Source: an uncultured Leptospira sp.
GTDB lineage: Bacteria; Spirochaetota; UBA4802; JAGODF01
Length of the DNA: 64,000 nt
Reading direction: 5' to 3'
NCBI GenBank assembly: GCA_964502925.1
Contig: CAZCYH010000020.1
Span: 442 to 64,441 of the forward strand
Below the pieces are notes generated by a model. That model had not been told where the DNA came from. It was given only the letters and a program-made list of their open reading frames with translations, and did no database searches. Made by a program: the position numbers and the translations under genes. This document shows positions 1 through 64,000 of the stretch, one piece after another. The number at the start of each line of letters is the position of its first letter. The first letter of the stretch is position 1.

Positions 1-525
1 CGGGAGATGCAGAGGATGGATGCCGCGAAGCTTGCGGGCATTGCGGGCATAGATGAGGGCTATCTCCGTGATATTGAAGAATTAAAGGTATTTCCCGACC
101 TTGGGACTATCATACGCCTCTCCAAGGCGCTCAAGATATCCACCGGTTTTATGTTCGATGCCGATTCCGGATACAGCTATTCGATCGTGCGAAGTGAAGA
201 CCGCAGGCGCATCGACAGGGCGGTGTCGGGACGCAGGGAGAAGCCGGAATATGAATATGTTTCGCTTTCCATGGGCGTCACTTCGCGCCACATGGAATCG
301 TTCATCGTCACGCTGAAGGGCAATGAATACGGTGACGAACCCTCGACGCACGAAGGGGAAGAATTCCTCTATGTTCTTGAAGGTTCGTTGACGATTAAAC
401 TCGGCAGGAAAGAAGAAACGCTGAAAGAAGGCGACAGTATTTTCTATCTTTCAACTGTGCCGCATGCGCTCAAAAACAGCGGAGATGTCAACGCCGTCAT
501 CCTTGCGGTGGTGTATACCGGCTGA
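1..525 (+). CDS. XRE-family HTH regulator with C-terminal cupin domain (5' end probably outside window)
   Basis: ORF 7..525 is open back to base 1. HTH recognition helix-like segment (GTIIRLSKALKIS) is followed by a cupin_2 signature (GEEFLYVLEGSL...GDSIFY...PHAL). Confidence 0.6.
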   Translation, partial: REMQRMDAAKLAGIAGIDEGYLRDIEELKVFPDLGTIIRLSKALKISTGFMFDADSGYSYSIVRSEDRRRIDRAVSGRREKPEYEYVSLSMGVTSRHMESFIVTLKGNEYGDEPSTHEGEEFLYVLEGSLTIKLGRKEETLKEGDSIFYLSTVPHALKNSGDVNAVILAVVYTG

Positions 526-621
526 TTTGAAATTGCCGACTACGATGGCAATCTCATGGTGGTACACATATCAAGGCTCCACACATCGAGGGAAGCCCAA
601 CTTTCTGGATATTGATACGCG

Positions 622-1185
622 CTACTTTTTCACGCGCTCCATGTACTCGCCCGTCTCAGTGTTCACCTTGATGTAATCGCCCTCGTTGATGAAGAGCGGG
701 ACCTTCACCTCGGCGCCGGTCTCTACCTTCACGGGTTTAGTGACATTGGTAGCGGTATCTCCCTTCACGCCGGGCTCGGCATAGGTGACCTTGAGAATCA
801 CAGTCGCCGGAGGGGTCACGGTGATGGGAACCCCCTCATATATGGCTATCTCGCAGATGTCCTCCGGTTTCATAAAATGTACCGCATCGCCTACCAGCTC
901 CTTGGCAATCGACTCCTGTTCATAGGTCTCGGTGTCCATGAAGACCAGATGGTCGCCCTCATCGTACAGGTACTGCATGGGTCGGTGCTCCAGCCTCACG
1001 TCTTCAACCTTCTCCTCCGGTCGGAAGGTCACATCCTTGACATTGCCCTTGATGACGTTGCGAAGCTTGGTCCTGACTATCGCGCCGCCCTTTCCGGGCT
1101 TGTGATGATTCTGCTCAACCACCGCCCACAGCTCGCCGTCGAGCTTGAAGACGACCCCTCGCCTGAGATCCTTTGTTGTTATCAT
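622..1185 (-). CDS. efp: elongation factor P
   Basis: The 186-aa product MITTKDLRRGVVFKLDGELW...KPGKGGAIVRTKLRN is a canonical EF-P with the KPGKG loop. Trimmed from the longer ORF 622..1257 to the ATG at 1185. Confidence 0.9.
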   Translation of the reverse strand: MITTKDLRRGVVFKLDGELWAVVEQNHHKPGKGGAIVRTKLRNVIKGNVKDVTFRPEEKVEDVRLEHRPMQYLYDEGDHLVFMDTETYEQESIAKELVGDAVHFMKPEDICEIAIYEGVPITVTPPATVILKVTYAEPGVKGDTATNVTKPVKVETGAEVKVPLFINEGDYIKVNTETGEYMERVKK

Positions 1186-1518
1186 CTGTTTACCTCTTCT
1201 TTCAGTATCGATTGGTGTCGTGAAATGGTATTGTCCGGTTCCTGGAATGCTGCCCATTCGGAGCCCTCACGACGGAAGCGGCAATAATGGTCATGTTTGC
1301 GGGGTAATTCGTACAGATCAAATATTTTATCAGAAAAAATGATTTTGTTTTATCAAGCTGCCATAAGAATATGGAGCGCGTGTGGATTCTTTTTTTATTT
1401 TAGTTGCCATTCTATCTTGACAGAAAGCCCCCGTCGCACTATTCAGGTCGAAAGCGGCACGAATTGCGGAGGAGTAGGAAACGCGCGGGCCGGAAAATTT
1501 TGCATAAGAGGTGCTAGT

Positions 1519-2205
1519 ATGAATATTCTCATATTCGGTCCCAATGGAAGCGGTAAAGGTACGCAGGGCGCGGTTGTTCAGAAGAAGTTCAATGTGGTCC
1601 ATGTAGAATCGGGTGTTATTTTCAGAGAGAACATAAAAAAGGGCACGGAAATCGGAATAAAAGCAAAGGAATACATCGATCGCGGAGAGCTGGTTCCCGA
1701 TAGCATCACCATTCCCATGATTATCAGCCGCCTTCAGGAAAGCGATTGTGCGAAAGGATGGCTTTTAGATGGCTTTCCCCGCAGCATAGAACAGGCAAAA
1801 GCATTGGATGAAGCGCTCGAGAAAGCTGGCATGAAGCTTGATTTCGTGATCGAAATCGTGCTTGACCGCGAAACCGCGAAAAACCGCATCATGGGCCGGA
1901 GGCTCTGTGCCAACGACAACAATCATCCCAACAATATATATATCGATGCCATTAAACCTGCTGAGAAAGACGGCAAGTTCGTATGCCGCGTGTGCGGCGG
2001 TGAGCTTTCCGCTCGTTCCGATGACCAGGATGAAACCGCAATCGGCAAGCGCCACGACATCTATTACGATACCAAAACCGGCACGCTTGCGGCGGTGAAT
2101 TATTTTAAGCAGGTTGCCGCGAAAAAGGGAATCAAAATCATTGAGCTCGACGGCAAACCCGGCGTGAAGGAAGTCACAGAAGAGCTTATGAAAAAAATCC
2201 AATAA
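1519..2205 (+). CDS. adk: adenylate kinase (long, zinc-LID type)
   Basis: P-loop GPNGSGKGTQ, a cysteine-containing LID (CANDNNH...CRVCGG), and an RBS-like AGAGGTG upstream of the ATG at 1519. ORF 1297..2205 trimmed to the conserved N-terminus. Confidence 0.9.
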   Translation: MNILIFGPNGSGKGTQGAVVQKKFNVVHVESGVIFRENIKKGTEIGIKAKEYIDRGELVPDSITIPMIISRLQESDCAKGWLLDGFPRSIEQAKALDEALEKAGMKLDFVIEIVLDRETAKNRIMGRRLCANDNNHPNNIYIDAIKPAEKDGKFVCRVCGGELSARSDDQDETAIGKRHDIYYDTKTGTLAAVNYFKQVAAKKGIKIIELDGKPGVKEVTEELMKKIQ

Positions 2206-2251
2206 TTTATCAGCGCGTCAAATATCTCTCAAACATCGTGGAGAACATGCA

Positions 2252-2285
2252 ACGCCCGCAGCAGTATCTGGCTGCGGGCGTTTGA
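2252..2285. terminator. putative bidirectional rho-independent terminator between adk and the convergent PPC gene
   Basis: Inverted repeat CGCCCGCAGC..GCTGCGGGCG followed by TTTGATTG. Confidence 0.4.
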
Positions 2286-2314
2286 TTGTGCGGTCTCTTG
2301 TTGATAATGCAGTG

Positions 2315-3079
2315 TTATTTCTCTTCGCGCACCAGAATTCTGTAGCTTCCTCCGGTAGTATTATGCCCTTTCATTGCGACGTGAAATCTGCCCTTGGGAA
2401 GGTGCATGCTGATGCCCGATGATGGTTCCGAGCCGGTATTGAAATCATTTCCGATTACTTTGCCCGATTCCATTTTCAGGTCGATGTATGGCGCGAAATT
2501 CGATTGGCCTAGGCGTTTGCCGGTGATGGTATAAAGGCCCTCTTTCTTTACGTCGAAAAGGTACATCTTCATTTCTCCGGATTTCAATGAATCCTTCACC
2601 GCCTGACCGGGAGTGATATCGCTGATGATAATTTCGCCGGCGATGAGTTTGTACGCGCCCGATGAACCGCTATAAGTTCCGACCGTTACGATGTATTTCC
2701 CGGCTTTCAATTACCGCATGATTTTTGCGTTTCTGTTGCCTCCGCCGTCATCATCGCTTTGAACGAGCATACCGTTTGCGTCATACAGCCAGAGAAATGC
2801 GTCGGGTGAAGAGTTGCCGTCTTTTGTGTGGTCGATGCTCACATACGTGTCCTTTTCAATAAACTGGCCGTTGCTGCCTAAACGATCCATGTGCGGTCGT
2901 ATTGGGGTGGCGCCGGTGCACTTGCCGATGAAAGAGATATTTGTTTCCTTTGCGAGCGTAAAAAGATACAGTTTTATTTCATTATCGGCGAGCGCGTCGC
3001 TCAAAGTCTGGTTCAAACCGATGCTTTTAGCTTCAATCGTCCTCACCAACCATTTATAAGGATGTTCCCTTGTGGGCAC
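2315..3079 (-). pseudogene. tandem pre-peptidase C-terminal (PPC)-like domain protein interrupted by an in-frame TAA
   Basis: ORFs 2711..3079 and 2315..2710 are contiguous in the same frame and separated only by a TAA at 2711-2713. Joined, they give two PPC-like repeats (LWLYDANGMLVQSDDDGGGN ... AGKYIVTVGTYSGSSGAYKL ; MYLFDVKKEGLYTITGKR...GSYRILV). The N-terminal 13 codons lie inside intergenic repeat copy A, so the true start is uncertain. Confidence 0.5.
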
Positions 3080-3155
3080 AGTATATGGGTAAAAACCGCT
3101 TTCTTTGATGCTAATTTTAAGGATTAAAGCGGTTTTGAGAGGTGCCCATAATAGT
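3047..3155 (+). repeat. intergenic nested-hairpin repeat, copy A
   Basis: Shares AACCATTT.TAAGGATGTTCCCTTGTGGGCACAGTATAT..AAAACCGCTTTC-loop-GAAAGCGGTTTT.AGAGGTGCCCAT with copies at 5085..5195 and 20717..20838. Confidence 0.75.
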
Positions 3156-3314
3156 TGCCAGCTGTTGTGTGTATGCGTTTAGAAGGCAATAATTGATGAA
3201 AGTTCAAAGGCGTCATTGCCGAAATGTATAGTATGTAAAGGTGGCCGGCATTTTGTTTAAAATCCGTGAAGTGAATGCAAAACGGGTGATGATACAACAG
3301 CAAAGAGGATATAT

Positions 3315-3710
3315 ATGGCACAGCGAATTTTGCAGTATGGAAACAATGAAAAAATAATAAAATCCGGAACGCTCGAGCAGCGCATGTACATAATTCTTGA
3401 GGGGAAGGTGTCCATCACGCTTTCGGACGGAAGCAATACCATGCAGGTTGCGGAACTCGGGAAAGGGGATTTTTTCGGAGAGATATCGCTTTTTACCAAC
3501 ACGCCCCGGAGCGCGAACGTCATTGCGGTTGGGGATGTGAAGCTCGCCTATATTGATAAAGTTGAAGAATTAAAGGCGTTTTTAATGCGCAATCCCGCCT
3601 TCGCAGCGAAGATGGTGCAGATACTCTGCAAAAGGCTTGCCGAGACCGATAAGCTGCTCATTGGCAAAATAAGTGAGCTGAACAGAATCAAACTCATGCG
3701 CGACATATAA
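3315..3710 (+). CDS. cyclic nucleotide-binding domain protein (stand-alone cNMP-binding)
   Basis: GEISLF...RSANVIA motif of the CAP/cNMP-binding fold. RBS AAGAGGA before the ATG at 3315. Confidence 0.8.
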   Translation: MAQRILQYGNNEKIIKSGTLEQRMYIILEGKVSITLSDGSNTMQVAELGKGDFFGEISLFTNTPRSANVIAVGDVKLAYIDKVEELKAFLMRNPAFAAKMVQILCKRLAETDKLLIGKISELNRIKLMRDI

Positions 3711-4976
3711 TTATATGCGGTGATGCTTGTGGTAGTACATCGCCATATCAGCACGGGCGATAAGCGTTTCGATGTCGTCATTTCCCTCGGGGCTTATCGA
3801 AGCACAACCCCAGGACATGCCCAGTTCTGTTTTCAAAATTGCTTCTGAATTAGTTTCTTTGATTGCCTCGGTCAAGCGCTTCCCAATATTTTCCCCGCAT
3901 CCTTCTTTCGCGTTTATCATCAGCACGGCGAATTCATCGCCGCCCCAGCGCGAGATGATGTCGGTGGTGCGAAATGTTTTGCGCAAAATTCCCGAGGCAA
4001 GTATGAGCGCCTTGTCGCCTTCTGGATGTCCAAACTGGTCGTTAATTTTTTTCATATTGTTAAGGTCGATGAAAAAGAGAACAAGATTCTCTTTGTTTCT
4101 TTTTGCCAGACTCATCTGCTGTTCGGCAAGCTTGATAAAACCACGCCGGTTGTAGAGTCCGGTGAGCTGATCCACCATTGATAGCTCGCGCAGGGTGTTT
4201 TCATAGAGGGTGCGCGCGGTGATGTCCTGCACCTGAACAAGATATCCGTAAATGCCGTTGCCATTTGTCCGAAGCGGGGTGATGAGGACGTCCAGGTGAA
4301 TGATGCCGCTTTTTGATGTCTGGTAGAGGTTGAGAGATCGGATCAAACCGAAATCAAACGGCGCTTCATAGCGGACGGTTTCACCGTTTCGCAATTTTTC
4401 TTTGAATTCATCCGAAACATTTGGATCCTCAAATAATTTGAAACCGCGGACTTCATCGGCCGAACTTACGCCGAAAATATCCAGACACGCGCGATTCACA
4501 TCCAGAAGCGAACCATTTTCGTCATACAATTCAATGCCTATCGGAGAGGACTCGTAGATGAGCCGGAATTTCTCCTCGCTTTCAACAAGTGCCTTTTCGA
4601 GGCTATGCCGCTTGAGAGCAGATTCCACATTTATAATGAGCTCGTGCGCGTTCACCGGTTTTGAAAGAAAGCCGTAGCAGTGAGCGTTTTGGAGCCGTGT
4701 GCGAAGCGATGTGTCGGATGAGGCAGTGATGAAAATAACTGGAATGTGCATTTCAGTGCGAAGGCTGTGTTCAAGATCGATGCCGTCGCACGCATCATCA
4801 TCGAGCATAATATCCACTAATGCGATGTCGGGTTTTGTTTCCCGTGCCACGCGTTCGCCGTCCTTGCAATTTGTTGCAATCCCTGTCACAAGGTAGCCTG
4901 CGTCTTCGAGCATCTTCGATAAGATTTGCGCGATAACGCTATCGTCTTCAACGATGAGTACTTTAGCTGGTTTCAT
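3711..4976 (-). CDS. response-regulator receiver - PAS - GGDEF diguanylate cyclase
   Basis: N-terminal REC domain (VLIVEDDSV...DIALVDIMLDD), central PAS domain, and C-terminal GGDEF domain with an intact active site (RWGGDEFAV). Confidence 0.85.
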   Translation of the reverse strand: MKPAKVLIVEDDSVIAQILSKMLEDAGYLVTGIATNCKDGERVARETKPDIALVDIMLDDDACDGIDLEHSLRTEMHIPVIFITASSDTSLRTRLQNAHCYGFLSKPVNAHELIINVESALKRHSLEKALVESEEKFRLIYESSPIGIELYDENGSLLDVNRACLDIFGVSSADEVRGFKLFEDPNVSDEFKEKLRNGETVRYEAPFDFGLIRSLNLYQTSKSGIIHLDVLITPLRTNGNGIYGYLVQVQDITARTLYENTLRELSMVDQLTGLYNRRGFIKLAEQQMSLAKRNKENLVLFFIDLNNMKKINDQFGHPEGDKALILASGILRKTFRTTDIISRWGGDEFAVLMINAKEGCGENIGKRLTEAIKETNSEAILKTELGMSWGCASISPEGNDDIETLIARADMAMYYHKHHRI

Positions 4977-5084
4977 AAGGGCAATTGCGAGATAAAATTG
5001 AAATTGTTAAATAATATATCAAGTCACATCAGAAAATCAATAATATTTTGAGAACATCCCGCTTTTTATTATAAGGGAACTTCT

Positions 5085-5195
5085 AAAAACCATTTTTATG
5101 GATCTTCCCTTTTGGGCACAATACATTAAGTAAAAACCGTTTTCTTTGATGCTAATTTTTAAGGATGAAAGCGGTTTTTAAAGGTGCCATAAAAT
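5085..5195 (+). repeat. intergenic nested-hairpin repeat, copy B
   Basis: GGGAACTTCTAAAAACCATTTTTATGGATCTTCCCTTTTGGGCACAATAC..AAAACCGTTTTC..GAAAGCGGTTTTTAAAGGTGCCAT. The loop sequence is identical to copy A. Confidence 0.75.
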
Positions 5196-5379
5196 TTTTC
5201 ATGACGCCAAAATGAAAAATGCGATGGAAATTGTGCTTTATGGCTTTGGGTTCGCATGTATTTTGTTTTTCAAAATGTACACGGAAAATTGACAAAGCTG
5301 GCAATATGTGTTGCATAATGTCATAGGTGCAGCTTCCGGTAAGATGCCTGTTGCAATTATAGAGGTATTTTTCTTGGTT

Positions 5380-5865
5380 TTAACGGGCGAATTCAGCAGC
5401 CAACAGCGCTGGATCGCTTGGCAATCCCCACCAGATGTGAAACACCGTCGCTTCTTCTATACATTTATCATAAATTGCACAGTTTTTGTAGGGATAAGAA
5501 TCCACTTCTTCGTCATATTCGCCCTTTTCGATGCGCTCTAACAAGCCCGGTAAATATGCAAGCACCGCAATGGCAATCACATGCGAAATCGACCTTCTAT
5601 AAAATCTCCGCATATCATTAAAATAATCATACTCCCTTTCCAGCATTTTCACCTTCACGCGGAATTTTGGTATTGGCATGCCATCTGCGTCGAATCGCTT
5701 CTGGTATTCAATTCTACCATGTTCTCTCTCGTGTTTTGAATGATGCCGCATTGCGTGGCGCATCACCGCGATGATGAGGTCAATCATCGTCCAGCCCGTG
5801 CGCTTCTCGGCGTCTTTAAGGAGCAATAACACCTCTGTTGTCATCATGTAAGTTGTTTTTATCAT
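5380..5865 (-). CDS. 161-aa multi-copy family protein, copy 1 (function unknown; possibly a Leptospira-type paralogous DUF)
   Basis: MIKTTYMMTTEVLLLLKDAEKRTGWTMIDL...HIWWGLPSDPALLAAEFAR. Near-identical paralogs lie at 48124..48609 and 61432..61917, and a truncated copy at 25856..26089. Confidence 0.75.
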   Translation of the reverse strand: MIKTTYMMTTEVLLLLKDAEKRTGWTMIDLIIAVMRHAMRHHSKHEREHGRIEYQKRFDADGMPIPKFRVKVKMLEREYDYFNDMRRFYRRSISHVIAIAVLAYLPGLLERIEKGEYDEEVDSYPYKNCAIYDKCIEEATVFHIWWGLPSDPALLAAEFAR

Positions 5866-6074
5866 GGCACGACCTCCACAAAGTAAAATGGAAATTCTAT
5901 ATGCAGTAAAAACAACAATACAAATGTATAGTGATTATTGCAAGTAAAAATTATAGCAATTCTAAAAAATATCGAATAAACAATAAATCGGGAATAGCGT
6001 TATGTAATTACATATGTAAAGATAATAATTGCTGTTTTTTTTTGGATTCAAGAGGGCTATTGTATAGTGGCTGG

Positions 6075-7067
6075 TCAAATCATTGTTTTTTTCAGGTATT
6101 CTTCCGAAATGCGATAATCCGGCAGTGATATTATTGCTTTTTCTGGTTTATGCTGCACAATTAATTTGTTGTTGTCATCAGGTTTCCCGTAGCGTGCAAT
6201 TGCCGCTGCGATTGTATTCATTGCGTCGCCATCGAGTGTTCCCCGCACAAAGGCGCAGGGCCCTTTAAACTGCGGCTCAAAGAAATAATCGGCTTCGCCT
6301 TTGTATTTCAAAAGCTCATTATACTCTTTTTCATTGCGCGCGATGATGCATTTTGCGCTGCTGCTCAGGCGGAAATGGCGTCCCACGGTGAGAAGATACA
6401 CATCCAGCATTGAATAATCGGGATGATAGTTAAGCAGATCGCGAACGCGCGCTGAGATTTTCACGTCGGTGAAAAGGCACCCCCCCGCCGGCGATTGGTA
6501 TTCCTTGATGCCAAACTGATGGGCAAGTTCCATCTGCCGGAAGCGTCCCCGTCCGGAAATGTCTAAAAGTTTTTCGCGATCGACTATTCCTGCTTTTTCA
6601 GCTTCGGTTGGTTCTAACTTCTTTGCGCACAGCGGGCGCAAAAGTTTTCCTTCAAGCCCGGTTTGCTTTTCTATATGCCGCATCATGTGCCGCATCTGCG
6701 ACATGGGGCGCTGGCCGATAACCTCTCCAGTGGCAACAAATGAAGCGCCTTCTTCACCAAGCGCCTGTGCCGCGTACCTCAGAAAAAAAATCTTGCAGTC
6801 GATGCAGGGGTTCATCCGCTTCCCGTGTCCGTGAGGTGGGTTCTGTACCATCGCCATATAGTCTTTGCCAAGGCGTATGTGTTTGAGAGGAAGGCCGATT
6901 TGTTTTGCAAGTTTGGAAGGCGTGAGCGTTTCGGGATCTGCATCGGGTGCCACAAAGGGCAGAATGAAGTGATAGCCGACTACGTCGATGCCCTGTAGAA
7001 GAAGAAGCTTTCCCGCAAGGAGGCTGTCCAGCCCGCCGGAATACAGCAGAATGCCGCGCCTTTTCAC
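6075..7067 (-). CDS. PP-loop ATP pyrophosphatase, ThiI-like (tRNA sulfurtransferase C-terminal-domain family, no THUMP domain)
   Basis: PP-loop YSGGLDSLLA and a ThiI-like TGEVIGQRPMSQ motif. Conserved Cys present in NPCIDCK. Confidence 0.6.
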   Translation of the reverse strand: MKRRGILLYSGGLDSLLAGKLLLLQGIDVVGYHFILPFVAPDADPETLTPSKLAKQIGLPLKHIRLGKDYMAMVQNPPHGHGKRMNPCIDCKIFFLRYAAQALGEEGASFVATGEVIGQRPMSQMRHMMRHIEKQTGLEGKLLRPLCAKKLEPTEAEKAGIVDREKLLDISGRGRFRQMELAHQFGIKEYQSPAGGCLFTDVKISARVRDLLNYHPDYSMLDVYLLTVGRHFRLSSSAKCIIARNEKEYNELLKYKGEADYFFEPQFKGPCAFVRGTLDGDAMNTIAAAIARYGKPDDNNKLIVQHKPEKAIISLPDYRISEEYLKKTMI

Positions 7068-8317
7068 TCAATCTCCTCGTGATTGATAAGCTGAATGACG
7101 ACCTCTTCTCCCACTTCGAATACTTCCTTTTCGGCGGGAAGGATGATGAGGCAGTTTGCTTCATGCATTGAACGAAGAATTCCCGAACCTTGCGGGCCTG
7201 TCGTCGCAACGGATATCTCTTTCCCTTCGATTGAAAAAAAACCCCGCACAAAGTGCGTCCGCCCTTTTTTCTTTGTGATTTTCTCTCTGAGCGTGGCGCG
7301 TGCTTCCGGTTTTCGGATTTTTCGCGCACCCATGAGGGAAAGAATAGCGGGGCGCACAAACTGAATGAACGATACAAGCGAAGATACGGGATTTCCCGGA
7401 AGGCCGAAAAACAGTTTCTTTGCAACCGATGTGCTCGAGACGCCGAACACGCATGGCTTTCCAGGCTTCATTTTTACTGTCTCAAATATAATGTGCACGC
7501 CGAGTGTGGTAAGAACTTCTGGAATGAAATCGTATTCACCCATGGAAACCCCGCCGGTGGTGATGATAATATCACAGCGGCTTGCTTCTTGAAGAAGGCG
7601 TTCGGTATCTTCTCTGGAATCTCTCGCAATGCCGAGATAATGAGGTGTTCCTCCGTATTTGAGTACCTCGCCGTAAAGCGCGTACGCGTTGCTGTTGCGA
7701 ATATGTCCCGGCAAAAGCTCCGTGCCCGGTTCGGACAATTCATCGCCCGTAGCAATGATTGCGATGTCAGGCTTTTTGAATACTTCAACACGTGGGATGT
7801 TGAGCGAGGCTAAAATTCCCATCACTGCAGGCGTAATGCGTTCACCTCTGCGCAGCACTTTCATTCCACGGCGGATATCTTCTCCCGCGCGGCGGATGTT
7901 CGCGCCAGGCGTTGCAGGGCACAAGAAGCTGACCATGCCGCTCGTTTCAACTGTGTCTTCCACCGGTACTACCGTATCGGCGCCGGAGGGGAGCATAGCA
8001 CCGGTCATGATGCGAATTGCGCTTTCCGATGAAACTTCCGTGCCTCGATCGCCTGCTTTTGCTTCGCCGGAGATGGGAAGCAAAACCGGTTTTTCTTTTG
8101 ATGCATCGCGAATTGCCGAGGCGACCAACGCGTAGCCATCCATTGCGGAATTGTCAAAGGGCGGGATGTCAACATCTGAAATGATGTCATGCGCTATAAA
8201 ACGAAATGCCGCCTCCAGAAGTGGCACGGTTTCGATCTCCATCAAAAAGGACTGTTCGAGCACCAGCGCAACCGCTTCGTCCGGAGAAATCATTGGGGTT
8301 TTGTCTTTTTTTGCCAT
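7064..8317 (-). CDS. moeA: molybdopterin molybdenumtransferase MoeA
   Basis: 417 aa with the MoeA domain order and motifs (PPFDNSAMDGYA...GGVSMGEYD). Overlaps the downstream gene by 4 nt. Confidence 0.85.
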   Translation of the reverse strand: MAKKDKTPMISPDEAVALVLEQSFLMEIETVPLLEAAFRFIAHDIISDVDIPPFDNSAMDGYALVASAIRDASKEKPVLLPISGEAKAGDRGTEVSSESAIRIMTGAMLPSGADTVVPVEDTVETSGMVSFLCPATPGANIRRAGEDIRRGMKVLRRGERITPAVMGILASLNIPRVEVFKKPDIAIIATGDELSEPGTELLPGHIRNSNAYALYGEVLKYGGTPHYLGIARDSREDTERLLQEASRCDIIITTGGVSMGEYDFIPEVLTTLGVHIIFETVKMKPGKPCVFGVSSTSVAKKLFFGLPGNPVSSLVSFIQFVRPAILSLMGARKIRKPEARATLREKITKKKGRTHFVRGFFSIEGKEISVATTGPQGSGILRSMHEANCLIILPAEKEVFEVGEEVVIQLINHEEIE

Positions 8318-8368
8318 GGAGACTGTGTTGTGATGTGTGCCAGGAAATGCAAGAATTTTTCTGAAGTT

Positions 8369-8911
8369 TTAATCTGTATTATACTCATGCAGATTTTCTT
8401 TTAGAAGCGAAGAAATGCGGCGCAGTATTTTTCTCATCTGGAATTCGGAGATCCCAAAATCAGTGGTAATATCTTTAATGTGATGCTTCAGAATGTGATA
8501 TCGGAGATATATTGCGCGCTCATCGGGGTGCAACTTTTCGATGGTGTCGCATAGTGTTGATATCACTTCACCCTCAATATAGATATCCTCCAGGCTTGGG
8601 GTGGGGTATAGATCGGGATCGAGTGTTTCGAAATTCACGTTCAGCACGTTGACGTTTTCAAATTCGGTGCTCCGAAAATAATCTTTCACGAGATTTTTTG
8701 CTGCAGTAATAAGATATCCCTTTGTCCGTTCTCCGTACGGGTCGATTTCTAATCCATTGCGATGTAATTTCAAAAAAAGATCGTGCAGGATTTCTTCAGC
8801 GATATGCGGATTTTGAATCTTTTTCTCGATTATTTTCAGAAGCGTGCTTCCGTAGCGGGTGTAGCATTCCGCAACCCGATTGCCGTTCGATTTTTTATTT
8901 TTGGAGTACAT
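8369..8911 (-). CDS. ECF-type RNA polymerase sigma-70 family factor
   Basis: Sigma region-2-like (YLITAAKNLVKDYFR) and region-4-like (ITTDFGISEFQMRKILRR) segments. Confidence 0.65.
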   Translation of the reverse strand: MYSKNKKSNGNRVAECYTRYGSTLLKIIEKKIQNPHIAEEILHDLFLKLHRNGLEIDPYGERTKGYLITAAKNLVKDYFRSTEFENVNVLNVNFETLDPDLYPTPSLEDIYIEGEVISTLCDTIEKLHPDERAIYLRYHILKHHIKDITTDFGISEFQMRKILRRISSLLKENLHEYNTD

Positions 8912-8941
8912 GGCGAAGAATTACGCTGGCGGTTCCGTCGG

Positions 8942-9208
8942 TTAGTGAATTGCTTCTGAATTATGACGGACCATTTCGGCAGTGGTAGCTGCAGGCACGG
9001 TTTCACCATCGACAGTAACGGTTTCAAGGCGTTCCACATCAAGCCCGAGTTCCGAAGCGGCATCGATATAGAACTGAAGCACATTTACAAGGCGGCGAAC
9101 AGCTTCGTCCTTGCTATTTCCATAGCAGTTCACGTCGAGTTCGGGACAGTTCGCAATGATTTCTTTTTCCGATTCGATTATTCTGACGTGGATTTTCACT
9201 TTTATCAC
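8942..9208 (-). CDS. HicB-like / UPF0150-family antitoxin-like protein (orphan)
   Basis: CPELDVNCYGNSKDEAVRRLVNVLQFYI matches the HicB N-domain pattern (CPEL...G.T.EEA..N..EA...). No HicA partner found nearby. Confidence 0.45.
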   Translation of the reverse strand: MIKVKIHVRIIESEKEIIANCPELDVNCYGNSKDEAVRRLVNVLQFYIDAASELGLDVERLETVTVDGETVPAATTAEMVRHNSEAIH

Positions 9209-9450
9209 CGTTTTTTATGTTTAATTTTGTAATATTATAAAAACGTGAAGGCGGATGCCAGCTCCCGCCGCGGCGATAGGCCGAGGGAAAGGAGAAGGCT
9301 TCGCGGCGTTTTTTCTCTTCCAGAAATATTATCGTCATGTCGAAAAAGCGCCTTGATAGAAAGCGGCTTGATTTTTTAATAAAACCCGAAGAAAAAATTA
9401 TCTGAAAAAAAGTGAACAAATAAAATTTTTTAAAAAGTTGTACTAATTTG

Positions 9451-9481
9451 TTGACAAAAACGGCCTTGCTGATTGTATGGT
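9451..9481 (+). promoter_or_regulatory. putative sigma70-type promoter of the atp operon
   Basis: TTGACA at 9451-9456, then a 17-19 nt spacer to TGTATGGT. Confidence 0.3.
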
Positions 9482-9514
9482 TCCCAAACTTAATGATGAT
9501 CACTCAAAACTCAT

Positions 9515-9772
9515 TTGCACGGAAGAAAAGGTAAAAACGCGATACTCGCATATTCAACCGTCGGTATGCAGTTGGCCCTCTTTCTTGTTCTTTTTACGTA
9601 CGGCGGTTACAGGCTCGATGTGAAATTCGGAACGGCTCCTGTTTTTGTGCTCCTCGGGGCGGTTATTGGGCTGGCAGGAGGTATGTACAATCTGCTGAAG
9701 GGTCTGAAGGAACTTGACAGGTATTTGAAGAAAAGTGATTCGCCGGAAGAGAAGCGGCGTAAATGGCTATAA
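9515..9772 (+). CDS. ATP synthase protein I/AtpZ-like small membrane protein
   Basis: Two predicted TM helices immediately upstream of atpB. TTG start at 9515; an alternative ATG at 9566. Confidence 0.5.
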   Translation: MHGRKGKNAILAYSTVGMQLALFLVLFTYGGYRLDVKFGTAPVFVLLGAVIGLAGGMYNLLKGLKELDRYLKKSDSPEEKRRKWL

Positions 9773-9808
9773 AGGGCTTTGTTCAATCCTAAGAGTGGAG
9801 TTGTGTGA

Positions 9809-10690
9809 GTGATGCTACACATACTGCGAACCGTTACCAGTGTTATTACATCATCGCACGGCGGTGAAGAGTCTGTAAGCGAAGTTGTAATGCACCATCT
9901 TACCGACCATCCGATAGTTGCTTCCGAAAGTTCAAATGTAATCGTCAAGTACATCCATCAGTTGAATACCACGGTTTTCAGCGAAAAGCTTTTTGGTATT
10001 TTCGACATGAGGATTACCCGCTGGGTTCTGATGATGTGGATTGCGGCTTTTCTCTGCCTTATTGTTTTCATTCCTATTGCGCGCAAGATCAAAAAAGCGA
10101 AAATGGGCTCCAGTTCAAAGTGGGTCAATCTCTGGGAAGCCATTATCGGCTTTGTCCACGATGAGATTGTTGAGCCGAACTTCGAGCACCACTATGCAAA
10201 GAAAGCCATGCCATGGTTTTGTACGGTATTTTTCTTCATTCTGTTTTGCAATCTCATGGGCCTCATACCGGGCATGTCAACGGCGACGGGAAATCTTGCC
10301 GTCACTGCGGGCCTTGCCGTGTTTACTCTTCTTGGCATGATTATTGTCGGTACCGTGAAACAGGGGCCGCTGTGGATCGTGACCGGCGTGGTGCCGCATG
10401 GCATTCCGATTGTAATTTTCCCTCTTCTATGGGTGATTGAGATTCTTGGATTGCTTATCAAACCCTTCGCGCTAACCGTTCGTCTTTTTGCGAACATGAC
10501 GGCGGGCCACATTGTTATTATCATCTTCATATATCTCGTTATGATGTTTAAGAGTTATCTTGTCGGAATCGGTTCTGTGACGGGTGCTCTTCTTATTAAT
10601 ATGCTTGAACTCTTGGTGGCGTTCATTCAGGCGTACATTTTTACGGCGCTCTCGGCGATGTTCATCGGATCTTCGATGCACGCGCACTGA
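9809..10690 (+). CDS. atpB: F0F1 ATP synthase subunit a
   Basis: FALTVRLFANMTAGH contains the essential Arg motif. The N-terminus is ~50 aa longer than typical, so the start is uncertain. Confidence 0.85.
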   Translation: MMLHILRTVTSVITSSHGGEESVSEVVMHHLTDHPIVASESSNVIVKYIHQLNTTVFSEKLFGIFDMRITRWVLMMWIAAFLCLIVFIPIARKIKKAKMGSSSKWVNLWEAIIGFVHDEIVEPNFEHHYAKKAMPWFCTVFFFILFCNLMGLIPGMSTATGNLAVTAGLAVFTLLGMIIVGTVKQGPLWIVTGVVPHGIPIVIFPLLWVIEILGLLIKPFALTVRLFANMTAGHIVIIIFIYLVMMFKSYLVGIGSVTGALLINMLELLVAFIQAYIFTALSAMFIGSSMHAH

Positions 10691-10852
10691 TGAATTTGCA
10701 ATAACGAGACGGGCGGCTATGGTAGTTGCCGGTCTCTGGTGGGCATGAAATTAAGTAAAGCCGAATGTGGCGGAGAGGTATCCGACGCGGGCGGTTTTGA
10801 TTAAGCCCATAATGAATTTCAATCACCAATAAATTTTACAGGAGGAATCCAG

Positions 10853-11155
10853 ATGGAAAACGCAATGGGTATGGCTTTCCTTGGAGCTGGTTTTGGCGCT
10901 GGACTTATCGTTTTTGGCGCGGCTCTCGGAATTGGAAGGCTTGCAACCGGAGCTCTTGAGGGGATGGCACGTCAGCCCGAAATGAGCGGTGACCTGCGAA
11001 CTGCAATGATTATCGCCGCTGCTCTTATCGAAGGTTTTACGTTCTTTGCCCTTGTGGTGACCTTTATGCTTGCCACGAAAGAGCCTTCTTCAATGCAGGC
11101 TCCAGCAGCAGCTCCCGCAACTGCGCCTCAGCAAACCGCACCTGCCGGTCATTGA
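10853..11155 (+). CDS. atpE: F0F1 ATP synthase subunit c with a Pro/Ala-rich C-terminal tail
   Basis: Hairpin with GxGxGxG (GAGFGAGLIVFGAALGIG) and the ion-binding Glu in AALIEGFTFFAL. RBS GGAGGA. An extra ~25-aa tail (KEPSSMQAPAAAPATAPQQTAPAGH). Confidence 0.85.
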   Translation: MENAMGMAFLGAGFGAGLIVFGAALGIGRLATGALEGMARQPEMSGDLRTAMIIAAALIEGFTFFALVVTFMLATKEPSSMQAPAAAPATAPQQTAPAGH

Positions 11156-11232
11156 TGAGTTAACGTTGCGCGCTGGGTTGATTGTTTTTCCGGTTTTAGC
11201 AGTATCAACATTCTTTCTAACGGGTAAATCAG

Positions 11233-11742
11233 ATGGATGTATTAAAAGAAGGTTTATTGAAAGTTGATCCGGGTTTGTTTCTGTGGACGGTCATTACGTT
11301 CGCGGTTCTGTTCTTGATCCTCTGGAAAGCGGCGTGGAAGCCGATCGTTGACGCGCTCGATGCCAGAGCGGAGAAAGTGCGCTCCGATATCGAAAATGCG
11401 GAAATGATGAGGATCGAAGCGGAAAAACAGCTCGCTCAGCACAAGGAAATGATGGACAAGGCCAATGCCGAGGTAGCAGCGATCATCGCAGAAGGGAAAG
11501 CCGACGCGGAGCGCGTCCGAAGCGGCATCATCGAGAAGGCCAATGCTGAGGCGAAAGAGCTCAGCGAAAAGGTCAAAAAGGAAATCGAGATGGCGAAAGA
11601 CAAGGCACTTGCGGAAATTCAGTCGGAAGTTGTCGCCCTGTCTACCGAGATAGCGGCCAAAATTATTGCAAAGAATTTGAATCCAGAAGACCAGAAAAAG
11701 CTGGTCGAAGATGCAATATCCAAAATAGGGACAGTTCAGTAA
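11233..11742 (+). CDS. atpF: F0F1 ATP synthase subunit b
   Basis: N-terminal TM helix followed by a long charged coiled coil. Position in operon fits subunit b. Confidence 0.8.
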   Translation: MDVLKEGLLKVDPGLFLWTVITFAVLFLILWKAAWKPIVDALDARAEKVRSDIENAEMMRIEAEKQLAQHKEMMDKANAEVAAIIAEGKADAERVRSGIIEKANAEAKELSEKVKKEIEMAKDKALAEIQSEVVALSTEIAAKIIAKNLNPEDQKKLVEDAISKIGTVQ

Positions 11743-11768
11743 ACCTGGGCTGTCCCCGTTTTGTTTTT
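11733..11768 (+). terminator. putative intra-operon attenuator hairpin between atpF and atpH
   Basis: GGGACAG..15 nt..CTGTCCC followed by CGTTTTGTTTTT. Confidence 0.3.
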
Positions 11769-11805
11769 ATCGCGGTGAAATTATCTTATTAAAAGGGTTA
11801 ACACT

Positions 11806-13879
<2,074 letters not shown>

Positions 13880-13930
13880 TGTAAAAGTGGTTATGGTTCC
13901 AGATACATTATCAATGAGCAGGTAAGGACC

Positions 13931-14815
13931 GTGGCAACACAACGAGAAATTAAAAAACGCATTGTTTCGGTAACGAGCACCAAAAAGATAACGAAAACCA
14001 TGGAAATGGTTTCGACATCCAAAATGAAGAAGATGCAGGACAGGTTGCTCAAGACACAGCCGTATTCTCAGAAGATCGATACGATGATTGCGCATATTCA
14101 GGAAACTGCTGTTGACGATCTGTACGATCCACTTCTTCTGGAGCGCCCCAATCCGAATCGAGTCATGCTACTGACCATTACCGGAAATCGGGGACTTTGC
14201 GGCGGCTACAATACCAATGTGCTCGATGAAACGATTAAATTTAAAAAGAAGCTTTCCATTGAAGAAGGCAAGGAAGTGCTTCTCTCTGTAATGGGTAAGA
14301 AAGGCATCAACTACTTCAAGTTTGCAAAAGAGACCATGTACAAGTCGATGCCCAATCCCGAAGACAAAATATCGTTCGCTGATGCGGCGGCATTTGGGGA
14401 TGAACTTATCAATCAGTTCGTCTCAGGGGAAGTTGATGAAGTGTATATCGCCTATACGAAAATTATTTCATCGTCGTCCCAGAAACCTGCTATCATTCGG
14501 CTGCTCCCTATATCAACGGAACAGCACGAGATAATCGATAAAGGCGGGGAGTTCAAGCGGGATTACGTGTTCGAACCCAATCCCTATGAGGTGCTATCTT
14601 CTCTGCTGCCACTCTATGTGAAAGTGAAGCTGTACACGTGTATTCTGGAATCGGGATTTTCGGAACAGTTTGCCCGAAGGGTTGCGATGAAAAACGCGAC
14701 CGATGCAGCCACGGATATGGTGCGCGAACTTACGATCAGGTACAACAGGGCCCGACAGGCCAAGATTACGAATGAAATTGCTGAAATCGTCGGCGGCGCT
14801 TCAGCTCTCGTCTAA
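13931..14815 (+). CDS. atpG: F0F1 ATP synthase subunit gamma
   Basis: N-terminus MATQREIKKRIVSVTSTKKITKTMEMVS and C-terminus ITNEIAEIVGGA are typical of gamma. Confidence 0.9.
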   Translation: MATQREIKKRIVSVTSTKKITKTMEMVSTSKMKKMQDRLLKTQPYSQKIDTMIAHIQETAVDDLYDPLLLERPNPNRVMLLTITGNRGLCGGYNTNVLDETIKFKKKLSIEEGKEVLLSVMGKKGINYFKFAKETMYKSMPNPEDKISFADAAAFGDELINQFVSGEVDEVYIAYTKIISSSSQKPAIIRLLPISTEQHEIIDKGGEFKRDYVFEPNPYEVLSSLLPLYVKVKLYTCILESGFSEQFARRVAMKNATDAATDMVRELTIRYNRARQAKITNEIAEIVGGASALV

Positions 14816-14851
14816 GATGATTACTGCAGCTATAGTAGGCAATTTACGTAG

Positions 14852-16294
<1,443 letters not shown>

Positions 16295-16296
16295 TC

Positions 16297-16701
16297 ATGG
16301 CACTGAAACTCAGTTGCACGGTACTCACTCCCGACAGGGTTCTTTTCAACGATAAGGTCGATTTCGTTGTGGTGCAGGCGAAAGACGGAGAGATGGGTTT
16401 TCTTTTTAACCACGTGCCTCTTATGTCGCAGCTTGGCATCGGAATGCTGAGGCTGTACACCGGCGACAAAGTTGATTATCTTCACATTGAAGGCGGGTTG
16501 GTAGAGATACGCAACAATGAGATGATTGTTCTTGCCGAAAATGCGCTTCGAAAAGAAGAGCTTTCGGCTGACGATCTGAAGAAAAAACTTTCCGACCTGA
16601 CCTCGGCTGAAAAAGCAGTGGACGCAAAAGAGCGTTTCCTCCGCCAGGTTGAGATTGAAAAGACTAAACGCCGCCTGAAGCTTGCAATGCTTGAAAAATA
16701 G
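16297..16701 (+). CDS. atpC: F0F1 ATP synthase subunit epsilon
   Basis: 134 aa with an N-terminal beta-sandwich and C-terminal helices; last gene of the operon. Confidence 0.85.
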   Translation: MALKLSCTVLTPDRVLFNDKVDFVVVQAKDGEMGFLFNHVPLMSQLGIGMLRLYTGDKVDYLHIEGGLVEIRNNEMIVLAENALRKEELSADDLKKKLSDLTSAEKAVDAKERFLRQVEIEKTKRRLKLAMLEK

Positions 16702-16746
16702 CTTTTTTTGCTTGATATATCGCAATAGGCTTTTGTGTAATTACAG

Positions 16747-16778
16747 GGCCGTCTCGGTGGAGACGGCCTTTGATATTT
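16747..16778 (+). terminator. rho-independent terminator of the atp operon
   Basis: GGCCGTCTC-GGTG-GAGACGGCC followed by TTTGATATTT. Confidence 0.6.
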
Positions 16779-16829
16779 GTCAATGAAAACGCATAAACCG
16801 CTATTGATTATACTATCTGGATAAGATAC

Positions 16830-19802
16830 ATGGAACGCGCAGAAATCCGAATTGAAGTGTACAGCACCATTCCCGATCCGCGCGGAAATGTGCTGCGGGA
16901 AAAACTTTTAAAATTGGAAATTGATGTTGCGGCGATAAATGTTACTGATAACTACCTGGTTAACGTACCGTTTTCGCGCAATGATGCGATTGAAATCGCA
17001 AAATTATTGGTTCAACCTGTAATTCAATCATTTACAATTAACGAGCCATATTATCCGGAAAATTTCGATTTTGCCATAGAAATCGGATATCTTCCCGGAG
17101 TGACCGATAATGTGGCGCATACGGTGCGCGAATCGATTGAGGACCGGTTCAAGCAATCGCTCGATCCCGATCGCTCCGTGTTTACATCGAACACGTATTT
17201 TATTGCCGGCAATATTACGGCTCAAGATGCGAAAAGAATTGCTAACGAGTTGCACAATCCGCTCATTCAGCGCGTGAAAATCCTTTCAAAAAATGACTAT
17301 GTTGAAATGGGTGGCATGGGCAGGGAAATTCCTGTGGTGCATCTCGATGAGCGTCCAAGCGCAGATGAAGTGAATCTTGATATTCCAGGCGATGAGCTTT
17401 TGCGCCTGGGCAGGGAAGGCATTCCCGAATCGGACGGTTCCCGGCGTGGACCGCTTGCGCTCGATATGGCCTCCCTTGAAGTGATAAAAGACTATTTTCA
17501 AAACAAAGAAAAGAGAAACCCAACCGATGTCGAGCTCGAATCAATCGCTCAGACATGGAGCGAGCATTGCAAACACACGATTTTTGCTGCAAAAATCGAT
17601 GAAATCGATGAGGGTATTTTCAAGGCATACATCCGCGAAGCGACCATGCGCATACGGAGGGAGAAAGGCGAAAAAGATTTTTGCCTTTCTGTTTTTGCCG
17701 ATAATTCCGGCGGAATAGATTTTGATGAAAATTTTTTAGTTTCAGATAAAGTTGAGACACACAACAGCCCAAGCGCCCTCGATCCTTTCGGCGGGGCTAT
17801 CACGGGAATCGTGGGTGTGAATCGCGACACCATCGGCTTTGGCATGGGCGCACGACCCATTGCGAACCGATACGGCTTTTGTTTTGCGGATCCCGGCGAT
17901 GAAAAACCTCTGTATCGGGGAAATGACCCCGATTCCTGTCTTCTCCCTCCCAGAAGAATCATGGAGGGCGTGATTCACGGTGTCAATGTGGGCGGAAACT
18001 GTTCGGGAATTCCCACCCCGCAGGGGTTCGTCTATTTCGATGAGCGCTATAAGGGCAAGCCGCTGGTGTTTGTGGGCACGGTTGGCCTCATGCCCAAGGA
18101 GAGAGGCGGTAGGAAGCTTTATCTGAAAAAGGCGATGCCCGGCGATTATATTGTCATGGCGGGCGGCCGTGTCGGGAAAGACGGCATTCACGGGGCAACT
18201 TTTTCTTCGGAAGCGCTTTCCTCGGGAAGTCCCGCGACCGCCGTGCAGATCGGCGATCCGATTACACAAAAAAAGCTTTCCGATGCAATAGTAAAAGAAG
18301 CGCGCGATAAGGGACTGTATAACTCCATCACCGACAACGGCGCAGGAGGCCTTTCCTGTTCTGTGGCTGAAATGGCGCGCGAGGCGGGAGGGTTTGAGGT
18401 GGAGCTTGATAGGGTGCCGCTTAAATATCCCGGCCTTGCCCCGTGGCAGATCTGGGTGAGCGAATCGCAGGAGAGAATGACCGTTTCTGTGCCCGGGGAG
18501 ACGCTGGAAGAATTCATCGCCCTGATGAAAAAAAGAGGCGTCGAAGCGACCGTGATTGGAAGGTTCAATGCAACCGGCAGAGGCATTGTTCGATATCATG
18601 GGGAAGTGGTATTCAATCTGGATCTTGAGTTTCTGCATGAAGGCCTTCCAAAAAAGACATTGCAAACAAAAAGCTGTTTAGTCAATGTGGAGTATGAGCC
18701 GTTTGATGAGCCGAACGATTATTCGGAAACATTGCGCGAAATGGTCGGCAGGCCGAATATCGCAAGCTTTGAATTCATTTCTATACAGTACGATCACGAA
18801 GTGCAGGCAAATTCGGTGATAAAGCCGCTTCAAGGAAAGGGCCGCGTGAATGGCTCTGCTACCGTCATTCGGCCGGTGTTTACTTCGTACCGGGGCGTGG
18901 TGCTCTCGCAGGGCATATACCCATCGTACAGCGATATCGATTGCTACTGGATGGCGGCGTGTTCCATCGATACGGCCGTGCGAAACGCTATCGCGGCAGG
19001 CGGTACTTTAGAGCGGCTGGCTATTCTCGATAATTTCTGCTGGTGCGATTCGAACAATCCGGAACGGCTTGCCCAGCTTAAAGAGGCTGCGCGTGCGTGT
19101 TATGATTTTGCTGTTGCCTATGGGACACCATTTATTTCCGGCAAGGACAGCATGTTCAACGATTTCTGCGGATTCGACGAGAACGGCAATCCCGTAATGG
19201 TGAGCATTCCGCCCACGCTGCTCATCTCTTCTATCGGCATCGTTATGGATGTGCGTAACTGCCAGACGATCGATTTTAAAATGCCCGGAGATTTGATTTA
19301 CCTTTTCGGAGAAACATCGAATGAGCTTGGCGGAAGCGAATATCTTGCGTATATGGGCGAGAAATTAAGCGGGAAAAAATATCTCGGCGCCAATGTGCCA
19401 AAAGCCGATGCGAAGAAAAATCTTACAATATACAATCTCCTTGAGCGTGCGATTGCCCGAGGACTTGTTGCATCATGCGTGAGCGTGGAGCGCGGCGGGC
19501 TTGCGGTTGCTGTAGCGAAATCTTCGATGGCCGGGGTGCTCGGATGTGAGATTGATGTGCCTGAGAGAAATCTACGAAACGACGCGCTTCTCTTTTCGGA
19601 GTCGCAGGGAAGGCTCGTTGTGAGCGTTGCGCCGCATAACAGGCAAGCGTTTGAAACTATGATGAAAGATGTTTCCTGTGTCATGATTGGCACTGTGCGG
19701 GAAGATAATGATTTTATCATCAAAATAGGCGGAAAGAGTATGGTGCGGCTCGGCGTGGATGAGCTTCTTGCCAGATATCGCGCGCGATTTCAAGGCTTTT
19801 AG
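16830..19802 (+). CDS. purL: phosphoribosylformylglycinamidine synthase, PurS-PurL fusion
   Basis: The N-terminal ~80 aa are PurS-like (MERAEIRIEVYS...) and are fused to a small-type PurL carrying AIRS domains (DNSGGID..ETHNSP..GGAITG). Confidence 0.9.
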   Translation: MERAEIRIEVYSTIPDPRGNVLREKLLKLEIDVAAINVTDNYLVNVPFSRNDAIEIAKLLVQPVIQSFTINEPYYPENFDFAIEIGYLPGVTDNVAHTVRESIEDRFKQSLDPDRSVFTSNTYFIAGNITAQDAKRIANELHNPLIQRVKILSKNDYVEMGGMGREIPVVHLDERPSADEVNLDIPGDELLRLGREGIPESDGSRRGPLALDMASLEVIKDYFQNKEKRNPTDVELESIAQTWSEHCKHTIFAAKIDEIDEGIFKAYIREATMRIRREKGEKDFCLSVFADNSGGIDFDENFLVSDKVETHNSPSALDPFGGAITGIVGVNRDTIGFGMGARPIANRYGFCFADPGDEKPLYRGNDPDSCLLPPRRIMEGVIHGVNVGGNCSGIPTPQGFVYFDERYKGKPLVFVGTVGLMPKERGGRKLYLKKAMPGDYIVMAGGRVGKDGIHGATFSSEALSSGSPATAVQIGDPITQKKLSDAIVKEARDKGLYNSITDNGAGGLSCSVAEMAREAGGFEVELDRVPLKYPGLAPWQIWVSESQERMTVSVPGETLEEFIALMKKRGVEATVIGRFNATGRGIVRYHGEVVFNLDLEFLHEGLPKKTLQTKSCLVNVEYEPFDEPNDYSETLREMVGRPNIASFEFISIQYDHEVQANSVIKPLQGKGRVNGSATVIRPVFTSYRGVVLSQGIYPSYSDIDCYWMAACSIDTAVRNAIAAGGTLERLAILDNFCWCDSNNPERLAQLKEAARACYDFAVAYGTPFISGKDSMFNDFCGFDENGNPVMVSIPPTLLISSIGIVMDVRNCQTIDFKMPGDLIYLFGETSNELGGSEYLAYMGEKLSGKKYLGANVPKADAKKNLTIYNLLERAIARGLVASCVSVERGGLAVAVAKSSMAGVLGCEIDVPERNLRNDALLFSESQGRLVVSVAPHNRQAFETMMKDVSCVMIGTVREDNDFIIKIGGKSMVRLGVDELLARYRARFQGF

Positions 19803-19807
19803 GAGGT

Positions 19808-20620
19808 ATGATGGCTGTTCCAGGGGTTTGCGTGCTTACGGGATATGGCATTAATTGCGATGATGAAACACGCTTTGCGTTTGAGGCTGCCGGCGCTGAG
19901 GCGCGCATCATTCACATAAACGATATTATTGAAAATCGGAAGATGTTGAATGATTTCCAGATTTTCGTTTTTCCCGGCGGCTTTTCGTACGGGGATGATA
20001 CCGGCAGCGGAAAGGCGCTCGCAAACAGAATAATGAACAATCTGAGCGATGAATTCGAGCAATTTCTGGAGCGCGATACACTCATGCTCGGAATCTGCAA
20101 TGGCTTTCAGGTAATGGTAAATCTTGGAATTGTCCCTGCGCTTGAAAAAAAGATTGGAAAGCCGGAAGCTGCGCTCATGCACAATCAATCGTCGCGCTAT
20201 ATCTGCCGCTGGGTGGACCTTGAGGTGGAAGGGGGAAATCCATCGGTGTTTTTGCGCGGCATACGGAGATTGCACATACCGGTTGCGCACGGGGAAGGAA
20301 ATTTCTATGCCCCTGAAGCCGTGCTTCATGCGCTTGAAGAAAAAAAGCTCATAACATTGCGCTATGCAAAACCCGAGGGCGGCAGGGCGAATGGCGAATA
20401 CCCGTTTAATCCCAACGGCTCGATGCGCGATATTGCTGCAATCTGCGATGCATCGGGAAGGCGAATGGGAATGATGCCGCATCCTGAGCGCAACATCTTC
20501 TTTACCCACCGCGACGACTGGACGTATGTACGCGAAATTTACAAAAGACAGGGAAAGAAGTTGCCGGAAGAAGGGGAAGGGCTGGCGATTTTTAAAAATG
20601 CGGTGGGGTATTATGCATAG
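19808..20620 (+). CDS. purQ: phosphoribosylformylglycinamidine synthase glutaminase subunit PurQ
   Basis: Class-I glutamine amidotransferase triad (GICNGFQ...HGEG). Confidence 0.85.
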   Translation: MMAVPGVCVLTGYGINCDDETRFAFEAAGAEARIIHINDIIENRKMLNDFQIFVFPGGFSYGDDTGSGKALANRIMNNLSDEFEQFLERDTLMLGICNGFQVMVNLGIVPALEKKIGKPEAALMHNQSSRYICRWVDLEVEGGNPSVFLRGIRRLHIPVAHGEGNFYAPEAVLHALEEKKLITLRYAKPEGGRANGEYPFNPNGSMRDIAAICDASGRRMGMMPHPERNIFFTHRDDWTYVREIYKRQGKKLPEEGEGLAIFKNAVGYYA

Positions 20621-20716
20621 CATATATTTTACTTATAATATCAACTGAATACAAGAAAAAAAATCGAAAAACCTTGACGCCTTCAATGTCTATCGGAAAT
20701 ATTGATGCATAGTATC

Positions 20717-20838
20717 AAGGAACTTCAAAAAACTATAGTTAAGGATGTTTCCTTGTGGGCACAATATATAGAATAAAACCGCTTTCTTTTTTCGCTTTGT
20801 ACTATGAAGAAAGCGGTTTTTAGAGGTGCCCATCAATA
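20717..20838 (+). repeat. intergenic nested-hairpin repeat, copy C
   Basis: GGAACTTCAAAAAACTATAGTTAAGGATGTTTCCTTGTGGGCACAATATAT..AAAACCGCTTTC..GAAAGCGGTTTTTAGAGGTGCCCAT. It ends 15 nt before the yeeE-like start. Confidence 0.75.
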
Positions 20839-20853
20839 TTCAGGAGTAAAAAT

Positions 20854-21933
20854 ATGAACAACATATTTGCGTCAAGATGGGGTATCGTTTTAACTGGTGT
20901 TTTCATTGGCGCGGTGGCAATTGCTCTCCAGATGCTTGGCAACCCACCGAATATGGGCATCTGTGTGGCATGTTTTGAGCGAGACGTTGCGGGTTCGCTT
21001 GGTCTTCACCGTGCGGCGGTGGTGCAGTACATGCGTCCGGAAATAATCGGCTTTGTGTTTGGATCATTTTTAGTAGCGCTTGCAACCAGAGAATTCAAAC
21101 CCAGGGGCGGTTCCTCTACCATCGTGAGGTTCTTTCTTGGCGTGTTTGCGATGATTGGCGCGCTGGTTTTTCTCGGATGCCCCTGGCGTGCGCTGCTGCG
21201 TCTCGCAGGAGGCGATTTAAATGCGCTTTTAGGTATTGCCGGCCTCGCGACGGGTATCCTCATAGGAGTTTTCTTCTTGAAAAATGGGTACAGCCTGGGC
21301 AGATCATATGCGATGAAGCAATCTGCCGGCTGGATTTTTCCGGCGGTGATGGTTGGTTTTTTTCTGCTCCTTGTTTTCAATGTGTCGGCTAACCCTGAAA
21401 ATGCGCTCTTCTTCAGTGCGAGCGGTCCCGGCTCGATGCATGCGAACATCTGGATAAGTCTTGCAGCAGGAATTGCTGTCGGTGCAGTGGCGCAGAGAAG
21501 CCGTTTCTGTACCATGGGTGCGCTACGCGATGTGCTTCTGGCAAAAGATTTTCATCTCATAAGCGGTGTGGCGGCGCTTCTTGTCACGGCCACGGTTTTG
21601 AATCTCATCATCGGCAAGTTCAATCCCGGTTTCGAAAGCCAGCCAATTGCTCATGCGAATCATTTCTGGAATTTTGCGGGAATGGTGCTGGCGGGACTTG
21701 CTTTTGCGCTGGCCGGTGGGTGCCCGGGAAGGCAGCTTTTTCTCTCCGGCGAAGGCGATAGCGATGCGGCGGTTTTTGTACTCGGTATGATTGTGGGTGC
21801 GGGCATTTCGCATAATTTCGCTGCTGCGAGTTCTCCTGCGGGCCCAGGGGCGTTTGGACCTGCCGCGGTCATTATTGGGCTTATTTTTTGCGGGGTTGTT
21901 GGACTTGTGATGCGAGTAAAGATGAATGCGTGA
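20854..21933 (+). CDS. YeeE/YedE-family inner-membrane transporter (thiosulfate/sulfur- or selenium-related)
   Basis: Two conserved Cys motifs (GICVACF and RFCTMGA) in a polytopic membrane protein. Confidence 0.8.
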   Translation: MNNIFASRWGIVLTGVFIGAVAIALQMLGNPPNMGICVACFERDVAGSLGLHRAAVVQYMRPEIIGFVFGSFLVALATREFKPRGGSSTIVRFFLGVFAMIGALVFLGCPWRALLRLAGGDLNALLGIAGLATGILIGVFFLKNGYSLGRSYAMKQSAGWIFPAVMVGFFLLLVFNVSANPENALFFSASGPGSMHANIWISLAAGIAVGAVAQRSRFCTMGALRDVLLAKDFHLISGVAALLVTATVLNLIIGKFNPGFESQPIAHANHFWNFAGMVLAGLAFALAGGCPGRQLFLSGEGDSDAAVFVLGMIVGAGISHNFAAASSPAGPGAFGPAAVIIGLIFCGVVGLVMRVKMNA

Positions 21934-21961
21934 TGATACTAACCGAAGGAGGAGCTTTTCT

Positions 21962-22168
21962 ATGATAAAAATAGATGCGCGTGGGCTTTCATGCCCCCAG
22001 CCGGTGGTGATGACGCAAAAGATCATTGGTGAAGGTGCAACTGAATTTGAAGTCCTGGTCAATACCGTGGTTTCAAAAGAAAACGTGCTCCGCTGCTTAT
22101 CTAAAAACGGCTATAAGGCAGATGTGCGGGAAGAGGGGGATGATTTCATCATTGCCGCCACACGGTAA
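21962..22168 (+). CDS. TusA-like sulfurtransferase
   Basis: MIKIDARGLSCPQPV carries the CPxP active-site motif. Trimmed from ORF 21926..22168. Confidence 0.8.
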   Translation: MIKIDARGLSCPQPVVMTQKIIGEGATEFEVLVNTVVSKENVLRCLSKNGYKADVREEGDDFIIAATR

Positions 22169-23333
22169 TACTATATATTTTGATAATGCCGCCACCTCAT
22201 TTCCAAAACCTGAAAAGGTTGTGGAGGGGGTGGCGGATTTCTTACATCGCGCTGCTGGAAATCCTGGACGGTCGGCTCACCGGTTGTCGGTTGAAGCGGG
22301 TGAAGTTGTTTTTGAAGCTCGTGAAAAGCTCGCCGCTCTTTTCGGTATCAAAAACCCCATGCGCGTGATTATGTGTCATAATGCCACCGAGGCGCTGAAT
22401 CTTGCCATCCTGGGCCTGCTTGCGGGAGGAGGACATGCGATTACAACATCAATGGAACACAATAGCGTTTCCCGTCCTTTAAAAGAGCTTGAAAGAAGAA
22501 ATCATATATCACTGACGATTGTGCCGGCATCACCGGAAGGAGCTGTTAAACCGGATGATATCGCTGCTGCTTTTCAACGCGAAACAAAACTCGTGGTGAT
22601 AAATCATGCTTCGAATGTCTTTGGCGTGACACAGCCTGTTGCAGAAATCGGCGCACTTTGTCGAAATGCGAGGCTACCGCTTCTTGTGGATGCGTCGCAA
22701 AGTGCCGGTGTCGTTCAAATCGATATGAAGCGCGATGCGATTGACCTTCTGGCTTTTACCGGCCATAAAGCGCTGTACGGGCCGACCGGGACCGGCGGGC
22801 TCGTCATTTCCGATGATTTTGATTACACACGGATACGCCCTTTGAAATTCGGGGGGACAGGAAGTTTTTCGGATAAAACGTATCAGCCGAATTTTCTGCC
22901 GGACATGTTTGAAAGCGGCACGTTGAACGCAGCGGGAATTGCTGGTCTGGTGGAGGGGATGAAATTTCTTGAAAAGCGGGGGGGAGTGTGCTCGGCGCGC
23001 GACCATAAAAAAATATTAGTTTCGCTTTTTTATGAAGAAGCACTTGAAAAAATAAATAACATAAAGTTTTATGTGAAACCGGACATGTGTGAAACCGGTA
23101 CCGTTTCATTTAACATTGAGGGGATGACGCCGTCGTTTGTGGCGCAAAAGCTTTTGGATGAATATGGCATCATGACACGTGCGGGTCTTCATTGTGCACC
23201 GCTTGCGCATCAGACGATGGGGACCTTTCCTGATGGCACCGTGCGGTTTAGCTTCGGTGTGTTTAATACCGAAGAAGAAGTGCGGTATGCCGTACGGGCA
23301 CTCGCGGAGATGGATTCCACCGCTCGAAAATAG
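22140..23333 (+). CDS. cysteine desulfurase / selenocysteine lyase-like class-V aminotransferase
   Basis: IYFDNAATS N-terminus, PLP Lys in FTGHKALYGPTG, and an active-site Cys region (GLHCAP). Overlaps tusA-like by 29 nt; trimmed from ORF 22026. Confidence 0.85.
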   Translation: MISSLPPHGNTIYFDNAATSFPKPEKVVEGVADFLHRAAGNPGRSAHRLSVEAGEVVFEAREKLAALFGIKNPMRVIMCHNATEALNLAILGLLAGGGHAITTSMEHNSVSRPLKELERRNHISLTIVPASPEGAVKPDDIAAAFQRETKLVVINHASNVFGVTQPVAEIGALCRNARLPLLVDASQSAGVVQIDMKRDAIDLLAFTGHKALYGPTGTGGLVISDDFDYTRIRPLKFGGTGSFSDKTYQPNFLPDMFESGTLNAAGIAGLVEGMKFLEKRGGVCSARDHKKILVSLFYEEALEKINNIKFYVKPDMCETGTVSFNIEGMTPSFVAQKLLDEYGIMTRAGLHCAPLAHQTMGTFPDGTVRFSFGVFNTEEEVRYAVRALAEMDSTARK

Positions 23334-23355
23334 AATATTTTGGGTTTGCGTTGTT

Positions 23356-23577
23356 ATGCAGAATAAATCTGTCATTCTTTACCATTCGAATAATCATGCC
23401 ATATGGACCGGTAAAATTTTAAAAAAGCGCGGCATTTACCATAAGATGATTCCAGTGCCGCGGCATTTGAGTTCCGATTGCGGATATTGTGTGGAAATAC
23501 TCTCGTCAGATGTTCCGGATATTGAAATTTTATTGAAAGAATTCGGCGTGGAATACGAGAGAGTTGAAGAACTTTAG
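23356..23577 (+). CDS. DUF3343-like small protein (putative S/Se-carrier accessory)
   Basis: VILYHSNNHAIWTGKILKKRGIYHKMIPVPRHLSSDCGYCVEI matches the DUF3343 pattern (H.A...EK.L...GI...LIPVPR.ISS.CG). Trimmed from ORF 23179. Confidence 0.55.
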   Translation: MQNKSVILYHSNNHAIWTGKILKKRGIYHKMIPVPRHLSSDCGYCVEILSSDVPDIEILLKEFGVEYERVEEL

Positions 23578-23778
23578 AAATATAAGCTTGAAAAATAGGA
23601 TGATATATGAGGGAACTCCTAAAAGCCATGATAATGATATTCCCTTGTAAGCAAAAAAGGATTCAAGTCGAAAGGTGTTTCCTGACTATAAAGCAAAGAA
23701 AAACGCTTGAAAAATTCTACAATATGTATCACATCTTGACGCAAGAACATTTTTATATATTGTGCTTCGGATAAACCG

Positions 23779-24223
23779 ATGAATGCAAAGCGCTATTGTA
23801 TTGTGATTATTATTACGCTTTTGCCAGTATTTTTAGTTGATAGCTTTGCAGAAATCGCCTGCCGGATATACCGAAATCCCACCATCGGTTTTTCTCTGCT
23901 TGTGCCAACCCTCTGGAGTACTGACGAGATTAGCACCGCTACGCTCGCAGTATTTTCAGCGTACACGAAAGATGCGGAAATCGCAGTTCGGGTTTCTATT
24001 TCAAAGCATTCGTGTTTTGGCACTTCCAAAAAAAATGAAAGTGCGCTGCTTTGTAAATTATTATTCAGGCAGGCTGCCGCTCGATGTGACGGTGAGATAC
24101 TACAATCGGGATAATAAGCTCATCCAAAAATTCAATAAGCGTTTTTCGCCGCATGATATGCTGCCAGCTTCGGAGTATAATCACAAATCCTGGATGGTGG
24201 GGGAATTTTACATCCAGCCTTAA
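23779..24223 (+). CDS. hypothetical secreted protein, possibly frameshifted (two overlapping ORFs)
   Basis: Signal-peptide-like N-terminus MNAKRYCIVIIITLLPVFLVDSFA. Coding continues in the +1 frame (ORF 23837..24223). No homology recognised. Confidence 0.3.
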
Positions 24224-24257
24224 GCCGCGCACCTGCAGGTATGCAAATCAAAAACCC

Positions 24258-24300
24258 TTGACAGCTATCATCACTTCGGGGTGATGATAGCGAGAATACA
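24258..24300 (+). promoter_or_regulatory. putative promoter with overlapping operator hairpin upstream of the sulfatase-family gene
   Basis: TTGACA at 24258, then the 9-bp inverted repeat TATCATCAC-TTCGGG-GTGATGATA. Confidence 0.3.
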
Positions 24301-24320
24301 TCGAATTTCATTTCAGAGAG

Positions 24321-25730
24321 TTGAATATTGCCATGCGTATAATAACACTACTCAAATGTATCTTTTTTTCTTTTATCGTATCATCCCTTTTTTCCTGCGC
24401 CAGGGATGAAATCCACAGCCAGGTACAAAATTCAAAGCGCTTCAATACTGATTCCATTGAAAGCAGACTCGTGCATCCGGGCTGTGAAGCAATCATTCGC
24501 GGAAAAAATTACAATATCATATTGTATTTCTTTGAATCCTTTCCGGCGAAATACATTGACTTCGAGATACACGGCCGCAAGGTAGCGCCACACTGGCGGC
24601 GACTTATGCAGCATGCCTTTGTGGCGCGCAATCACTACGCGAATTTTCCCCTCACCGCCAATGCGCTCTTTTCAGTGTTCGCTTCCGCGTATGACCCAAT
24701 TTTAAAGGAGCCGTTTGAGCCGGGAAAGATTAAAAACTCTGAGACGCTCACGCTCGTGGTGAAGAATTATCCCGATATTCCTCTCACCATGCTGCCGGAG
24801 ATGTTAAAAGACAAAGGATACCGCACGTATTATTTTCACACCTGGACGCTTGGCTATGTGGGCACGCGACGATTTTTGCAGAAGCGGAAATTCGATGTGG
24901 TGCTCGATATGCATCAGCTCAAGCTCGCCTCGTCGTACAATCAAAAACTCGGCTATGGAATTGACGACCGTGCGCTCATTGAGCCGAGTGTGCGCGCACT
25001 CAAATCTGATCCCGGCAAACCATTTTTCGCGGTCTATTGCCCATTGAGTCCGCATTTTCCGTATCCCATTCCAGAAGAAAAATTCGATATTGCCGGGCCT
25101 CCTCAAAAGTATGCAACATTTGAAGAGGATTGCAAACGCAAATACATCAATTCGCTGCATTATTCAGATGCGGTGCTCGGCATGCTCATTGATCGCCTGG
25201 AGGCGGAGAGTCTGCTCGAAAACACGCTTATATTTATATTCGCCGATCACGGGCAGGCCTTTCTTGAACACAAGGGGAATTTTCGGCACAGGCTGGGAAT
25301 TTATGAGGAGAATGTGCATGTTCCGTTTATTATTTACAATAAACAAGTATTTAACGCACCGGTTGAATTTGACGGCATCACAAGTCACATCGATATAACG
25401 CCCACCATTCTTGATGTACTGGGGCTTCCTCCGCTGGCGCATCAGGAAGGGATATCGATGCTTTCTCGGCGAAGGGAGCAGATGGCCATTTTTCAGACGT
25501 ATGGACCTGACCACATGATGGGTGTGCGCGATACCAAGTGGAAATATCTGTATAATTATACGAAAAATACAGCGGAACTGTACGATGTCATTGCCGACTC
25601 GGGGGAGCAGCAAAATGTAGCGGAGAAAATGTCGGAGATTGTTCGACGATATCACAAAGTGCTGGAAAAATCCTACCAGCATCGAATCGACTTTTATAAA
25701 GCTCTCATGAGAAAAGATGGAATGCTGTAG
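24321..25730 (+). CDS. sulfatase/alkaline-phosphatase-superfamily lipoprotein (LtaS/MdoB-like or sulfatase)
   Basis: Lipobox SLFSCA; FIFADHGQAF..HVPFIIYN block typical of the sulfatase fold. No clear C/S-x-P-x-R formylglycine motif found. Confidence 0.65.
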   Translation: MNIAMRIITLLKCIFFSFIVSSLFSCARDEIHSQVQNSKRFNTDSIESRLVHPGCEAIIRGKNYNIILYFFESFPAKYIDFEIHGRKVAPHWRRLMQHAFVARNHYANFPLTANALFSVFASAYDPILKEPFEPGKIKNSETLTLVVKNYPDIPLTMLPEMLKDKGYRTYYFHTWTLGYVGTRRFLQKRKFDVVLDMHQLKLASSYNQKLGYGIDDRALIEPSVRALKSDPGKPFFAVYCPLSPHFPYPIPEEKFDIAGPPQKYATFEEDCKRKYINSLHYSDAVLGMLIDRLEAESLLENTLIFIFADHGQAFLEHKGNFRHRLGIYEENVHVPFIIYNKQVFNAPVEFDGITSHIDITPTILDVLGLPPLAHQEGISMLSRRREQMAIFQTYGPDHMMGVRDTKWKYLYNYTKNTAELYDVIADSGEQQNVAEKMSEIVRRYHKVLEKSYQHRIDFYKALMRKDGML

Positions 25731-25855
25731 GAATCACAAAGCTATCAAATTTTTTCGTTTCAAATTGGAAGCTTTTGGCGTATTTATCTTTTAAAAGTAT
25801 AGGCGTCCCTCACCGGAGGATGCCGGTTGTGAATTTTTGGATATTCTGAATTATG

Positions 25856-26089
25856 TTAACGAGCGAATTCAGCTGCGAAGAGTGAGGGGTCGCTGGGTAA
25901 TCCCCACCAGATGTGAAACACGGTTGCTTCTTCTATACATTTATTGTAAATTGCATAGCTTTTGCAGGCATTAGAATCCACTTCCTCGTCATAGGCACCG
26001 CTTTCAATGCGCTCCACCAGTCCCGGCAAATAGGTCAGCACCGCAATCGCGATCACATGCGAAATCGACCTTCTAAAAAACCGTCGCAT
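25856..26089 (-). pseudogene. truncated copy (C-terminal 77 aa) of the 161-aa multi-copy family
   Basis: MRRFFRRSISHVIAIAVLTYLPGLVERIESGAYDEEVD...WWGLPSDPSLFAAEFAR aligns to residues ~85-161 of the full copies. The N-terminal half and the family promoter are absent. Confidence 0.7.
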
Positions 26090-26209
26090 ATCATTAAAAA
26101 AATCATATAAAATGAAAAAAAATTTCTATCACCTCTTGACGATTGGACGGTTTGTATGTTTATTTATAATATATACCTATGGTCTATATTATAAATCGAG
26201 GAGGCAGGC

Positions 26210-29200
26210 ATGCAGACCACGATAATTCAACCAGCCAGAGATAGTGGCAAAAGGACGCTACTACCCCATAAAAAGAATATACTTCGCCATGGCTTGAAAA
26301 TCATCTCAGTGCAAAGAACCTGTGTGCACGACGGGCCTGGCATTCGCACCACCGTTTTTTTTCAGGGGTGCAATCTCGCATGCATCTGGTGTCAGAATCC
26401 CGAAGCGCGGCCGTTTGGAGATGTGCCGGGGCGAGAGTATCGAGATGTGCAGGAAGTGCTCGATATCATTGAAAGGGATGCGGAGTATCTTCGTGCTACC
26501 GGCGGCGGTGTGACGCTTTCCGGTGGCGAGCCTTTGATGCAGCATCCCGAAGCGCTTTTAGCATTTTTACAGGCATTGAAGAAAAGGAACATTTCTATTT
26601 CCGTTGAAACGACGCTCCATGCGCCGTGGCGGAATATCGAAAAAGTTGTGAAATATGTGGATCTTTTCCTGGTCGATTTGAAGGTGGTGGGTGATGATGA
26701 AAAGCACAGGCGCATTACCGGAGCAGATACCTCCCGTATTAAGGCTAACATAAAAAAGCTTCTTTCCATAGGTGGCAAAGTGAAATTTCGAATGGTCATC
26801 GTTCCCGGGTACAATAATTCGGATGATGATATTCGCCGGGCAGCGGAGTACGTACAATCCCTAAGCTTTTCTTCAATTGAACTATTGAAATACCACAATC
26901 TGTATGAAGGCAAGGCTGCAAGGATGAACGTTGCGGTAGAACATCTGCACATTGCGCCGCAGGAGAGCATGGAGGCGCTCAAAGATGCAATATCGAAATT
27001 TCAATCATATGGAATCGATGCGGAATGCTATGATCTTGATTATCCCCGAAAGAAAGCTGCGTTCACCTCGCGCGTGTACGATATTCAGAACGATATCCGG
27101 TCAAGCGAACATCATCTCTGCTTCGAAGTTGCGAAGCTCAAAACCGAATTCTACAGAAAAAACGGCTTTACAAAACCAAATCCAATTCATCGCGCCGAGC
27201 GACTGAAATATGTGCTTTCAAATAAAAAAATTATCATTTATCCCGGAGAGCTTCTGGTGGGCAATTTCACTTCCAAGCGCAAAGGCGGGCAGGTGTGGGA
27301 GGAGCATTATGGTGTGCTTTTTGCTTCAATCCTGCATCAGATACATCGACAGAAACCAGTTGCCTTCAAATGCTCTTTTCGCGATAAGCTTTCGTTCTAT
27401 TTCAATATTTTCCCTTTCTGGCTTAGAAAGGGGATCCTCGCTCGTGTGAATAAAACTCTGCGCGATTTCATCCTTTTAGTAGCGCGCGCATCGGAAATGA
27501 ATGCCGGATTTAATAATAACATGGCCTCGATTGCTCATTTTATTGTGAATTACGAGCGCGTTCTGCGCAACGGCACGCGCGGCCTCATTTCTGAAATTGA
27601 ATCGGCAAAAAAAGCTAATCCTGAGAAAAAGGATTTTTACGATGGCATGATTATCGCGCTGGAAGCGCTCGAAATATTCGCCGTGCGGTATGCGCATGAG
27701 CTTCGCGTGCTTTCGGAAAACGAAAGCGATCCGCTGCGAAAGGAAGAGCTTCGCCGGATGGCGGAAATCTGCGAGCGCGTGCCGAAATATCCCGCGCGAA
27801 CATTCCATGAAGCGCTTCAGAGCATGCTTTTTTTGCATATTGCGCTATGCATCGAATCGTATGAAAACGCCATCTCTCCCGGAAGGCTCGATCAGATTCT
27901 CTATCCGTATTATAAAAAAGACATGGAGGATGGCATCATCGACTACGAAAAGGCGAAGGAATTGCTGGCGCTTTTTATTATTAAAATGGATGAGGTGATT
28001 CTTGTAAACGACGGAGATACCTATCTTCGCATCGGAAGGCTTTTCGAAACGATGTCCACTGACCAGACCGTGACCATGGGGGGCCTTACTCCCGATGGGA
28101 AGGATGCGACGAACGATATCACCTACATGCTGCTTGATATCTGCGAGCTTCAGCCCTATGCCATAAACATGGCGGCGCGCATACATCCAAAAAGCCCAAA
28201 AGCGTACCTGCGAAGAATTGCCGAGGTGTACTTAAACGGTGCGCCCATGCCCGCGCTCTATAACGATTCGATATATATTGACACCTTGCTTTCGCATTAT
28301 GACACCACCATTGAAAATGCGCGCAATTACGCGATTGTGGGCTGCGTCGAGCCGAATGCCTCCGACGATCATTTCGGGAATACCGATTGCGCCAATGTCA
28401 ATGTGACGCTTCCGCTTCTTCAGGCCATCAAAGGTCAGGAAGACGATTTGTGGAATCTCACATTTCGCGAGCAGATTGATAAAATTATAGCGAAATTCAT
28501 TGAATATAATTTCCGCAGAGAGGGGAAAATTTCAAGATTCATACGCACCAAATATGCTTCCGCGCGTCACAGAAGAAAAATTAAAAAAGCATCTCCAACC
28601 TACAATCCTCCTGCATCAATGGATGAGCTTTTGATTAGATACCAAAAAAGGCTGAATGCGCTTGCGCAATCCATTCTGGCGGATCATCAGAAAATCGAAA
28701 AAGTCATACGCACGCATTTCACCACACCGCTTGCTTCCACGCTCTTTGCTAACTGCATTGCAACCGGCATGGATGTCAACGAAGGCGGGGCGCGTTTTAA
28801 TTCCAGCGGCATTCAGGGAGTGGGTATCACCGACGCTGGCGATTCTCTCCACGCGATCGATGAGGTGGTGTTTAAGAAAAAGCTCTATACGATGCGGGAA
28901 GTTATTGATGCGATCGACAATAACTTTGAAGGCGAAAAGAATGCTGAAATACGCAAGGCGCTTTTAGCGGTGCCGAAATTCGGGCAGGATAATTCTCCCG
29001 AAGCGGTTGCGTGGATAAATACAGCGCTTGAAATGTATGTGAATGCGCTCAAGTCCGTGCCGAATGTGCCGCGCAACGGCATTTATTCTGCCGGCTATTA
29101 TGCGCTGAACGTGAGCGATGTGTACGGCTCGAAGACGCCTGCGCTTCCATCGGGAAGGCTCGCCGGCGTGCCGCTTGCGAACAGCATCACTCCGCATTAT

Positions 29201-29545
29201 GGTATGGAGATGACGGATCTCACCTCGGCGCTGAATTCTGTGGCTGGCATCGATTTCAGGTGCTTCGCGCCCAACGGAACCACGGTGACCTTCACGGTTG
29301 ACTCGGCCCTCTTTCAGGGGCCCGATGGCGTGGACAATCTTGCCGGCATCATCGCGTCGTATTTCAAAAAAGGCGGCATGCAGTTTCAGCCAAACGTGCT
29401 CAACAGGGAAATCCTCATCGATGCGTATCATCAACCCGAGAAGTATCCCTACCTCCTGGTGCGCGTGGCCGGATACTGCGCGTATTTCAATGACCTGTCC
29501 GATGATTTAAAGAAAATCATCATTAACAGGACGTGCTACTCGTAA
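26210..29545 (+). CDS. fusion protein: glycyl-radical-enzyme activase (radical SAM) + glycyl radical enzyme (Cys-x-Glu dehydratase/lyase class)
   Basis: Residues ~30-280 match a PFL-AE-type activase (HDGPGIRTTVFFQGCNLACIWCQNPE, GGGVTLSGGEPL). Residues ~310-1111 match a GRE (ERLKYVL..IYPGELLVGN N-terminus; IVGCVEP catalytic Cys-x-Glu; C-terminal glycyl motif LLVRVAGYCAYF). SD GAGGAGG lies 7 nt upstream. Confidence 0.85.
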   Translation: MQTTIIQPARDSGKRTLLPHKKNILRHGLKIISVQRTCVHDGPGIRTTVFFQGCNLACIWCQNPEARPFGDVPGREYRDVQEVLDIIERDAEYLRATGGGVTLSGGEPLMQHPEALLAFLQALKKRNISISVETTLHAPWRNIEKVVKYVDLFLVDLKVVGDDEKHRRITGADTSRIKANIKKLLSIGGKVKFRMVIVPGYNNSDDDIRRAAEYVQSLSFSSIELLKYHNLYEGKAARMNVAVEHLHIAPQESMEALKDAISKFQSYGIDAECYDLDYPRKKAAFTSRVYDIQNDIRSSEHHLCFEVAKLKTEFYRKNGFTKPNPIHRAERLKYVLSNKKIIIYPGELLVGNFTSKRKGGQVWEEHYGVLFASILHQIHRQKPVAFKCSFRDKLSFYFNIFPFWLRKGILARVNKTLRDFILLVARASEMNAGFNNNMASIAHFIVNYERVLRNGTRGLISEIESAKKANPEKKDFYDGMIIALEALEIFAVRYAHELRVLSENESDPLRKEELRRMAEICERVPKYPARTFHEALQSMLFLHIALCIESYENAISPGRLDQILYPYYKKDMEDGIIDYEKAKELLALFIIKMDEVILVNDGDTYLRIGRLFETMSTDQTVTMGGLTPDGKDATNDITYMLLDICELQPYAINMAARIHPKSPKAYLRRIAEVYLNGAPMPALYNDSIYIDTLLSHYDTTIENARNYAIVGCVEPNASDDHFGNTDCANVNVTLPLLQAIKGQEDDLWNLTFREQIDKIIAKFIEYNFRREGKISRFIRTKYASARHRRKIKKASPTYNPPASMDELLIRYQKRLNALAQSILADHQKIEKVIRTHFTTPLASTLFANCIATGMDVNEGGARFNSSGIQGVGITDAGDSLHAIDEVVFKKKLYTMREVIDAIDNNFEGEKNAEIRKALLAVPKFGQDNSPEAVAWINTALEMYVNALKSVPNVPRNGIYSAGYYALNVSDVYGSKTPALPSGRLAGVPLANSITPHYGMEMTDLTSALNSVAGIDFRCFAPNGTTVTFTVDSALFQGPDGVDNLAGIIASYFKKGGMQFQPNVLNREILIDAYHQPEKYPYLLVRVAGYCAYFNDLSDDLKKIIINRTCYS

Positions 29546-29554
29546 ACATGATTA

Positions 29555-29584
29555 CCCGCGCGCGATTGTCGCGCGCGGGTTTTG
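29555..29584 (+). terminator. rho-independent terminator after the GRE fusion gene
   Basis: CCCGCGCGCG-ATTGT-CGCGCGCGGG followed by TTTT. Confidence 0.7.
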
Positions 29585-29590
29585 CTGGTT

Positions 29591-30139
29591 TCATTTTTCT
29601 AAATTTGGCAGAGGCGCGAACACAAGCGAGGCGGAATTCATGCAGTATCTTTTACCGGTTGGAGGAGGGCCGTCATCAAATACATGTCCTAAATGTGCAT
29701 CGCAGACGGCACAGAGAACTTCTGTACGGATCATCATAAAACTATAGTCTTCTTCGTACCGCACATTGTTTTTATGAACGGGTTCTATGAAACTCGGCCA
29801 GCCTGTGCCGGAATCGAATTTCGCTCTTGAAATAAAAAGATCATTCCCGCAGCAGGCGCAGCGGAAAACGCCCGTACGCTTCTCGAAATTCAGCAGCCCG
29901 CAAAAAGGCCTTTCGGTGCCCTTTCGCCGCGCAACCGCGAAAGTCTCGGGAGATAAAATTTCTTTCCATTCTTCATCGCTCTTAAAAACTCTTTCGACCT
30001 CAATCATGGCGTTTTTCTCAATGCTGAATACCTGTATGGTGAGAGGACGCGCTTTATCTTTTTGGGGTATGTTCAAGTCTGAGCACCTGGATGTAAAGGA
30101 AATAATGATGCATAATTGAATAACAACGAGAAATTTCAT
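29591..30139 (-). CDS. msrB: peptide-methionine (R)-S-oxide reductase MsrB with N-terminal signal-like extension
   Basis: GWPSF, two CxxC pairs (CACCGN..CAVCDAHLGH), and RYCMNSASL. Start uncertain: M at 30139 gives a signal-like N-terminus; M at 30007 gives a cytoplasmic form. Confidence 0.8.
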   Translation of the reverse strand: MKFLVVIQLCIIISFTSRCSDLNIPQKDKARPLTIQVFSIEKNAMIEVERVFKSDEEWKEILSPETFAVARRKGTERPFCGLLNFEKRTGVFRCACCGNDLFISRAKFDSGTGWPSFIEPVHKNNVRYEEDYSFMMIRTEVLCAVCDAHLGHVFDDGPPPTGKRYCMNSASLVFAPLPNLEK

Positions 30140-30366
30140 AATGAATAATATTCTCGCGATTGACCATAAATTTTGCAATCAACGTTTAATTAGAATTTAG
30201 CACAAAAAAGAAGAAAATCAAAAACGAGAATATGGAATCGCGAAAATTAAGTGTTTATGATTGTACATTTTTTTAATGCCGATTGGACGAGGGCGGAACT
30301 AAGTAATCCTTCAAAATATAGGAGGAACCTCTGAAAACCCAATTCCAAATTAAAATGAAAAAAAAA

Positions 30367-30395
30367 GTTGACGAATGTCCAAAAACAGATTATAT
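30367..30395 (+). promoter_or_regulatory. putative sigma70-type promoter of lipoprotein/FadL cassette 1
   Basis: TTGACG, 17-nt spacer, TATATT, about 60 nt upstream of the 30455 start. Confidence 0.35.
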
Positions 30396-30454
30396 TATTG
30401 TTATAAATAAAACTGACAACCCAGTATTATAAATATAAACAGATCTGGAGGTTT

Positions 30455-32248
30455 GTGATGATGTTTTTTAGAAAGGGTGTGTGTATATTCTCCCTCCTTA
30501 TACTACCACTTGTACTGCCTTCATGCAGTGGCTTTGCTCCTCTTTCAGATTTCCAGCAAAACGAAGGATATGGATATAAGCTCTTTGACATTCTGGATAA
30601 TTATCCGTCTCTCTATTCAATGGTGGATTCGCTTGAGCAATATATGGTAAACGATCTTTTATCTGAAGCGGTCAATAGAAAAACTCCTAATTATATCATC
30701 AGCACAAATATTCGTAACGAAACAATTGAAGATCCGACAAAACCGCTTCAAAAGTCATTGCGGGTTGCTCGAAATATCCTGGGGAGGGTACTTAATCAGG
30801 ATAGCCCGGAGCTTAATCGCGAGGATGAAACAACATACCATGCCGAAAACCTGTTCAGGTTTATCGATCTGATGCGTGATGCTGACTTGAAGATTGAAAG
30901 CGATCTTGTGGCGATACTTCGGGCGAAAAGCAATTATATGGTCGATAATTTCGATGCGGCATTCCATACGCTTCTTACGGATGAGGGGATAGAGGACATT
31001 GATGATCCCAATACTGCAATCGAAATGGATCTTAAACAACGTGTCGCAGCGAAAACATTTCTGCAGTGCAATTATCCTCTCTGGCTGGCTCCAGGAGGTG
31101 CAGTGCGTTCCACGAAGGATAGCATTAATGAAGCAACCGATACCAATCTGGGGGTTGGTAATTTGGTGAACGGAAGTATTGCAAAGCTTTTGGCATTGAG
31201 CAATATCATTAAAAACAAACAGGTGCGAGACCTACTTTATGAAATTATACAGCAATCTGGGAAATTCAATACCGCGAAAATCCCTGGAACCGAGAGGGGG
31301 ATGGCGGAGATTATGCAGGATTATCTCCGTGTCACCGAGAGCTATTTTACTATTGGAGGAAAAGAATACGAAACAATTACCGACACGCTCACATCGGGCT
31401 ATCCTTTTAAAATCTATGGCGGACCGATTGATCCAGCGAATACAGCAAACGCACATATTTTTTCAAATGCAGAGGCGCGTCAAATTTCCCTCTCTACCGC
31501 TCCATCTTCTATTTGTATGATGATTCGGGCGGACAGGGAAGGATCGTTGATAAGCCCTGTGAATCCGCTAAAGAAAGTGACGGATGCTGATTATGCAGAT
31601 CCATCAAATAAACATTACTTCCTCGACAAACTCATAGTGAACCTCCGCAGTGTCGGGTTTGACCCCTACGATTCCCATCTCGAAGAGTCTCTTTACGATC
31701 TCATTCGTTTCGATCTGCATGGCAGAGATCGCAAGGATGTCTCCTCGAATGCCTGGTCAGTATCGTTTCTTGAATCGCTTCTCTTTCTTTCCGGTGCGGC
31801 ACAAAATACTGGCTGGGTAGATGGAGGAGATACGAGCGAACGCAGCGAGGGCGCCAACGATGAACATGGCCATGGCAATAGTTGGGAAATTCTATCGTTT
31901 AATGATGGTTTGTTTTCCATGGGAGTACAGCTTACGAAAGCCATGGGGTGTATTGAATCCAGCATATACGATACGGCTTTTCCAAATACCTCGGGAGATA
32001 GAGTGTTTAGGAGCAGCAAAGCTTTTACCTTTGCGAATCGGGCCAATTATCGGTTTTATTATGATCAGAATTATTCGCTTCAGAGCTTTATGAGCGGTCC
32101 CTGCGCCGGCGAGATGGGCATTCCTTCTGGCGGAAATCCAAATGGTTCAACGCCATCCTTGAATGGATATCGGCCATTTACTGCGGACAGCTTCGGAGAC
32201 CGGAATATGGCCCGATGGACGTATTACAATATTGTGCGGGCGTGCTAG
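30455..32248 (+). CDS. giant surface lipoprotein, cassette 1, N-terminal part (ends at an in-frame TAG)
   Basis: Lipoprotein signal MMMFFRKGVCIFSLLILPLVLPSCSG. Paralogous to 44206..45207 plus the N-terminal third of 40659..44318. Confidence 0.7.
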   Translation: MMMFFRKGVCIFSLLILPLVLPSCSGFAPLSDFQQNEGYGYKLFDILDNYPSLYSMVDSLEQYMVNDLLSEAVNRKTPNYIISTNIRNETIEDPTKPLQKSLRVARNILGRVLNQDSPELNREDETTYHAENLFRFIDLMRDADLKIESDLVAILRAKSNYMVDNFDAAFHTLLTDEGIEDIDDPNTAIEMDLKQRVAAKTFLQCNYPLWLAPGGAVRSTKDSINEATDTNLGVGNLVNGSIAKLLALSNIIKNKQVRDLLYEIIQQSGKFNTAKIPGTERGMAEIMQDYLRVTESYFTIGGKEYETITDTLTSGYPFKIYGGPIDPANTANAHIFSNAEARQISLSTAPSSICMMIRADREGSLISPVNPLKKVTDADYADPSNKHYFLDKLIVNLRSVGFDPYDSHLEESLYDLIRFDLHGRDRKDVSSNAWSVSFLESLLFLSGAAQNTGWVDGGDTSERSEGANDEHGHGNSWEILSFNDGLFSMGVQLTKAMGCIESSIYDTAFPNTSGDRVFRSSKAFTFANRANYRFYYDQNYSLQSFMSGPCAGEMGIPSGGNPNGSTPSLNGYRPFTADSFGDRNMARWTYYNIVRAC

Positions 32249-32293
32249 CATGGCGAAGGTCCTTATTACTATGCGCCGAAAAATGCACCTACT

Positions 32294-34807
32294 TTGACGG
32301 CAAACCTTGACGGAACCGGTTCTAAGCTCTGGTACGTATACTACCGGCCTAATGGACTTTTGTATGCATATGTGCACAAAGCAGATTCAAATAATCCGTC
32401 GAGTTGGGTATATCTTGCGCCGGCCGATGGCCATGATAGTGAAGATGCGGACACATCGGTTGTCAATGATGGAAGGGGAAGGCGCCAGCGAACAAACAGA
32501 TTTCAGCACACCTGGTATTCGGATTATTATCTCGTGTGGTACAATAATAATGCTTTAGGTAATGGGAATCGATATGTCGCTCCACGCAACGATGGTACTG
32601 TTAATAGCGTGGAAGTGGGAAGTTCCGTTGAACCAGGCAGATTTGTATTTCACGAAATTCTTCGTTCTTCAAAGAATCATACACGTGAATGCGCTTCGCA
32701 CATAGAAGCGATGTACCGAAATTTTGTGTGGGCGATGAATGAAAAAAAATTCGCAGTAGTGATTCCGTTAAGCCTCCTTGCCACTTTGAACATCAGCGGA
32801 GCCGGATATAAAATCGTCGAGGCAAACGGCACGGCAGGATTGACCTCCGCACGGCGGTATTTTCAGACTGAATCGATGAATCATGTGTGGATTATGCGCG
32901 GTGATAGCGGTGATTCTCTTGGTATTTCCAATATTCCTGGCGATTATCGACAGTCTGTTTTCTGGCAGGCGGGATATTCCACTCTGGGGATAACCCTCGA
33001 TTTGACAAAAGTCTGGACTTCGACATTGTGGGGCTCTTCAACGCCGCCTGTAGTATCTCACAGTGCTCCGGCTATCACGCGTTTTGCATTTCCGCGATTC
33101 AATCTCCTGCGAACTCTGCGCTTTGGTGGTCAGGACAATCAAAATATTTCTTTTAACTTCACTATGGGTTCAGGCCCGGATTGGTTTTCAGCAAGTGAAA
33201 GCGATCCGAACTGGAACCGGCGTAATGGGTTTCTCCCCGTTTTTGTAACACTTCTTGGAACTCTATGGGATTATCAAAACCGAAATTTCGCCGATGAATC
33301 TAACAGGGATCTTGCTCTGAAAAATTTTCAGCGTTTTGGCCAGAATCTAGTAACCATGATCACTCCTCGGTTTTATTATCTGCGGAAAAATACTTCAGCA
33401 ACTAATTTCATGAAAGGAACATGGATTCCACGTATACGCGGTGATTCCGATACTGCCTCTTCGCCGCATTACTTGAAAATGCATAAAGATGCCTGGACAG
33501 TGAAAGGTTGCATCTCCGGCAATAATGCAGGTGGCTGGGATGTCACAACGGCGGGGAATATTATTAATTATCCTGAAGCTTCATTTGGTGGCATGGCACA
33601 ACGGACGTTTTTTCAACCCGAACCGATGCGTACTCTCATTAATCGCCTCTATGATTCTGATATACGGGATCTCACATCGGGAGGACATGTGGATAGGAGG
33701 TGCGATGGGCTGTTGGCATTACTTTCCCAGTATGATGTAACCCGCCCACGAGGCGGTAATAATGAACCTCAGACACGCCTTATCACACATATCTTTGCTC
33801 TACTTACCGTTTTAGCGGGTGAGGAGTTCGATGATCCTGTCAACCTGGATTACAGTGATGAAAATTTTGATGAAAATTTCGAACTATGGGGTATGCGCCG
33901 GCTTCTCTTTTACGCACTTGAACAGTTAGCTACCGGAAATAGAGGAACAAAAGGGAACATTGCGCAACTTATCGAAGAGAAGCCGCCCTTTGGAGTCGTC
34001 TTTCCTTCCTGGATGTTTGTTACCGGGGGTAGCAAAGATGCGAATGGTGAGTACGCAAGCTACTCGAATGTACGCGTAGATGAACCCGTGCTCGATGATG
34101 AATTGCGTGTTGCTATTGGTTATGATGATACCTGGGATCCAAATAATGATCCGAAGTATGGGATGGGACTGGCAACAGTCGATGAGTGGGATGAAATCGA
34201 CTGGGATATATTTGCCAAGAAGGTAGCGATGTCCGGTGAACTGATGAGTGACGGAGGTATAACTGAAGGGAAATACAATATCACTGGTAATCTTATAAAT
34301 ATCATTGAAAATTTCGCCACCAAGGTCACGCCCTCGGCGGATCAGATCAAAGCGATAGTTCATACCATAGGAATAGTACATGCGTATTATGACGGTTCCT
34401 GGCGTTACCCAGATGACATGAAAAAGCTTTCGCTTGAATATGCGAGACGAAAGCTCGAAATTGGACGTGGAAGAGAATTGGAGTCCGCATTGTTTTCCAG
34501 AGAGCTTTTGATAGGGGGTGGGCTTGTGCAGTATATCCTTGAGACGATGGATACACCCTACACGGCTGGAGAAATTTTCAATGATCTCTACCGATTCCTT
34601 GGAGATCCGCTGGTGGCGAATGAAAATTCTTCGCTGTGGAGCGACCTTGTGGAAATGAGCGAGGGACAGATTACGCTCATACAGAGATCAATAGGAGTAG
34701 AACCAGCCAGTCTCTATGAGGATGTAGGCTATCAGTACAATGGTCCGCTGTTCTATGCCGGTGAGATTGACTATTACGGAGATTTGGGCAGAGTGTTATC
34801 ACGCTAA
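32294..34807 (+). CDS. giant surface lipoprotein, cassette 1, C-terminal part
   Basis: Same frame as 30455..32248. The residues after the TAG (HGEGPYYYAPK) align to WNGEGPYYYDPAK in the paralog 40659..44318. No known domain recognised. Confidence 0.7.
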   Translation: MTANLDGTGSKLWYVYYRPNGLLYAYVHKADSNNPSSWVYLAPADGHDSEDADTSVVNDGRGRRQRTNRFQHTWYSDYYLVWYNNNALGNGNRYVAPRNDGTVNSVEVGSSVEPGRFVFHEILRSSKNHTRECASHIEAMYRNFVWAMNEKKFAVVIPLSLLATLNISGAGYKIVEANGTAGLTSARRYFQTESMNHVWIMRGDSGDSLGISNIPGDYRQSVFWQAGYSTLGITLDLTKVWTSTLWGSSTPPVVSHSAPAITRFAFPRFNLLRTLRFGGQDNQNISFNFTMGSGPDWFSASESDPNWNRRNGFLPVFVTLLGTLWDYQNRNFADESNRDLALKNFQRFGQNLVTMITPRFYYLRKNTSATNFMKGTWIPRIRGDSDTASSPHYLKMHKDAWTVKGCISGNNAGGWDVTTAGNIINYPEASFGGMAQRTFFQPEPMRTLINRLYDSDIRDLTSGGHVDRRCDGLLALLSQYDVTRPRGGNNEPQTRLITHIFALLTVLAGEEFDDPVNLDYSDENFDENFELWGMRRLLFYALEQLATGNRGTKGNIAQLIEEKPPFGVVFPSWMFVTGGSKDANGEYASYSNVRVDEPVLDDELRVAIGYDDTWDPNNDPKYGMGLATVDEWDEIDWDIFAKKVAMSGELMSDGGITEGKYNITGNLINIIENFATKVTPSADQIKAIVHTIGIVHAYYDGSWRYPDDMKKLSLEYARRKLEIGRGRELESALFSRELLIGGGLVQYILETMDTPYTAGEIFNDLYRFLGDPLVANENSSLWSDLVEMSEGQITLIQRSIGVEPASLYEDVGYQYNGPLFYAGEIDYYGDLGRVLSR

Positions 34808-34824
34808 AAAAGGGGATTTGAGTT

Positions 34825-36339
34825 ATGAAAGGCAGCATGGCACGTGTAATATTAAGTGGTTTGTTGTTGATGGTTATTAAATATGATGTGTACGCGAGCG
34901 TGTTTGCCGATACCTACGGATATTCGGCAAAGGGTATTGCAATGGGCAATGCCATGACAGCAGTGGTGAATGACTGGTCGTCAGTGTTTTACAATGTATC
35001 CGGCTTGGGGAAAACTAGAGATCTTTATTTAAATGGCTTTGATGACGGTGCGGCAGGCACTTCGCTGACTATAAAGCAGAAAAACGAGGCAGGTAAAAAG
35101 GGACTTAAAGAGAAAACATCGGAAATGTCTTCCTCAGAACCACCGGTTCCTAAAAGCCAGCTTGCAATAAGCTATTTTTACACACAGCCGATGTTCCGTA
35201 TTGATATCAATCGTTATGATGAATCCACCGGCGTTCCTCTTGAGACCAATGGAGCCGAGGATCTGGGATTTGGGGCAATGATACTTGGTGTTGCGTTTGA
35301 TTTAAATGTACTCTTTTCGTTTCCGGATATAATTTCTTCTGCGCGCTTAGGTCTCGGATTAGGATCAATTCAAGGTGGCTATGCGCAGAAGATGAACGAC
35401 ATTGATCAGCGCACGCACAATTTCCTGCGCTACGGAAGAGAGGCGCAAAAATCGGTTATCATTGTTGGATTGGGACTTGGGTTTTTAAATGATGCATTCG
35501 GCATCGGCGTGGGAGGCAATATAACCTTTGCAGGTCAAGGTACTACTATGATTTCCGGTACGGAAGTGGGTCCTGCGGAACAGACACCCATGATCCAGAA
35601 CCGTATGGATCTTCGTACTCAGCCGATGCCCGTGGCAGGTGTCTATGTTAATCCCGGAAAATTTTTCTCTGTTCTTGCAGGGCTTCAGATTGGCGTAGCA
35701 TATCGCCATGAAACGTATGTCCAGATTGATCCGTTTGCGACGCGCAATCAGCTGAAAGTGGGAACTGCAACAATGGACCTCCAGCTTGCGCTTCTGGATT
35801 TTTATACGCCGTTTGTTTTTACCGGTGGCATCGCTTATGATTTTAAAAGAACCGCGATACCTATCCTAAAAGGGATTATTGTATCACTTGAGGTTCAATA
35901 TGAAATGTGGTCGCGCTATAAAAACTCATCTGCCGTTGAAAAATTGTATGCAAAACTGGCTGCTGAAGAGGGTGAGGAGTATCTTCTTCCCGATTTCGAG
36001 GATATCATAGTTCCTAAAATCGGTTTTTCCTACACAGCCGCAAACTGGCTGACACTGTATGCGGGGTATTACTATCAGCCGACATTCGTACCCGATGATG
36101 CAATAAGCGGTTTATTTAACTATCTTGATAACAAAAAACATGTGGGTTCACTGGGAATGACGTTCAGGCTCCCGAATTTCAGCGCGGTGAGAGGTGTTGT
36201 CGAAATTACGTTAGCGTTTCAAGCGCAGTATTTGCAGGAACGGGAAGTGGTAAAAATACATCCCACCGGTTATAATCCAAACTACTGTTTTAGTGGCTGG
36301 AACCCCACTGGCATGATTGAGATATCGCTCAGGCTGTAA
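34825..36339 (+). CDS. FadL/TodX/OmpP1-family outer-membrane channel, cassette 1
   Basis: Signal peptide followed by a FadL-type N-terminal motif (YGYSAKGIAMGNAMTAVVNDWSSVFYNVSGLG). C-terminal aromatic beta-barrel end (MIEISLRL). Confidence 0.75.
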   Translation: MKGSMARVILSGLLLMVIKYDVYASVFADTYGYSAKGIAMGNAMTAVVNDWSSVFYNVSGLGKTRDLYLNGFDDGAAGTSLTIKQKNEAGKKGLKEKTSEMSSSEPPVPKSQLAISYFYTQPMFRIDINRYDESTGVPLETNGAEDLGFGAMILGVAFDLNVLFSFPDIISSARLGLGLGSIQGGYAQKMNDIDQRTHNFLRYGREAQKSVIIVGLGLGFLNDAFGIGVGGNITFAGQGTTMISGTEVGPAEQTPMIQNRMDLRTQPMPVAGVYVNPGKFFSVLAGLQIGVAYRHETYVQIDPFATRNQLKVGTATMDLQLALLDFYTPFVFTGGIAYDFKRTAIPILKGIIVSLEVQYEMWSRYKNSSAVEKLYAKLAAEEGEEYLLPDFEDIIVPKIGFSYTAANWLTLYAGYYYQPTFVPDDAISGLFNYLDNKKHVGSLGMTFRLPNFSAVRGVVEITLAFQAQYLQEREVVKIHPTGYNPNYCFSGWNPTGMIEISLRL

Positions 36340-36362
36340 TATTGCTCCATCTTCAATGACTG

Positions 36363-36620
36363 TTAAAAAAGCGGTGTTGCCGCATCAGACCAGATGAGCG
36401 CTGCATCGTATGAATGCTTTGCTCCTCTTTTCGAGACGACGCGACCTCCGTTCAAGATGAAAATCCTGCCATGCTTGCCGTCTGCGGTTTTAATCATGAT
36501 GCGCAGATTCTGAATGCTGCCGATTTTTAATATTGAGTAGCGCTCCGTAGTATTGTGCCGCTTTTTCAATGTCTTCTACCACAATGCCGATTTGTGAAAC
36601 CGGCGGGAGTTTCATTTTTT
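36363..36620 (-). pseudogene. glyoxalase/VOC-family-like small gene with apparent frameshift
   Basis: QIGIVVEDIEKAAQYYGALL (VOC N-terminal pattern) in ORF 36490..36780 continues in another frame (ORF 36363..36569). Confidence 0.3.
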
Positions 36621-36953
36621 TTAGCAATAATATGTTTTGCTGTGATAGTGCATTGAATGCATCCATGTTTGTTTCCGCCGGAATGATAATTATTCTTTGA
36701 TTTTTAAACAGATTATAGATTAGGATAATGATTTTGCAATACATTTTTTTTGATACGATTGATGCTGGAGGGTTGGTCATAACGCAGTAAACCCATTACG
36801 AATTCGAAGATTATCTTTATAACGAAAACCGTTACTACTTTTAATAAAGAAATTTTGAAAAAAATGTTGGAAATAAATCCTGCGGTATTATGTAGTGTTA
36901 CAGCAATGTAAATAGCAAACTGCGTATTGGTCTATGTATCCGGGGGTGTTGCT

Positions 36954-39116
36954 GTGAAAAAACATATTGTCGCAATCATAGCGTTATTGCTCATTTCGGA
37001 AGCTGCATTCGCCGCGTTTATTGTTGATGATAATTTCAATTATGCACCCATTAGCAATCATCTTGAATATCTTGAAGACCCTTTGGGAAAATTGCAATTT
37101 GAAGAGGTGCGCAAAGGCATATCATGGAACGAAATATATACGGATTCGGTAACTTTCGGCTTCACTCCAAAGACCTACTGGTTTAAATTTTCACTGCAAA
37201 ACGAATCGCAACTTAAAAACTTTCTTTTTGAAATCACCTATCCTCTGCTCGACTCGGTCATTTTTTATAAGCCTGACGGAAAAGGCGGATATACAAAATA
37301 TGAAACAGGAGATAAATTTCCTTTTTCGCACAGGCCTTTTGGCCATGTGTCATTCGTGTTTCCAATTGAACAACAGGGAGGATTGCAAGAATACTATTTT
37401 AGAATTCAAACAACCAGTTCATTTACGTTTTCTGCGAAATTATACAGTATTGCTTCTTTCTTTCAAAAAATGAACGAAGAGCTGCCAGCAATATGGATAT
37501 TCTATGGGCTCATGATAATCATGATTGTATATAATTTTATCATATTCGTTTCAAGCCGCGATTTAAGTTATTTTTACTATTCGCTATTCATTGCCTGCTG
37601 GGTTGTGTTGCAGATGTGCCTCAACGGGTATTCATTCCAGTATTTATGGCCCAATTCGCTCTGGTGGCAGGATAAGGCAAATTCATTTTTTATGGCGATC
37701 ACTTACTTTGCAGTGGGATTGTTTTTCATATATTTCATGGGGCTTGCGCAAAAATACCCAAAAGCCAACATTGTGTGTTGGGCAAGCAGTATCGTTCCTG
37801 GTTTTGTATTAGCAATGGTATCTCTGATTATTCCCTATGCAATATCTATTAAAATAACTGCGGCCTTTTCGGGAATATCAGCGGCAATCCTTTATATTAT
37901 TGGCCTGGTCTTATGGCTGAAATACAAGTCACGGCAGGCTATGTTTGTGCAGTTAGCTTTTTTCGGATTTGTAATTGGTATAGTGCTGTATGTCTTGAAA
38001 ACCTTTGGAGTACTTCCGGCCAACTTCATCACACACTACGGCATCCAGATCGGCGCTACATTAATGATCATTTTGCTTTCTCTGGGGCTTGCCGACAAAA
38101 TCAATACTATGCGGTGCAATCTTCAGGACCTCTTGGATAAGCAAAAAGAAAGCGAGCGCGAAGCCGTAGAAAAAGCAGTTTTTTTAAAGGGGATAGTTAC
38201 AACTGTTAATCTCATCTCGGGAGATTTTACAAAAGTGAGCGGGGAGCTTAGCGAAATCAGCCAGACATTTTCCGAGCTTTCGATGGAGCAGGCATCGACA
38301 AGCGAGCAGATGTCGGCCACATTTGACGAGTTGGTATCGTCGATCGAACGCATTCATGAATCTACACTTCATCAGCAGGAAGAAGGCGAAAAGTCGAAAA
38401 AATACAGCGATGAATTGAGCGAAGCACAGCGCAAAATGGTGAAAGAGAGTATTCAGGTCGCCCGTAGTGTCGAACAGATTTCCCAAGCGGCAAAAACCAC
38501 AGAAGAAAGCCTAACCTCTATGACGAAAAAAATGCAGATCATAAACGATGGTGGCAAGGAAATCGATCAGTTCGTTGCCATTATCGATGATATATCCGAT
38601 AGAATAAACCTGCTTTCTCTCAATGCGGCAATTGAAGCTGCGAGGGCAGGTGAGTACGGTCGCGGTTTTGCTGTAGTTGCAGATGAAATTGGAAAACTTG
38701 CTCAGGCTACCTCGGATAATTCAAAAAGCATTGCCAGTCGCATTAAAACAATTATTGCCGACATAGATGAAGGTGCGAGGCTGGTAATGAGCACGAAAGA
38801 ATCCACCGATGTAATTTTTTCAATGGTGGATACTATCAAGAAGGGAATAGATGAAGTGAAAAATCTGATGGCGGTTCAGAGTAAAACATTGGATACTGTT
38901 GTGAAACAGGCTGGCTTGATTGAAACGCTCTCAAAAGAAGTGGCGGTTTCCACCCAAGAACAAAAAGATTCCATGGTGCAGACATTGCACACAATAGAGC
39001 GACTTTCGGAAATGGCAACGGAGATTTCGGCGGCAAACCAGAGAGTAATCGGCTTCGTTCAGGAAATAAGTCTGAATTCAGAGAAATTAGCCAAAACGGT
39101 TCAAGGCACTGCGTGA
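36954..39116 (+). CDS. 7TMR-DISM (extracellular DISMED2 + 7TM) methyl-accepting chemotaxis-like sensor
   Basis: GTG start with a GGGGGTG RBS and signal peptide [20 protein letters not shown]. Periplasmic domain, 7 TM helices, then the MCP signalling motif [32 protein letters not shown]. Confidence 0.8.
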
Positions 39117-39178
39117 GACGTTAAATATACCCGAGTTTAAAAAAGTAGCAGTTTGATTACATGTGTTTCATCGTCTTT

Positions 39179-40639
39179 TCACAGGCGCATGCTGACTTCC
39201 ATGATTGCCGAGATGCACTGGCCCCCGTATGTGTAGTTGGGGTTCCATGTGGGATCGGGATTTCTTTTAATAACCTCGCGTTCAACAAGATATTGGTATT
39301 GCCCGCTCAGAATGATAGTAAGTGGGCCGCCCATTCCTCCCAATCTGGGTACTGAAATTTTTAACCCGAGTGCGACTGCATGAAGGCTGTTGTCGAGCAG
39401 ATTGAGCCTGCCTTTCATCTCGCTATCTGGAATAAAGCTCGGCTGGTAGTAGTAACCACCCATTATGCTTATCCAGGAAGAGATATTATATGATATGCCT
39501 CCGCGAGGAATAATTATATCATTAAATTTTGGAAGTTTATAATCTTCGCCTAACCTTGATACCGCATCGGCATAAACAATTTCAATTGTTCGTGAAAATT
39601 TATATTTGGACCACATCTGATATTCCACAGCGAGTGTCAACGTCCAGTTTCCTCGTGTATATCCTAAGCCAAATACTACGATATGTGGGGTGTAGTTTTC
39701 AAAAATAGACATGTTCATGGACATTTCCATTCCACCTACAAGCATCGTGGTGCTCGTCTGAAATGGGTAAAGCTCCATGTACGATTCCTGGCGGTAGCAT
39801 GCACCTATCTCAAGGCCTTCTAAAAGCCGAGTGAACTTGCCCGGGGAAACATATATGCCTGCAACAGCTGCCGGAGCTGCCTTCAGGTCAGTGCGCGACT
39901 GGCTTTCGGGCGTTTGTTCCGAAGGCCCCACCTGCACATCAGAAACAAGGACCTTCCCCTCTCCTTTAAAGTTCATGTTTGCACCGAAGCCTATGCCAAA
40001 TGCATCGTTGAGAAAGCCAAATCCGACTCCGGCGATAATAACCGCTTTTTGTGCTTCTCTACCATAACGGAGAAAATTATGAGTCTTCAAATCAATATCA
40101 TTTATGCGGCTGGCGTAACCATCGGAAAGGCTGGAAAGCCCCAGGCCAAAACGTGCTGATGATATAAATTTTGGCAAAGCATACACCTTGTTGATGTCGA
40201 TTGCGAGCCCGATGATGAACATGCCGAACTGGAGATTTTCGTCACCTTTAACTCCTTCCCTGTTGATGTTAATGGCAAACCTTGGTTGTGTGTACAACAT
40301 TGATAGGGATACCTGATTGACAAGATCCTCCGAGTTTTGACCTTGCACTGAATGTTTTTCCGCTGATGATTCTTTTTTTGAGGTTTTGTCATTAAGGGTT
40401 AGAACAGTGCTTTTATGTGTAATATCCGCAGAATAACTTTTTTCCTTGTCCGATTTTGTTCTGCCGAGTCCTGCAATATTGTAAAAAACGGAGGACCAGT
40501 CGCTGACAACAGCCGTGATGGAGTTGCCCATTGCGATGCCGGTTGCCGAATACCCATATGTGTCGGCGAAGTTACTTGCTTCAACAGTTGCAGCAGATAC
40601 AAGGGAAAGCATAATGATTGAAAATATTGTTTTTTTCAT
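39179..40639 (-). CDS. FadL/TodX/OmpP1-family outer-membrane channel, cassette 2
   Basis: Signal peptide MKKTIFSIIMLSLVSAATVEA followed by FADTYGYSATGIAMGNSITAVVSDWSSVFYNIAGLG; ends MEVSMRL. Trimmed from ORF 39179..40765. Confidence 0.75.
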   Translation of the reverse strand: MKKTIFSIIMLSLVSAATVEASNFADTYGYSATGIAMGNSITAVVSDWSSVFYNIAGLGRTKSDKEKSYSADITHKSTVLTLNDKTSKKESSAEKHSVQGQNSEDLVNQVSLSMLYTQPRFAININREGVKGDENLQFGMFIIGLAIDINKVYALPKFISSARFGLGLSSLSDGYASRINDIDLKTHNFLRYGREAQKAVIIAGVGFGFLNDAFGIGFGANMNFKGEGKVLVSDVQVGPSEQTPESQSRTDLKAAPAAVAGIYVSPGKFTRLLEGLEIGACYRQESYMELYPFQTSTTMLVGGMEMSMNMSIFENYTPHIVVFGLGYTRGNWTLTLAVEYQMWSKYKFSRTIEIVYADAVSRLGEDYKLPKFNDIIIPRGGISYNISSWISIMGGYYYQPSFIPDSEMKGRLNLLDNSLHAVALGLKISVPRLGGMGGPLTIILSGQYQYLVEREVIKRNPDPTWNPNYTYGGQCISAIMEVSMRL

Positions 40640-40658
40640 GCCATTTTCTCCATGAGGA

Positions 40659-43600
40659 TTATCGTGAAAACACTTTGCCGAGATTCCCGAAAATATCGAA
40701 ATACACCTCACCGTTAGGCCCGTTATATTGAAAGCCGAGCTTATCATATATTTCCCAGCCTGCATGATCCATTGACCGACTCATCGATTCAAGCATGCCT
40801 TCGTTCATTTCAATCAGGTCATCCCATAGTTGCGAATGAATATCGCTGATGAGAGGGTCGCCAAGAAATCGGTAAAGATCTTCAATTATTTCGCGGGCTG
40901 AATAATCTGTTTCAGCCGTGTGGACGATGTAATCCGCAAATCCACCGGGTCGCATGAAATCGCTTGAAAGAAGAGCTGCCATTCGCATGTTTTCACCCTG
41001 AGTAAAATCTGGATTGTTTGCCGAAATTTCCAACATCAAAGGCAGGTATTCTGTAATAATGGTTTTTACATCATCAGGATAAATCCAGTTTCCATCATAG
41101 TACGTCGAGGAAATACCAATAGTGTGGACAAGCGCTTTTATCTGTTCCTCGGTTGGATTAACTTTTGCCAGGCATTTATCCACAATATTAATAATATCTT
41201 CCATGACATTGTAGTTCCCTTTTGTTGTTCCATTGTTGGAGAGAAGTTCTCCAAGGCGGGAAATAGTATCATTAAAGAGGTTCCAGGATTTTCCCTCAAA
41301 GTTAGGATCCGAGATGTCCCTTTCGTCCGGGTAGGCTGCAAGTCCTGTACCCTGAAGGGTGGGGGTTTTATTATGCCCTATAAGCGAATGGAGAGATTTG
41401 TCGATGATGATGATGTCTTCGGGGCGGACCCCGCTGAAAGAATCGAAATGGCCATCGCCATCAGTATCCATGCCGGTAGCAAACATCCATGAAGAATAGG
41501 TAATGTTTTTCGGCGGCCTTCCGAGAATATCTACAACTTTGGTTTTGGTGAATTTCATTGAAGAAACGATTTGCTCAAGAGCGTAAAAGAGCTTCCGCCT
41601 TGCACCCCATGTCGGGTATGATGAATCAAAATATGCCGACGAGTAATCCATGTCGGGTGGGTCGTTGAATTTTTCGTCAGAAAGCTTCATCAAAAGTTTC
41701 AACACTTTGGTGATAAGCCTTGTTTTAGGGTTGTTGTCAGTCCCTCGTGGTCTTGAAACGTCGTATTCGGTCAATAGCGCCAGTACTCCATCGCAATGTC
41801 CGTCTGGTGATGCAACATCTGAATCGATGAGCAGATTTAATGGAGTTCTCATCGCCATGGGCTGATAAAAATTTCGCTGTTTCCAGCCACCCCAATAAGA
41901 ACGATCGGAATCAACTTCATGGCTGCGAATATGTATCCTTCGATGATGGGGCATATTGTCTGGATTTGTGTAGCCATAGTTCGGATTGGTAACCGTGCCT
42001 CCGGTTATTCTTGGTATCCACGTGTTGACGGTGGTTTCGGTACCGCCCTTTGAGTATCGGTAGTAAAAGCGCGGCAGAATGGGTATCATCATCGTTTCGG
42101 TGAATTTTTTCAAACGTGCAAGCGTTGAATCCCGATTTGTTTTGTCGGCAAAGTTCTTGTTTTGATGATCAAGGACAGTGCCAAGCATTGTTATTATGAG
42201 CGGGAGAAGGGTGTTGCGCTTGTTCCAACGGTCATCGCCCACGGTGAAACCGTAATTGCTGTTGGGATCCGAAATTCTCCTGGAACCGAGAGCGTAGTGA
42301 TTTTGATCATTATTCGCACCGGCTTTATAATATCGCGGAAATCCAAAACGGAAAACACCAGGGGCATTATGTGCCACCAGCGGTGGATTTACGGTTCCGT
42401 TAGCCATCGAGCCCCACACGGTCTCGTACGATATGATGGCATCACCTTTGAAATTTTTCATACAGATGCGGTAATCCCCTGGCCAGGGAGAGGTGTTGTC
42501 AGTATTTCCTGCAATTGCCCAATAGTCCGCATTGGAAGCATATTTCCTTGCCGATGTTAATCCAGCAATACCGTTTCCTTCCACAACCTGAAATACTCCG
42601 GCATGGGCTAGTGAAAGTCCGGTCAGAGCCAGCGGCACAACAATGGCGAATTTCTTTTCTGTCATGATCCACTGATAATTTCTGAATATTGCTTCTTCAT
42701 GAGAGGCACAGGCGCGGTTGGGGTCGTCTTCGCTGATTAGTTCATTGAAAACGAAGCGGCCTGCTTCAAGGGAATCTCTCTGTGAAGAATTCTCCGCAAT
42801 TCTTTCAGGTGTAATGTACCATTTATTAAATAAATCATCAACAACCTGGATCATATAAAAGTCTGAATACCATTTCGCTCGATATCTGTTCCATCGTTCA
42901 AAGGTTCTTCCAGAAATTCCTTTTCCAAGATAATAGGTGCTGAGATCAGCCGCATTATCCACATTCCAGTTTACTTCTTTGTCGTCCCCATCTGCGGGAT
43001 AAAGATATAGATATGGTTCGTCTATGCTTTTGAGCATATACGCCTTCCCGTTTGGCCTGTAGTACATATAAAATGTCCTGTCTTTTGCAGCTGAAGTACG
43101 TTCAACCTTAAGCGACGATATCACATCGTTACATCCTCTATTGGTAAGATTACTTTCATCGGAGGTGAAGACCCAGGACGAGCCTCCGTAATTGTCATTT
43201 TGATATGCGGTGACTTTGAGACCAGCCGGAACTTTAATTGATGAAAGGTCGTCATTGCCAATACCATAGGATCTTAATGCTGCCAAATCGTAATTGCCTA
43301 TCTTCAGTTTGGCAGAATACCCTCCGTAATTTGCATGCTGGAACACTTCAACCCGGTCCAGCGAGGCGGTGTTGAAGGTGACCGTTTCTACCTGGTTCCC
43401 TGCTTTTGCTGGATCATAATAATACGGACCCTCGCCATTCCAACAAGCCCGCACCATCCAATACAATGTGTATCGGGACATGTTTGTGTCGCCAAAGCCG
43501 TCGGGAGTGAAAGGTTCGTATGTATCGTCGTTACTGTTGTATGCGCCTCCATTGGGATTACCACCTGTAGGAATGCCAACATCTCCCTGCGAATACCCAC

Positions 43601-44318
43601 TCATAAACTTCTGGGCTGGCCAGTTTTGCGTATAGCCAAATTGAAAATTTGAGCGCTGGCCATAGGTAAATCTTGTTTTTGCGCTTCTGGAAATGCGGCT
43701 TCTTAAATTGTCGAATGCAAGTCCGTAGGTATTGTTGCCACATGTTTCGGATCCTCCCATCGCAAAAAGTGAATCGTTAAAGGTGACATGCTCCACGCTA
43801 ATACCATGCCCATGCTCACGGTTTGGATCACCATCGTCCGTTATTTCACCGTTTTGTCCCCCGTCGTTCCAACCACCAGCCTGTGATGCAGCAGATAAAA
43901 ATAAAAACTGTTCAAGATAGGAGGTGGGATAGGCGTTTGATGTTTTTCTATCCCGACCATAGGTATCAAAGCGAATGAGGTCATAAATGCTTTCTTCGAT
44001 GTTTGCTGATTCGGGATCAAACCCGATATAGGCTAAATTTCTTATGAATTTATCGAGCAAATAGTTTTTGTGGCCAGAACTCTCATACTCCGGACTAGAA
44101 GTACTTTTGAAAGGATCCACGCTGCTGATGAGAGATTCGGGACGGTCCGACCTGGCAAAGTGGCCAAGATTTCCTATTTGCATCGTTAGAAGCAGGCGGG
44201 TCAGTTCACTGTTTGAAAAAATTGGCGTCGCTTGGATTGCCATTATACAGTGGAATGCCAACGCTCTGTTCTCCATGCTTACTTCCTCCAGCCGTGAAAA
44301 AATCTTCTGCTGTTTCAA
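40659..44318 (-). CDS. giant surface lipoprotein, cassette 2, main part (5' end frameshifted relative to 44206..45207)
   Basis: 1219 aa that align to the C-terminus of 30455..32248 plus all of 32294..34807 (e.g. YDLIRFDTYGRDRK / YDLIRFDLHGRDRK; YMYYRPNGKAY / YVYYRPNGLLY). Confidence 0.7.
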   Translation of the reverse strand: MKQQKIFSRLEEVSMENRALAFHCIMAIQATPIFSNSELTRLLLTMQIGNLGHFARSDRPESLISSVDPFKSTSSPEYESSGHKNYLLDKFIRNLAYIGFDPESANIEESIYDLIRFDTYGRDRKTSNAYPTSYLEQFLFLSAASQAGGWNDGGQNGEITDDGDPNREHGHGISVEHVTFNDSLFAMGGSETCGNNTYGLAFDNLRSRISRSAKTRFTYGQRSNFQFGYTQNWPAQKFMSGYSQGDVGIPTGGNPNGGAYNSNDDTYEPFTPDGFGDTNMSRYTLYWMVRACWNGEGPYYYDPAKAGNQVETVTFNTASLDRVEVFQHANYGGYSAKLKIGNYDLAALRSYGIGNDDLSSIKVPAGLKVTAYQNDNYGGSSWVFTSDESNLTNRGCNDVISSLKVERTSAAKDRTFYMYYRPNGKAYMLKSIDEPYLYLYPADGDDKEVNWNVDNAADLSTYYLGKGISGRTFERWNRYRAKWYSDFYMIQVVDDLFNKWYITPERIAENSSQRDSLEAGRFVFNELISEDDPNRACASHEEAIFRNYQWIMTEKKFAIVVPLALTGLSLAHAGVFQVVEGNGIAGLTSARKYASNADYWAIAGNTDNTSPWPGDYRICMKNFKGDAIISYETVWGSMANGTVNPPLVAHNAPGVFRFGFPRYYKAGANNDQNHYALGSRRISDPNSNYGFTVGDDRWNKRNTLLPLIITMLGTVLDHQNKNFADKTNRDSTLARLKKFTETMMIPILPRFYYRYSKGGTETTVNTWIPRITGGTVTNPNYGYTNPDNMPHHRRIHIRSHEVDSDRSYWGGWKQRNFYQPMAMRTPLNLLIDSDVASPDGHCDGVLALLTEYDVSRPRGTDNNPKTRLITKVLKLLMKLSDEKFNDPPDMDYSSAYFDSSYPTWGARRKLFYALEQIVSSMKFTKTKVVDILGRPPKNITYSSWMFATGMDTDGDGHFDSFSGVRPEDIIIIDKSLHSLIGHNKTPTLQGTGLAAYPDERDISDPNFEGKSWNLFNDTISRLGELLSNNGTTKGNYNVMEDIINIVDKCLAKVNPTEEQIKALVHTIGISSTYYDGNWIYPDDVKTIITEYLPLMLEISANNPDFTQGENMRMAALLSSDFMRPGGFADYIVHTAETDYSAREIIEDLYRFLGDPLISDIHSQLWDDLIEMNEGMLESMSRSMDHAGWEIYDKLGFQYNGPNGEVYFDIFGNLGKVFSR

Positions 44319-45207
44319 TTAATGTTTTAAATATGTCTTTGGGAGCTTTCTCACCTCCCGGCGTATTTAGTTTAATGCTAAAAATATTTCCGCATTCCCT
44401 GATGATATCGTGTAAATCTTCGCGAACGTTTTCGTCGCGCGTAATTGAAGTAAGAGCCATCAAAAGAGCATTCACGCCTTCAACAGCATTTCCAAGCCCT
44501 GTGTCGTAATCTGACTTGGGGTCGATATTTTCACGATCAGTGATAAGAGTGCCATTGATTCCCCCATCCAGCCAGATAGTGTAGTCTGCCTGAAGAAATA
44601 GCTTCCCGAGTGTCTCAAAATTTGAATCGAGTTCTTCTTTCAGATCGTTATCCAGCATCAAATCAATGTTATCTATGAGGAGGTTTTTAATGGTGAGGGG
44701 ATCGTAATAATCTAATTCATATTGTTCTGCTTTCCGAATAACGGAAAGAATATCGCTGCTTATACCAAGATCAGTATTCCTGACGGCATCAATAAATGCA
44801 TAAAGGTCCTGGGCATATCCGGTTTCTGGCGATGAGGTATGATAATCGAGCTCGTCTTGTTGTATAATTCGTTCGATGAGGCTTCGAATTTTTTGAAGTG
44901 TTTTTTGAAGAGGGCGGTCGCTGTGACCGATGAGTCGGTTGGTATCCTTCGTATTTTCGATATATTCATTCTTTCGTTCGTTTATGACACTGGAAAGGTG
45001 GTAATTAACAGTGTCCTGATCGAGGTGGTTAACGATGTCGTATAGAGAAGGATAATTATCGAGGAGGTCGAATAATTTATAATCATGCCCTTTATTGGCT
45101 TGAAATGTTCCCAATCCGGATTCGGAACAAGAGAAAAAACACATGAGGATAAAAGCAAAAAATATCCATTTGAACGAAGAAGTTTTAAAAGCCATAAAAG
45201 CCTCCAT
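44206..45207 (-). CDS. giant surface lipoprotein, cassette 2, N-terminal part
   Basis: Lipobox CFFSCSE. GHDYKLFDLLDNYPSLYDIV aligns with GYGYKLFDILDNYPSLYSMV of cassette 1. Overlaps 40659..44318 by 113 nt in a different frame. Confidence 0.65.
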   Translation of the reverse strand: MEAFMAFKTSSFKWIFFAFILMCFFSCSESGLGTFQANKGHDYKLFDLLDNYPSLYDIVNHLDQDTVNYHLSSVINERKNEYIENTKDTNRLIGHSDRPLQKTLQKIRSLIERIIQQDELDYHTSSPETGYAQDLYAFIDAVRNTDLGISSDILSVIRKAEQYELDYYDPLTIKNLLIDNIDLMLDNDLKEELDSNFETLGKLFLQADYTIWLDGGINGTLITDRENIDPKSDYDTGLGNAVEGVNALLMALTSITRDENVREDLHDIIRECGNIFSIKLNTPGGEKAPKDIFKTLIETAEDFFTAGGSKHGEQSVGIPLYNGNPSDANFFKQ

Positions 45208-45300
45208 ATTCTTAATAAATCTGTGAAGGGTAGATTGGCACATAAAAGATACATGAATTCATAATCCAAACTTTTCTGGGCGATAATAGTTTAGTAGTAT

Positions 45301-45328
45301 TTTTATGAGTGATTCATCACTCATAAAA
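45301..45328. promoter_or_regulatory. perfect 28-bp palindrome (candidate operator) upstream of cassette 2
   Basis: TTTTATGAGTGAT-TC-ATCACTCATAAAA. A degenerate second site GAGTGAGTAATCACTCAT lies at 45371..45388. Confidence 0.5.
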
Positions 45329-45514
45329 ATTTTAAAAAAAAGAATAATTATTTGAATTAGTTAGTATACGAGTGAGTAATCACTCATCTATATACATAAA
45401 AAATTAATCTAATATTAATAAAAACAATTACTATCGTCAACAAAAAAAACCGTCTATTCTGTTTTTTTGGAGAATATCATTATTGCAGATTCGCAGGTCA
45501 TAAAGACTCATCGA

Positions 45515-46747
45515 TCACAAAAACTCCAGAACCAGTAGCGTGATATCGTCCTCAATGGGCGCGCCCTGCGCGTGCTGAAGAACATCGGTGTAAATTTTAC
45601 GCGCCATGCCGTCTTCGTTTTTTTTGATGAATGATTCAGCTGCCTGCTTTAAACGCTTGTGGCCGTACATCTCGTGGTTTTTATCGAACTGTTCGATGAT
45701 GCCATCGGTGAAGAAAATCAGTCGGTCGCCCGATTCGAAATCGTATTCGGATTCATCGTACCGCGCTTCATCCAGAAGCCCAAGCCCGGGACCCGTGCCT
45801 TCAATATGAAGAAAAGAGCTATCGCGTGCTTTCCAGAAAAGCGGATGATGATGCCCGGCCTTTGCAGTGATGATCTTTCCATTTGAAATATCGATGAGAG
45901 CATAGTAGCTTGTTGCAAAAAGCTTGCGGGAAAGCACCTGGCAAAAATGCTGGTTCAGCTTCGTCATGAGCTGCGAGGGTCTGGTGCCGTAATCGGGTGT
46001 GAGCAAGGAAAATGCGCTTTTGAGAATGCCCGTGGCAAGTGCTGCAGTTACGCCATGCCCCTCAACATCGGCGATGATGACGGCGATGAGATCATCCCCA
46101 ATCTTTACGATATTCATAAAATCGCCTCCCACTTCAATGCAGGGATGGTAGATGAATTCGTGCCGGACGCGAGGATGAATCTGGCGGTTTTCTTCCATGA
46201 CGTCGGAGTTTATAAATATGCTCTGAATCTGCTGCGCCACCGAAAGATCGCGGTTGATGATTTCCAGTTCCGCGCTCTTTTCTCGAAGGGTGTGCTGAGA
46301 AAAGGTGATGTTTGCCAGCGCGTCGCGAAACCGCGCAAACGTTTCTTTGAGGCAATTTTTGTAGAATATGGTTGCAAGATCTCTGTTTTTTGCTAAAAGG
46401 ATATCGAAGTCTTTCTTATCGAGCTGGAAAATTTCGCTATCTTCAATGGTTGTGACGCTTGCCGAGCGCTTCAGATTGTCGATAAGTGAAAATTCGCCGA
46501 AGTAACTTCCGGCGCCAAGCAGACTTATGAATATTTCATCATCCTCTTCATCTGCTCTCGTGACCTTCACTGAGCCGCGCTTGATGATATACATGGCTTC
46601 GCCCGGATCTCCCTCGCGGATGATGGTTTCATCGGGTCGGCGTTGCAAAGGTTTGAGCAGCGGTGTAATTTCATCGAGCAGGGCTTCGTCCATTCCCTCA
46701 AATATCTTTATGCTTTTGAGTATTTTCTTAAGTTCGGGTGAATACAT
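45515..46747 (-). CDS. cNMP-binding domain - PP2C/SpoIIE-type serine phosphatase
   Basis: N-terminal cNMP-binding fold (GEFSLIDNLKRSASV) and a C-terminal PP2C domain (IADVEGHGV...FFTDGIIE). Confidence 0.8.
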   Translation of the reverse strand: MYSPELKKILKSIKIFEGMDEALLDEITPLLKPLQRRPDETIIREGDPGEAMYIIKRGSVKVTRADEEDDEIFISLLGAGSYFGEFSLIDNLKRSASVTTIEDSEIFQLDKKDFDILLAKNRDLATIFYKNCLKETFARFRDALANITFSQHTLREKSAELEIINRDLSVAQQIQSIFINSDVMEENRQIHPRVRHEFIYHPCIEVGGDFMNIVKIGDDLIAVIIADVEGHGVTAALATGILKSAFSLLTPDYGTRPSQLMTKLNQHFCQVLSRKLFATSYYALIDISNGKIITAKAGHHHPLFWKARDSSFLHIEGTGPGLGLLDEARYDESEYDFESGDRLIFFTDGIIEQFDKNHEMYGHKRLKQAAESFIKKNEDGMARKIYTDVLQHAQGAPIEDDITLLVLEFL

Positions 46748-46906
46748 TGGCTGCCTTCTTTTTTGAAAATTTACCGAACGCTGAAAATACGTTTATGAAA
46801 TATTTGCTGATTAATCAATCACTATTTTAAAAAAACTGATGCGAGGTATGATAGTGCAATTGCGGGTGCTTCTTAAAGTTTCAGAGTACCGTAGCGGTAC
46901 TGGTTC

Positions 46907-47251
46907 CTATATATGGCTGTACACGACCACGTCTAAATACAGATTTTTTGAACCTGCGTCTTTCCGAATGGTTTTCATGCCTTCCGCTGTGAATATAACA
47001 TCATAAAAAAGACCTGTATTATACACAAGGTGAGCAATTGTTTCCTTCATTTTTGCCACCTGCGCGTCATTGTCCCTGTTAAAAGCCCCCTGATTGCCCG
47101 ACCAGTAATTGATGCTCGCTATCACTGCAATCTTTCCTGTTTTGACAGGGCGGATGGAACGCTCAACTCTCGTGTTGGTCAGCATCAGATTGGCAGTACA
47201 TCCCCATGAAAATAGCAAAATGGCGATTATACACAGGATACTTTTTTTCAT
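46907..47251 (-). CDS. small hypothetical lipoprotein
   Basis: MKKSILCIIAILLFSWGCTA signal/lipobox-like N-terminus. No homology recognised. Confidence 0.4.
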   Translation of the reverse strand: MKKSILCIIAILLFSWGCTANLMLTNTRVERSIRPVKTGKIAVIASINYWSGNQGAFNRDNDAQVAKMKETIAHLVYNTGLFYDVIFTAEGMKTIRKDAGSKNLYLDVVVYSHI

Positions 47252-47334
47252 GAGATAATGCCGTAAAATATTATTAGCCGAAAAATACATATAATGAGCA
47301 TAAAAATATAAAAATACAATATCGCAATTAAAAA

Positions 47335-48048
47335 ATGATTTCTGTTGTAAAAAAAGAATTGTCGGGTTTGGCGATGGTATTCATAAGTTTTTTTATGAGA
47401 AGATTCTGTACCATGCTATTGTTAATTTTTGCAATCCATTTATTAGCGATTGCGCAGCCGCAGTCGCCCGTAGAACCAAAAGCGCCAGCAGTTGAACAAA
47501 AAAACGAATCGAATACACAAAACACCCTGCAACAGGATGACGAATCGCAGAAATATCCGGCTATTGTGGTTTTCGTTAATGGAAGTAAAATCCGCGGTAG
47601 CCTTCTTTTGAAAAATGAAAGAATTTCTGCGATCTGTTCATGCGGAAACGCGGCCTGTGAGTTGAATGAATTAATTGCGAGCATCAAACACATCGAATTT
47701 ACACATTGGAAGCGCGATGCCTCCTCCCGCCGCTTTCGTCACAGCGCGACCGTCATTACCCTGCGTGACGGCTCAAAGTTCAATTGCGCTCGCATTCCCG
47801 CTTTCGACCGCTTCGCGCTGAAGCGCGAGCGGAAAACGCACTGGTGTTATACGACATATTATGCTGATGCGAGCGATAAACAGAAACCCGTAACTACTAA
47901 GGTAAAAAAACGGCATAATGCCAAATCGCGGAGCGATGAATCGCCAAAGATGAAAACCGAACCCCATCCCGATGCAGTGCGAAAAATCGAGTTTCTTCGT
48001 GACGAGGGTAAAAGCATTTTCGATTTACTTCCGTTTATGATGAAATGA
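47335..48048 (+). CDS. hypothetical secreted protein
   Basis: Signal-like MRRFCTMLLLIFAIHLLAIAQPQ; the start may be at an internal Met (47374 or 47395). No homology recognised. Confidence 0.4.
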   Translation: MISVVKKELSGLAMVFISFFMRRFCTMLLLIFAIHLLAIAQPQSPVEPKAPAVEQKNESNTQNTLQQDDESQKYPAIVVFVNGSKIRGSLLLKNERISAICSCGNAACELNELIASIKHIEFTHWKRDASSRRFRHSATVITLRDGSKFNCARIPAFDRFALKRERKTHWCYTTYYADASDKQKPVTTKVKKRHNAKSRSDESPKMKTEPHPDAVRKIEFLRDEGKSIFDLLPFMMK

Positions 48049-48123
48049 AGGATGGTGAGCGAAGGCATAAGTGTCCCTCCCGGCATTATGTCTGTTAGTA
48101 GTACATGGATATTTTGCGTGTTG

Positions 48124-48609
48124 TTAACGGACGAACTCAGCGGCTAATAGCGCTGGGTCGCTGGGCAACCCCCACCAGATGTGAAAAACAGTCGCTTCTT
48201 CTATACATTTATCGTAAATTGCACAGCTTTTGTAGGGATAAGAATCCACTTCCTCGTCGTACGCACCGCTTTCAATGCGCTCCACGAGTGCTGGCAAATA
48301 CTCCATCACCGCGATCGCAATCACATGCGAAATCGACCTTCTAAAAAACCTCCGCATATCGTTAAAATAATCATATTCTCTTTCGAGGATTTTAATTTTC
48401 ACGCGGAATTTTTTAATTGGCATTCCATCTTTATCAAACCGGTTCTGGTATGCAATTCTTCCGTGCTCCCTTTCGTACTTTGCGTGATGCCGCATTGCAT
48501 AACGCATTACTGCTATTATTAAATCAATCATCGTCCATCCCGTACGCTTTTCGGCGTCTTTGAGTAGCAATAACACCTCCTGGGTCATCATGTAGGTTGT
48601 TTTGATCAT
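48124..48609 (-). CDS. 161-aa multi-copy family protein, copy 3
   Basis: MIKTTYMMTQEVLLLLKDAEKRTGWTMIDL... with the conserved upstream promoter TTGAAA-N17-TATTGT. Trimmed from ORF 48124..48711. Confidence 0.75.
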   Translation of the reverse strand: MIKTTYMMTQEVLLLLKDAEKRTGWTMIDLIIAVMRYAMRHHAKYEREHGRIAYQNRFDKDGMPIKKFRVKIKILEREYDYFNDMRRFFRRSISHVIAIAVMEYLPALVERIESGAYDEEVDSYPYKSCAIYDKCIEEATVFHIWWGLPSDPALLAAEFVR

Positions 48610-48823
48610 CATTCGGCCTCCAAATAGAATTATGTTCATTGACGAGCTGCATAAACAACAATACGTATGTATAGTATTTTTTTCAAGCACAAAATTCTCT
48701 CTGAGTTTCATCCAGAATTGTAATTGACGTAACTCTCAATGTCTGCTTTTTATATAACCAATTGATACATGGCTGCTATCTTTATCCTCTACAAAATTGA
48801 GGCACAATCGAAAGTTTTTTATT

Positions 48824-49651
48824 ATGAAAAGAAATTATTTTGACCGAAACGCCAGCTACAAAAAATCCTTTCTCATCGATATGGATGGCGTCATTAATAA
48901 AGGGCGCTCTGTCATCCCCGGAGCCGTGGAGTTTGTGGACCGTCTTAAGAAAGGCCGCTTCCCGTTTCTCTTCCTCACCAATAATTCATATTATACACCC
49001 ACGGAACTCCGTGAACGGATGGCCAGGCTCGGCATTGAGGTGACGGATGATCATTTTTATACTTCCGCAATGGCGACAGCAAGTTTTATTGAATACCAGA
49101 AGCCGAAGTGCAGCGCATACGTCATTGGCGGCAAAGGGCTTATTGCCGAACTGGTGAAAGTGGGCGTGACGCTGACCGATACCGCGCCGGATTATGTGAT
49201 CATTGGGGAAACCGACGAATACGATTACCGCAAGATCGTCGAAGCCACGTTCCTCATACAGGAAGGTGCGAAGTTCATTGCCACAAATCCCGATCTCACT
49301 GGCCCCACAAAACGCGGTCCGGTGCCTGCCTGCGGGGCGCTTGTCTCTCCAATTGAAAAGGTGACGGGGGTATCTCCGTACTTTTTGGGGAAGCCGAATC
49401 CGGCGATGATGTATTGGGCGCGGAAGAAATTGCGGGTCCATTCCGCGAACTGCTTTATGATCGGCGATCGCATGGATACAGATATATTGGGCGGCCTTGA
49501 AGCAGGAATGACGTGCTGCCTTGTGCTTTCTGGGGTGACGTCGATGAAAATGCTTCCGCGCTTTCCGTATCAGCCTGATTATGTGTTTGAGAGCGTGGCC
49601 GATATCGACCCCAAAACAATTCTTTCGCGGCGCGAGCGGGTGGTGCGGTAA
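48824..49651 (+). CDS. HAD-IIA subfamily phosphatase (NagD-like)
   Basis: FLIDMDGVI nucleophile motif, LTNNS, and the C-terminal GDRMDTDILGG motif. Confidence 0.8.
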   Translation: MKRNYFDRNASYKKSFLIDMDGVINKGRSVIPGAVEFVDRLKKGRFPFLFLTNNSYYTPTELRERMARLGIEVTDDHFYTSAMATASFIEYQKPKCSAYVIGGKGLIAELVKVGVTLTDTAPDYVIIGETDEYDYRKIVEATFLIQEGAKFIATNPDLTGPTKRGPVPACGALVSPIEKVTGVSPYFLGKPNPAMMYWARKKLRVHSANCFMIGDRMDTDILGGLEAGMTCCLVLSGVTSMKMLPRFPYQPDYVFESVADIDPKTILSRRERVVR

Positions 49652-49848
49652 TGCCCTTCGAGAAAATACCGGGATTTCAAGGCAGAATTTACATCCCGGA
49701 TGAACAATTGAGCCGCAGAAAAAAACATCCCTGCGCGGACTGCTTCTCATGCCAGTTCTGCGACGACGATCGCTGCCGCGTGTGCAGAAATGGCCAATGC
49801 CGCGATGTCAGCTGCGATGTGCGGCCATCATCGAATAAAGCTGATTGA
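49651..49848 (+). CDS. small Cys-rich protein, start overlaps the HAD stop
   Basis: TAATG overlap with the preceding gene. Eleven Cys in 65 aa (CADCFSCQFCDDDRCRVCRNGQCRDVSC). The 3' end overlaps the convergent aroF-type gene. Confidence 0.35.
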   Translation: MPFEKIPGFQGRIYIPDEQLSRRKKHPCADCFSCQFCDDDRCRVCRNGQCRDVSCDVRPSSNKAD

Positions 49849-50821
49849 TCTTTTCCATCATCGATGCGAACTTATCGGGGCGAAGCGATTGCTTGCCGTC
49901 GCAGAGTGCTGTTTCCGGAGTCGGATGCACTTCGATGATAAGGCCATCTGCCCCTGCTGCTACTGCCGCAAGCGCAAGCGGTTCAATGAGCTTCCAGTTT
50001 CCCGCTGCGTGCGATGGGTCAACCACCACCGGCAGATGCGTTTTCGATTTCAGTACCGGTATTGCGGATATATCGAGCGTGTTCCGTGTTTCTGTTTCAA
50101 AGGTTCGGATGCCGCGTTCGCAGAGAATGACGTTCATGTTTCCTTCCGAGAGGATGTATTCTGCCGCCATTAAAAATTCTTCTATGGTAGTCATCATGCC
50201 GCGTTTGAGGAGCACGGGTTTGCCCGTTTTGCCGACTTTTTTTAAAAGCGCGAAGTTCTGGCAGTTTCGTGCGCCGATTTGCAAAATGTCTGCATATTCG
50301 CATATCACAGGAATATCATCCGGGTCCATCACCTCCGTGACCACCGCAAGGCCTTCGCGGTCGGCGGCGTTTCGCATCATCTTCAAGCCTTCAAGGCCAA
50401 GCCCCTGGAAGGCATAGGGAGAGGTTCGAGGTTTAAACGCGCCGCCGCGCAGCACCGTTGCGCCGGATTCCTTCACAGCCCGCGCCGCCTCCGCCATCTG
50501 GCTTTCGGATTCCACCGAGCAGGGTCCTGCCATAATGACCAGGTCTTTTCCTCCGATTGAAGTGCCGTTTGCCAGCCGTATGACAGTAGGAGTGTCTTTG
50601 ATTGTTTTGCTGGCAAGCACGTAGGGGACGCCTGGTTTCATGCACTGAAAGGCATGCGATAGTTTCGGTAACTGCTCAATGCCCGCATGGTCGGGGCCCA
50701 TGAATGTGGTGATTGGACCTCTGCTGGTTGATACGGTGTAGGCCCGAAGGCCCGATGCCTCAAAAAAGCGGGAGTGCTCCTTGAGTTCGTTATCATTTCC
50801 GGAATTCATCAGTACTATCAT
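49808..50821 (-). CDS. aroF: 3-deoxy-7-phosphoheptulonate (DAHP) synthase, type I-beta (AroF/KDO8PS-related)
   Basis: GPCSVES and RGGAFKPRTSPYAFQGLG, with the metal-ligand Cys/His pattern. Confidence 0.8.
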   Translation of the reverse strand: MIVLMNSGNDNELKEHSRFFEASGLRAYTVSTSRGPITTFMGPDHAGIEQLPKLSHAFQCMKPGVPYVLASKTIKDTPTVIRLANGTSIGGKDLVIMAGPCSVESESQMAEAARAVKESGATVLRGGAFKPRTSPYAFQGLGLEGLKMMRNAADREGLAVVTEVMDPDDIPVICEYADILQIGARNCQNFALLKKVGKTGKPVLLKRGMMTTIEEFLMAAEYILSEGNMNVILCERGIRTFETETRNTLDISAIPVLKSKTHLPVVVDPSHAAGNWKLIEPLALAAVAAGADGLIIEVHPTPETALCDGKQSLRPDKFASMMEKINQLYSMMAAHRS

Positions 50822-50833
50822 AACCGCCTCCCT

Positions 50834-50862
50834 AAAAAAGTTTTGGCCGCTTTACGGCGGCC
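50834..50862 (-). terminator. putative rho-independent terminator (minus strand) between the GAPDH-like operon and aroF
   Basis: On the minus strand: GGCCGCC-GTAAA-GCGGCC followed by AAAACTTTTTT. Confidence 0.4.
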
Positions 50863-51231
50863 TTTAACCCTACGGGGGGCGATAAAAAAGCCGCCAGCTT
50901 GACGCTCGCGGCTTTTGGTTTTCTCACTTCACGCGCAAAAGCTACGAGCGCTGCTCGCAGTAAAAAAACCAAAAATAAAAATAGTTTTTGCGCGTATTGT
51001 TCATGGTTGTACTCACTTGCGACCATGATTCAGTTATAATATCATCTGTCAAGTATTTTTTTGCAAAAAGAGTTTACATGAGCTATCAAGCGACATGCTG
51101 TTTTCAGTGAGCAGGTGGCAGAAAGCTGTTGTGTTTTTCGGTACAAATGGCACGAAGCGCGCGGCTTGCGTCGGGCGCTTCGTGGATCATCACAAAAATT
51201 TATTCTTTATCGAATGTTCTTCGTATGTAGT

Positions 51232-52389
51232 TTAGTAGGACTTCTTTCCTGTCATATGATCAATAAGCCGCATCACTGCATTGGCGTAGCCGAATTCGTT
51301 GTCGTACCAGAAATTTAAATCAACCATTGTATAGTAGTTATCCCCGCGTTTAGAGGTACGCCGGTGCGTGAAAGGCGAATCGTACATCGTCGAATACGGG
51401 CTTCCGATGACATCCGAGCTGACGAGTTGCTTTTTCGAATACAGCATGATTTCCGGATGCTTTGCCGAATACTGCTTGAATATCTCATGCACATAGGTGT
51501 TATCGAATTCACCCATGACGGTTACGTCGAGCACCACAATCGAGCCGGTGTTGGTGGGAACGCGTATCGATGATGCCTGCGAGCCGATCCCGAGCTCCCT
51601 GATCTCCGGGATGACTTCCAGTACCGCATTCGCAGCCCCTGTGGAGGTGGGAATCATGTTATTCAGGATGCTTCGCCGCTTTCGCGTGTCCTTATCGCCC
51701 GCTCTGGGAAGCACGTCGAGCACGCTCTGAGAATTGGTGACAGCATGCACGGTGGTGAGTGAATACGAAATGAATTTGTCTCCGAAATGATCCACCAGCG
51801 CCTTAATTGCCGGCGCGCAGCAGTTGGTAGTGCACGAGGCATTCGAAATGATCGAGTGCTTCGCATCGTCGTACCAGTGGAAATTTACTCCGCCAACAAG
51901 CGTTATTGCATCATCGGGCATTGCATCACCCTTATTTTTTATTTTAAACGGCGCAACTAAAATGACTTTCTTCGCATTGTTTAAATGGCCGCGCAGTGAA
52001 TTATCGTCGCGAACGCTTGGATCGGTCATCTTTCCCGTAGTGTCGATGACCAGTTCCACCCCGTACTTTGACCATGGGATATTGCCGGGCACGCGGCATT
52101 TTGAATCGGTAATCCATACGACTTTCACGCCATTGAGCCACACATGGCCATCTTTCACCTCAACTTTCGAAGGCGAATTAAATCCAAAGAAAAAACGGTC
52201 ATAGGGCCCGTAGGTTGAATCATAGCCAAGGTACGTCGCCAGATCATCCAGCCCCTTTCCTGTTTCGCGCCCGGTCGATATAACTACTTCCTTGTGTTCC
52301 TTTCTGGCCGTGATGAGCCAGAGCAGAAGTTTGCCGATTCTTCCGATACCGTTGATGCCGATGGGAGACTGCGTCGATACTGTTGCCAT
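51232..52389 (-). CDS. divergent glyceraldehyde-3-phosphate dehydrogenase-family protein
   Basis: NAD-binding INGIGRIGK and catalytic SNASCTTNCCAP. Several insertions relative to canonical GapA. Confidence 0.75.
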   Translation of the reverse strand: MATVSTQSPIGINGIGRIGKLLLWLITARKEHKEVVISTGRETGKGLDDLATYLGYDSTYGPYDRFFFGFNSPSKVEVKDGHVWLNGVKVVWITDSKCRVPGNIPWSKYGVELVIDTTGKMTDPSVRDDNSLRGHLNNAKKVILVAPFKIKNKGDAMPDDAITLVGGVNFHWYDDAKHSIISNASCTTNCCAPAIKALVDHFGDKFISYSLTTVHAVTNSQSVLDVLPRAGDKDTRKRRSILNNMIPTSTGAANAVLEVIPEIRELGIGSQASSIRVPTNTGSIVVLDVTVMGEFDNTYVHEIFKQYSAKHPEIMLYSKKQLVSSDVIGSPYSTMYDSPFTHRRTSKRGDNYYTMVDLNFWYDNEFGYANAVMRLIDHMTGKKSY

Positions 52390-52427
52390 TTCCTCTTGCT
52401 CCTTATTTATTCATTAGTAAAGCGCCT

Positions 52428-55400
52428 TTATACCGCCGCGCGCTGTGCGGGGCGTGTACGGTGCTGACCGGCGAACACGTTACCCGTTGTCCCGTCGATC
52501 GTGATAAAATCCCCCTCTTTAAAAACGCGCCTCCTCTCACCATTGCTACGGCTTTCCACGCATGCCGTGTTTTTCTTTTCGTCGATCTTCATAATTGAAA
52601 AATCGCTCACGCCCGATTTCTCAAGCCTTCGCATCTGCAATACTGCATGGGACGTCATTCCTCCCACGCAGGTGAGTATGCCGTCCGATTTCATCAGCCC
52701 GATGACATCTTCCGGGTTGGTTTCCGGCCTCACCAGAATAATCCGGTCGCCGGGATATTGCCTTCGCATTTCATCAATCCGTGCTATATGAAAAACCATG
52801 CGGCCGGAAACAGCGCCCCCTGATGCGGCAAGGCCCTGGCCCAGATAGTCTTTCTGAATTTCCACGGGATCCTCGTCGATGACATCATACTCAAAGACGT
52901 GCTTGGTCATGCCGCGCACCTGAAGGATGTAGAGTTCATCGTCTTCACAGGTAAATTCAATTTCAACATCATTGCCCCAGCTATCGCGGATGCGTTTGAC
53001 CGCTTCGGCGAGGCGCCGATACTGCGCGGGGAACGATGTTTCAAGCGATGGGAATTCCGCGGATTTCGCGTGTATCTTTTTCTGCTCCTCGCTTATGGGA
53101 AACACTTTCGCCACGCCGCTTACGATATCGTGACCCTGCGCGCGCGTTTTGTATTCGCCAAAGAGCGAGAGCTTCTCCCTGCCCAGGTACTGGCTGTGCA
53201 CCACGCCGGTGATATTGTGCGGCTTGATGTTGCCGAACACCATTCTTTGCACAATCACGGCGGTGCCCCACTCGTCGGATACATTGATGAAGGTGCGATA
53301 ATTTTCGGCAATCGGCGAATCCCAGGATTGAAAGACCGCCAGAATCGCGTAGAGAAGCTGTTCGTAGGGGTCTTTGGGAATTGAGAATCCGTAATCGTTG
53401 ATGACATAGCGGTACTTTCTCGTTAAAAGCTTCATCTGCGTGCCGGTGAGCTTTTCTTTCAAATCGACACCAGCTTCGCTTTTCGCCACCGCCATAAGTT
53501 TTTCGAAAATTGCGCGGTCGATGCCGTACAGCGAGATACCGAAATCCTGAATGAGCCGGCGGTAGCAGTCGTACGCGAACCAGGCATCGGTTTCGGAGAG
53601 CTTTTCGAGTATTTCCTCGGTGATGCCGATATTGGTGATGGTGTCCATGACACCGGGCATTGAAAACACGGCGCCGCTTCGCGCGGAAAGCAACATGGGA
53701 TTTTTTGGATTGGCAAATTTCCCGCCGGTGAAATCATCGACGTACTTTTTGATGAAATGCACGAGCTTGCGTCGAAACCGCGGGTTTTTAATATTATCTT
53801 CTTTGACTCGTTTATAAAATTCGGAAGAAATCACGAACCCGTCCGGCACGCTCATCTTTAGCTGACGCGAAATAAACATGAGGCCGTGCGCCTTTCCTCC
53901 CACCTGCCAGATCGGCGCGCACACTTCACCTGGTTTTCCGGGAGCTTCGCCTTTAATGGGCTGGACAATGAACCCTTTGCTTTCCTTCCTGCGCTTCGCA
54001 TTCAGACAGACATCATCGGATCCTATTCCCGCTAATGCCTCTTTCATAAAAACCAGCAGATTGTCGAAAAGCTGCAAAAGCGGCGATTGCATGATTTGCC
54101 CGCGCAGAAACCGGTCGACAATGACTTCTATATCGCCGCTGCGACCGCCGCCCACGGCGAAGCGCGCGGATATGTTATCGACTCCAATGCTCTTCACCGC
54201 TTCCCGTATGACGAACATGAATGTTTCATTGAAGCGGTCGGAAATCTCGCCATGAATCACTAAAAGGTGATGCACAATGTCGCGTAATTGAGAACGTTTA
54301 AGGTTTGGTGTCTCCAGCAGATCCATCACCATGATCATTTCCTGATTCACCAGCCCGTCCACGATGAAAGCGCGGAAAAAGAGGTTCACTGCTTTTTTAA
54401 TGTGCTGAAAATTCAACCCCGCCGTTGTCTCCATCTTCAGCTTCTCTATCAATTTTTCGAAAAGCCGGGTGCGGATGATGTTCATGTGGAAAAAGGCGCG
54501 CAGCGTGTCGAATTTTTTTTCTTTATAGGAGCCGTACATAGACGGTATTCCGAACGCGATGTGGCGCTTGAATTCGATGGTATCGAGCGGCTCGAATATC
54601 CTGGAAGACAGGAGCACTTCTTCTTTAAGCTCTTCCTGCACTAAAAGCAGCGCTTCGAGCGCGACTGTCTCGTCCTGATCTGAAATCGCTGTAAAGAAAA
54701 ACGGGGGTGGACTGAAGATGCCTTCGGCAGCATAATCTTGAAGGCGATCGAGCACTCGCATTTCAGAAAAATTATATTTATCGTAGATCAATCGATAGAC
54801 GTGCAGAAAATCCAGAAATTTTTCGAGATTTACTTTTGAAATCTTTTCTCCGGAATCATTGCAAATTGAAGTAATTTCCTGATCGCTAAGCGAATACAGT
54901 ACATCCCAGATGGGCGTTCCCGAAGATCCGTTGCCGCGCCGCTTTGCAATACAGCAAAGAATCTTTCCCATCTCAGCGGGACTTTTCCGCTTCAGATATT
55001 CCGAAATCCGCGAAAGCGCGCGCGATGCGCCATCGCCGAGCTTGTCCACAACCAATGCAGCTTCCTTGAAGAATGCATCTGCATCAACAGAATATAAAAA
55101 ATCCCAGAAGAACGTACCATTGACATTGCCGATCCGCTGTTTCACGCCATCAACCAGACGCACGGCAAGTGGATCATCGCCAAGGCGGTCGATTTCGAGA
55201 AATTCCGGAAGAGTGCCATACACATCGGCAGGAACCATGCCCTTTAACAGGGACGAATCCCCCGTCATCCAGAACTGCATCATCATCTGCATCAAAAACA
55301 CTGTACGGGAACTCGATTCCACATGAATCTGCTTACGTAAAAAATGCACGGGATCGTCCATGCTGTGATACATATCGATCTTTTCGGTGATGGCGCGGAT

Positions 55401-56864
55401 GTTTCCGGTGGCGCCAATGTCGTGGTAGAATGCCGGAAAAACCGCAGCCAGCGAAATGATAAGATAGAACACTTCCCTGTAATCGCTATTGAGCAGGCGG
55501 GAGATATCGCGCTGAAAGACATCCGTGTCTTTCAAAAAAACGCCGCCCAATTTTAGATTAACGATGAGCGCCGCCGCAAGTTTTTTCATCATCGCAGGAT
55601 TGAGCTCAATGAGATGAAGCCATGTTCGGATGTTTTCAAGATGGCTTGAATTGACAATCACCGACCAGTCCTGTGCGATGCCTGAGTATTGGGGGAAGCA
55701 GAACTTTGAACGCACCAGGTAGTCGATGAAATAGTCTATGAGAAACGTATCGCCAGAGCGGACCACCGCGCTTCCGATATTATAAATGGTCGTAAATGCC
55801 GCCTGGTAATTGCCGCCACGTTCTATTTCGCCCAGAAGCTCGGGCATGATGAGGTCAATAACGCTTCGGACGATTTCAATTCTGCCCTTCAATGCAAAGT
55901 GGGAACACAGCGCCGCCACTGAACGCGATATAAAAAGCTGCAATTCTCTGTCCGCCCCCTCGGTGGACCTGGCAACCAGAAAGCTGAGAAGTGCTTTCAC
56001 GGATTCATCATCCGCCGCATAATCGGCCTTGAGGGTTTCGGTGGCCTTTATGCAGATTTTTTCCCACTGACGCTGGTTATGCAAAAAATCAGCGATCCCG
56101 CTTTCGGGGAAAAAAAGGGTAGTGTGGTCGCTTGCCGCAGATTTTTCAGCTTCGGCAACATTCTGTTTGTATGTATCGCGGGAAACGGACTGAAAGAGTG
56201 GAATGAGATCTTTTCCGAAATTTCCATCAAGAATGCCTGATATTTTATCGATATCATGTCTTGAAAGTGCGATGCATCGTTCAACATAGAGCCGGTACTG
56301 ACAGCAAATGAATTCCGCAAGAAGCAATGCAATGTTGTTTGTAGCGGCTCTCTTTCCGACAATCAGCCCGGCCTTGCGCGCAATCTCGTTTACATATCCG
56401 AAAAAAAGCCCTTCCTTGCTCAGCCTAAGCAGAAGTGCGACATATTCATAAGCAAAATCGAGAAATAATCTTTCCAGTTCTTTGAAATGATTGTTTTCTG
56501 AAGAAATCTTGAGCACAAACACAAATCGATCTAAGAATGTGTCTGCCGCACGAATCGCTGAAACTTTGCCGCGCTGCGTTCCGGCCTCAAGAAAATGAAA
56601 TACGACAGGAAGAACATCTTTTGCATGCGGCGCAATATCGTACAGATTATCGAACAGATATTCTCTCAGGCCTGCAATCACAAATTTCCAGTCAATATTG
56701 GGATGGCGGAGTTCCTCTATGAGCTTTTCAGTTTTCCTGGCGGCGCCGTACTTATTCCATAGAGGCAGGAGGAGGCTTTCAATCTTCAGGGATTCATCCA
56801 CGCGCGGCGGAACTTCCACCTGAACCACCGCGCCTTTGCGATTTATTGCAATCGCTGACTCCAT
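52428..56864 (-). CDS. 1478-aa protein: novel ~900-aa N-terminal region + PEP-synthase-like ATP-grasp nucleotide-binding domain + PEP-utilizer phosphohistidine swivel domain (no PEP/pyruvate TIM-barrel domain)
   Basis: The C-terminal ~550 aa match a PPDK_N/PpsA N-terminal domain (IWQVGGKAHGL...) followed by the mobile His domain (LTCVGGMTSHAVLQMRRLEKSGVS). The protein ends right after the swivel domain. Confidence 0.7.
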   Translation of the reverse strand: MESAIAINRKGAVVQVEVPPRVDESLKIESLLLPLWNKYGAARKTEKLIEELRHPNIDWKFVIAGLREYLFDNLYDIAPHAKDVLPVVFHFLEAGTQRGKVSAIRAADTFLDRFVFVLKISSENNHFKELERLFLDFAYEYVALLLRLSKEGLFFGYVNEIARKAGLIVGKRAATNNIALLLAEFICCQYRLYVERCIALSRHDIDKISGILDGNFGKDLIPLFQSVSRDTYKQNVAEAEKSAASDHTTLFFPESGIADFLHNQRQWEKICIKATETLKADYAADDESVKALLSFLVARSTEGADRELQLFISRSVAALCSHFALKGRIEIVRSVIDLIMPELLGEIERGGNYQAAFTTIYNIGSAVVRSGDTFLIDYFIDYLVRSKFCFPQYSGIAQDWSVIVNSSHLENIRTWLHLIELNPAMMKKLAAALIVNLKLGGVFLKDTDVFQRDISRLLNSDYREVFYLIISLAAVFPAFYHDIGATGNIRAITEKIDMYHSMDDPVHFLRKQIHVESSSRTVFLMQMMMQFWMTGDSSLLKGMVPADVYGTLPEFLEIDRLGDDPLAVRLVDGVKQRIGNVNGTFFWDFLYSVDADAFFKEAALVVDKLGDGASRALSRISEYLKRKSPAEMGKILCCIAKRRGNGSSGTPIWDVLYSLSDQEITSICNDSGEKISKVNLEKFLDFLHVYRLIYDKYNFSEMRVLDRLQDYAAEGIFSPPPFFFTAISDQDETVALEALLLVQEELKEEVLLSSRIFEPLDTIEFKRHIAFGIPSMYGSYKEKKFDTLRAFFHMNIIRTRLFEKLIEKLKMETTAGLNFQHIKKAVNLFFRAFIVDGLVNQEMIMVMDLLETPNLKRSQLRDIVHHLLVIHGEISDRFNETFMFVIREAVKSIGVDNISARFAVGGGRSGDIEVIVDRFLRGQIMQSPLLQLFDNLLVFMKEALAGIGSDDVCLNAKRRKESKGFIVQPIKGEAPGKPGEVCAPIWQVGGKAHGLMFISRQLKMSVPDGFVISSEFYKRVKEDNIKNPRFRRKLVHFIKKYVDDFTGGKFANPKNPMLLSARSGAVFSMPGVMDTITNIGITEEILEKLSETDAWFAYDCYRRLIQDFGISLYGIDRAIFEKLMAVAKSEAGVDLKEKLTGTQMKLLTRKYRYVINDYGFSIPKDPYEQLLYAILAVFQSWDSPIAENYRTFINVSDEWGTAVIVQRMVFGNIKPHNITGVVHSQYLGREKLSLFGEYKTRAQGHDIVSGVAKVFPISEEQKKIHAKSAEFPSLETSFPAQYRRLAEAVKRIRDSWGNDVEIEFTCEDDELYILQVRGMTKHVFEYDVIDEDPVEIQKDYLGQGLAASGGAVSGRMVFHIARIDEMRRQYPGDRIILVRPETNPEDVIGLMKSDGILTCVGGMTSHAVLQMRRLEKSGVSDFSIMKIDEKKNTACVESRSNGERRRVFKEGDFITIDGTTGNVFAGQHRTRPAQRAAV

Positions 56865-57124
56865 CGCATAACCCGCATGTAGAAAATGGTGCGGACTGAG
56901 GGGACGTACGCCATTTTCAGCACCACATAATAAGTATAAAGGCGGGAATGACCATTCGGCGAGAGGGATTCCCCAAAGTGCGTTGTAAGGTTTTTCCTTT
57001 TATTGCATAGGGGATTTCCCTATGACACCCTTGCTTCATCAGATATACGCGGCGAGGGCACAACACTCCCCTGAGAGCAAAACAATACAGGCATTCATCA
57101 ATCGATGTGCAATAACAACATCAG

Positions 57125-58137
57125 CTACTTTGCCGACGCTTTTTGGTTTCTGGAATCGAAGGGATATACGGACTGGAAATCGTCGGGGGGAAGCACATTT
57201 CGAAGCGGCTGGTATTTTTTTTCAGTGAGATTGAATTCCATGCGCTGACGCATCCCGTCCTGGTCGATGAAGCTTACGCGGAACACGTCGCTTACTTTCG
57301 CGCCATCTTCGAGCCGGATGATGCCGTTGTCGATAAGCTGCAGGAAAAATGTCCGTAGTATGCCGAACGACATCTTCTGGATATTCAAATCCGATTGGTG
57401 GCGATGGTCGTACAAGCCTAAATTAACATCGGCGACCCGATAGGGTCCGAAACAGGTATCGATGTTGATACCGGTCTCAACGCCGTACATCTGCCAGAAG
57501 CAGACAGAATTGAAAAACTCAAGTGTGCCTGCCACCTCCCCCGAAAGCGGGTACGATAAATCCGTAAGTTTCGCTATTTTTGGATGATCGATGAGGGAAA
57601 AAAGAGGCTGCGCTACAAACTTTTTCACCCTCCCCATGGCGCGCCAGAAACTCGCTTTTGCGAAATCGTACCCTTTGAGCACTGGTCCGGCAAGGCCGGT
57701 GACGAAATGCGCGCCGAAATATTCCGGGAGCACGTCGGAATCCAGAAAGACAACTACTATGTCCGCAGGGCCGGTGCCATTGACATATTCGAGATTCATC
57801 TGATACAGCGCCCGGCGCATATCGGAGCCTTTGCCGGTTTCATCTTCCATGTCGGGGGGGCATGATGAATTATTCAGCAGGATTTTAATTCCCGAATCGG
57901 CTTCTCGGGCTAAAAGCTCTGTCCTGTCCTCTTCGCTTCCAAAACGGCGGTGGGATAGAAAAATCCCGTCAACAAGTGTTGAAAGCTCATTTTTGATGAG
58001 CTTTACTTTCGTATGGATGAGATCGGCTTCGCGTTCCCCGCAGGTGGAAAAGACTACAAATAGCTTTCGATCCCCCTTCAGTCGTGAAACCACGTCAAGG
58101 GGGAAATCGGTTGCCTCATAATGGTCAATTAACTTCA
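57125..58137 (-). CDS. glucosyl-3-phosphoglycerate synthase-like GT-A glycosyltransferase (GT81 family)
   Basis: From memory of mycobacterial GpgS: TGKGSDMRRAL ~ PGKGEALWRSL; ADIVVVFLDSDV ~ GDIVVFIDSDL (DxD motif); YPLSGEVAGTLEFF..YGVETGINIDT ~ QPLSGEYAASRELL..YGVEIGLLIDT. Trimmed to the Met at 58137 with RBS AAGGGA. Confidence 0.65.
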
Positions 58138-58361
58138 TGATAGATCCCTTAAATAACAATTCACCGACAAGCGGTTTTTTGTAAAGAATAAATTGTATTG
58201 TATGATGCAATATGAAGGGCTTATCAGCATGGTCAGTTGACCGCGAAATTCATAATAAAACAAAAATGGAATAAACTTGCCTGCAGAGAGGTTTTTGCCA
58301 TCCTTGGTATTCTGAAAATGTCCACATGGGCGCGATGAATCGCGCTACTCATTGAAAAATG

Positions 58362-59315
58362 TCATTTGATTTCAACGATAACCAGAGTGATATCATCGGT
58401 TATCTTATTTTTGCGTCCTCCCCAGTTTAAAGCGGTATCAACAATGCTATCAATGAGTTCATTAGTCGTTTTGTGATGATTTTCTTCAATACACGATATT
58501 AATCGCTCAATACCGAAAAGCTGCTTTTTGCTGTTCCGTAATTCTATTATTCCATCGGTGTAGAGTATGATTCTGTCATTAGGTTGCAATGTATAGGTGA
58601 CAACATCATTTTTTATGGATTCGAAAACACCGAGTATATTTCCTGCAACGGGTATCTCGATGACTTTGTGTGTATTGCCCTGCAGTATTAACGGTAATGG
58701 ATGGCCTGCCCTTGAAAATTTCACCATTTTTTGTGACGCATCAACATACGCATATAATGCGGTAATCGGTTGTTTTCCAGTTTTTCCATATAAAATGCTG
58801 TTCATGTTTGACAGAAGTAGTGCGGGATTATCTCCATGATGGAGCTGTAAGGAATATGCGATATTAACTGTAGAGGCAAACAAAGATGCCGGAATTCCAT
58901 GACCTGTGACATCAGCGATGATGATTCCAATTCTCTCGGGATCAAATTCATGAAAGTGGTAAAAATCTCCCCCTATTTCCTCCATCGGGATATAGCGTAT
59001 TTCAAAGTGAATCGAAGGTGTTGATGGGGCGGTTTCGGGCAAAATCCTTTTTTGAATTCTCCGCGCGATTGCAAGCTCGCTGTTTATTGCAGCTAAACGG
59101 TTTTGAATATTTATTGATTCTTCAAGCGTGGCAAGTGACTGCGTAAATACAAACATTAGCAGGCCTATTTCAAATAAATACATGCTGTTAAGTAGCTGTT
59201 GAGAATATAAAATGTCATTCACCAGAGTGAGAAATAATATAATATAACCGCAAATGTATATGATAAAATTTGATTGTTTTGACGTAGCTTTTATTAAAAC
59301 ATATATAAAATACAC
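58362..59315 (-). CDS. PP2C/SpoIIE-type phosphatase with 3 N-terminal TM helices (3' part of a frameshifted 7TMR-DISM phosphatase gene)
   Basis: PP2C motifs IGGDFYHF..IADVTGHGIPA..LYTDGIIE. The N-terminal TM helices complete the 7TM bundle begun in 59333..60325. Confidence 0.7.
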   Translation of the reverse strand: MYFIYVLIKATSKQSNFIIYICGYIILFLTLVNDILYSQQLLNSMYLFEIGLLMFVFTQSLATLEESINIQNRLAAINSELAIARRIQKRILPETAPSTPSIHFEIRYIPMEEIGGDFYHFHEFDPERIGIIIADVTGHGIPASLFASTVNIAYSLQLHHGDNPALLLSNMNSILYGKTGKQPITALYAYVDASQKMVKFSRAGHPLPLILQGNTHKVIEIPVAGNILGVFESIKNDVVTYTLQPNDRIILYTDGIIELRNSKKQLFGIERLISCIEENHHKTTNELIDSIVDTALNWGGRKNKITDDITLVIVEIK

Positions 59316-59332
59316 GGAGGACAGAAATAATC

Positions 59333-60325
59333 CTATTTGTATAAAATGTAAGGAGAAAGAAACGATTGGTATGGGGACAGAGCATACAAAAAGAATGAAA
59401 AAGCAAAATAAATATTAATCGAATATAATACTTTTCTGTTGATGTTTTTTGGATACAGTCCTTTAATAAATTGCGCGAAAGATATTATGCCCAGCAATAT
59501 TGTACAATACTCCATCCGTAAATACATGTCCCATGGAAGTGAGGAAACATATTTCACAAAAAGCTTTTCATCGATTAAAAGTAGCCTCAATCCAATGACT
59601 GCACAGTAGAATGCGAAATAGAGATTTGTTGTATATCCTTTATTAAAAATAAAAAGGCCGATATGGTATAACAAAATAACAAGAAGTGCTGCGGTGACAA
59701 ATAATGTTATGAAAATTTTTAATTCGTACTGCTTAATTATTATATCATAATTTCCATACTTAATGCTTCGTAAAATGCCTCCGGTTCGCTGCTGGAAGTT
59801 AGATATATGCAGAACAAGCTCGGTCGTAGGGGAATCGACGATAAATTGGGCAATAAGCGGTAATTGAAAAGGAGTCATTGTTGCATCTGAAGTTCCAACT
59901 CTCCCATTCCGACTGGCAATTTTACCGTTAACCCAGAGAGTGTATGCAGAATGCACATAGGGCATCATTAATGTTTTTATGTTCCCTATATCCCTGGTAT
60001 CGTGGATAATTCTTAATCGATATGTGGCATAACCAAAAGCAGGAAATGCATTTTTAAAATTTTTTTGCTTATTCCATGCGCCTGGTACTTTTATATATGC
60101 ATGTGGCTTAATATCTTTTGCAAACTGTGATGGCTCAATAAGTGAGTTCCAGTAGAATTCCCACTCTCCATCCAGGGCAAGCACCTGATGTATTGATTCA
60201 CCCTGACTTCGCAAATCCAAAACCCCATTGACTGCAACGGGGTTGTTGAAAGTGTTACTTTGATTGCAGCTGATGCACGCAACAAATGTGAATAATATGA
60301 AAATAAAAATATTTTTTTTATACAT
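59333..60325 (-). CDS. 7TMR-DISM extracellular domain + first 4 TM helices (5' part of a frameshifted 7TMR-DISM/PP2C gene)
   Basis: Lipoprotein-like signal sequence, a periplasmic DISMED2-like domain, then 4 TM helices. Stops 17 nt before the next ORF, which is in a different frame inside an A/T-rich stretch. Confidence 0.7.
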   Translation of the reverse strand: MYKKNIFIFILFTFVACISCNQSNTFNNPVAVNGVLDLRSQGESIHQVLALDGEWEFYWNSLIEPSQFAKDIKPHAYIKVPGAWNKQKNFKNAFPAFGYATYRLRIIHDTRDIGNIKTLMMPYVHSAYTLWVNGKIASRNGRVGTSDATMTPFQLPLIAQFIVDSPTTELVLHISNFQQRTGGILRSIKYGNYDIIIKQYELKIFITLFVTAALLVILLYHIGLFIFNKGYTTNLYFAFYCAVIGLRLLLIDEKLFVKYVSSLPWDMYLRMEYCTILLGIISFAQFIKGLYPKNINRKVLYSINIYFAFSFFLYALSPYQSFLSPYILYK

Positions 60326-60446
60326 GTTTATAGTTTCTGTTGTTATTGTTCATGTCTTTGCCGGGTGTGCCGTACGATGAGCGGTAAATAATCCCTGAGA
60401 GGGAGAATACCTCCCTCTTAGGGATAGTGTGTTCGGATTCTGCGTT

Positions 60447-61232
60447 TTATTTCGCCAGCATGCCGCCATCGACTGGTATAATCGCGCCGGTCATATAGTC
60501 GGAGGCTTTTGAGGCAAGAAATACTGCAAGCCCCTTGATGTCGTCGGCCTCACCCATGCGCGGAATGGGGATGGTCATGAGCATCGCATCCCGAAGCGGC
60601 TTCATCTCTTCCTTATCGAGATATCCCATCATGTCAGTGTGGAAAAAACCCGGTGCAATTGCGTTCACGTAGATTTTGTAGCGCGCAAGCTTAATTGCGA
60701 GGTTCATGGTGAGAAGGTTGATGGCTGCCTTAGAAGAATTGTAGGGCACTGCCGGGTGCGCTTCTTCGATCGAGCCGCGGAATCCCATCACGGAAGAGAT
60801 GTTGATCATTTTCCCGCCGCCTTTTTCCTTCATGATTTTAGCGACAGCCTGTGAAAGAATCCATACGCCGCGCACGTTGACATTGAAAATTTTATCCCAC
60901 TGTTCGAGCGGAAAATCGAGGGTAGGCGCGCCCCAGGTGACACCGGCATTATTTACAAGAATATCGATGGTGCCGAATTCCTTCATTGTTACTTCAACAA
61001 GCGACAGGATATCGTCCTTGCTGCCCATATCGCATTTCACGGGCAGGCTTTTCACTCCCAATTTTTTTAACTCTTCGGCAGTCTTTTCGAGCTTCTCAAG
61101 CTTTCGTGATGCAATTACCACGTTGGCGCCTGCCTCGGCAAGCCCCTCGGCGATGAATTTTCCAATTCCCCTTCCGCCGCCGGTGACGATGGCGACTTTT
61201 CCTTTGAGGTCGAACAGTTCCTGGACTTTCAT
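60447..61232 (-). CDS. short-chain dehydrogenase/reductase (FabG-like)
   Basis: TGGGRGIG Rossmann motif, NNAG, and the catalytic S...Y..K triad (SSKAA). RBS AGGAGG before the ATG at 61232; trimmed from ORF 60447..61376. Confidence 0.85.
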   Translation of the reverse strand: MKVQELFDLKGKVAIVTGGGRGIGKFIAEGLAEAGANVVIASRKLEKLEKTAEELKKLGVKSLPVKCDMGSKDDILSLVEVTMKEFGTIDILVNNAGVTWGAPTLDFPLEQWDKIFNVNVRGVWILSQAVAKIMKEKGGGKMINISSVMGFRGSIEEAHPAVPYNSSKAAINLLTMNLAIKLARYKIYVNAIAPGFFHTDMMGYLDKEEMKPLRDAMLMTIPIPRMGEADDIKGLAVFLASKASDYMTGAIIPVDGGMLAK

Positions 61233-61431
61233 GAGTTCCTCCTGTGGGTAGTAAGTGTCGACGCGCCGCAAATGGAGTGGGAAGATGGGGCGTGCCGTGA
61301 AAAGAGTTACTCTGGCATTTTGCGAGGCAATGTGCTGCTTGTCAAGAAGTAAGGGATGTATATTAAGCGGAGTCAAAGGTAGCCCTTCCGGTGAGATGCC
61401 GGGGGTTGATTTTGGGTTATTTTAAATTGTA

Positions 61432-61917
61432 TTAACGGGCAAATTCTGCGGCTAACAGCGCCGGATCGCTCGGTAATCCCCACCAGATGTGAAACACCGT
61501 CGCTTCTTCTATACATTTATCGTAAATTGCACAGCTTTTGTAGGGATAAGAATCCACTTCCTCGTCATACTCACCACTTTCAATGCGCTCTACCAATTCA
61601 GGGAGATATGCCAGCACCGCAATCGCAATTACATGCGAAATCGACCGCCTGAAAAACCTCCGCATATCATTGAAATAATCGTATTCCCGTTGATGAAATT
61701 TCACTTTCACCCGAACTTTTGGTATCGGCATGCCCTCTGCGTCGAAGCGCTTCTGGTATGCAATTCTTCCATGCTCCCTTTCATATTTTGCGTGATGCCG
61801 CATTGCATAGCGCATGACCGCGACGACAAGATCAATCATTGTCCATCCGGTGCGCTTCTCTGCGTCTTTGAGCAGCAGCAATACTTCGTGCGTCATCATG
61901 TACGTGGTTTTTATCAT
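61432..61917 (-). CDS. 161-aa multi-copy family protein, copy 4
   Basis: MIKTTYMMTHEVLLLLKDAEKRTGWTMIDL...AEFAR. About 90% nucleotide identity to copies 1 and 3, and the same upstream promoter motif. Confidence 0.75.
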   Translation of the reverse strand: MIKTTYMMTHEVLLLLKDAEKRTGWTMIDLVVAVMRYAMRHHAKYEREHGRIAYQKRFDAEGMPIPKVRVKVKFHQREYDYFNDMRRFFRRSISHVIAIAVLAYLPELVERIESGEYDEEVDSYPYKSCAIYDKCIEEATVFHIWWGLPSDPALLAAEFAR

Positions 61918-62080
61918 GGTTCGTCCCCGTATTGAATAGGAATTTTAAATCTCAATTATGTATAACAAAACAAATGTATAGTATTATTTCAAGCAAAATT
62001 TTGCTCCTCTCATTTGCATCACCCGATTTTAATCAATTGACAGATTGTGTTTTAACGCACTCTGTGGTGCGATTGAAATC

Positions 62081-63532
62081 ATGAATGCACAGCAGTACAT
62101 CACGGATCGCATCAAACGATTGCTCCACTGGGATGAGGAAGCTGGTGGTCGCCGCCTTCTTTCGATGGCGCTTCCGCTCATAGTGAGCACGGGCTCCTGG
62201 AGCATCCAGCACTTCGTGGACAGGATGTTTCTTGCCTGGTATTCACCCGAGGCGCTTGCGGCGTCCATGCCGGCAGGAATCACCAATTTTACAGTGATGA
62301 GCCTTTTTATTGGCACTGCCGGCTTTGTGGGTACATTTGTAGCGCAATACACCGGAGCGAAACAGCCAAAGATGGTGGGGCCAATTCTCTGGCAGGGACT
62401 CTATTTCTCTTTGATTGGAGGGATAATGCTGTTTGCCTGTGCATTTTTTGCTAAAGATATATTTGCCTTCGCGGCACACGAAGCAAAGATACAGCAGCTC
62501 GAAGTGGCATATTTTCGCATTCTCTGTTTTGGTGCCTTTCCAGCCATTGGCTCTTCGGCACTTGCGTCGTTTTTCATAGGGCGAGGGGAGAACCTCCCGG
62601 TGATGTGGAACAACCTCCTTACCACCACCATAAACCTCATGCTGGATTACGCGATGATTTTCGGTAAATGGGGATTTCCGGAAATGGGTATTGAAGGTGC
62701 GGCGCTTGCCACAGTACTTGCTGGCGTGTTCAATTTCATTTTCTATGCCGCAATCATTTTTAGAAACAGCACTAATGGTGGATATCACACGCGTGAAGGA
62801 TGGCGATTGCAGCCGGCACTTTTGGGAAGACTTTTGCGGTTCGGATTCCCCAACGGTGTGCAGTTTTTCATCGATGTTGCCGGTTTCACCGTATTCCTGC
62901 TCATGGTGGGGAGGCTCGGAACCGTTGCGCTCGCGGCAACCAACATCGCCTTCAATATCAACACGCTTGCCTTCATGCCGATGATTGGATTCGGCATTTC
63001 CGTGTCGACCATGGTCGGCAATTTCATTGGGGCGGGGAAAGCAGACGAGGCGGAGGCAATAAGCTATGTTGGCTTTATTATGACGATTGGATATATGACG
63101 TTTATTTCCTTGTTGTATGTCCTCGCACCCGGTATTTTTATTTTTCCGTTTGCTGCAGGTTCTGGAGATGTAAATTTCGAGCAAATCACCGCGCTGACGA
63201 TAGTGCTTTTGCGATTCGTGGCGTTATATTCAATTTTCGATACCGCAAATATTATTTTCGCTTCGGCGATCAAAGGAGCCGGCGACACGCGATTCGTGAT
63301 GGCAATGATTGTGACTATGTCGATGCTTGTGCTGGTCATTCCAACATATATTGCCCTCAATTTTTTCGGCGGAGGGATTGTTGTATGCTGGGCAATCGCT
63401 ACTATATATGTATGCCTGCTCGGCGTTGCGTTCTACCTGCGCTTCCGTGGCGGCAGGTGGAAATCGATGAAGGTCATCGAGGAAGCGCCGGTGATCACGC
63501 CAGTGCTTCCCGAAGTGCCGGGGCTGGATTGA
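62081..63532 (+). CDS. MATE-family multidrug/oligosaccharidyl-lipid efflux transporter
   Basis: 12 TM helices and the MATE N-terminal pattern (LLSMALPLIVSTGSWSIQHFVDRMFLA). Start placed at MNAQQY. Confidence 0.8.
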   Translation: MNAQQYITDRIKRLLHWDEEAGGRRLLSMALPLIVSTGSWSIQHFVDRMFLAWYSPEALAASMPAGITNFTVMSLFIGTAGFVGTFVAQYTGAKQPKMVGPILWQGLYFSLIGGIMLFACAFFAKDIFAFAAHEAKIQQLEVAYFRILCFGAFPAIGSSALASFFIGRGENLPVMWNNLLTTTINLMLDYAMIFGKWGFPEMGIEGAALATVLAGVFNFIFYAAIIFRNSTNGGYHTREGWRLQPALLGRLLRFGFPNGVQFFIDVAGFTVFLLMVGRLGTVALAATNIAFNINTLAFMPMIGFGISVSTMVGNFIGAGKADEAEAISYVGFIMTIGYMTFISLLYVLAPGIFIFPFAAGSGDVNFEQITALTIVLLRFVALYSIFDTANIIFASAIKGAGDTRFVMAMIVTMSMLVLVIPTYIALNFFGGGIVVCWAIATIYVCLLGVAFYLRFRGGRWKSMKVIEEAPVITPVLPEVPGLD

Positions 63533-63611
63533 ATTTTAATTTGATATGAAAATGTTTTCTTTACAGGATTATGCAGAAGTCAGTATGTCATTTTCAATAT
63601 GGAAATAACTC

Positions 63612-64000
63612 ATGGAAATATTCATTCTCACATTCGAAGCGGTTATCACCATCATAGGGATTGGCTTTTTAGGATTCTGGATCCTCAGGCGGAAGCTTTT
63701 GCCCGAGGATATCATACAGACATTGACGCCACTTGCCATCGATATTGCCCTGCCATGTCTGGTTTTTTCGAATATAATGAAAAACTTTAACCCTGCACAG
63801 CATGCAAACTGGTATCAATTCCCCCTGTGGTGGGTATTCTTCAGTGCAGCCGTGCTGATGTGCACGCTCATTTTTTCCTTTGTGATTGAAAGAAAATACA
63901 GAAACGAATTCAGAGTCGGCCTCATGTACCATAATGGTATTTTCATTCCTATGGGTATAATCAGAGGGGTGTATGGGCAGGATTCTGTCTATCTTGCCGA
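63612..64000 (+). CDS. AEC-family (auxin-efflux-carrier/malate permease-like) membrane transporter, 3' end outside window
   Basis: An open frame beginning with the ATG at 63612 (MEIFILTFEAVITIIGIGFLGFWILRRKLLP...) runs to the end of the window. It is absent from the ORF track because no stop codon is reached. Confidence 0.6.
   Translation, partial: MEIFILTFEAVITIIGIGFLGFWILRRKLLPEDIIQTLTPLAIDIALPCLVFSNIMKNFNPAQHANWYQFPLWWVFFSAAVLMCTLIFSFVIERKYRNEFRVGLMYHNGIFIPMGIIRGVYGQDSVYLA

Follow-up and report, generated by a model that had tools for sequence, protein, structure and literature searches.

A PPDK-type phosphohistidine dikinase with a new helical N-terminal domain is encoded beside a distinct GAPDH in many bacteria

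The closest described system to the large protein reported here is pyruvate, phosphate dikinase (PPDK, EC 2.7.9.1; Clostridium symbiosum 1KBL/1DIK), with which it shares ATP-grasp and swivel domains of about 30% identity, the catalytic Lys, Arg, Glu and Gln and the T-S-H motif; unlike PPDK, it has no PEP/pyruvate TIM barrel, a 960-aa helical domain precedes the common module, and the domain order is permuted, the presumed acceptor domain being N-terminal. VadK of Mycobacterium tuberculosis (Rv1127c) is about 490 aa long and is not known to have an extra domain. It is a barrel-less PPDK derivative acting as a regulatory kinase, which phosphorylates itself on His and has methylcitrate-cycle enzymes as interaction partners (PMC13400623). 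The PPDK-derived ATP-grasp and His domains and the absence of the barrel are common to VadK and our protein, whereas the taxa are different and the metabolic partner here is a GAPDH. Rifampin phosphotransferase, glucan water dikinase and PigC/RedH likewise pair an ATP-grasp domain and its swivelling His carrier with a substrate domain particular to each family, but their similarity to our protein is weak (NF041857 for rifampin phosphotransferase, 21.9 bits; PigC, 20.3 bits; Foldseek against RPH, E 1e-5 and TM 0.15) and the acceptor domains are unrelated.

The window (the whole stretch of 64,000 nucleotides analysed) contains three co-oriented genes on the minus strand, as described in the initial annotation, and all three are real, each having many homologues. 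They encode a GpgS/MpgS-like glycosyltransferase (57125-58138; 337 aa from ATG, with a TTG-extended version of the ORF reaching 58210), the 1478-aa dikinase-like protein (52428-56864) and the partner GAPDH (51232-52389; 385 aa), the latter two being the core parts of a conserved pair. The operon had been placed correctly except that its end, given as 58137, was one base short. The 260-nt spacer between the glycosyltransferase and dikinase genes (56865-57124, minus strand) contains no riboswitch and one weak promoter-like match (56954-56927), and the promoter count is not above that of shuffles. Instead of the overlap that had been proposed at the GAPDH start, 38 nt separate it from the dikinase stop, and an AAGGAG ribosome-binding site precedes it. 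A DAHP synthase gene (49808-50821, minus strand) and a NagD-type HAD hydrolase gene (48797-49651, plus strand) belong to the context and not to the core; these neighbours recur solely within the same Spirochaetota subclade, in rearranged order.

Our comparisons show the large protein to be a His-swivel dikinase of new architecture, its C-terminal half being a complete PPDK ATP-grasp and phosphohistidine apparatus. Pfam assigns PPDK_N to residues 1053-1322 and PEP-utilizers (PF00391) to residues 1375-1461, and the PEP-utilizers_C barrel is absent from the Pfam/NCBIfam profile search, in agreement with the module first described for this protein. The PPDK model TIGR01828 gives 345 bits over model positions 18-335 only (cut-off 843), and PRK05878 ("pyruvate, phosphate dikinase", 534 positions), which we take to be of the Rv1127c/VadK type, matches the C-terminal module with 245 bits (cut-off 456). 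The C-terminal 518 aa match true PPDKs with E values of 1e-68 to 1e-71 over PPDK residues 19-339 and, as judged by sequence, the module is nearest to true PPDK and not to PEP synthase or rifampin phosphotransferase. The nucleotide-binding domain occupies roughly residues 985-1345 (52830-53912, minus strand) and the swivel domain roughly residues 1356-1478 (52431-52799, minus strand), the latter aligning to PPDK residues 389-514. Equivalents of PPDK K22, R92, G101/M103, E323, Q335, R337 and T453/H455 are conserved, the identities of all except the last pair following the PPDK literature. The predicted phospho-carrier is His1406 in GGMTSHA (codon 52647-52649, minus strand), which is invariant and aligns with PPDK His455; the Thr453 equivalent lies two positions ahead of it. 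Superposition of the predicted model on 1KBL/1DIK gives 3.0-3.8 A across about 545 columns, and the protein ends where the PPDK linker to the TIM barrel would start.

The N-terminal domain (residues 1-960; 53985-56864, minus strand) is an all-alpha, HEAT/ARM-like solenoid, and the helical region of about 900 aa, in which no domain had been recognised at first, has thus kept that description: no match was found in Pfam, NCBIfam or PADLOC and no relative in the PDB, neither profile nor structure comparison placing it in a known family. The AF2 model of these residues is confident and almost wholly helical, and its sole structural resemblance is to HEAT/ARM solenoids, folds which usually bind proteins and not small molecules. 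About 60 residues are invariant even in sequences whose identity to the window protein is only 22-26%; many of these, being Arg, Lys, His, Asp or Glu, fall in two clusters, at residues 399-518 and 766-785. The most conserved block, residues 399-518 (55311-55670, minus strand), is a candidate acceptor or catalytic site; its motifs are DWxVIVNSxHLENIRTW, LIVNLKLGGVFLKDTDVFQRD..LLNS, FPAFYxDIGATGxIR and HFLRKQxHVESS, and they contain invariant columns in alignment A1, whose sequences are 22-65% identical to the window protein. The second invariant motif, KRHIAFGIPSMYGSY (residues 766-780; 54525-54569, minus strand), forms a small hairpin (model strands 764-770 and 773-777) that is the largest beta element of the domain. 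Full-length relatives are always 1350-1540 aa long with both parts fused, and among them the N-terminal domain was never seen without the dikinase module. Because of these dense invariant charged residues and the constant fusion, the domain has the look of a site for catalysis or ligand binding more than of a passive extension.

Gene neighbourhoods were compared at 69 informative loci spread over some ten phyla (Spirochaetota, Desulfobacterota, Bacteroidota, Bacillota, Nitrospirota, Myxococcota, Alpha- and Gammaproteobacteria, Actinomycetota and Eisenbacteria). What is conserved is a unit of two genes, dikinase and GAPDH, and not of three; conservation of the originally described neighbourhood holds for this pair, while the glycosyltransferase accompanies it only in the closest subclade. 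A GAPDH-family gene lies directly 3' of the dikinase gene at 60 of the 69 loci, with a median gap of 31 nt in a clustering of the loci, and upstream at six, and no GAPDH gene is within reach at the other three (L023, L024 and L035). The pairwise distances within one of the two protein families track those within the other (r = 0.98), and other flanking genes are unrelated from phylum to phylum. The GAPDHs paired with the dikinase are of three types, and in one case PGK takes their place; at L041, pgk directly follows the dikinase gene. CODH/ACS genes are found upstream of the pair in Desulfobacterales, and glycogen-synthase-like genes near the dikinase gene in Desulfobulbaceae.

The partner GAPDH has both Gp_dh_N and Gp_dh_C, and its catalytic Cys186 (Cys149 equivalent; codon 51832-51834, minus strand) is intact in SNASCTTN, as had been noted. 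It scores 300 bits against TIGR01534 (cut-off 367) and belongs to a distinct subfamily of 380-440 aa with the signatures Gly-Arg insertion, SCTTT, TGSQ (D181S), DLRKNRS and ILTTTGAA. Equivalents of Cys149, His176, Thr179, Arg231 and Thr208-Gly209 are retained and both phosphate sites are kept. At the coenzyme site, the signature ISTGRETGKG (52252-52281, minus strand) has lost Asp32 and gained a 4-residue insertion with the conserved Gly-Arg; every partner-type sequence has a signature of this type, and the canonical GAPDHs of the same loci do not. Since Asp32 is the determinant that specifies NAD and is lost in NADP-using gluconeogenic GAPDHs, the partner is probably of the NADP type. It keeps all catalytic and phosphate-site residues of phosphorylating GAPDH and, with respect to the lost Asp32, resembles the gluconeogenic members of paired glycolytic and gluconeogenic isoenzymes (Bacillus subtilis GapA/GapB, for example), but it is usually paired with the dikinase instead of PGK. 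It can also sit inside or beside a gap-pgk-tpi operon: at L089 it holds the "gap" position of gap-pgk-tpi-secG, and at L090 the order is dikinase, partner GAPDH, canonical gap, pgk, tpi and secG. These two positions point to a role at the ordinary triose-phosphate node and not as an exotic reductase, and the earlier suggestion that it reduces a glucosylglycerate-like compound is therefore set aside.

Our best reading, which we hold tentatively, is that the protein is a new His-swivel dikinase acting with GAPDH at the 3-phosphoglycerate/1,3-bisphosphoglycerate node. Its framework, still the best available, is the one originally proposed, in which a dikinase transfers phosphate to a substrate bound by a separate, non-homologous domain. 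Judging from the conserved catalytic residues, ATP and Pi would be converted to AMP and PPi with phosphorylation of His1406, and the swivelling phosphohistidine would give its phosphoryl group to, or in reverse take it from, a site formed by the invariant basic and acidic motifs of the N-terminal domain, which would stand in for the PEP/pyruvate barrel of PPDK as the acceptor domain. The near-universal GAPDH neighbour and the gene contexts at L090, L041 and L089 suggest an acceptor at the GAPDH/PGK node, our specific guess being interconversion of 3-phosphoglycerate and 1,3-bisphosphoglycerate; the partner would be a bona fide phosphorylating GAPDH, probably using NADP(H), which interconverts 1,3-bisphosphoglycerate and glyceraldehyde-3-phosphate. 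Against this reading, the enzyme is not a simple replacement of PGK, since PGK is present and adjacent in at least two genomes carrying the module. The reading is further weakened as to a small-molecule acceptor by the resemblance to protein-binding solenoids, as to a C3 acid by the 960 residues, which are very many for such binding, and as to coupling with GAPDH by the three loci that have none within reach. The anabolic context (CODH/ACS, glycogen-synthase-like genes and, here, the 3-phosphoglycerate-type glycosyltransferase upstream) was counted in favour.

The main rival is a regulatory or scaffolding kinase like VadK, in which the module only autophosphorylates and the solenoid docks onto the GAPDH tetramer or onto other enzymes of glycolysis, controlling their activity by phosphotransfer or sequestration. 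Loss of the barrel from a PPDK derivative, His autophosphorylation and interaction with metabolic enzymes are all known for VadK (PMC13400623), and the PRK05878 match, the solenoid fold and the way the protein is closely paired and inherited with a single protein partner fit such a role. We nevertheless consider it unlikely: the dense invariant polar and charged motifs of the N-terminal domain are typical of a catalytic pocket, partners of three GAPDH types and once PGK are better explained by a shared metabolite than by one protein interface, and VadK is not known to have a comparable domain.

It is rather improbable that the protein is a non-homologous analogue of PPDK whose helical domain binds pyruvate or PEP, with GAPDH as a mere neighbour in the gluconeogenic pathway. 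The C-terminal half is nearest to genuine PPDK, some sources annotate relatives as PPDK (other database labels are generic), the Desulfotignum phosphitoxidans genome paper lists two genes as PPDK, which may or may not belong to the dikinase family described here, and the place 3' of CODH/ACS in Desulfobacterales fits a route from acetyl-CoA through pyruvate to PEP; but the N-terminal domain has no likeness in sequence or fold to the PEP/pyruvate barrel, the pyruvate/PEP and GAPDH steps are not consecutive, and the near-universal linkage to GAPDH is tighter than that to any other glycolytic gene. Less probable again is a different acceptor close to triose or glycan metabolism, such as glycerate, glyceraldehyde or dihydroxyacetone or, on the pattern of glucan water dikinase, a polyglucan (e.g., glycogen) held by the helical domain. 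Dikinases of the superfamily (glucan water dikinase and rifampin phosphotransferase) do phosphorylate simple hydroxyl groups, and the glycogen-synthase-like genes of Desulfobulbaceae would suit a glycan, but searches with the domain gave neither a carbohydrate-binding nor an (alpha/alpha)6-barrel match, glycan genes are not conserved neighbours beyond that one family, and the linkage to GAPDH would have no explanation.

The glycosyltransferase is a lineage-specific accessory neighbour outside the conserved pair. Its likeness to GpgS, already proposed, was supported by alignment of the DxD (FLDSDV), GRV and HR motifs with mycobacterial GpgS over about 250 residues and by its best PDB sequence matches, mycobacterial GpgS and MpgS (E 1e-14 to 1e-12), and some sources name its relatives GpgS. 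Unlike GT81 GpgS/MpgS, it has no Pfam match and is below the GpgS cut-off (PRK13915, 105.6 bits; cut-off 262), and it belongs to a family found across Spirochaetota and usually flanked by UPF0182 and GH77 genes, as for a homologue of about 60% identity in two other Spirochaetota genomes (L091 and L092). It is directly upstream of the dikinase gene in L003/L005, L085, L086 and L087 and 2.6 kb away in L004, the homologues in L003, L085, L086, L087 and L004 being 76-97% identical to it. The glycosyltransferase and the pair may share 3-phosphoglycerate as a substrate. That the three genes together produce or alter a glyceric-acid glycoside, a carboxylate being first phosphorylated and then reduced, as originally suggested, is very improbable. 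They are co-oriented and highly conserved in the closest subclade, with GpgS-like motifs and a HAD phosphatase nearby, but no other locus retrieved through the large protein or its GAPDH partner contains the glycosyltransferase, which is unlinked in the other Spirochaetota having one and missing beside the pair in many phyla, and a GAPDH found in gap-pgk-tpi operons with both phosphate sites fits glyceraldehyde-3-phosphate/1,3-bisphosphoglycerate and not a bulky glycoside.

The pair is present in hundreds of bacteria, mostly anaerobic, and we found no description of it; the family, a novel helical domain joined to a PPDK half and encoded beside a special GAPDH, is widespread, with annotations that are generic or read PPDK. 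If the favoured dikinase reading is true, the pair would provide an ATP-to-AMP-driven, NADPH-dependent gluconeogenic route parallel to PGK and NAD-GAPDH and, in reverse, would regenerate ATP from AMP and PPi.

The minus strand of the window carries three co-oriented ORFs, as the initial annotation had described, which together span 51232-58210. In transcription order they are a gene for a GpgS/MpgS-like glycosyltransferase (57125-58138, minus strand, 337 aa counted from its ATG), a gene for a 1478-aa protein that we call the dikinase (52428-56864, minus strand), and a gene for a 385-aa GAPDH-family protein (51232-52389, minus strand). The first two genes are separated by 260 nt and the last two by a 38-nt spacer containing AAGGAG, so the overlap once proposed between the GAPDH start and the region after the large gene is not present. 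The limits of 51232-58137 previously assigned to the group hold at their start and are one base short at their end, where the ATG-started gene reaches 58138. The closest named relatives of all three proteins are from Spirochaetota, and the trio sits among genes typical of a chromosome (F-type ATP synthase, MoeA, FGAM synthase and signalling proteins); this housekeeping context and the absence of a PADLOC match ruled out a role in anti-phage defence. No riboswitch or other RNA motif was found upstream of the three genes, promoter predictions were not more numerous than in shuffled sequences, and a terminator scan gave nothing convincing.

Several other features of the surrounding DNA were recorded. 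SpoIIE/PP2C phosphatases lie on both sides of the operon (45515-46747, 58362-59315 and 59333-60325, all minus strand), one carrying a fused cNMP-binding domain and another placed after a 7TMR-DISM-like membrane module that is split here into two ORFs; three relatives (L003, L086 and L087) also have these genes close to the module. Two small paralogous ORFs (48124-48711 and 61432-61917, both minus strand), very alike by eye over about 160 common residues, flank the block of glycosyltransferase, dikinase, GAPDH and DAHP synthase genes at roughly 2.5 kb on each side, and the former has no Pfam match. Six large ORFs at 30455-36339 (plus strand) and 39179-45243 (minus strand), encoding 597, 837, 504, 528, 1219 and 345 aa, belong to no Pfam family; their sole match is a weak beta/gamma-crystallin hit at residues 368-408 of the 1219-aa protein, and several have signal-peptide-like N-termini. 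The gene at 26210-29545 (plus strand) encodes 1111 aa in which a radical-SAM activase domain (residues 41-208) is joined to a PFL-like glycyl-radical enzyme (287-746, with Gly_radical at 990-1094), an arrangement that seemed unusual; a sulfatase gene (24321-25730, plus strand) lies about 0.5 kb upstream of it.

Pfam recognized only two domains in the dikinase, PPDK_N (PF01326) at residues 1053-1322 (E 2.5e-22) and PEP-utilizers (PF00391) at 1375-1461 (E 6.7e-12), and gave no match to the PEP/pyruvate TIM barrel (PEP-utilizers_C). The best NCBIfam model was that of PPDK (TIGR01828), with 345.5 bits against a cut-off of 843 and only model positions 18-335 of 865 covered. In a search of PDB sequences the last 518 residues matched PPDKs at E 1e-68 to 1e-71, and the module aligns to PPDK residues 19-514, i.e., the ATP-grasp domain (19-339) and the central phosphohistidine domain. 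The ATP-grasp and GGxTSHA swivel domains of PPDK are thus present, whereas its C-terminal barrel is absent, the protein ending at the equivalent of PPDK residue ~514, where the linker to the barrel starts. Equivalents of K22, R92, G101/M103, E323, Q335, R337 and T453-S-H455, which we take to be the catalytic residues of PPDK, are all conserved, most being invariant across the dikinase family, as is the GGMTSHA motif containing His1406. An AF2 model of residues 279-1478 (pLDDT 81, pTM 0.76) superposes on the Clostridium symbiosum PPDK structures 1KBL/1DIK at 3.0-3.8 A over about 545 columns, in the conformer with the His domain docked on the nucleotide domain. Because the catalytic residues, the alignment and the superposition agree, ATP- and Pi-dependent phosphorylation of His1406 is well supported, if by inference.

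Models of other dikinase types gave lower scores. Those of PEP synthase, rifampin phosphotransferase and PigC/RedH gave 20-60 bits; the large protein fell below the cut-offs of PEP synthase TIGR01418 (47.9 bits against 739.75) and rifampin phosphotransferase NF041857 (21.9 bits against 999), and Foldseek gave a TM of ~0.15 to RPH structures. The truncated PPDK model PRK05878, presumably representing the type of VadK (Mycobacterium tuberculosis Rv1127c, a PPDK derivative without the barrel), gave 245 bits against a cut-off of 456. Proteins of this truncated type have two domains in ~500 aa, whereas the dikinase of the window carries an extra N-terminal domain of 960 residues.

Residues 1-960 have no match in Pfam, NCBIfam or PADLOC; the profile searches therefore found no known domain in the region that the initial annotation had left unassigned. 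An AF2 model based on a 21-sequence alignment is of good confidence (pLDDT 82.3, pTM 0.73) and almost purely helical, the exceptions being a few very short strands and a small hairpin at 764-777. The domain is nonetheless more than a featureless scaffold: about 60 alignment columns do not vary even among sequences that share only 22-26% identity with the window protein, and these cluster in 399-518 (motifs DWxVIVNSxHLENIRTW, LKLGGVFLKDTDVFQRD, FPAFYxDIGATGxIR and HFLRKQxHVESS) and in 766-785 (KRHIAFGIPSMYGSYxExKF), many of them being Arg, Lys, His, Asp or Glu. Since invariant and charged columns are so dense in these clusters, we infer that an anionic ligand is bound or turned over there. Ten of 21 family members gave a 46-residue Pfam match to APG12 (ubiquitin-like Atg12; best E 1.8e-6), located for example at 452-497 of member P0060, and in one of them it passed the gathering score (27.7 bits). 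This identity was rejected, because the region is a predicted helix-loop-helix (residues ~470-515) and not a ubiquitin-like fold; the match is based on IGATGxIR...HFLRKQ and is probably a chance resemblance.

The family is widespread. A search with the N-domain gave 97 clusters at 90% identity, with the dikinase module in all full-length members, and an exhaustive profile search gave 743 at 50% identity, with 279 reaching E <= 1e-30 and full-length members being 1350-1540 aa long. A relative is encoded in at least 578 of the 598 pattern-matched stretches listed from a one-genome-per-species collection, and the family spans about ten phyla. Represented among the best 80 of these at least 578 loci are Spirochaetota/Leptospirales, many Desulfobacterota, Bacteroidota, Bacillota, Nitrospirota, Myxococcota, Alpha- and Gammaproteobacteria, Magnetococcales, Actinomycetota (Thermoleophilia), Thermodesulfobacteriaceae and Eisenbacteria. 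The family is also present in cultured bacteria, among them Desulfogranum marinum DSM 2058 (L035) and the fully sequenced Desulfosudis oleivorans Hxd3 (L088). In a Bacteroidota MAG (L069, 5441-9558) the gene is split into ORFs of 749 and 618 aa, by a frameshift or as a genuine split, and the genes after it resemble, as judged by eye from N-terminal sequences, those for isocitrate dehydrogenase and citrate synthase. Source databases name the proteins only "PEP-utilizing enzyme", "PEP/pyruvate-binding domain-containing protein", "pyruvate,orthophosphate dikinase" or "hypothetical", and genome annotations that count them as PPDK are probably wrong. A full-text literature search found no description of the family and no PPi-linked phosphoglycerate kinase or dikinase, VadK being the sole relevant precedent.

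Gene order was compared among 69 independent loci with at least 1.3 kb of sequence downstream of the dikinase gene. A GAPDH-family gene follows immediately on the same strand in 60 of them and lies upstream instead in six, while the remaining three (L023, L024 and L035) have none; ORF clustering gave a median gap of 31 nt to the downstream gene. Hxd3 also carries the pair, as found by a look-up from the GAPDH side, with the dikinase gene at about 241716-245924 of CP000859.1 and the partner GAPDH gene at 246005-247258. All-against-all ORF clustering of about 85 loci found no third conserved gene beyond single lineages, and flanking genes were unrelated in ten loci from different phyla. Neighbours were lineage-specific: in Desulfobacterales CODH/ACS genes precede the dikinase, and in Desulfobulbaceae it has glycogen-synthase-like genes nearby. 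The conserved unit is therefore dikinase plus GAPDH, without a third gene. Pairwise distances of the two proteins are highly correlated (r = 0.98, 49 loci), which indicates that they are inherited together and is by itself no proof of physical interaction.

The partner GAPDH is, judging from its residues, a distinct but genuine GAPDH subfamily. It scores 300.3 bits on TIGR01534, below the cut-off of 367, and keeps the NAD(P)-fold glycine motif, Cys149, His176, the Ps site (Thr179, Arg231) and the Pi site (Ser148/Thr150/Thr208-Gly209); the window protein has the motifs SNASCTTN, TVHAVT, IRVPT and PTSTGAA. Asp32, the NAD determinant in GAPDH, is absent from the end of beta-2 throughout the partner clade, which has ISTGRE.. 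in its place, with a four-residue insertion that contains a conserved Gly-Arg. This loss and the new Arg suggest use of NADP(H). Further signatures are SCTTT, TGSQ (D181 to Ser), DLRKNRS (R195 to Lys) and ILTTTGAA, and several surface insertions bring the length to 380-440 aa; the signatures are absent from canonical GAPDHs in the same loci. In Desulfobulbaceae and some Bacteroidota, the dikinase lies beside a canonical or other type of GAPDH, located upstream. A third type (VVHINDM, TIHPTTNNQ, IPTTSSAVRS, ATRIPI) is directly upstream of the dikinase in one Bacteroidota and one alphaproteobacterial MAG (L067, 7977-8978; L045, 8024-9028), L045 having GAPDH genes on both sides.

Genes of lower glycolysis also occur at such loci, two of which were reached from the GAPDH side. 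In a Thermodesulfobacteriota MAG (L090) the genes for the dikinase and the partner GAPDH are followed by canonical gap, pgk, tpi and secG; in a Desulfobulbaceae MAG (L089) a partner-type GAPDH with the full signature occupies the "gap" slot of gap-pgk-tpi-secG, with no dikinase nearby; and pgk directly follows the dikinase in L041. With the GAPDH contexts, these loci make both 1,3-bisphosphoglycerate enzymes recurrent neighbours, and it is mainly because GAPDH and pgk recur that we place the acceptor at the 3-PG/1,3-BPG node.

By analogy with PPDK, His1406 would be phosphorylated from ATP with Pi, and the His domain would then swivel to the conserved pocket of the helical N-domain, where a metabolite of the GAPDH/PGK node may accept the phosphoryl group or donate it. 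We consider it rather probable that the family is a new dikinase whose function is bound up with the GAPDH reaction. That it works at the 3-PG/1,3-BPG node together with GAPDH is a narrower proposal, which we hold only tentatively. The candidate reaction is 3-PG + ATP + Pi <-> 1,3-BPG + AMP + PPi, with the 1,3-BPG then reduced by the partner GAPDH in an NADPH-dependent step. From textbook values we estimate the acyl phosphate of 1,3-BPG to lie about 12 kJ/mol below PEP in energy, and a phosphohistidine able to make PEP should therefore be able to make 1,3-BPG. Hydrolysis of PPi would turn the uphill step of PGK strongly favourable. A gluconeogenic role would fit the CODH/ACS and glycogen-synthase-like neighbours in the two desulfobacterial lineages and the 3-PG-type transferase here; the reverse direction, yielding ATP from AMP and PPi, would as speculation suit sulfate reducers, which produce both compounds. 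In its fullest form the proposal is an unrecognised central-carbon reaction, in which a PPDK-style 3-PG/1,3-BPG dikinase, coupled physically or kinetically to a dedicated NADP-type GAPDH and holding its phosphotransfer site in a new alpha-solenoid enzyme fold, would give anaerobes a strongly driven gluconeogenic PGK bypass or, in reverse, ATP from AMP and PPi; so complete a picture is doubtful. Simple replacement of PGK was ruled out, since pgk adjoins the module in L090 and L041.

Two observations tell against a 3-PG/1,3-BPG dikinase, namely that a solenoid fold is typical of protein binding and that PGK coexists with the module. The protein might instead act on GAPDH as a regulatory kinase or scaffold, for which VadK is a precedent (PMC13400623); we regard this as unlikely, with the extra domain and its charged invariant clusters on one side and the solenoid fold on the other. 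A non-homologous PPDK analogue making PEP would make use of the same phosphohistidine chemistry in a protein lacking the PEP/pyruvate barrel; the recurrent neighbours are the 1,3-bisphosphoglycerate enzymes, and we judge it improbable. Another C3 compound or a glucan as acceptor, to which the glycogen-synthase-like neighbours of one family might point, appears highly improbable beside the GAPDH linkage.

The glycosyltransferase is a distant relative of GpgS/MpgS. It scored 105.6 bits on the GT81 GpgS model (NCBIfam PRK13915; NF010496), below the cut-off of 262, its best PDB match is mycobacterial GpgS (E 1.5e-14), and FLDSDV (DxD), GRVKKFVAQP (GRV) and YDHRHQ (HR) align to the GpgS motifs in 7PDO, so that the DxD metal/nucleotide-sugar and GRV/HR acceptor-site motifs of GT81 are kept. 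A gene 76-97% identical in product immediately precedes that of the dikinase in L003/L005, L085, L086 and L087 and lies 2.6 kb upstream in L004, which are all the relatives with an N-domain at least 56% identical to that of the window. It is absent from every other locus, nine other Spirochaetota loci included (L001, L006-L013), and the DAHP synthase, HAD hydrolase and SpoIIE phosphatase neighbours are likewise lineage-specific. The transferase family is common in Spirochaetota at about 60% identity, and in two other genomes of the phylum (L091 and L092) it lies far from any dikinase, beside UPF0182 and GH77 genes; at 5455-10954 of these loci it is divergently adjacent to this conserved pair, GH77 being the 4-alpha-glucanotransferase family. 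This adjacency hints that the real role of the transferase is in alpha-glucan or compatible-solute metabolism. The three-gene arrangement is thus real but lineage-specific, being linked only in the closest relatives, and the glycoside pathway of the initial annotation, which drew on all three genes, is not supported and seems very improbable. Its domain calls (PPDK-type ATP-grasp and swivel-His without a TIM barrel, a helical N-region, a GAPDH-family enzyme and a GpgS-like transferase) were correct, and the neighbourhood conservation it proposed to check extends across genomes for the dikinase and GAPDH and stops at the closest relatives for the transferase.

The finding is more general than that pathway: dikinase and GAPDH form an uncharacterised module of central metabolism that is widespread and has a novel acceptor domain, its kin being the His-swivel dikinases. 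Lower glycolysis and gluconeogenesis are usually held to be fully known, and here is a dikinase family whose genes nearly always accompany one for GAPDH and in some cases pgk/tpi. If the proposed reaction is true, it would be a PGK bypass in sulfate reducers, acetogen-like bacteria, leptospire-like spirochaetes and Bacteroidota. A new 3-PG/1,3-BPG phosphotransfer would give the dikinase superfamily a new acceptor domain, and the way in which the metabolism of sulfate reducers, Wood-Ljungdahl organisms and many uncultured anaerobes is reconstructed and their energy budgeted would have to be revised. If the role is regulatory, the family would be a second and far more widespread PPDK-derived kinase controlling central metabolism.
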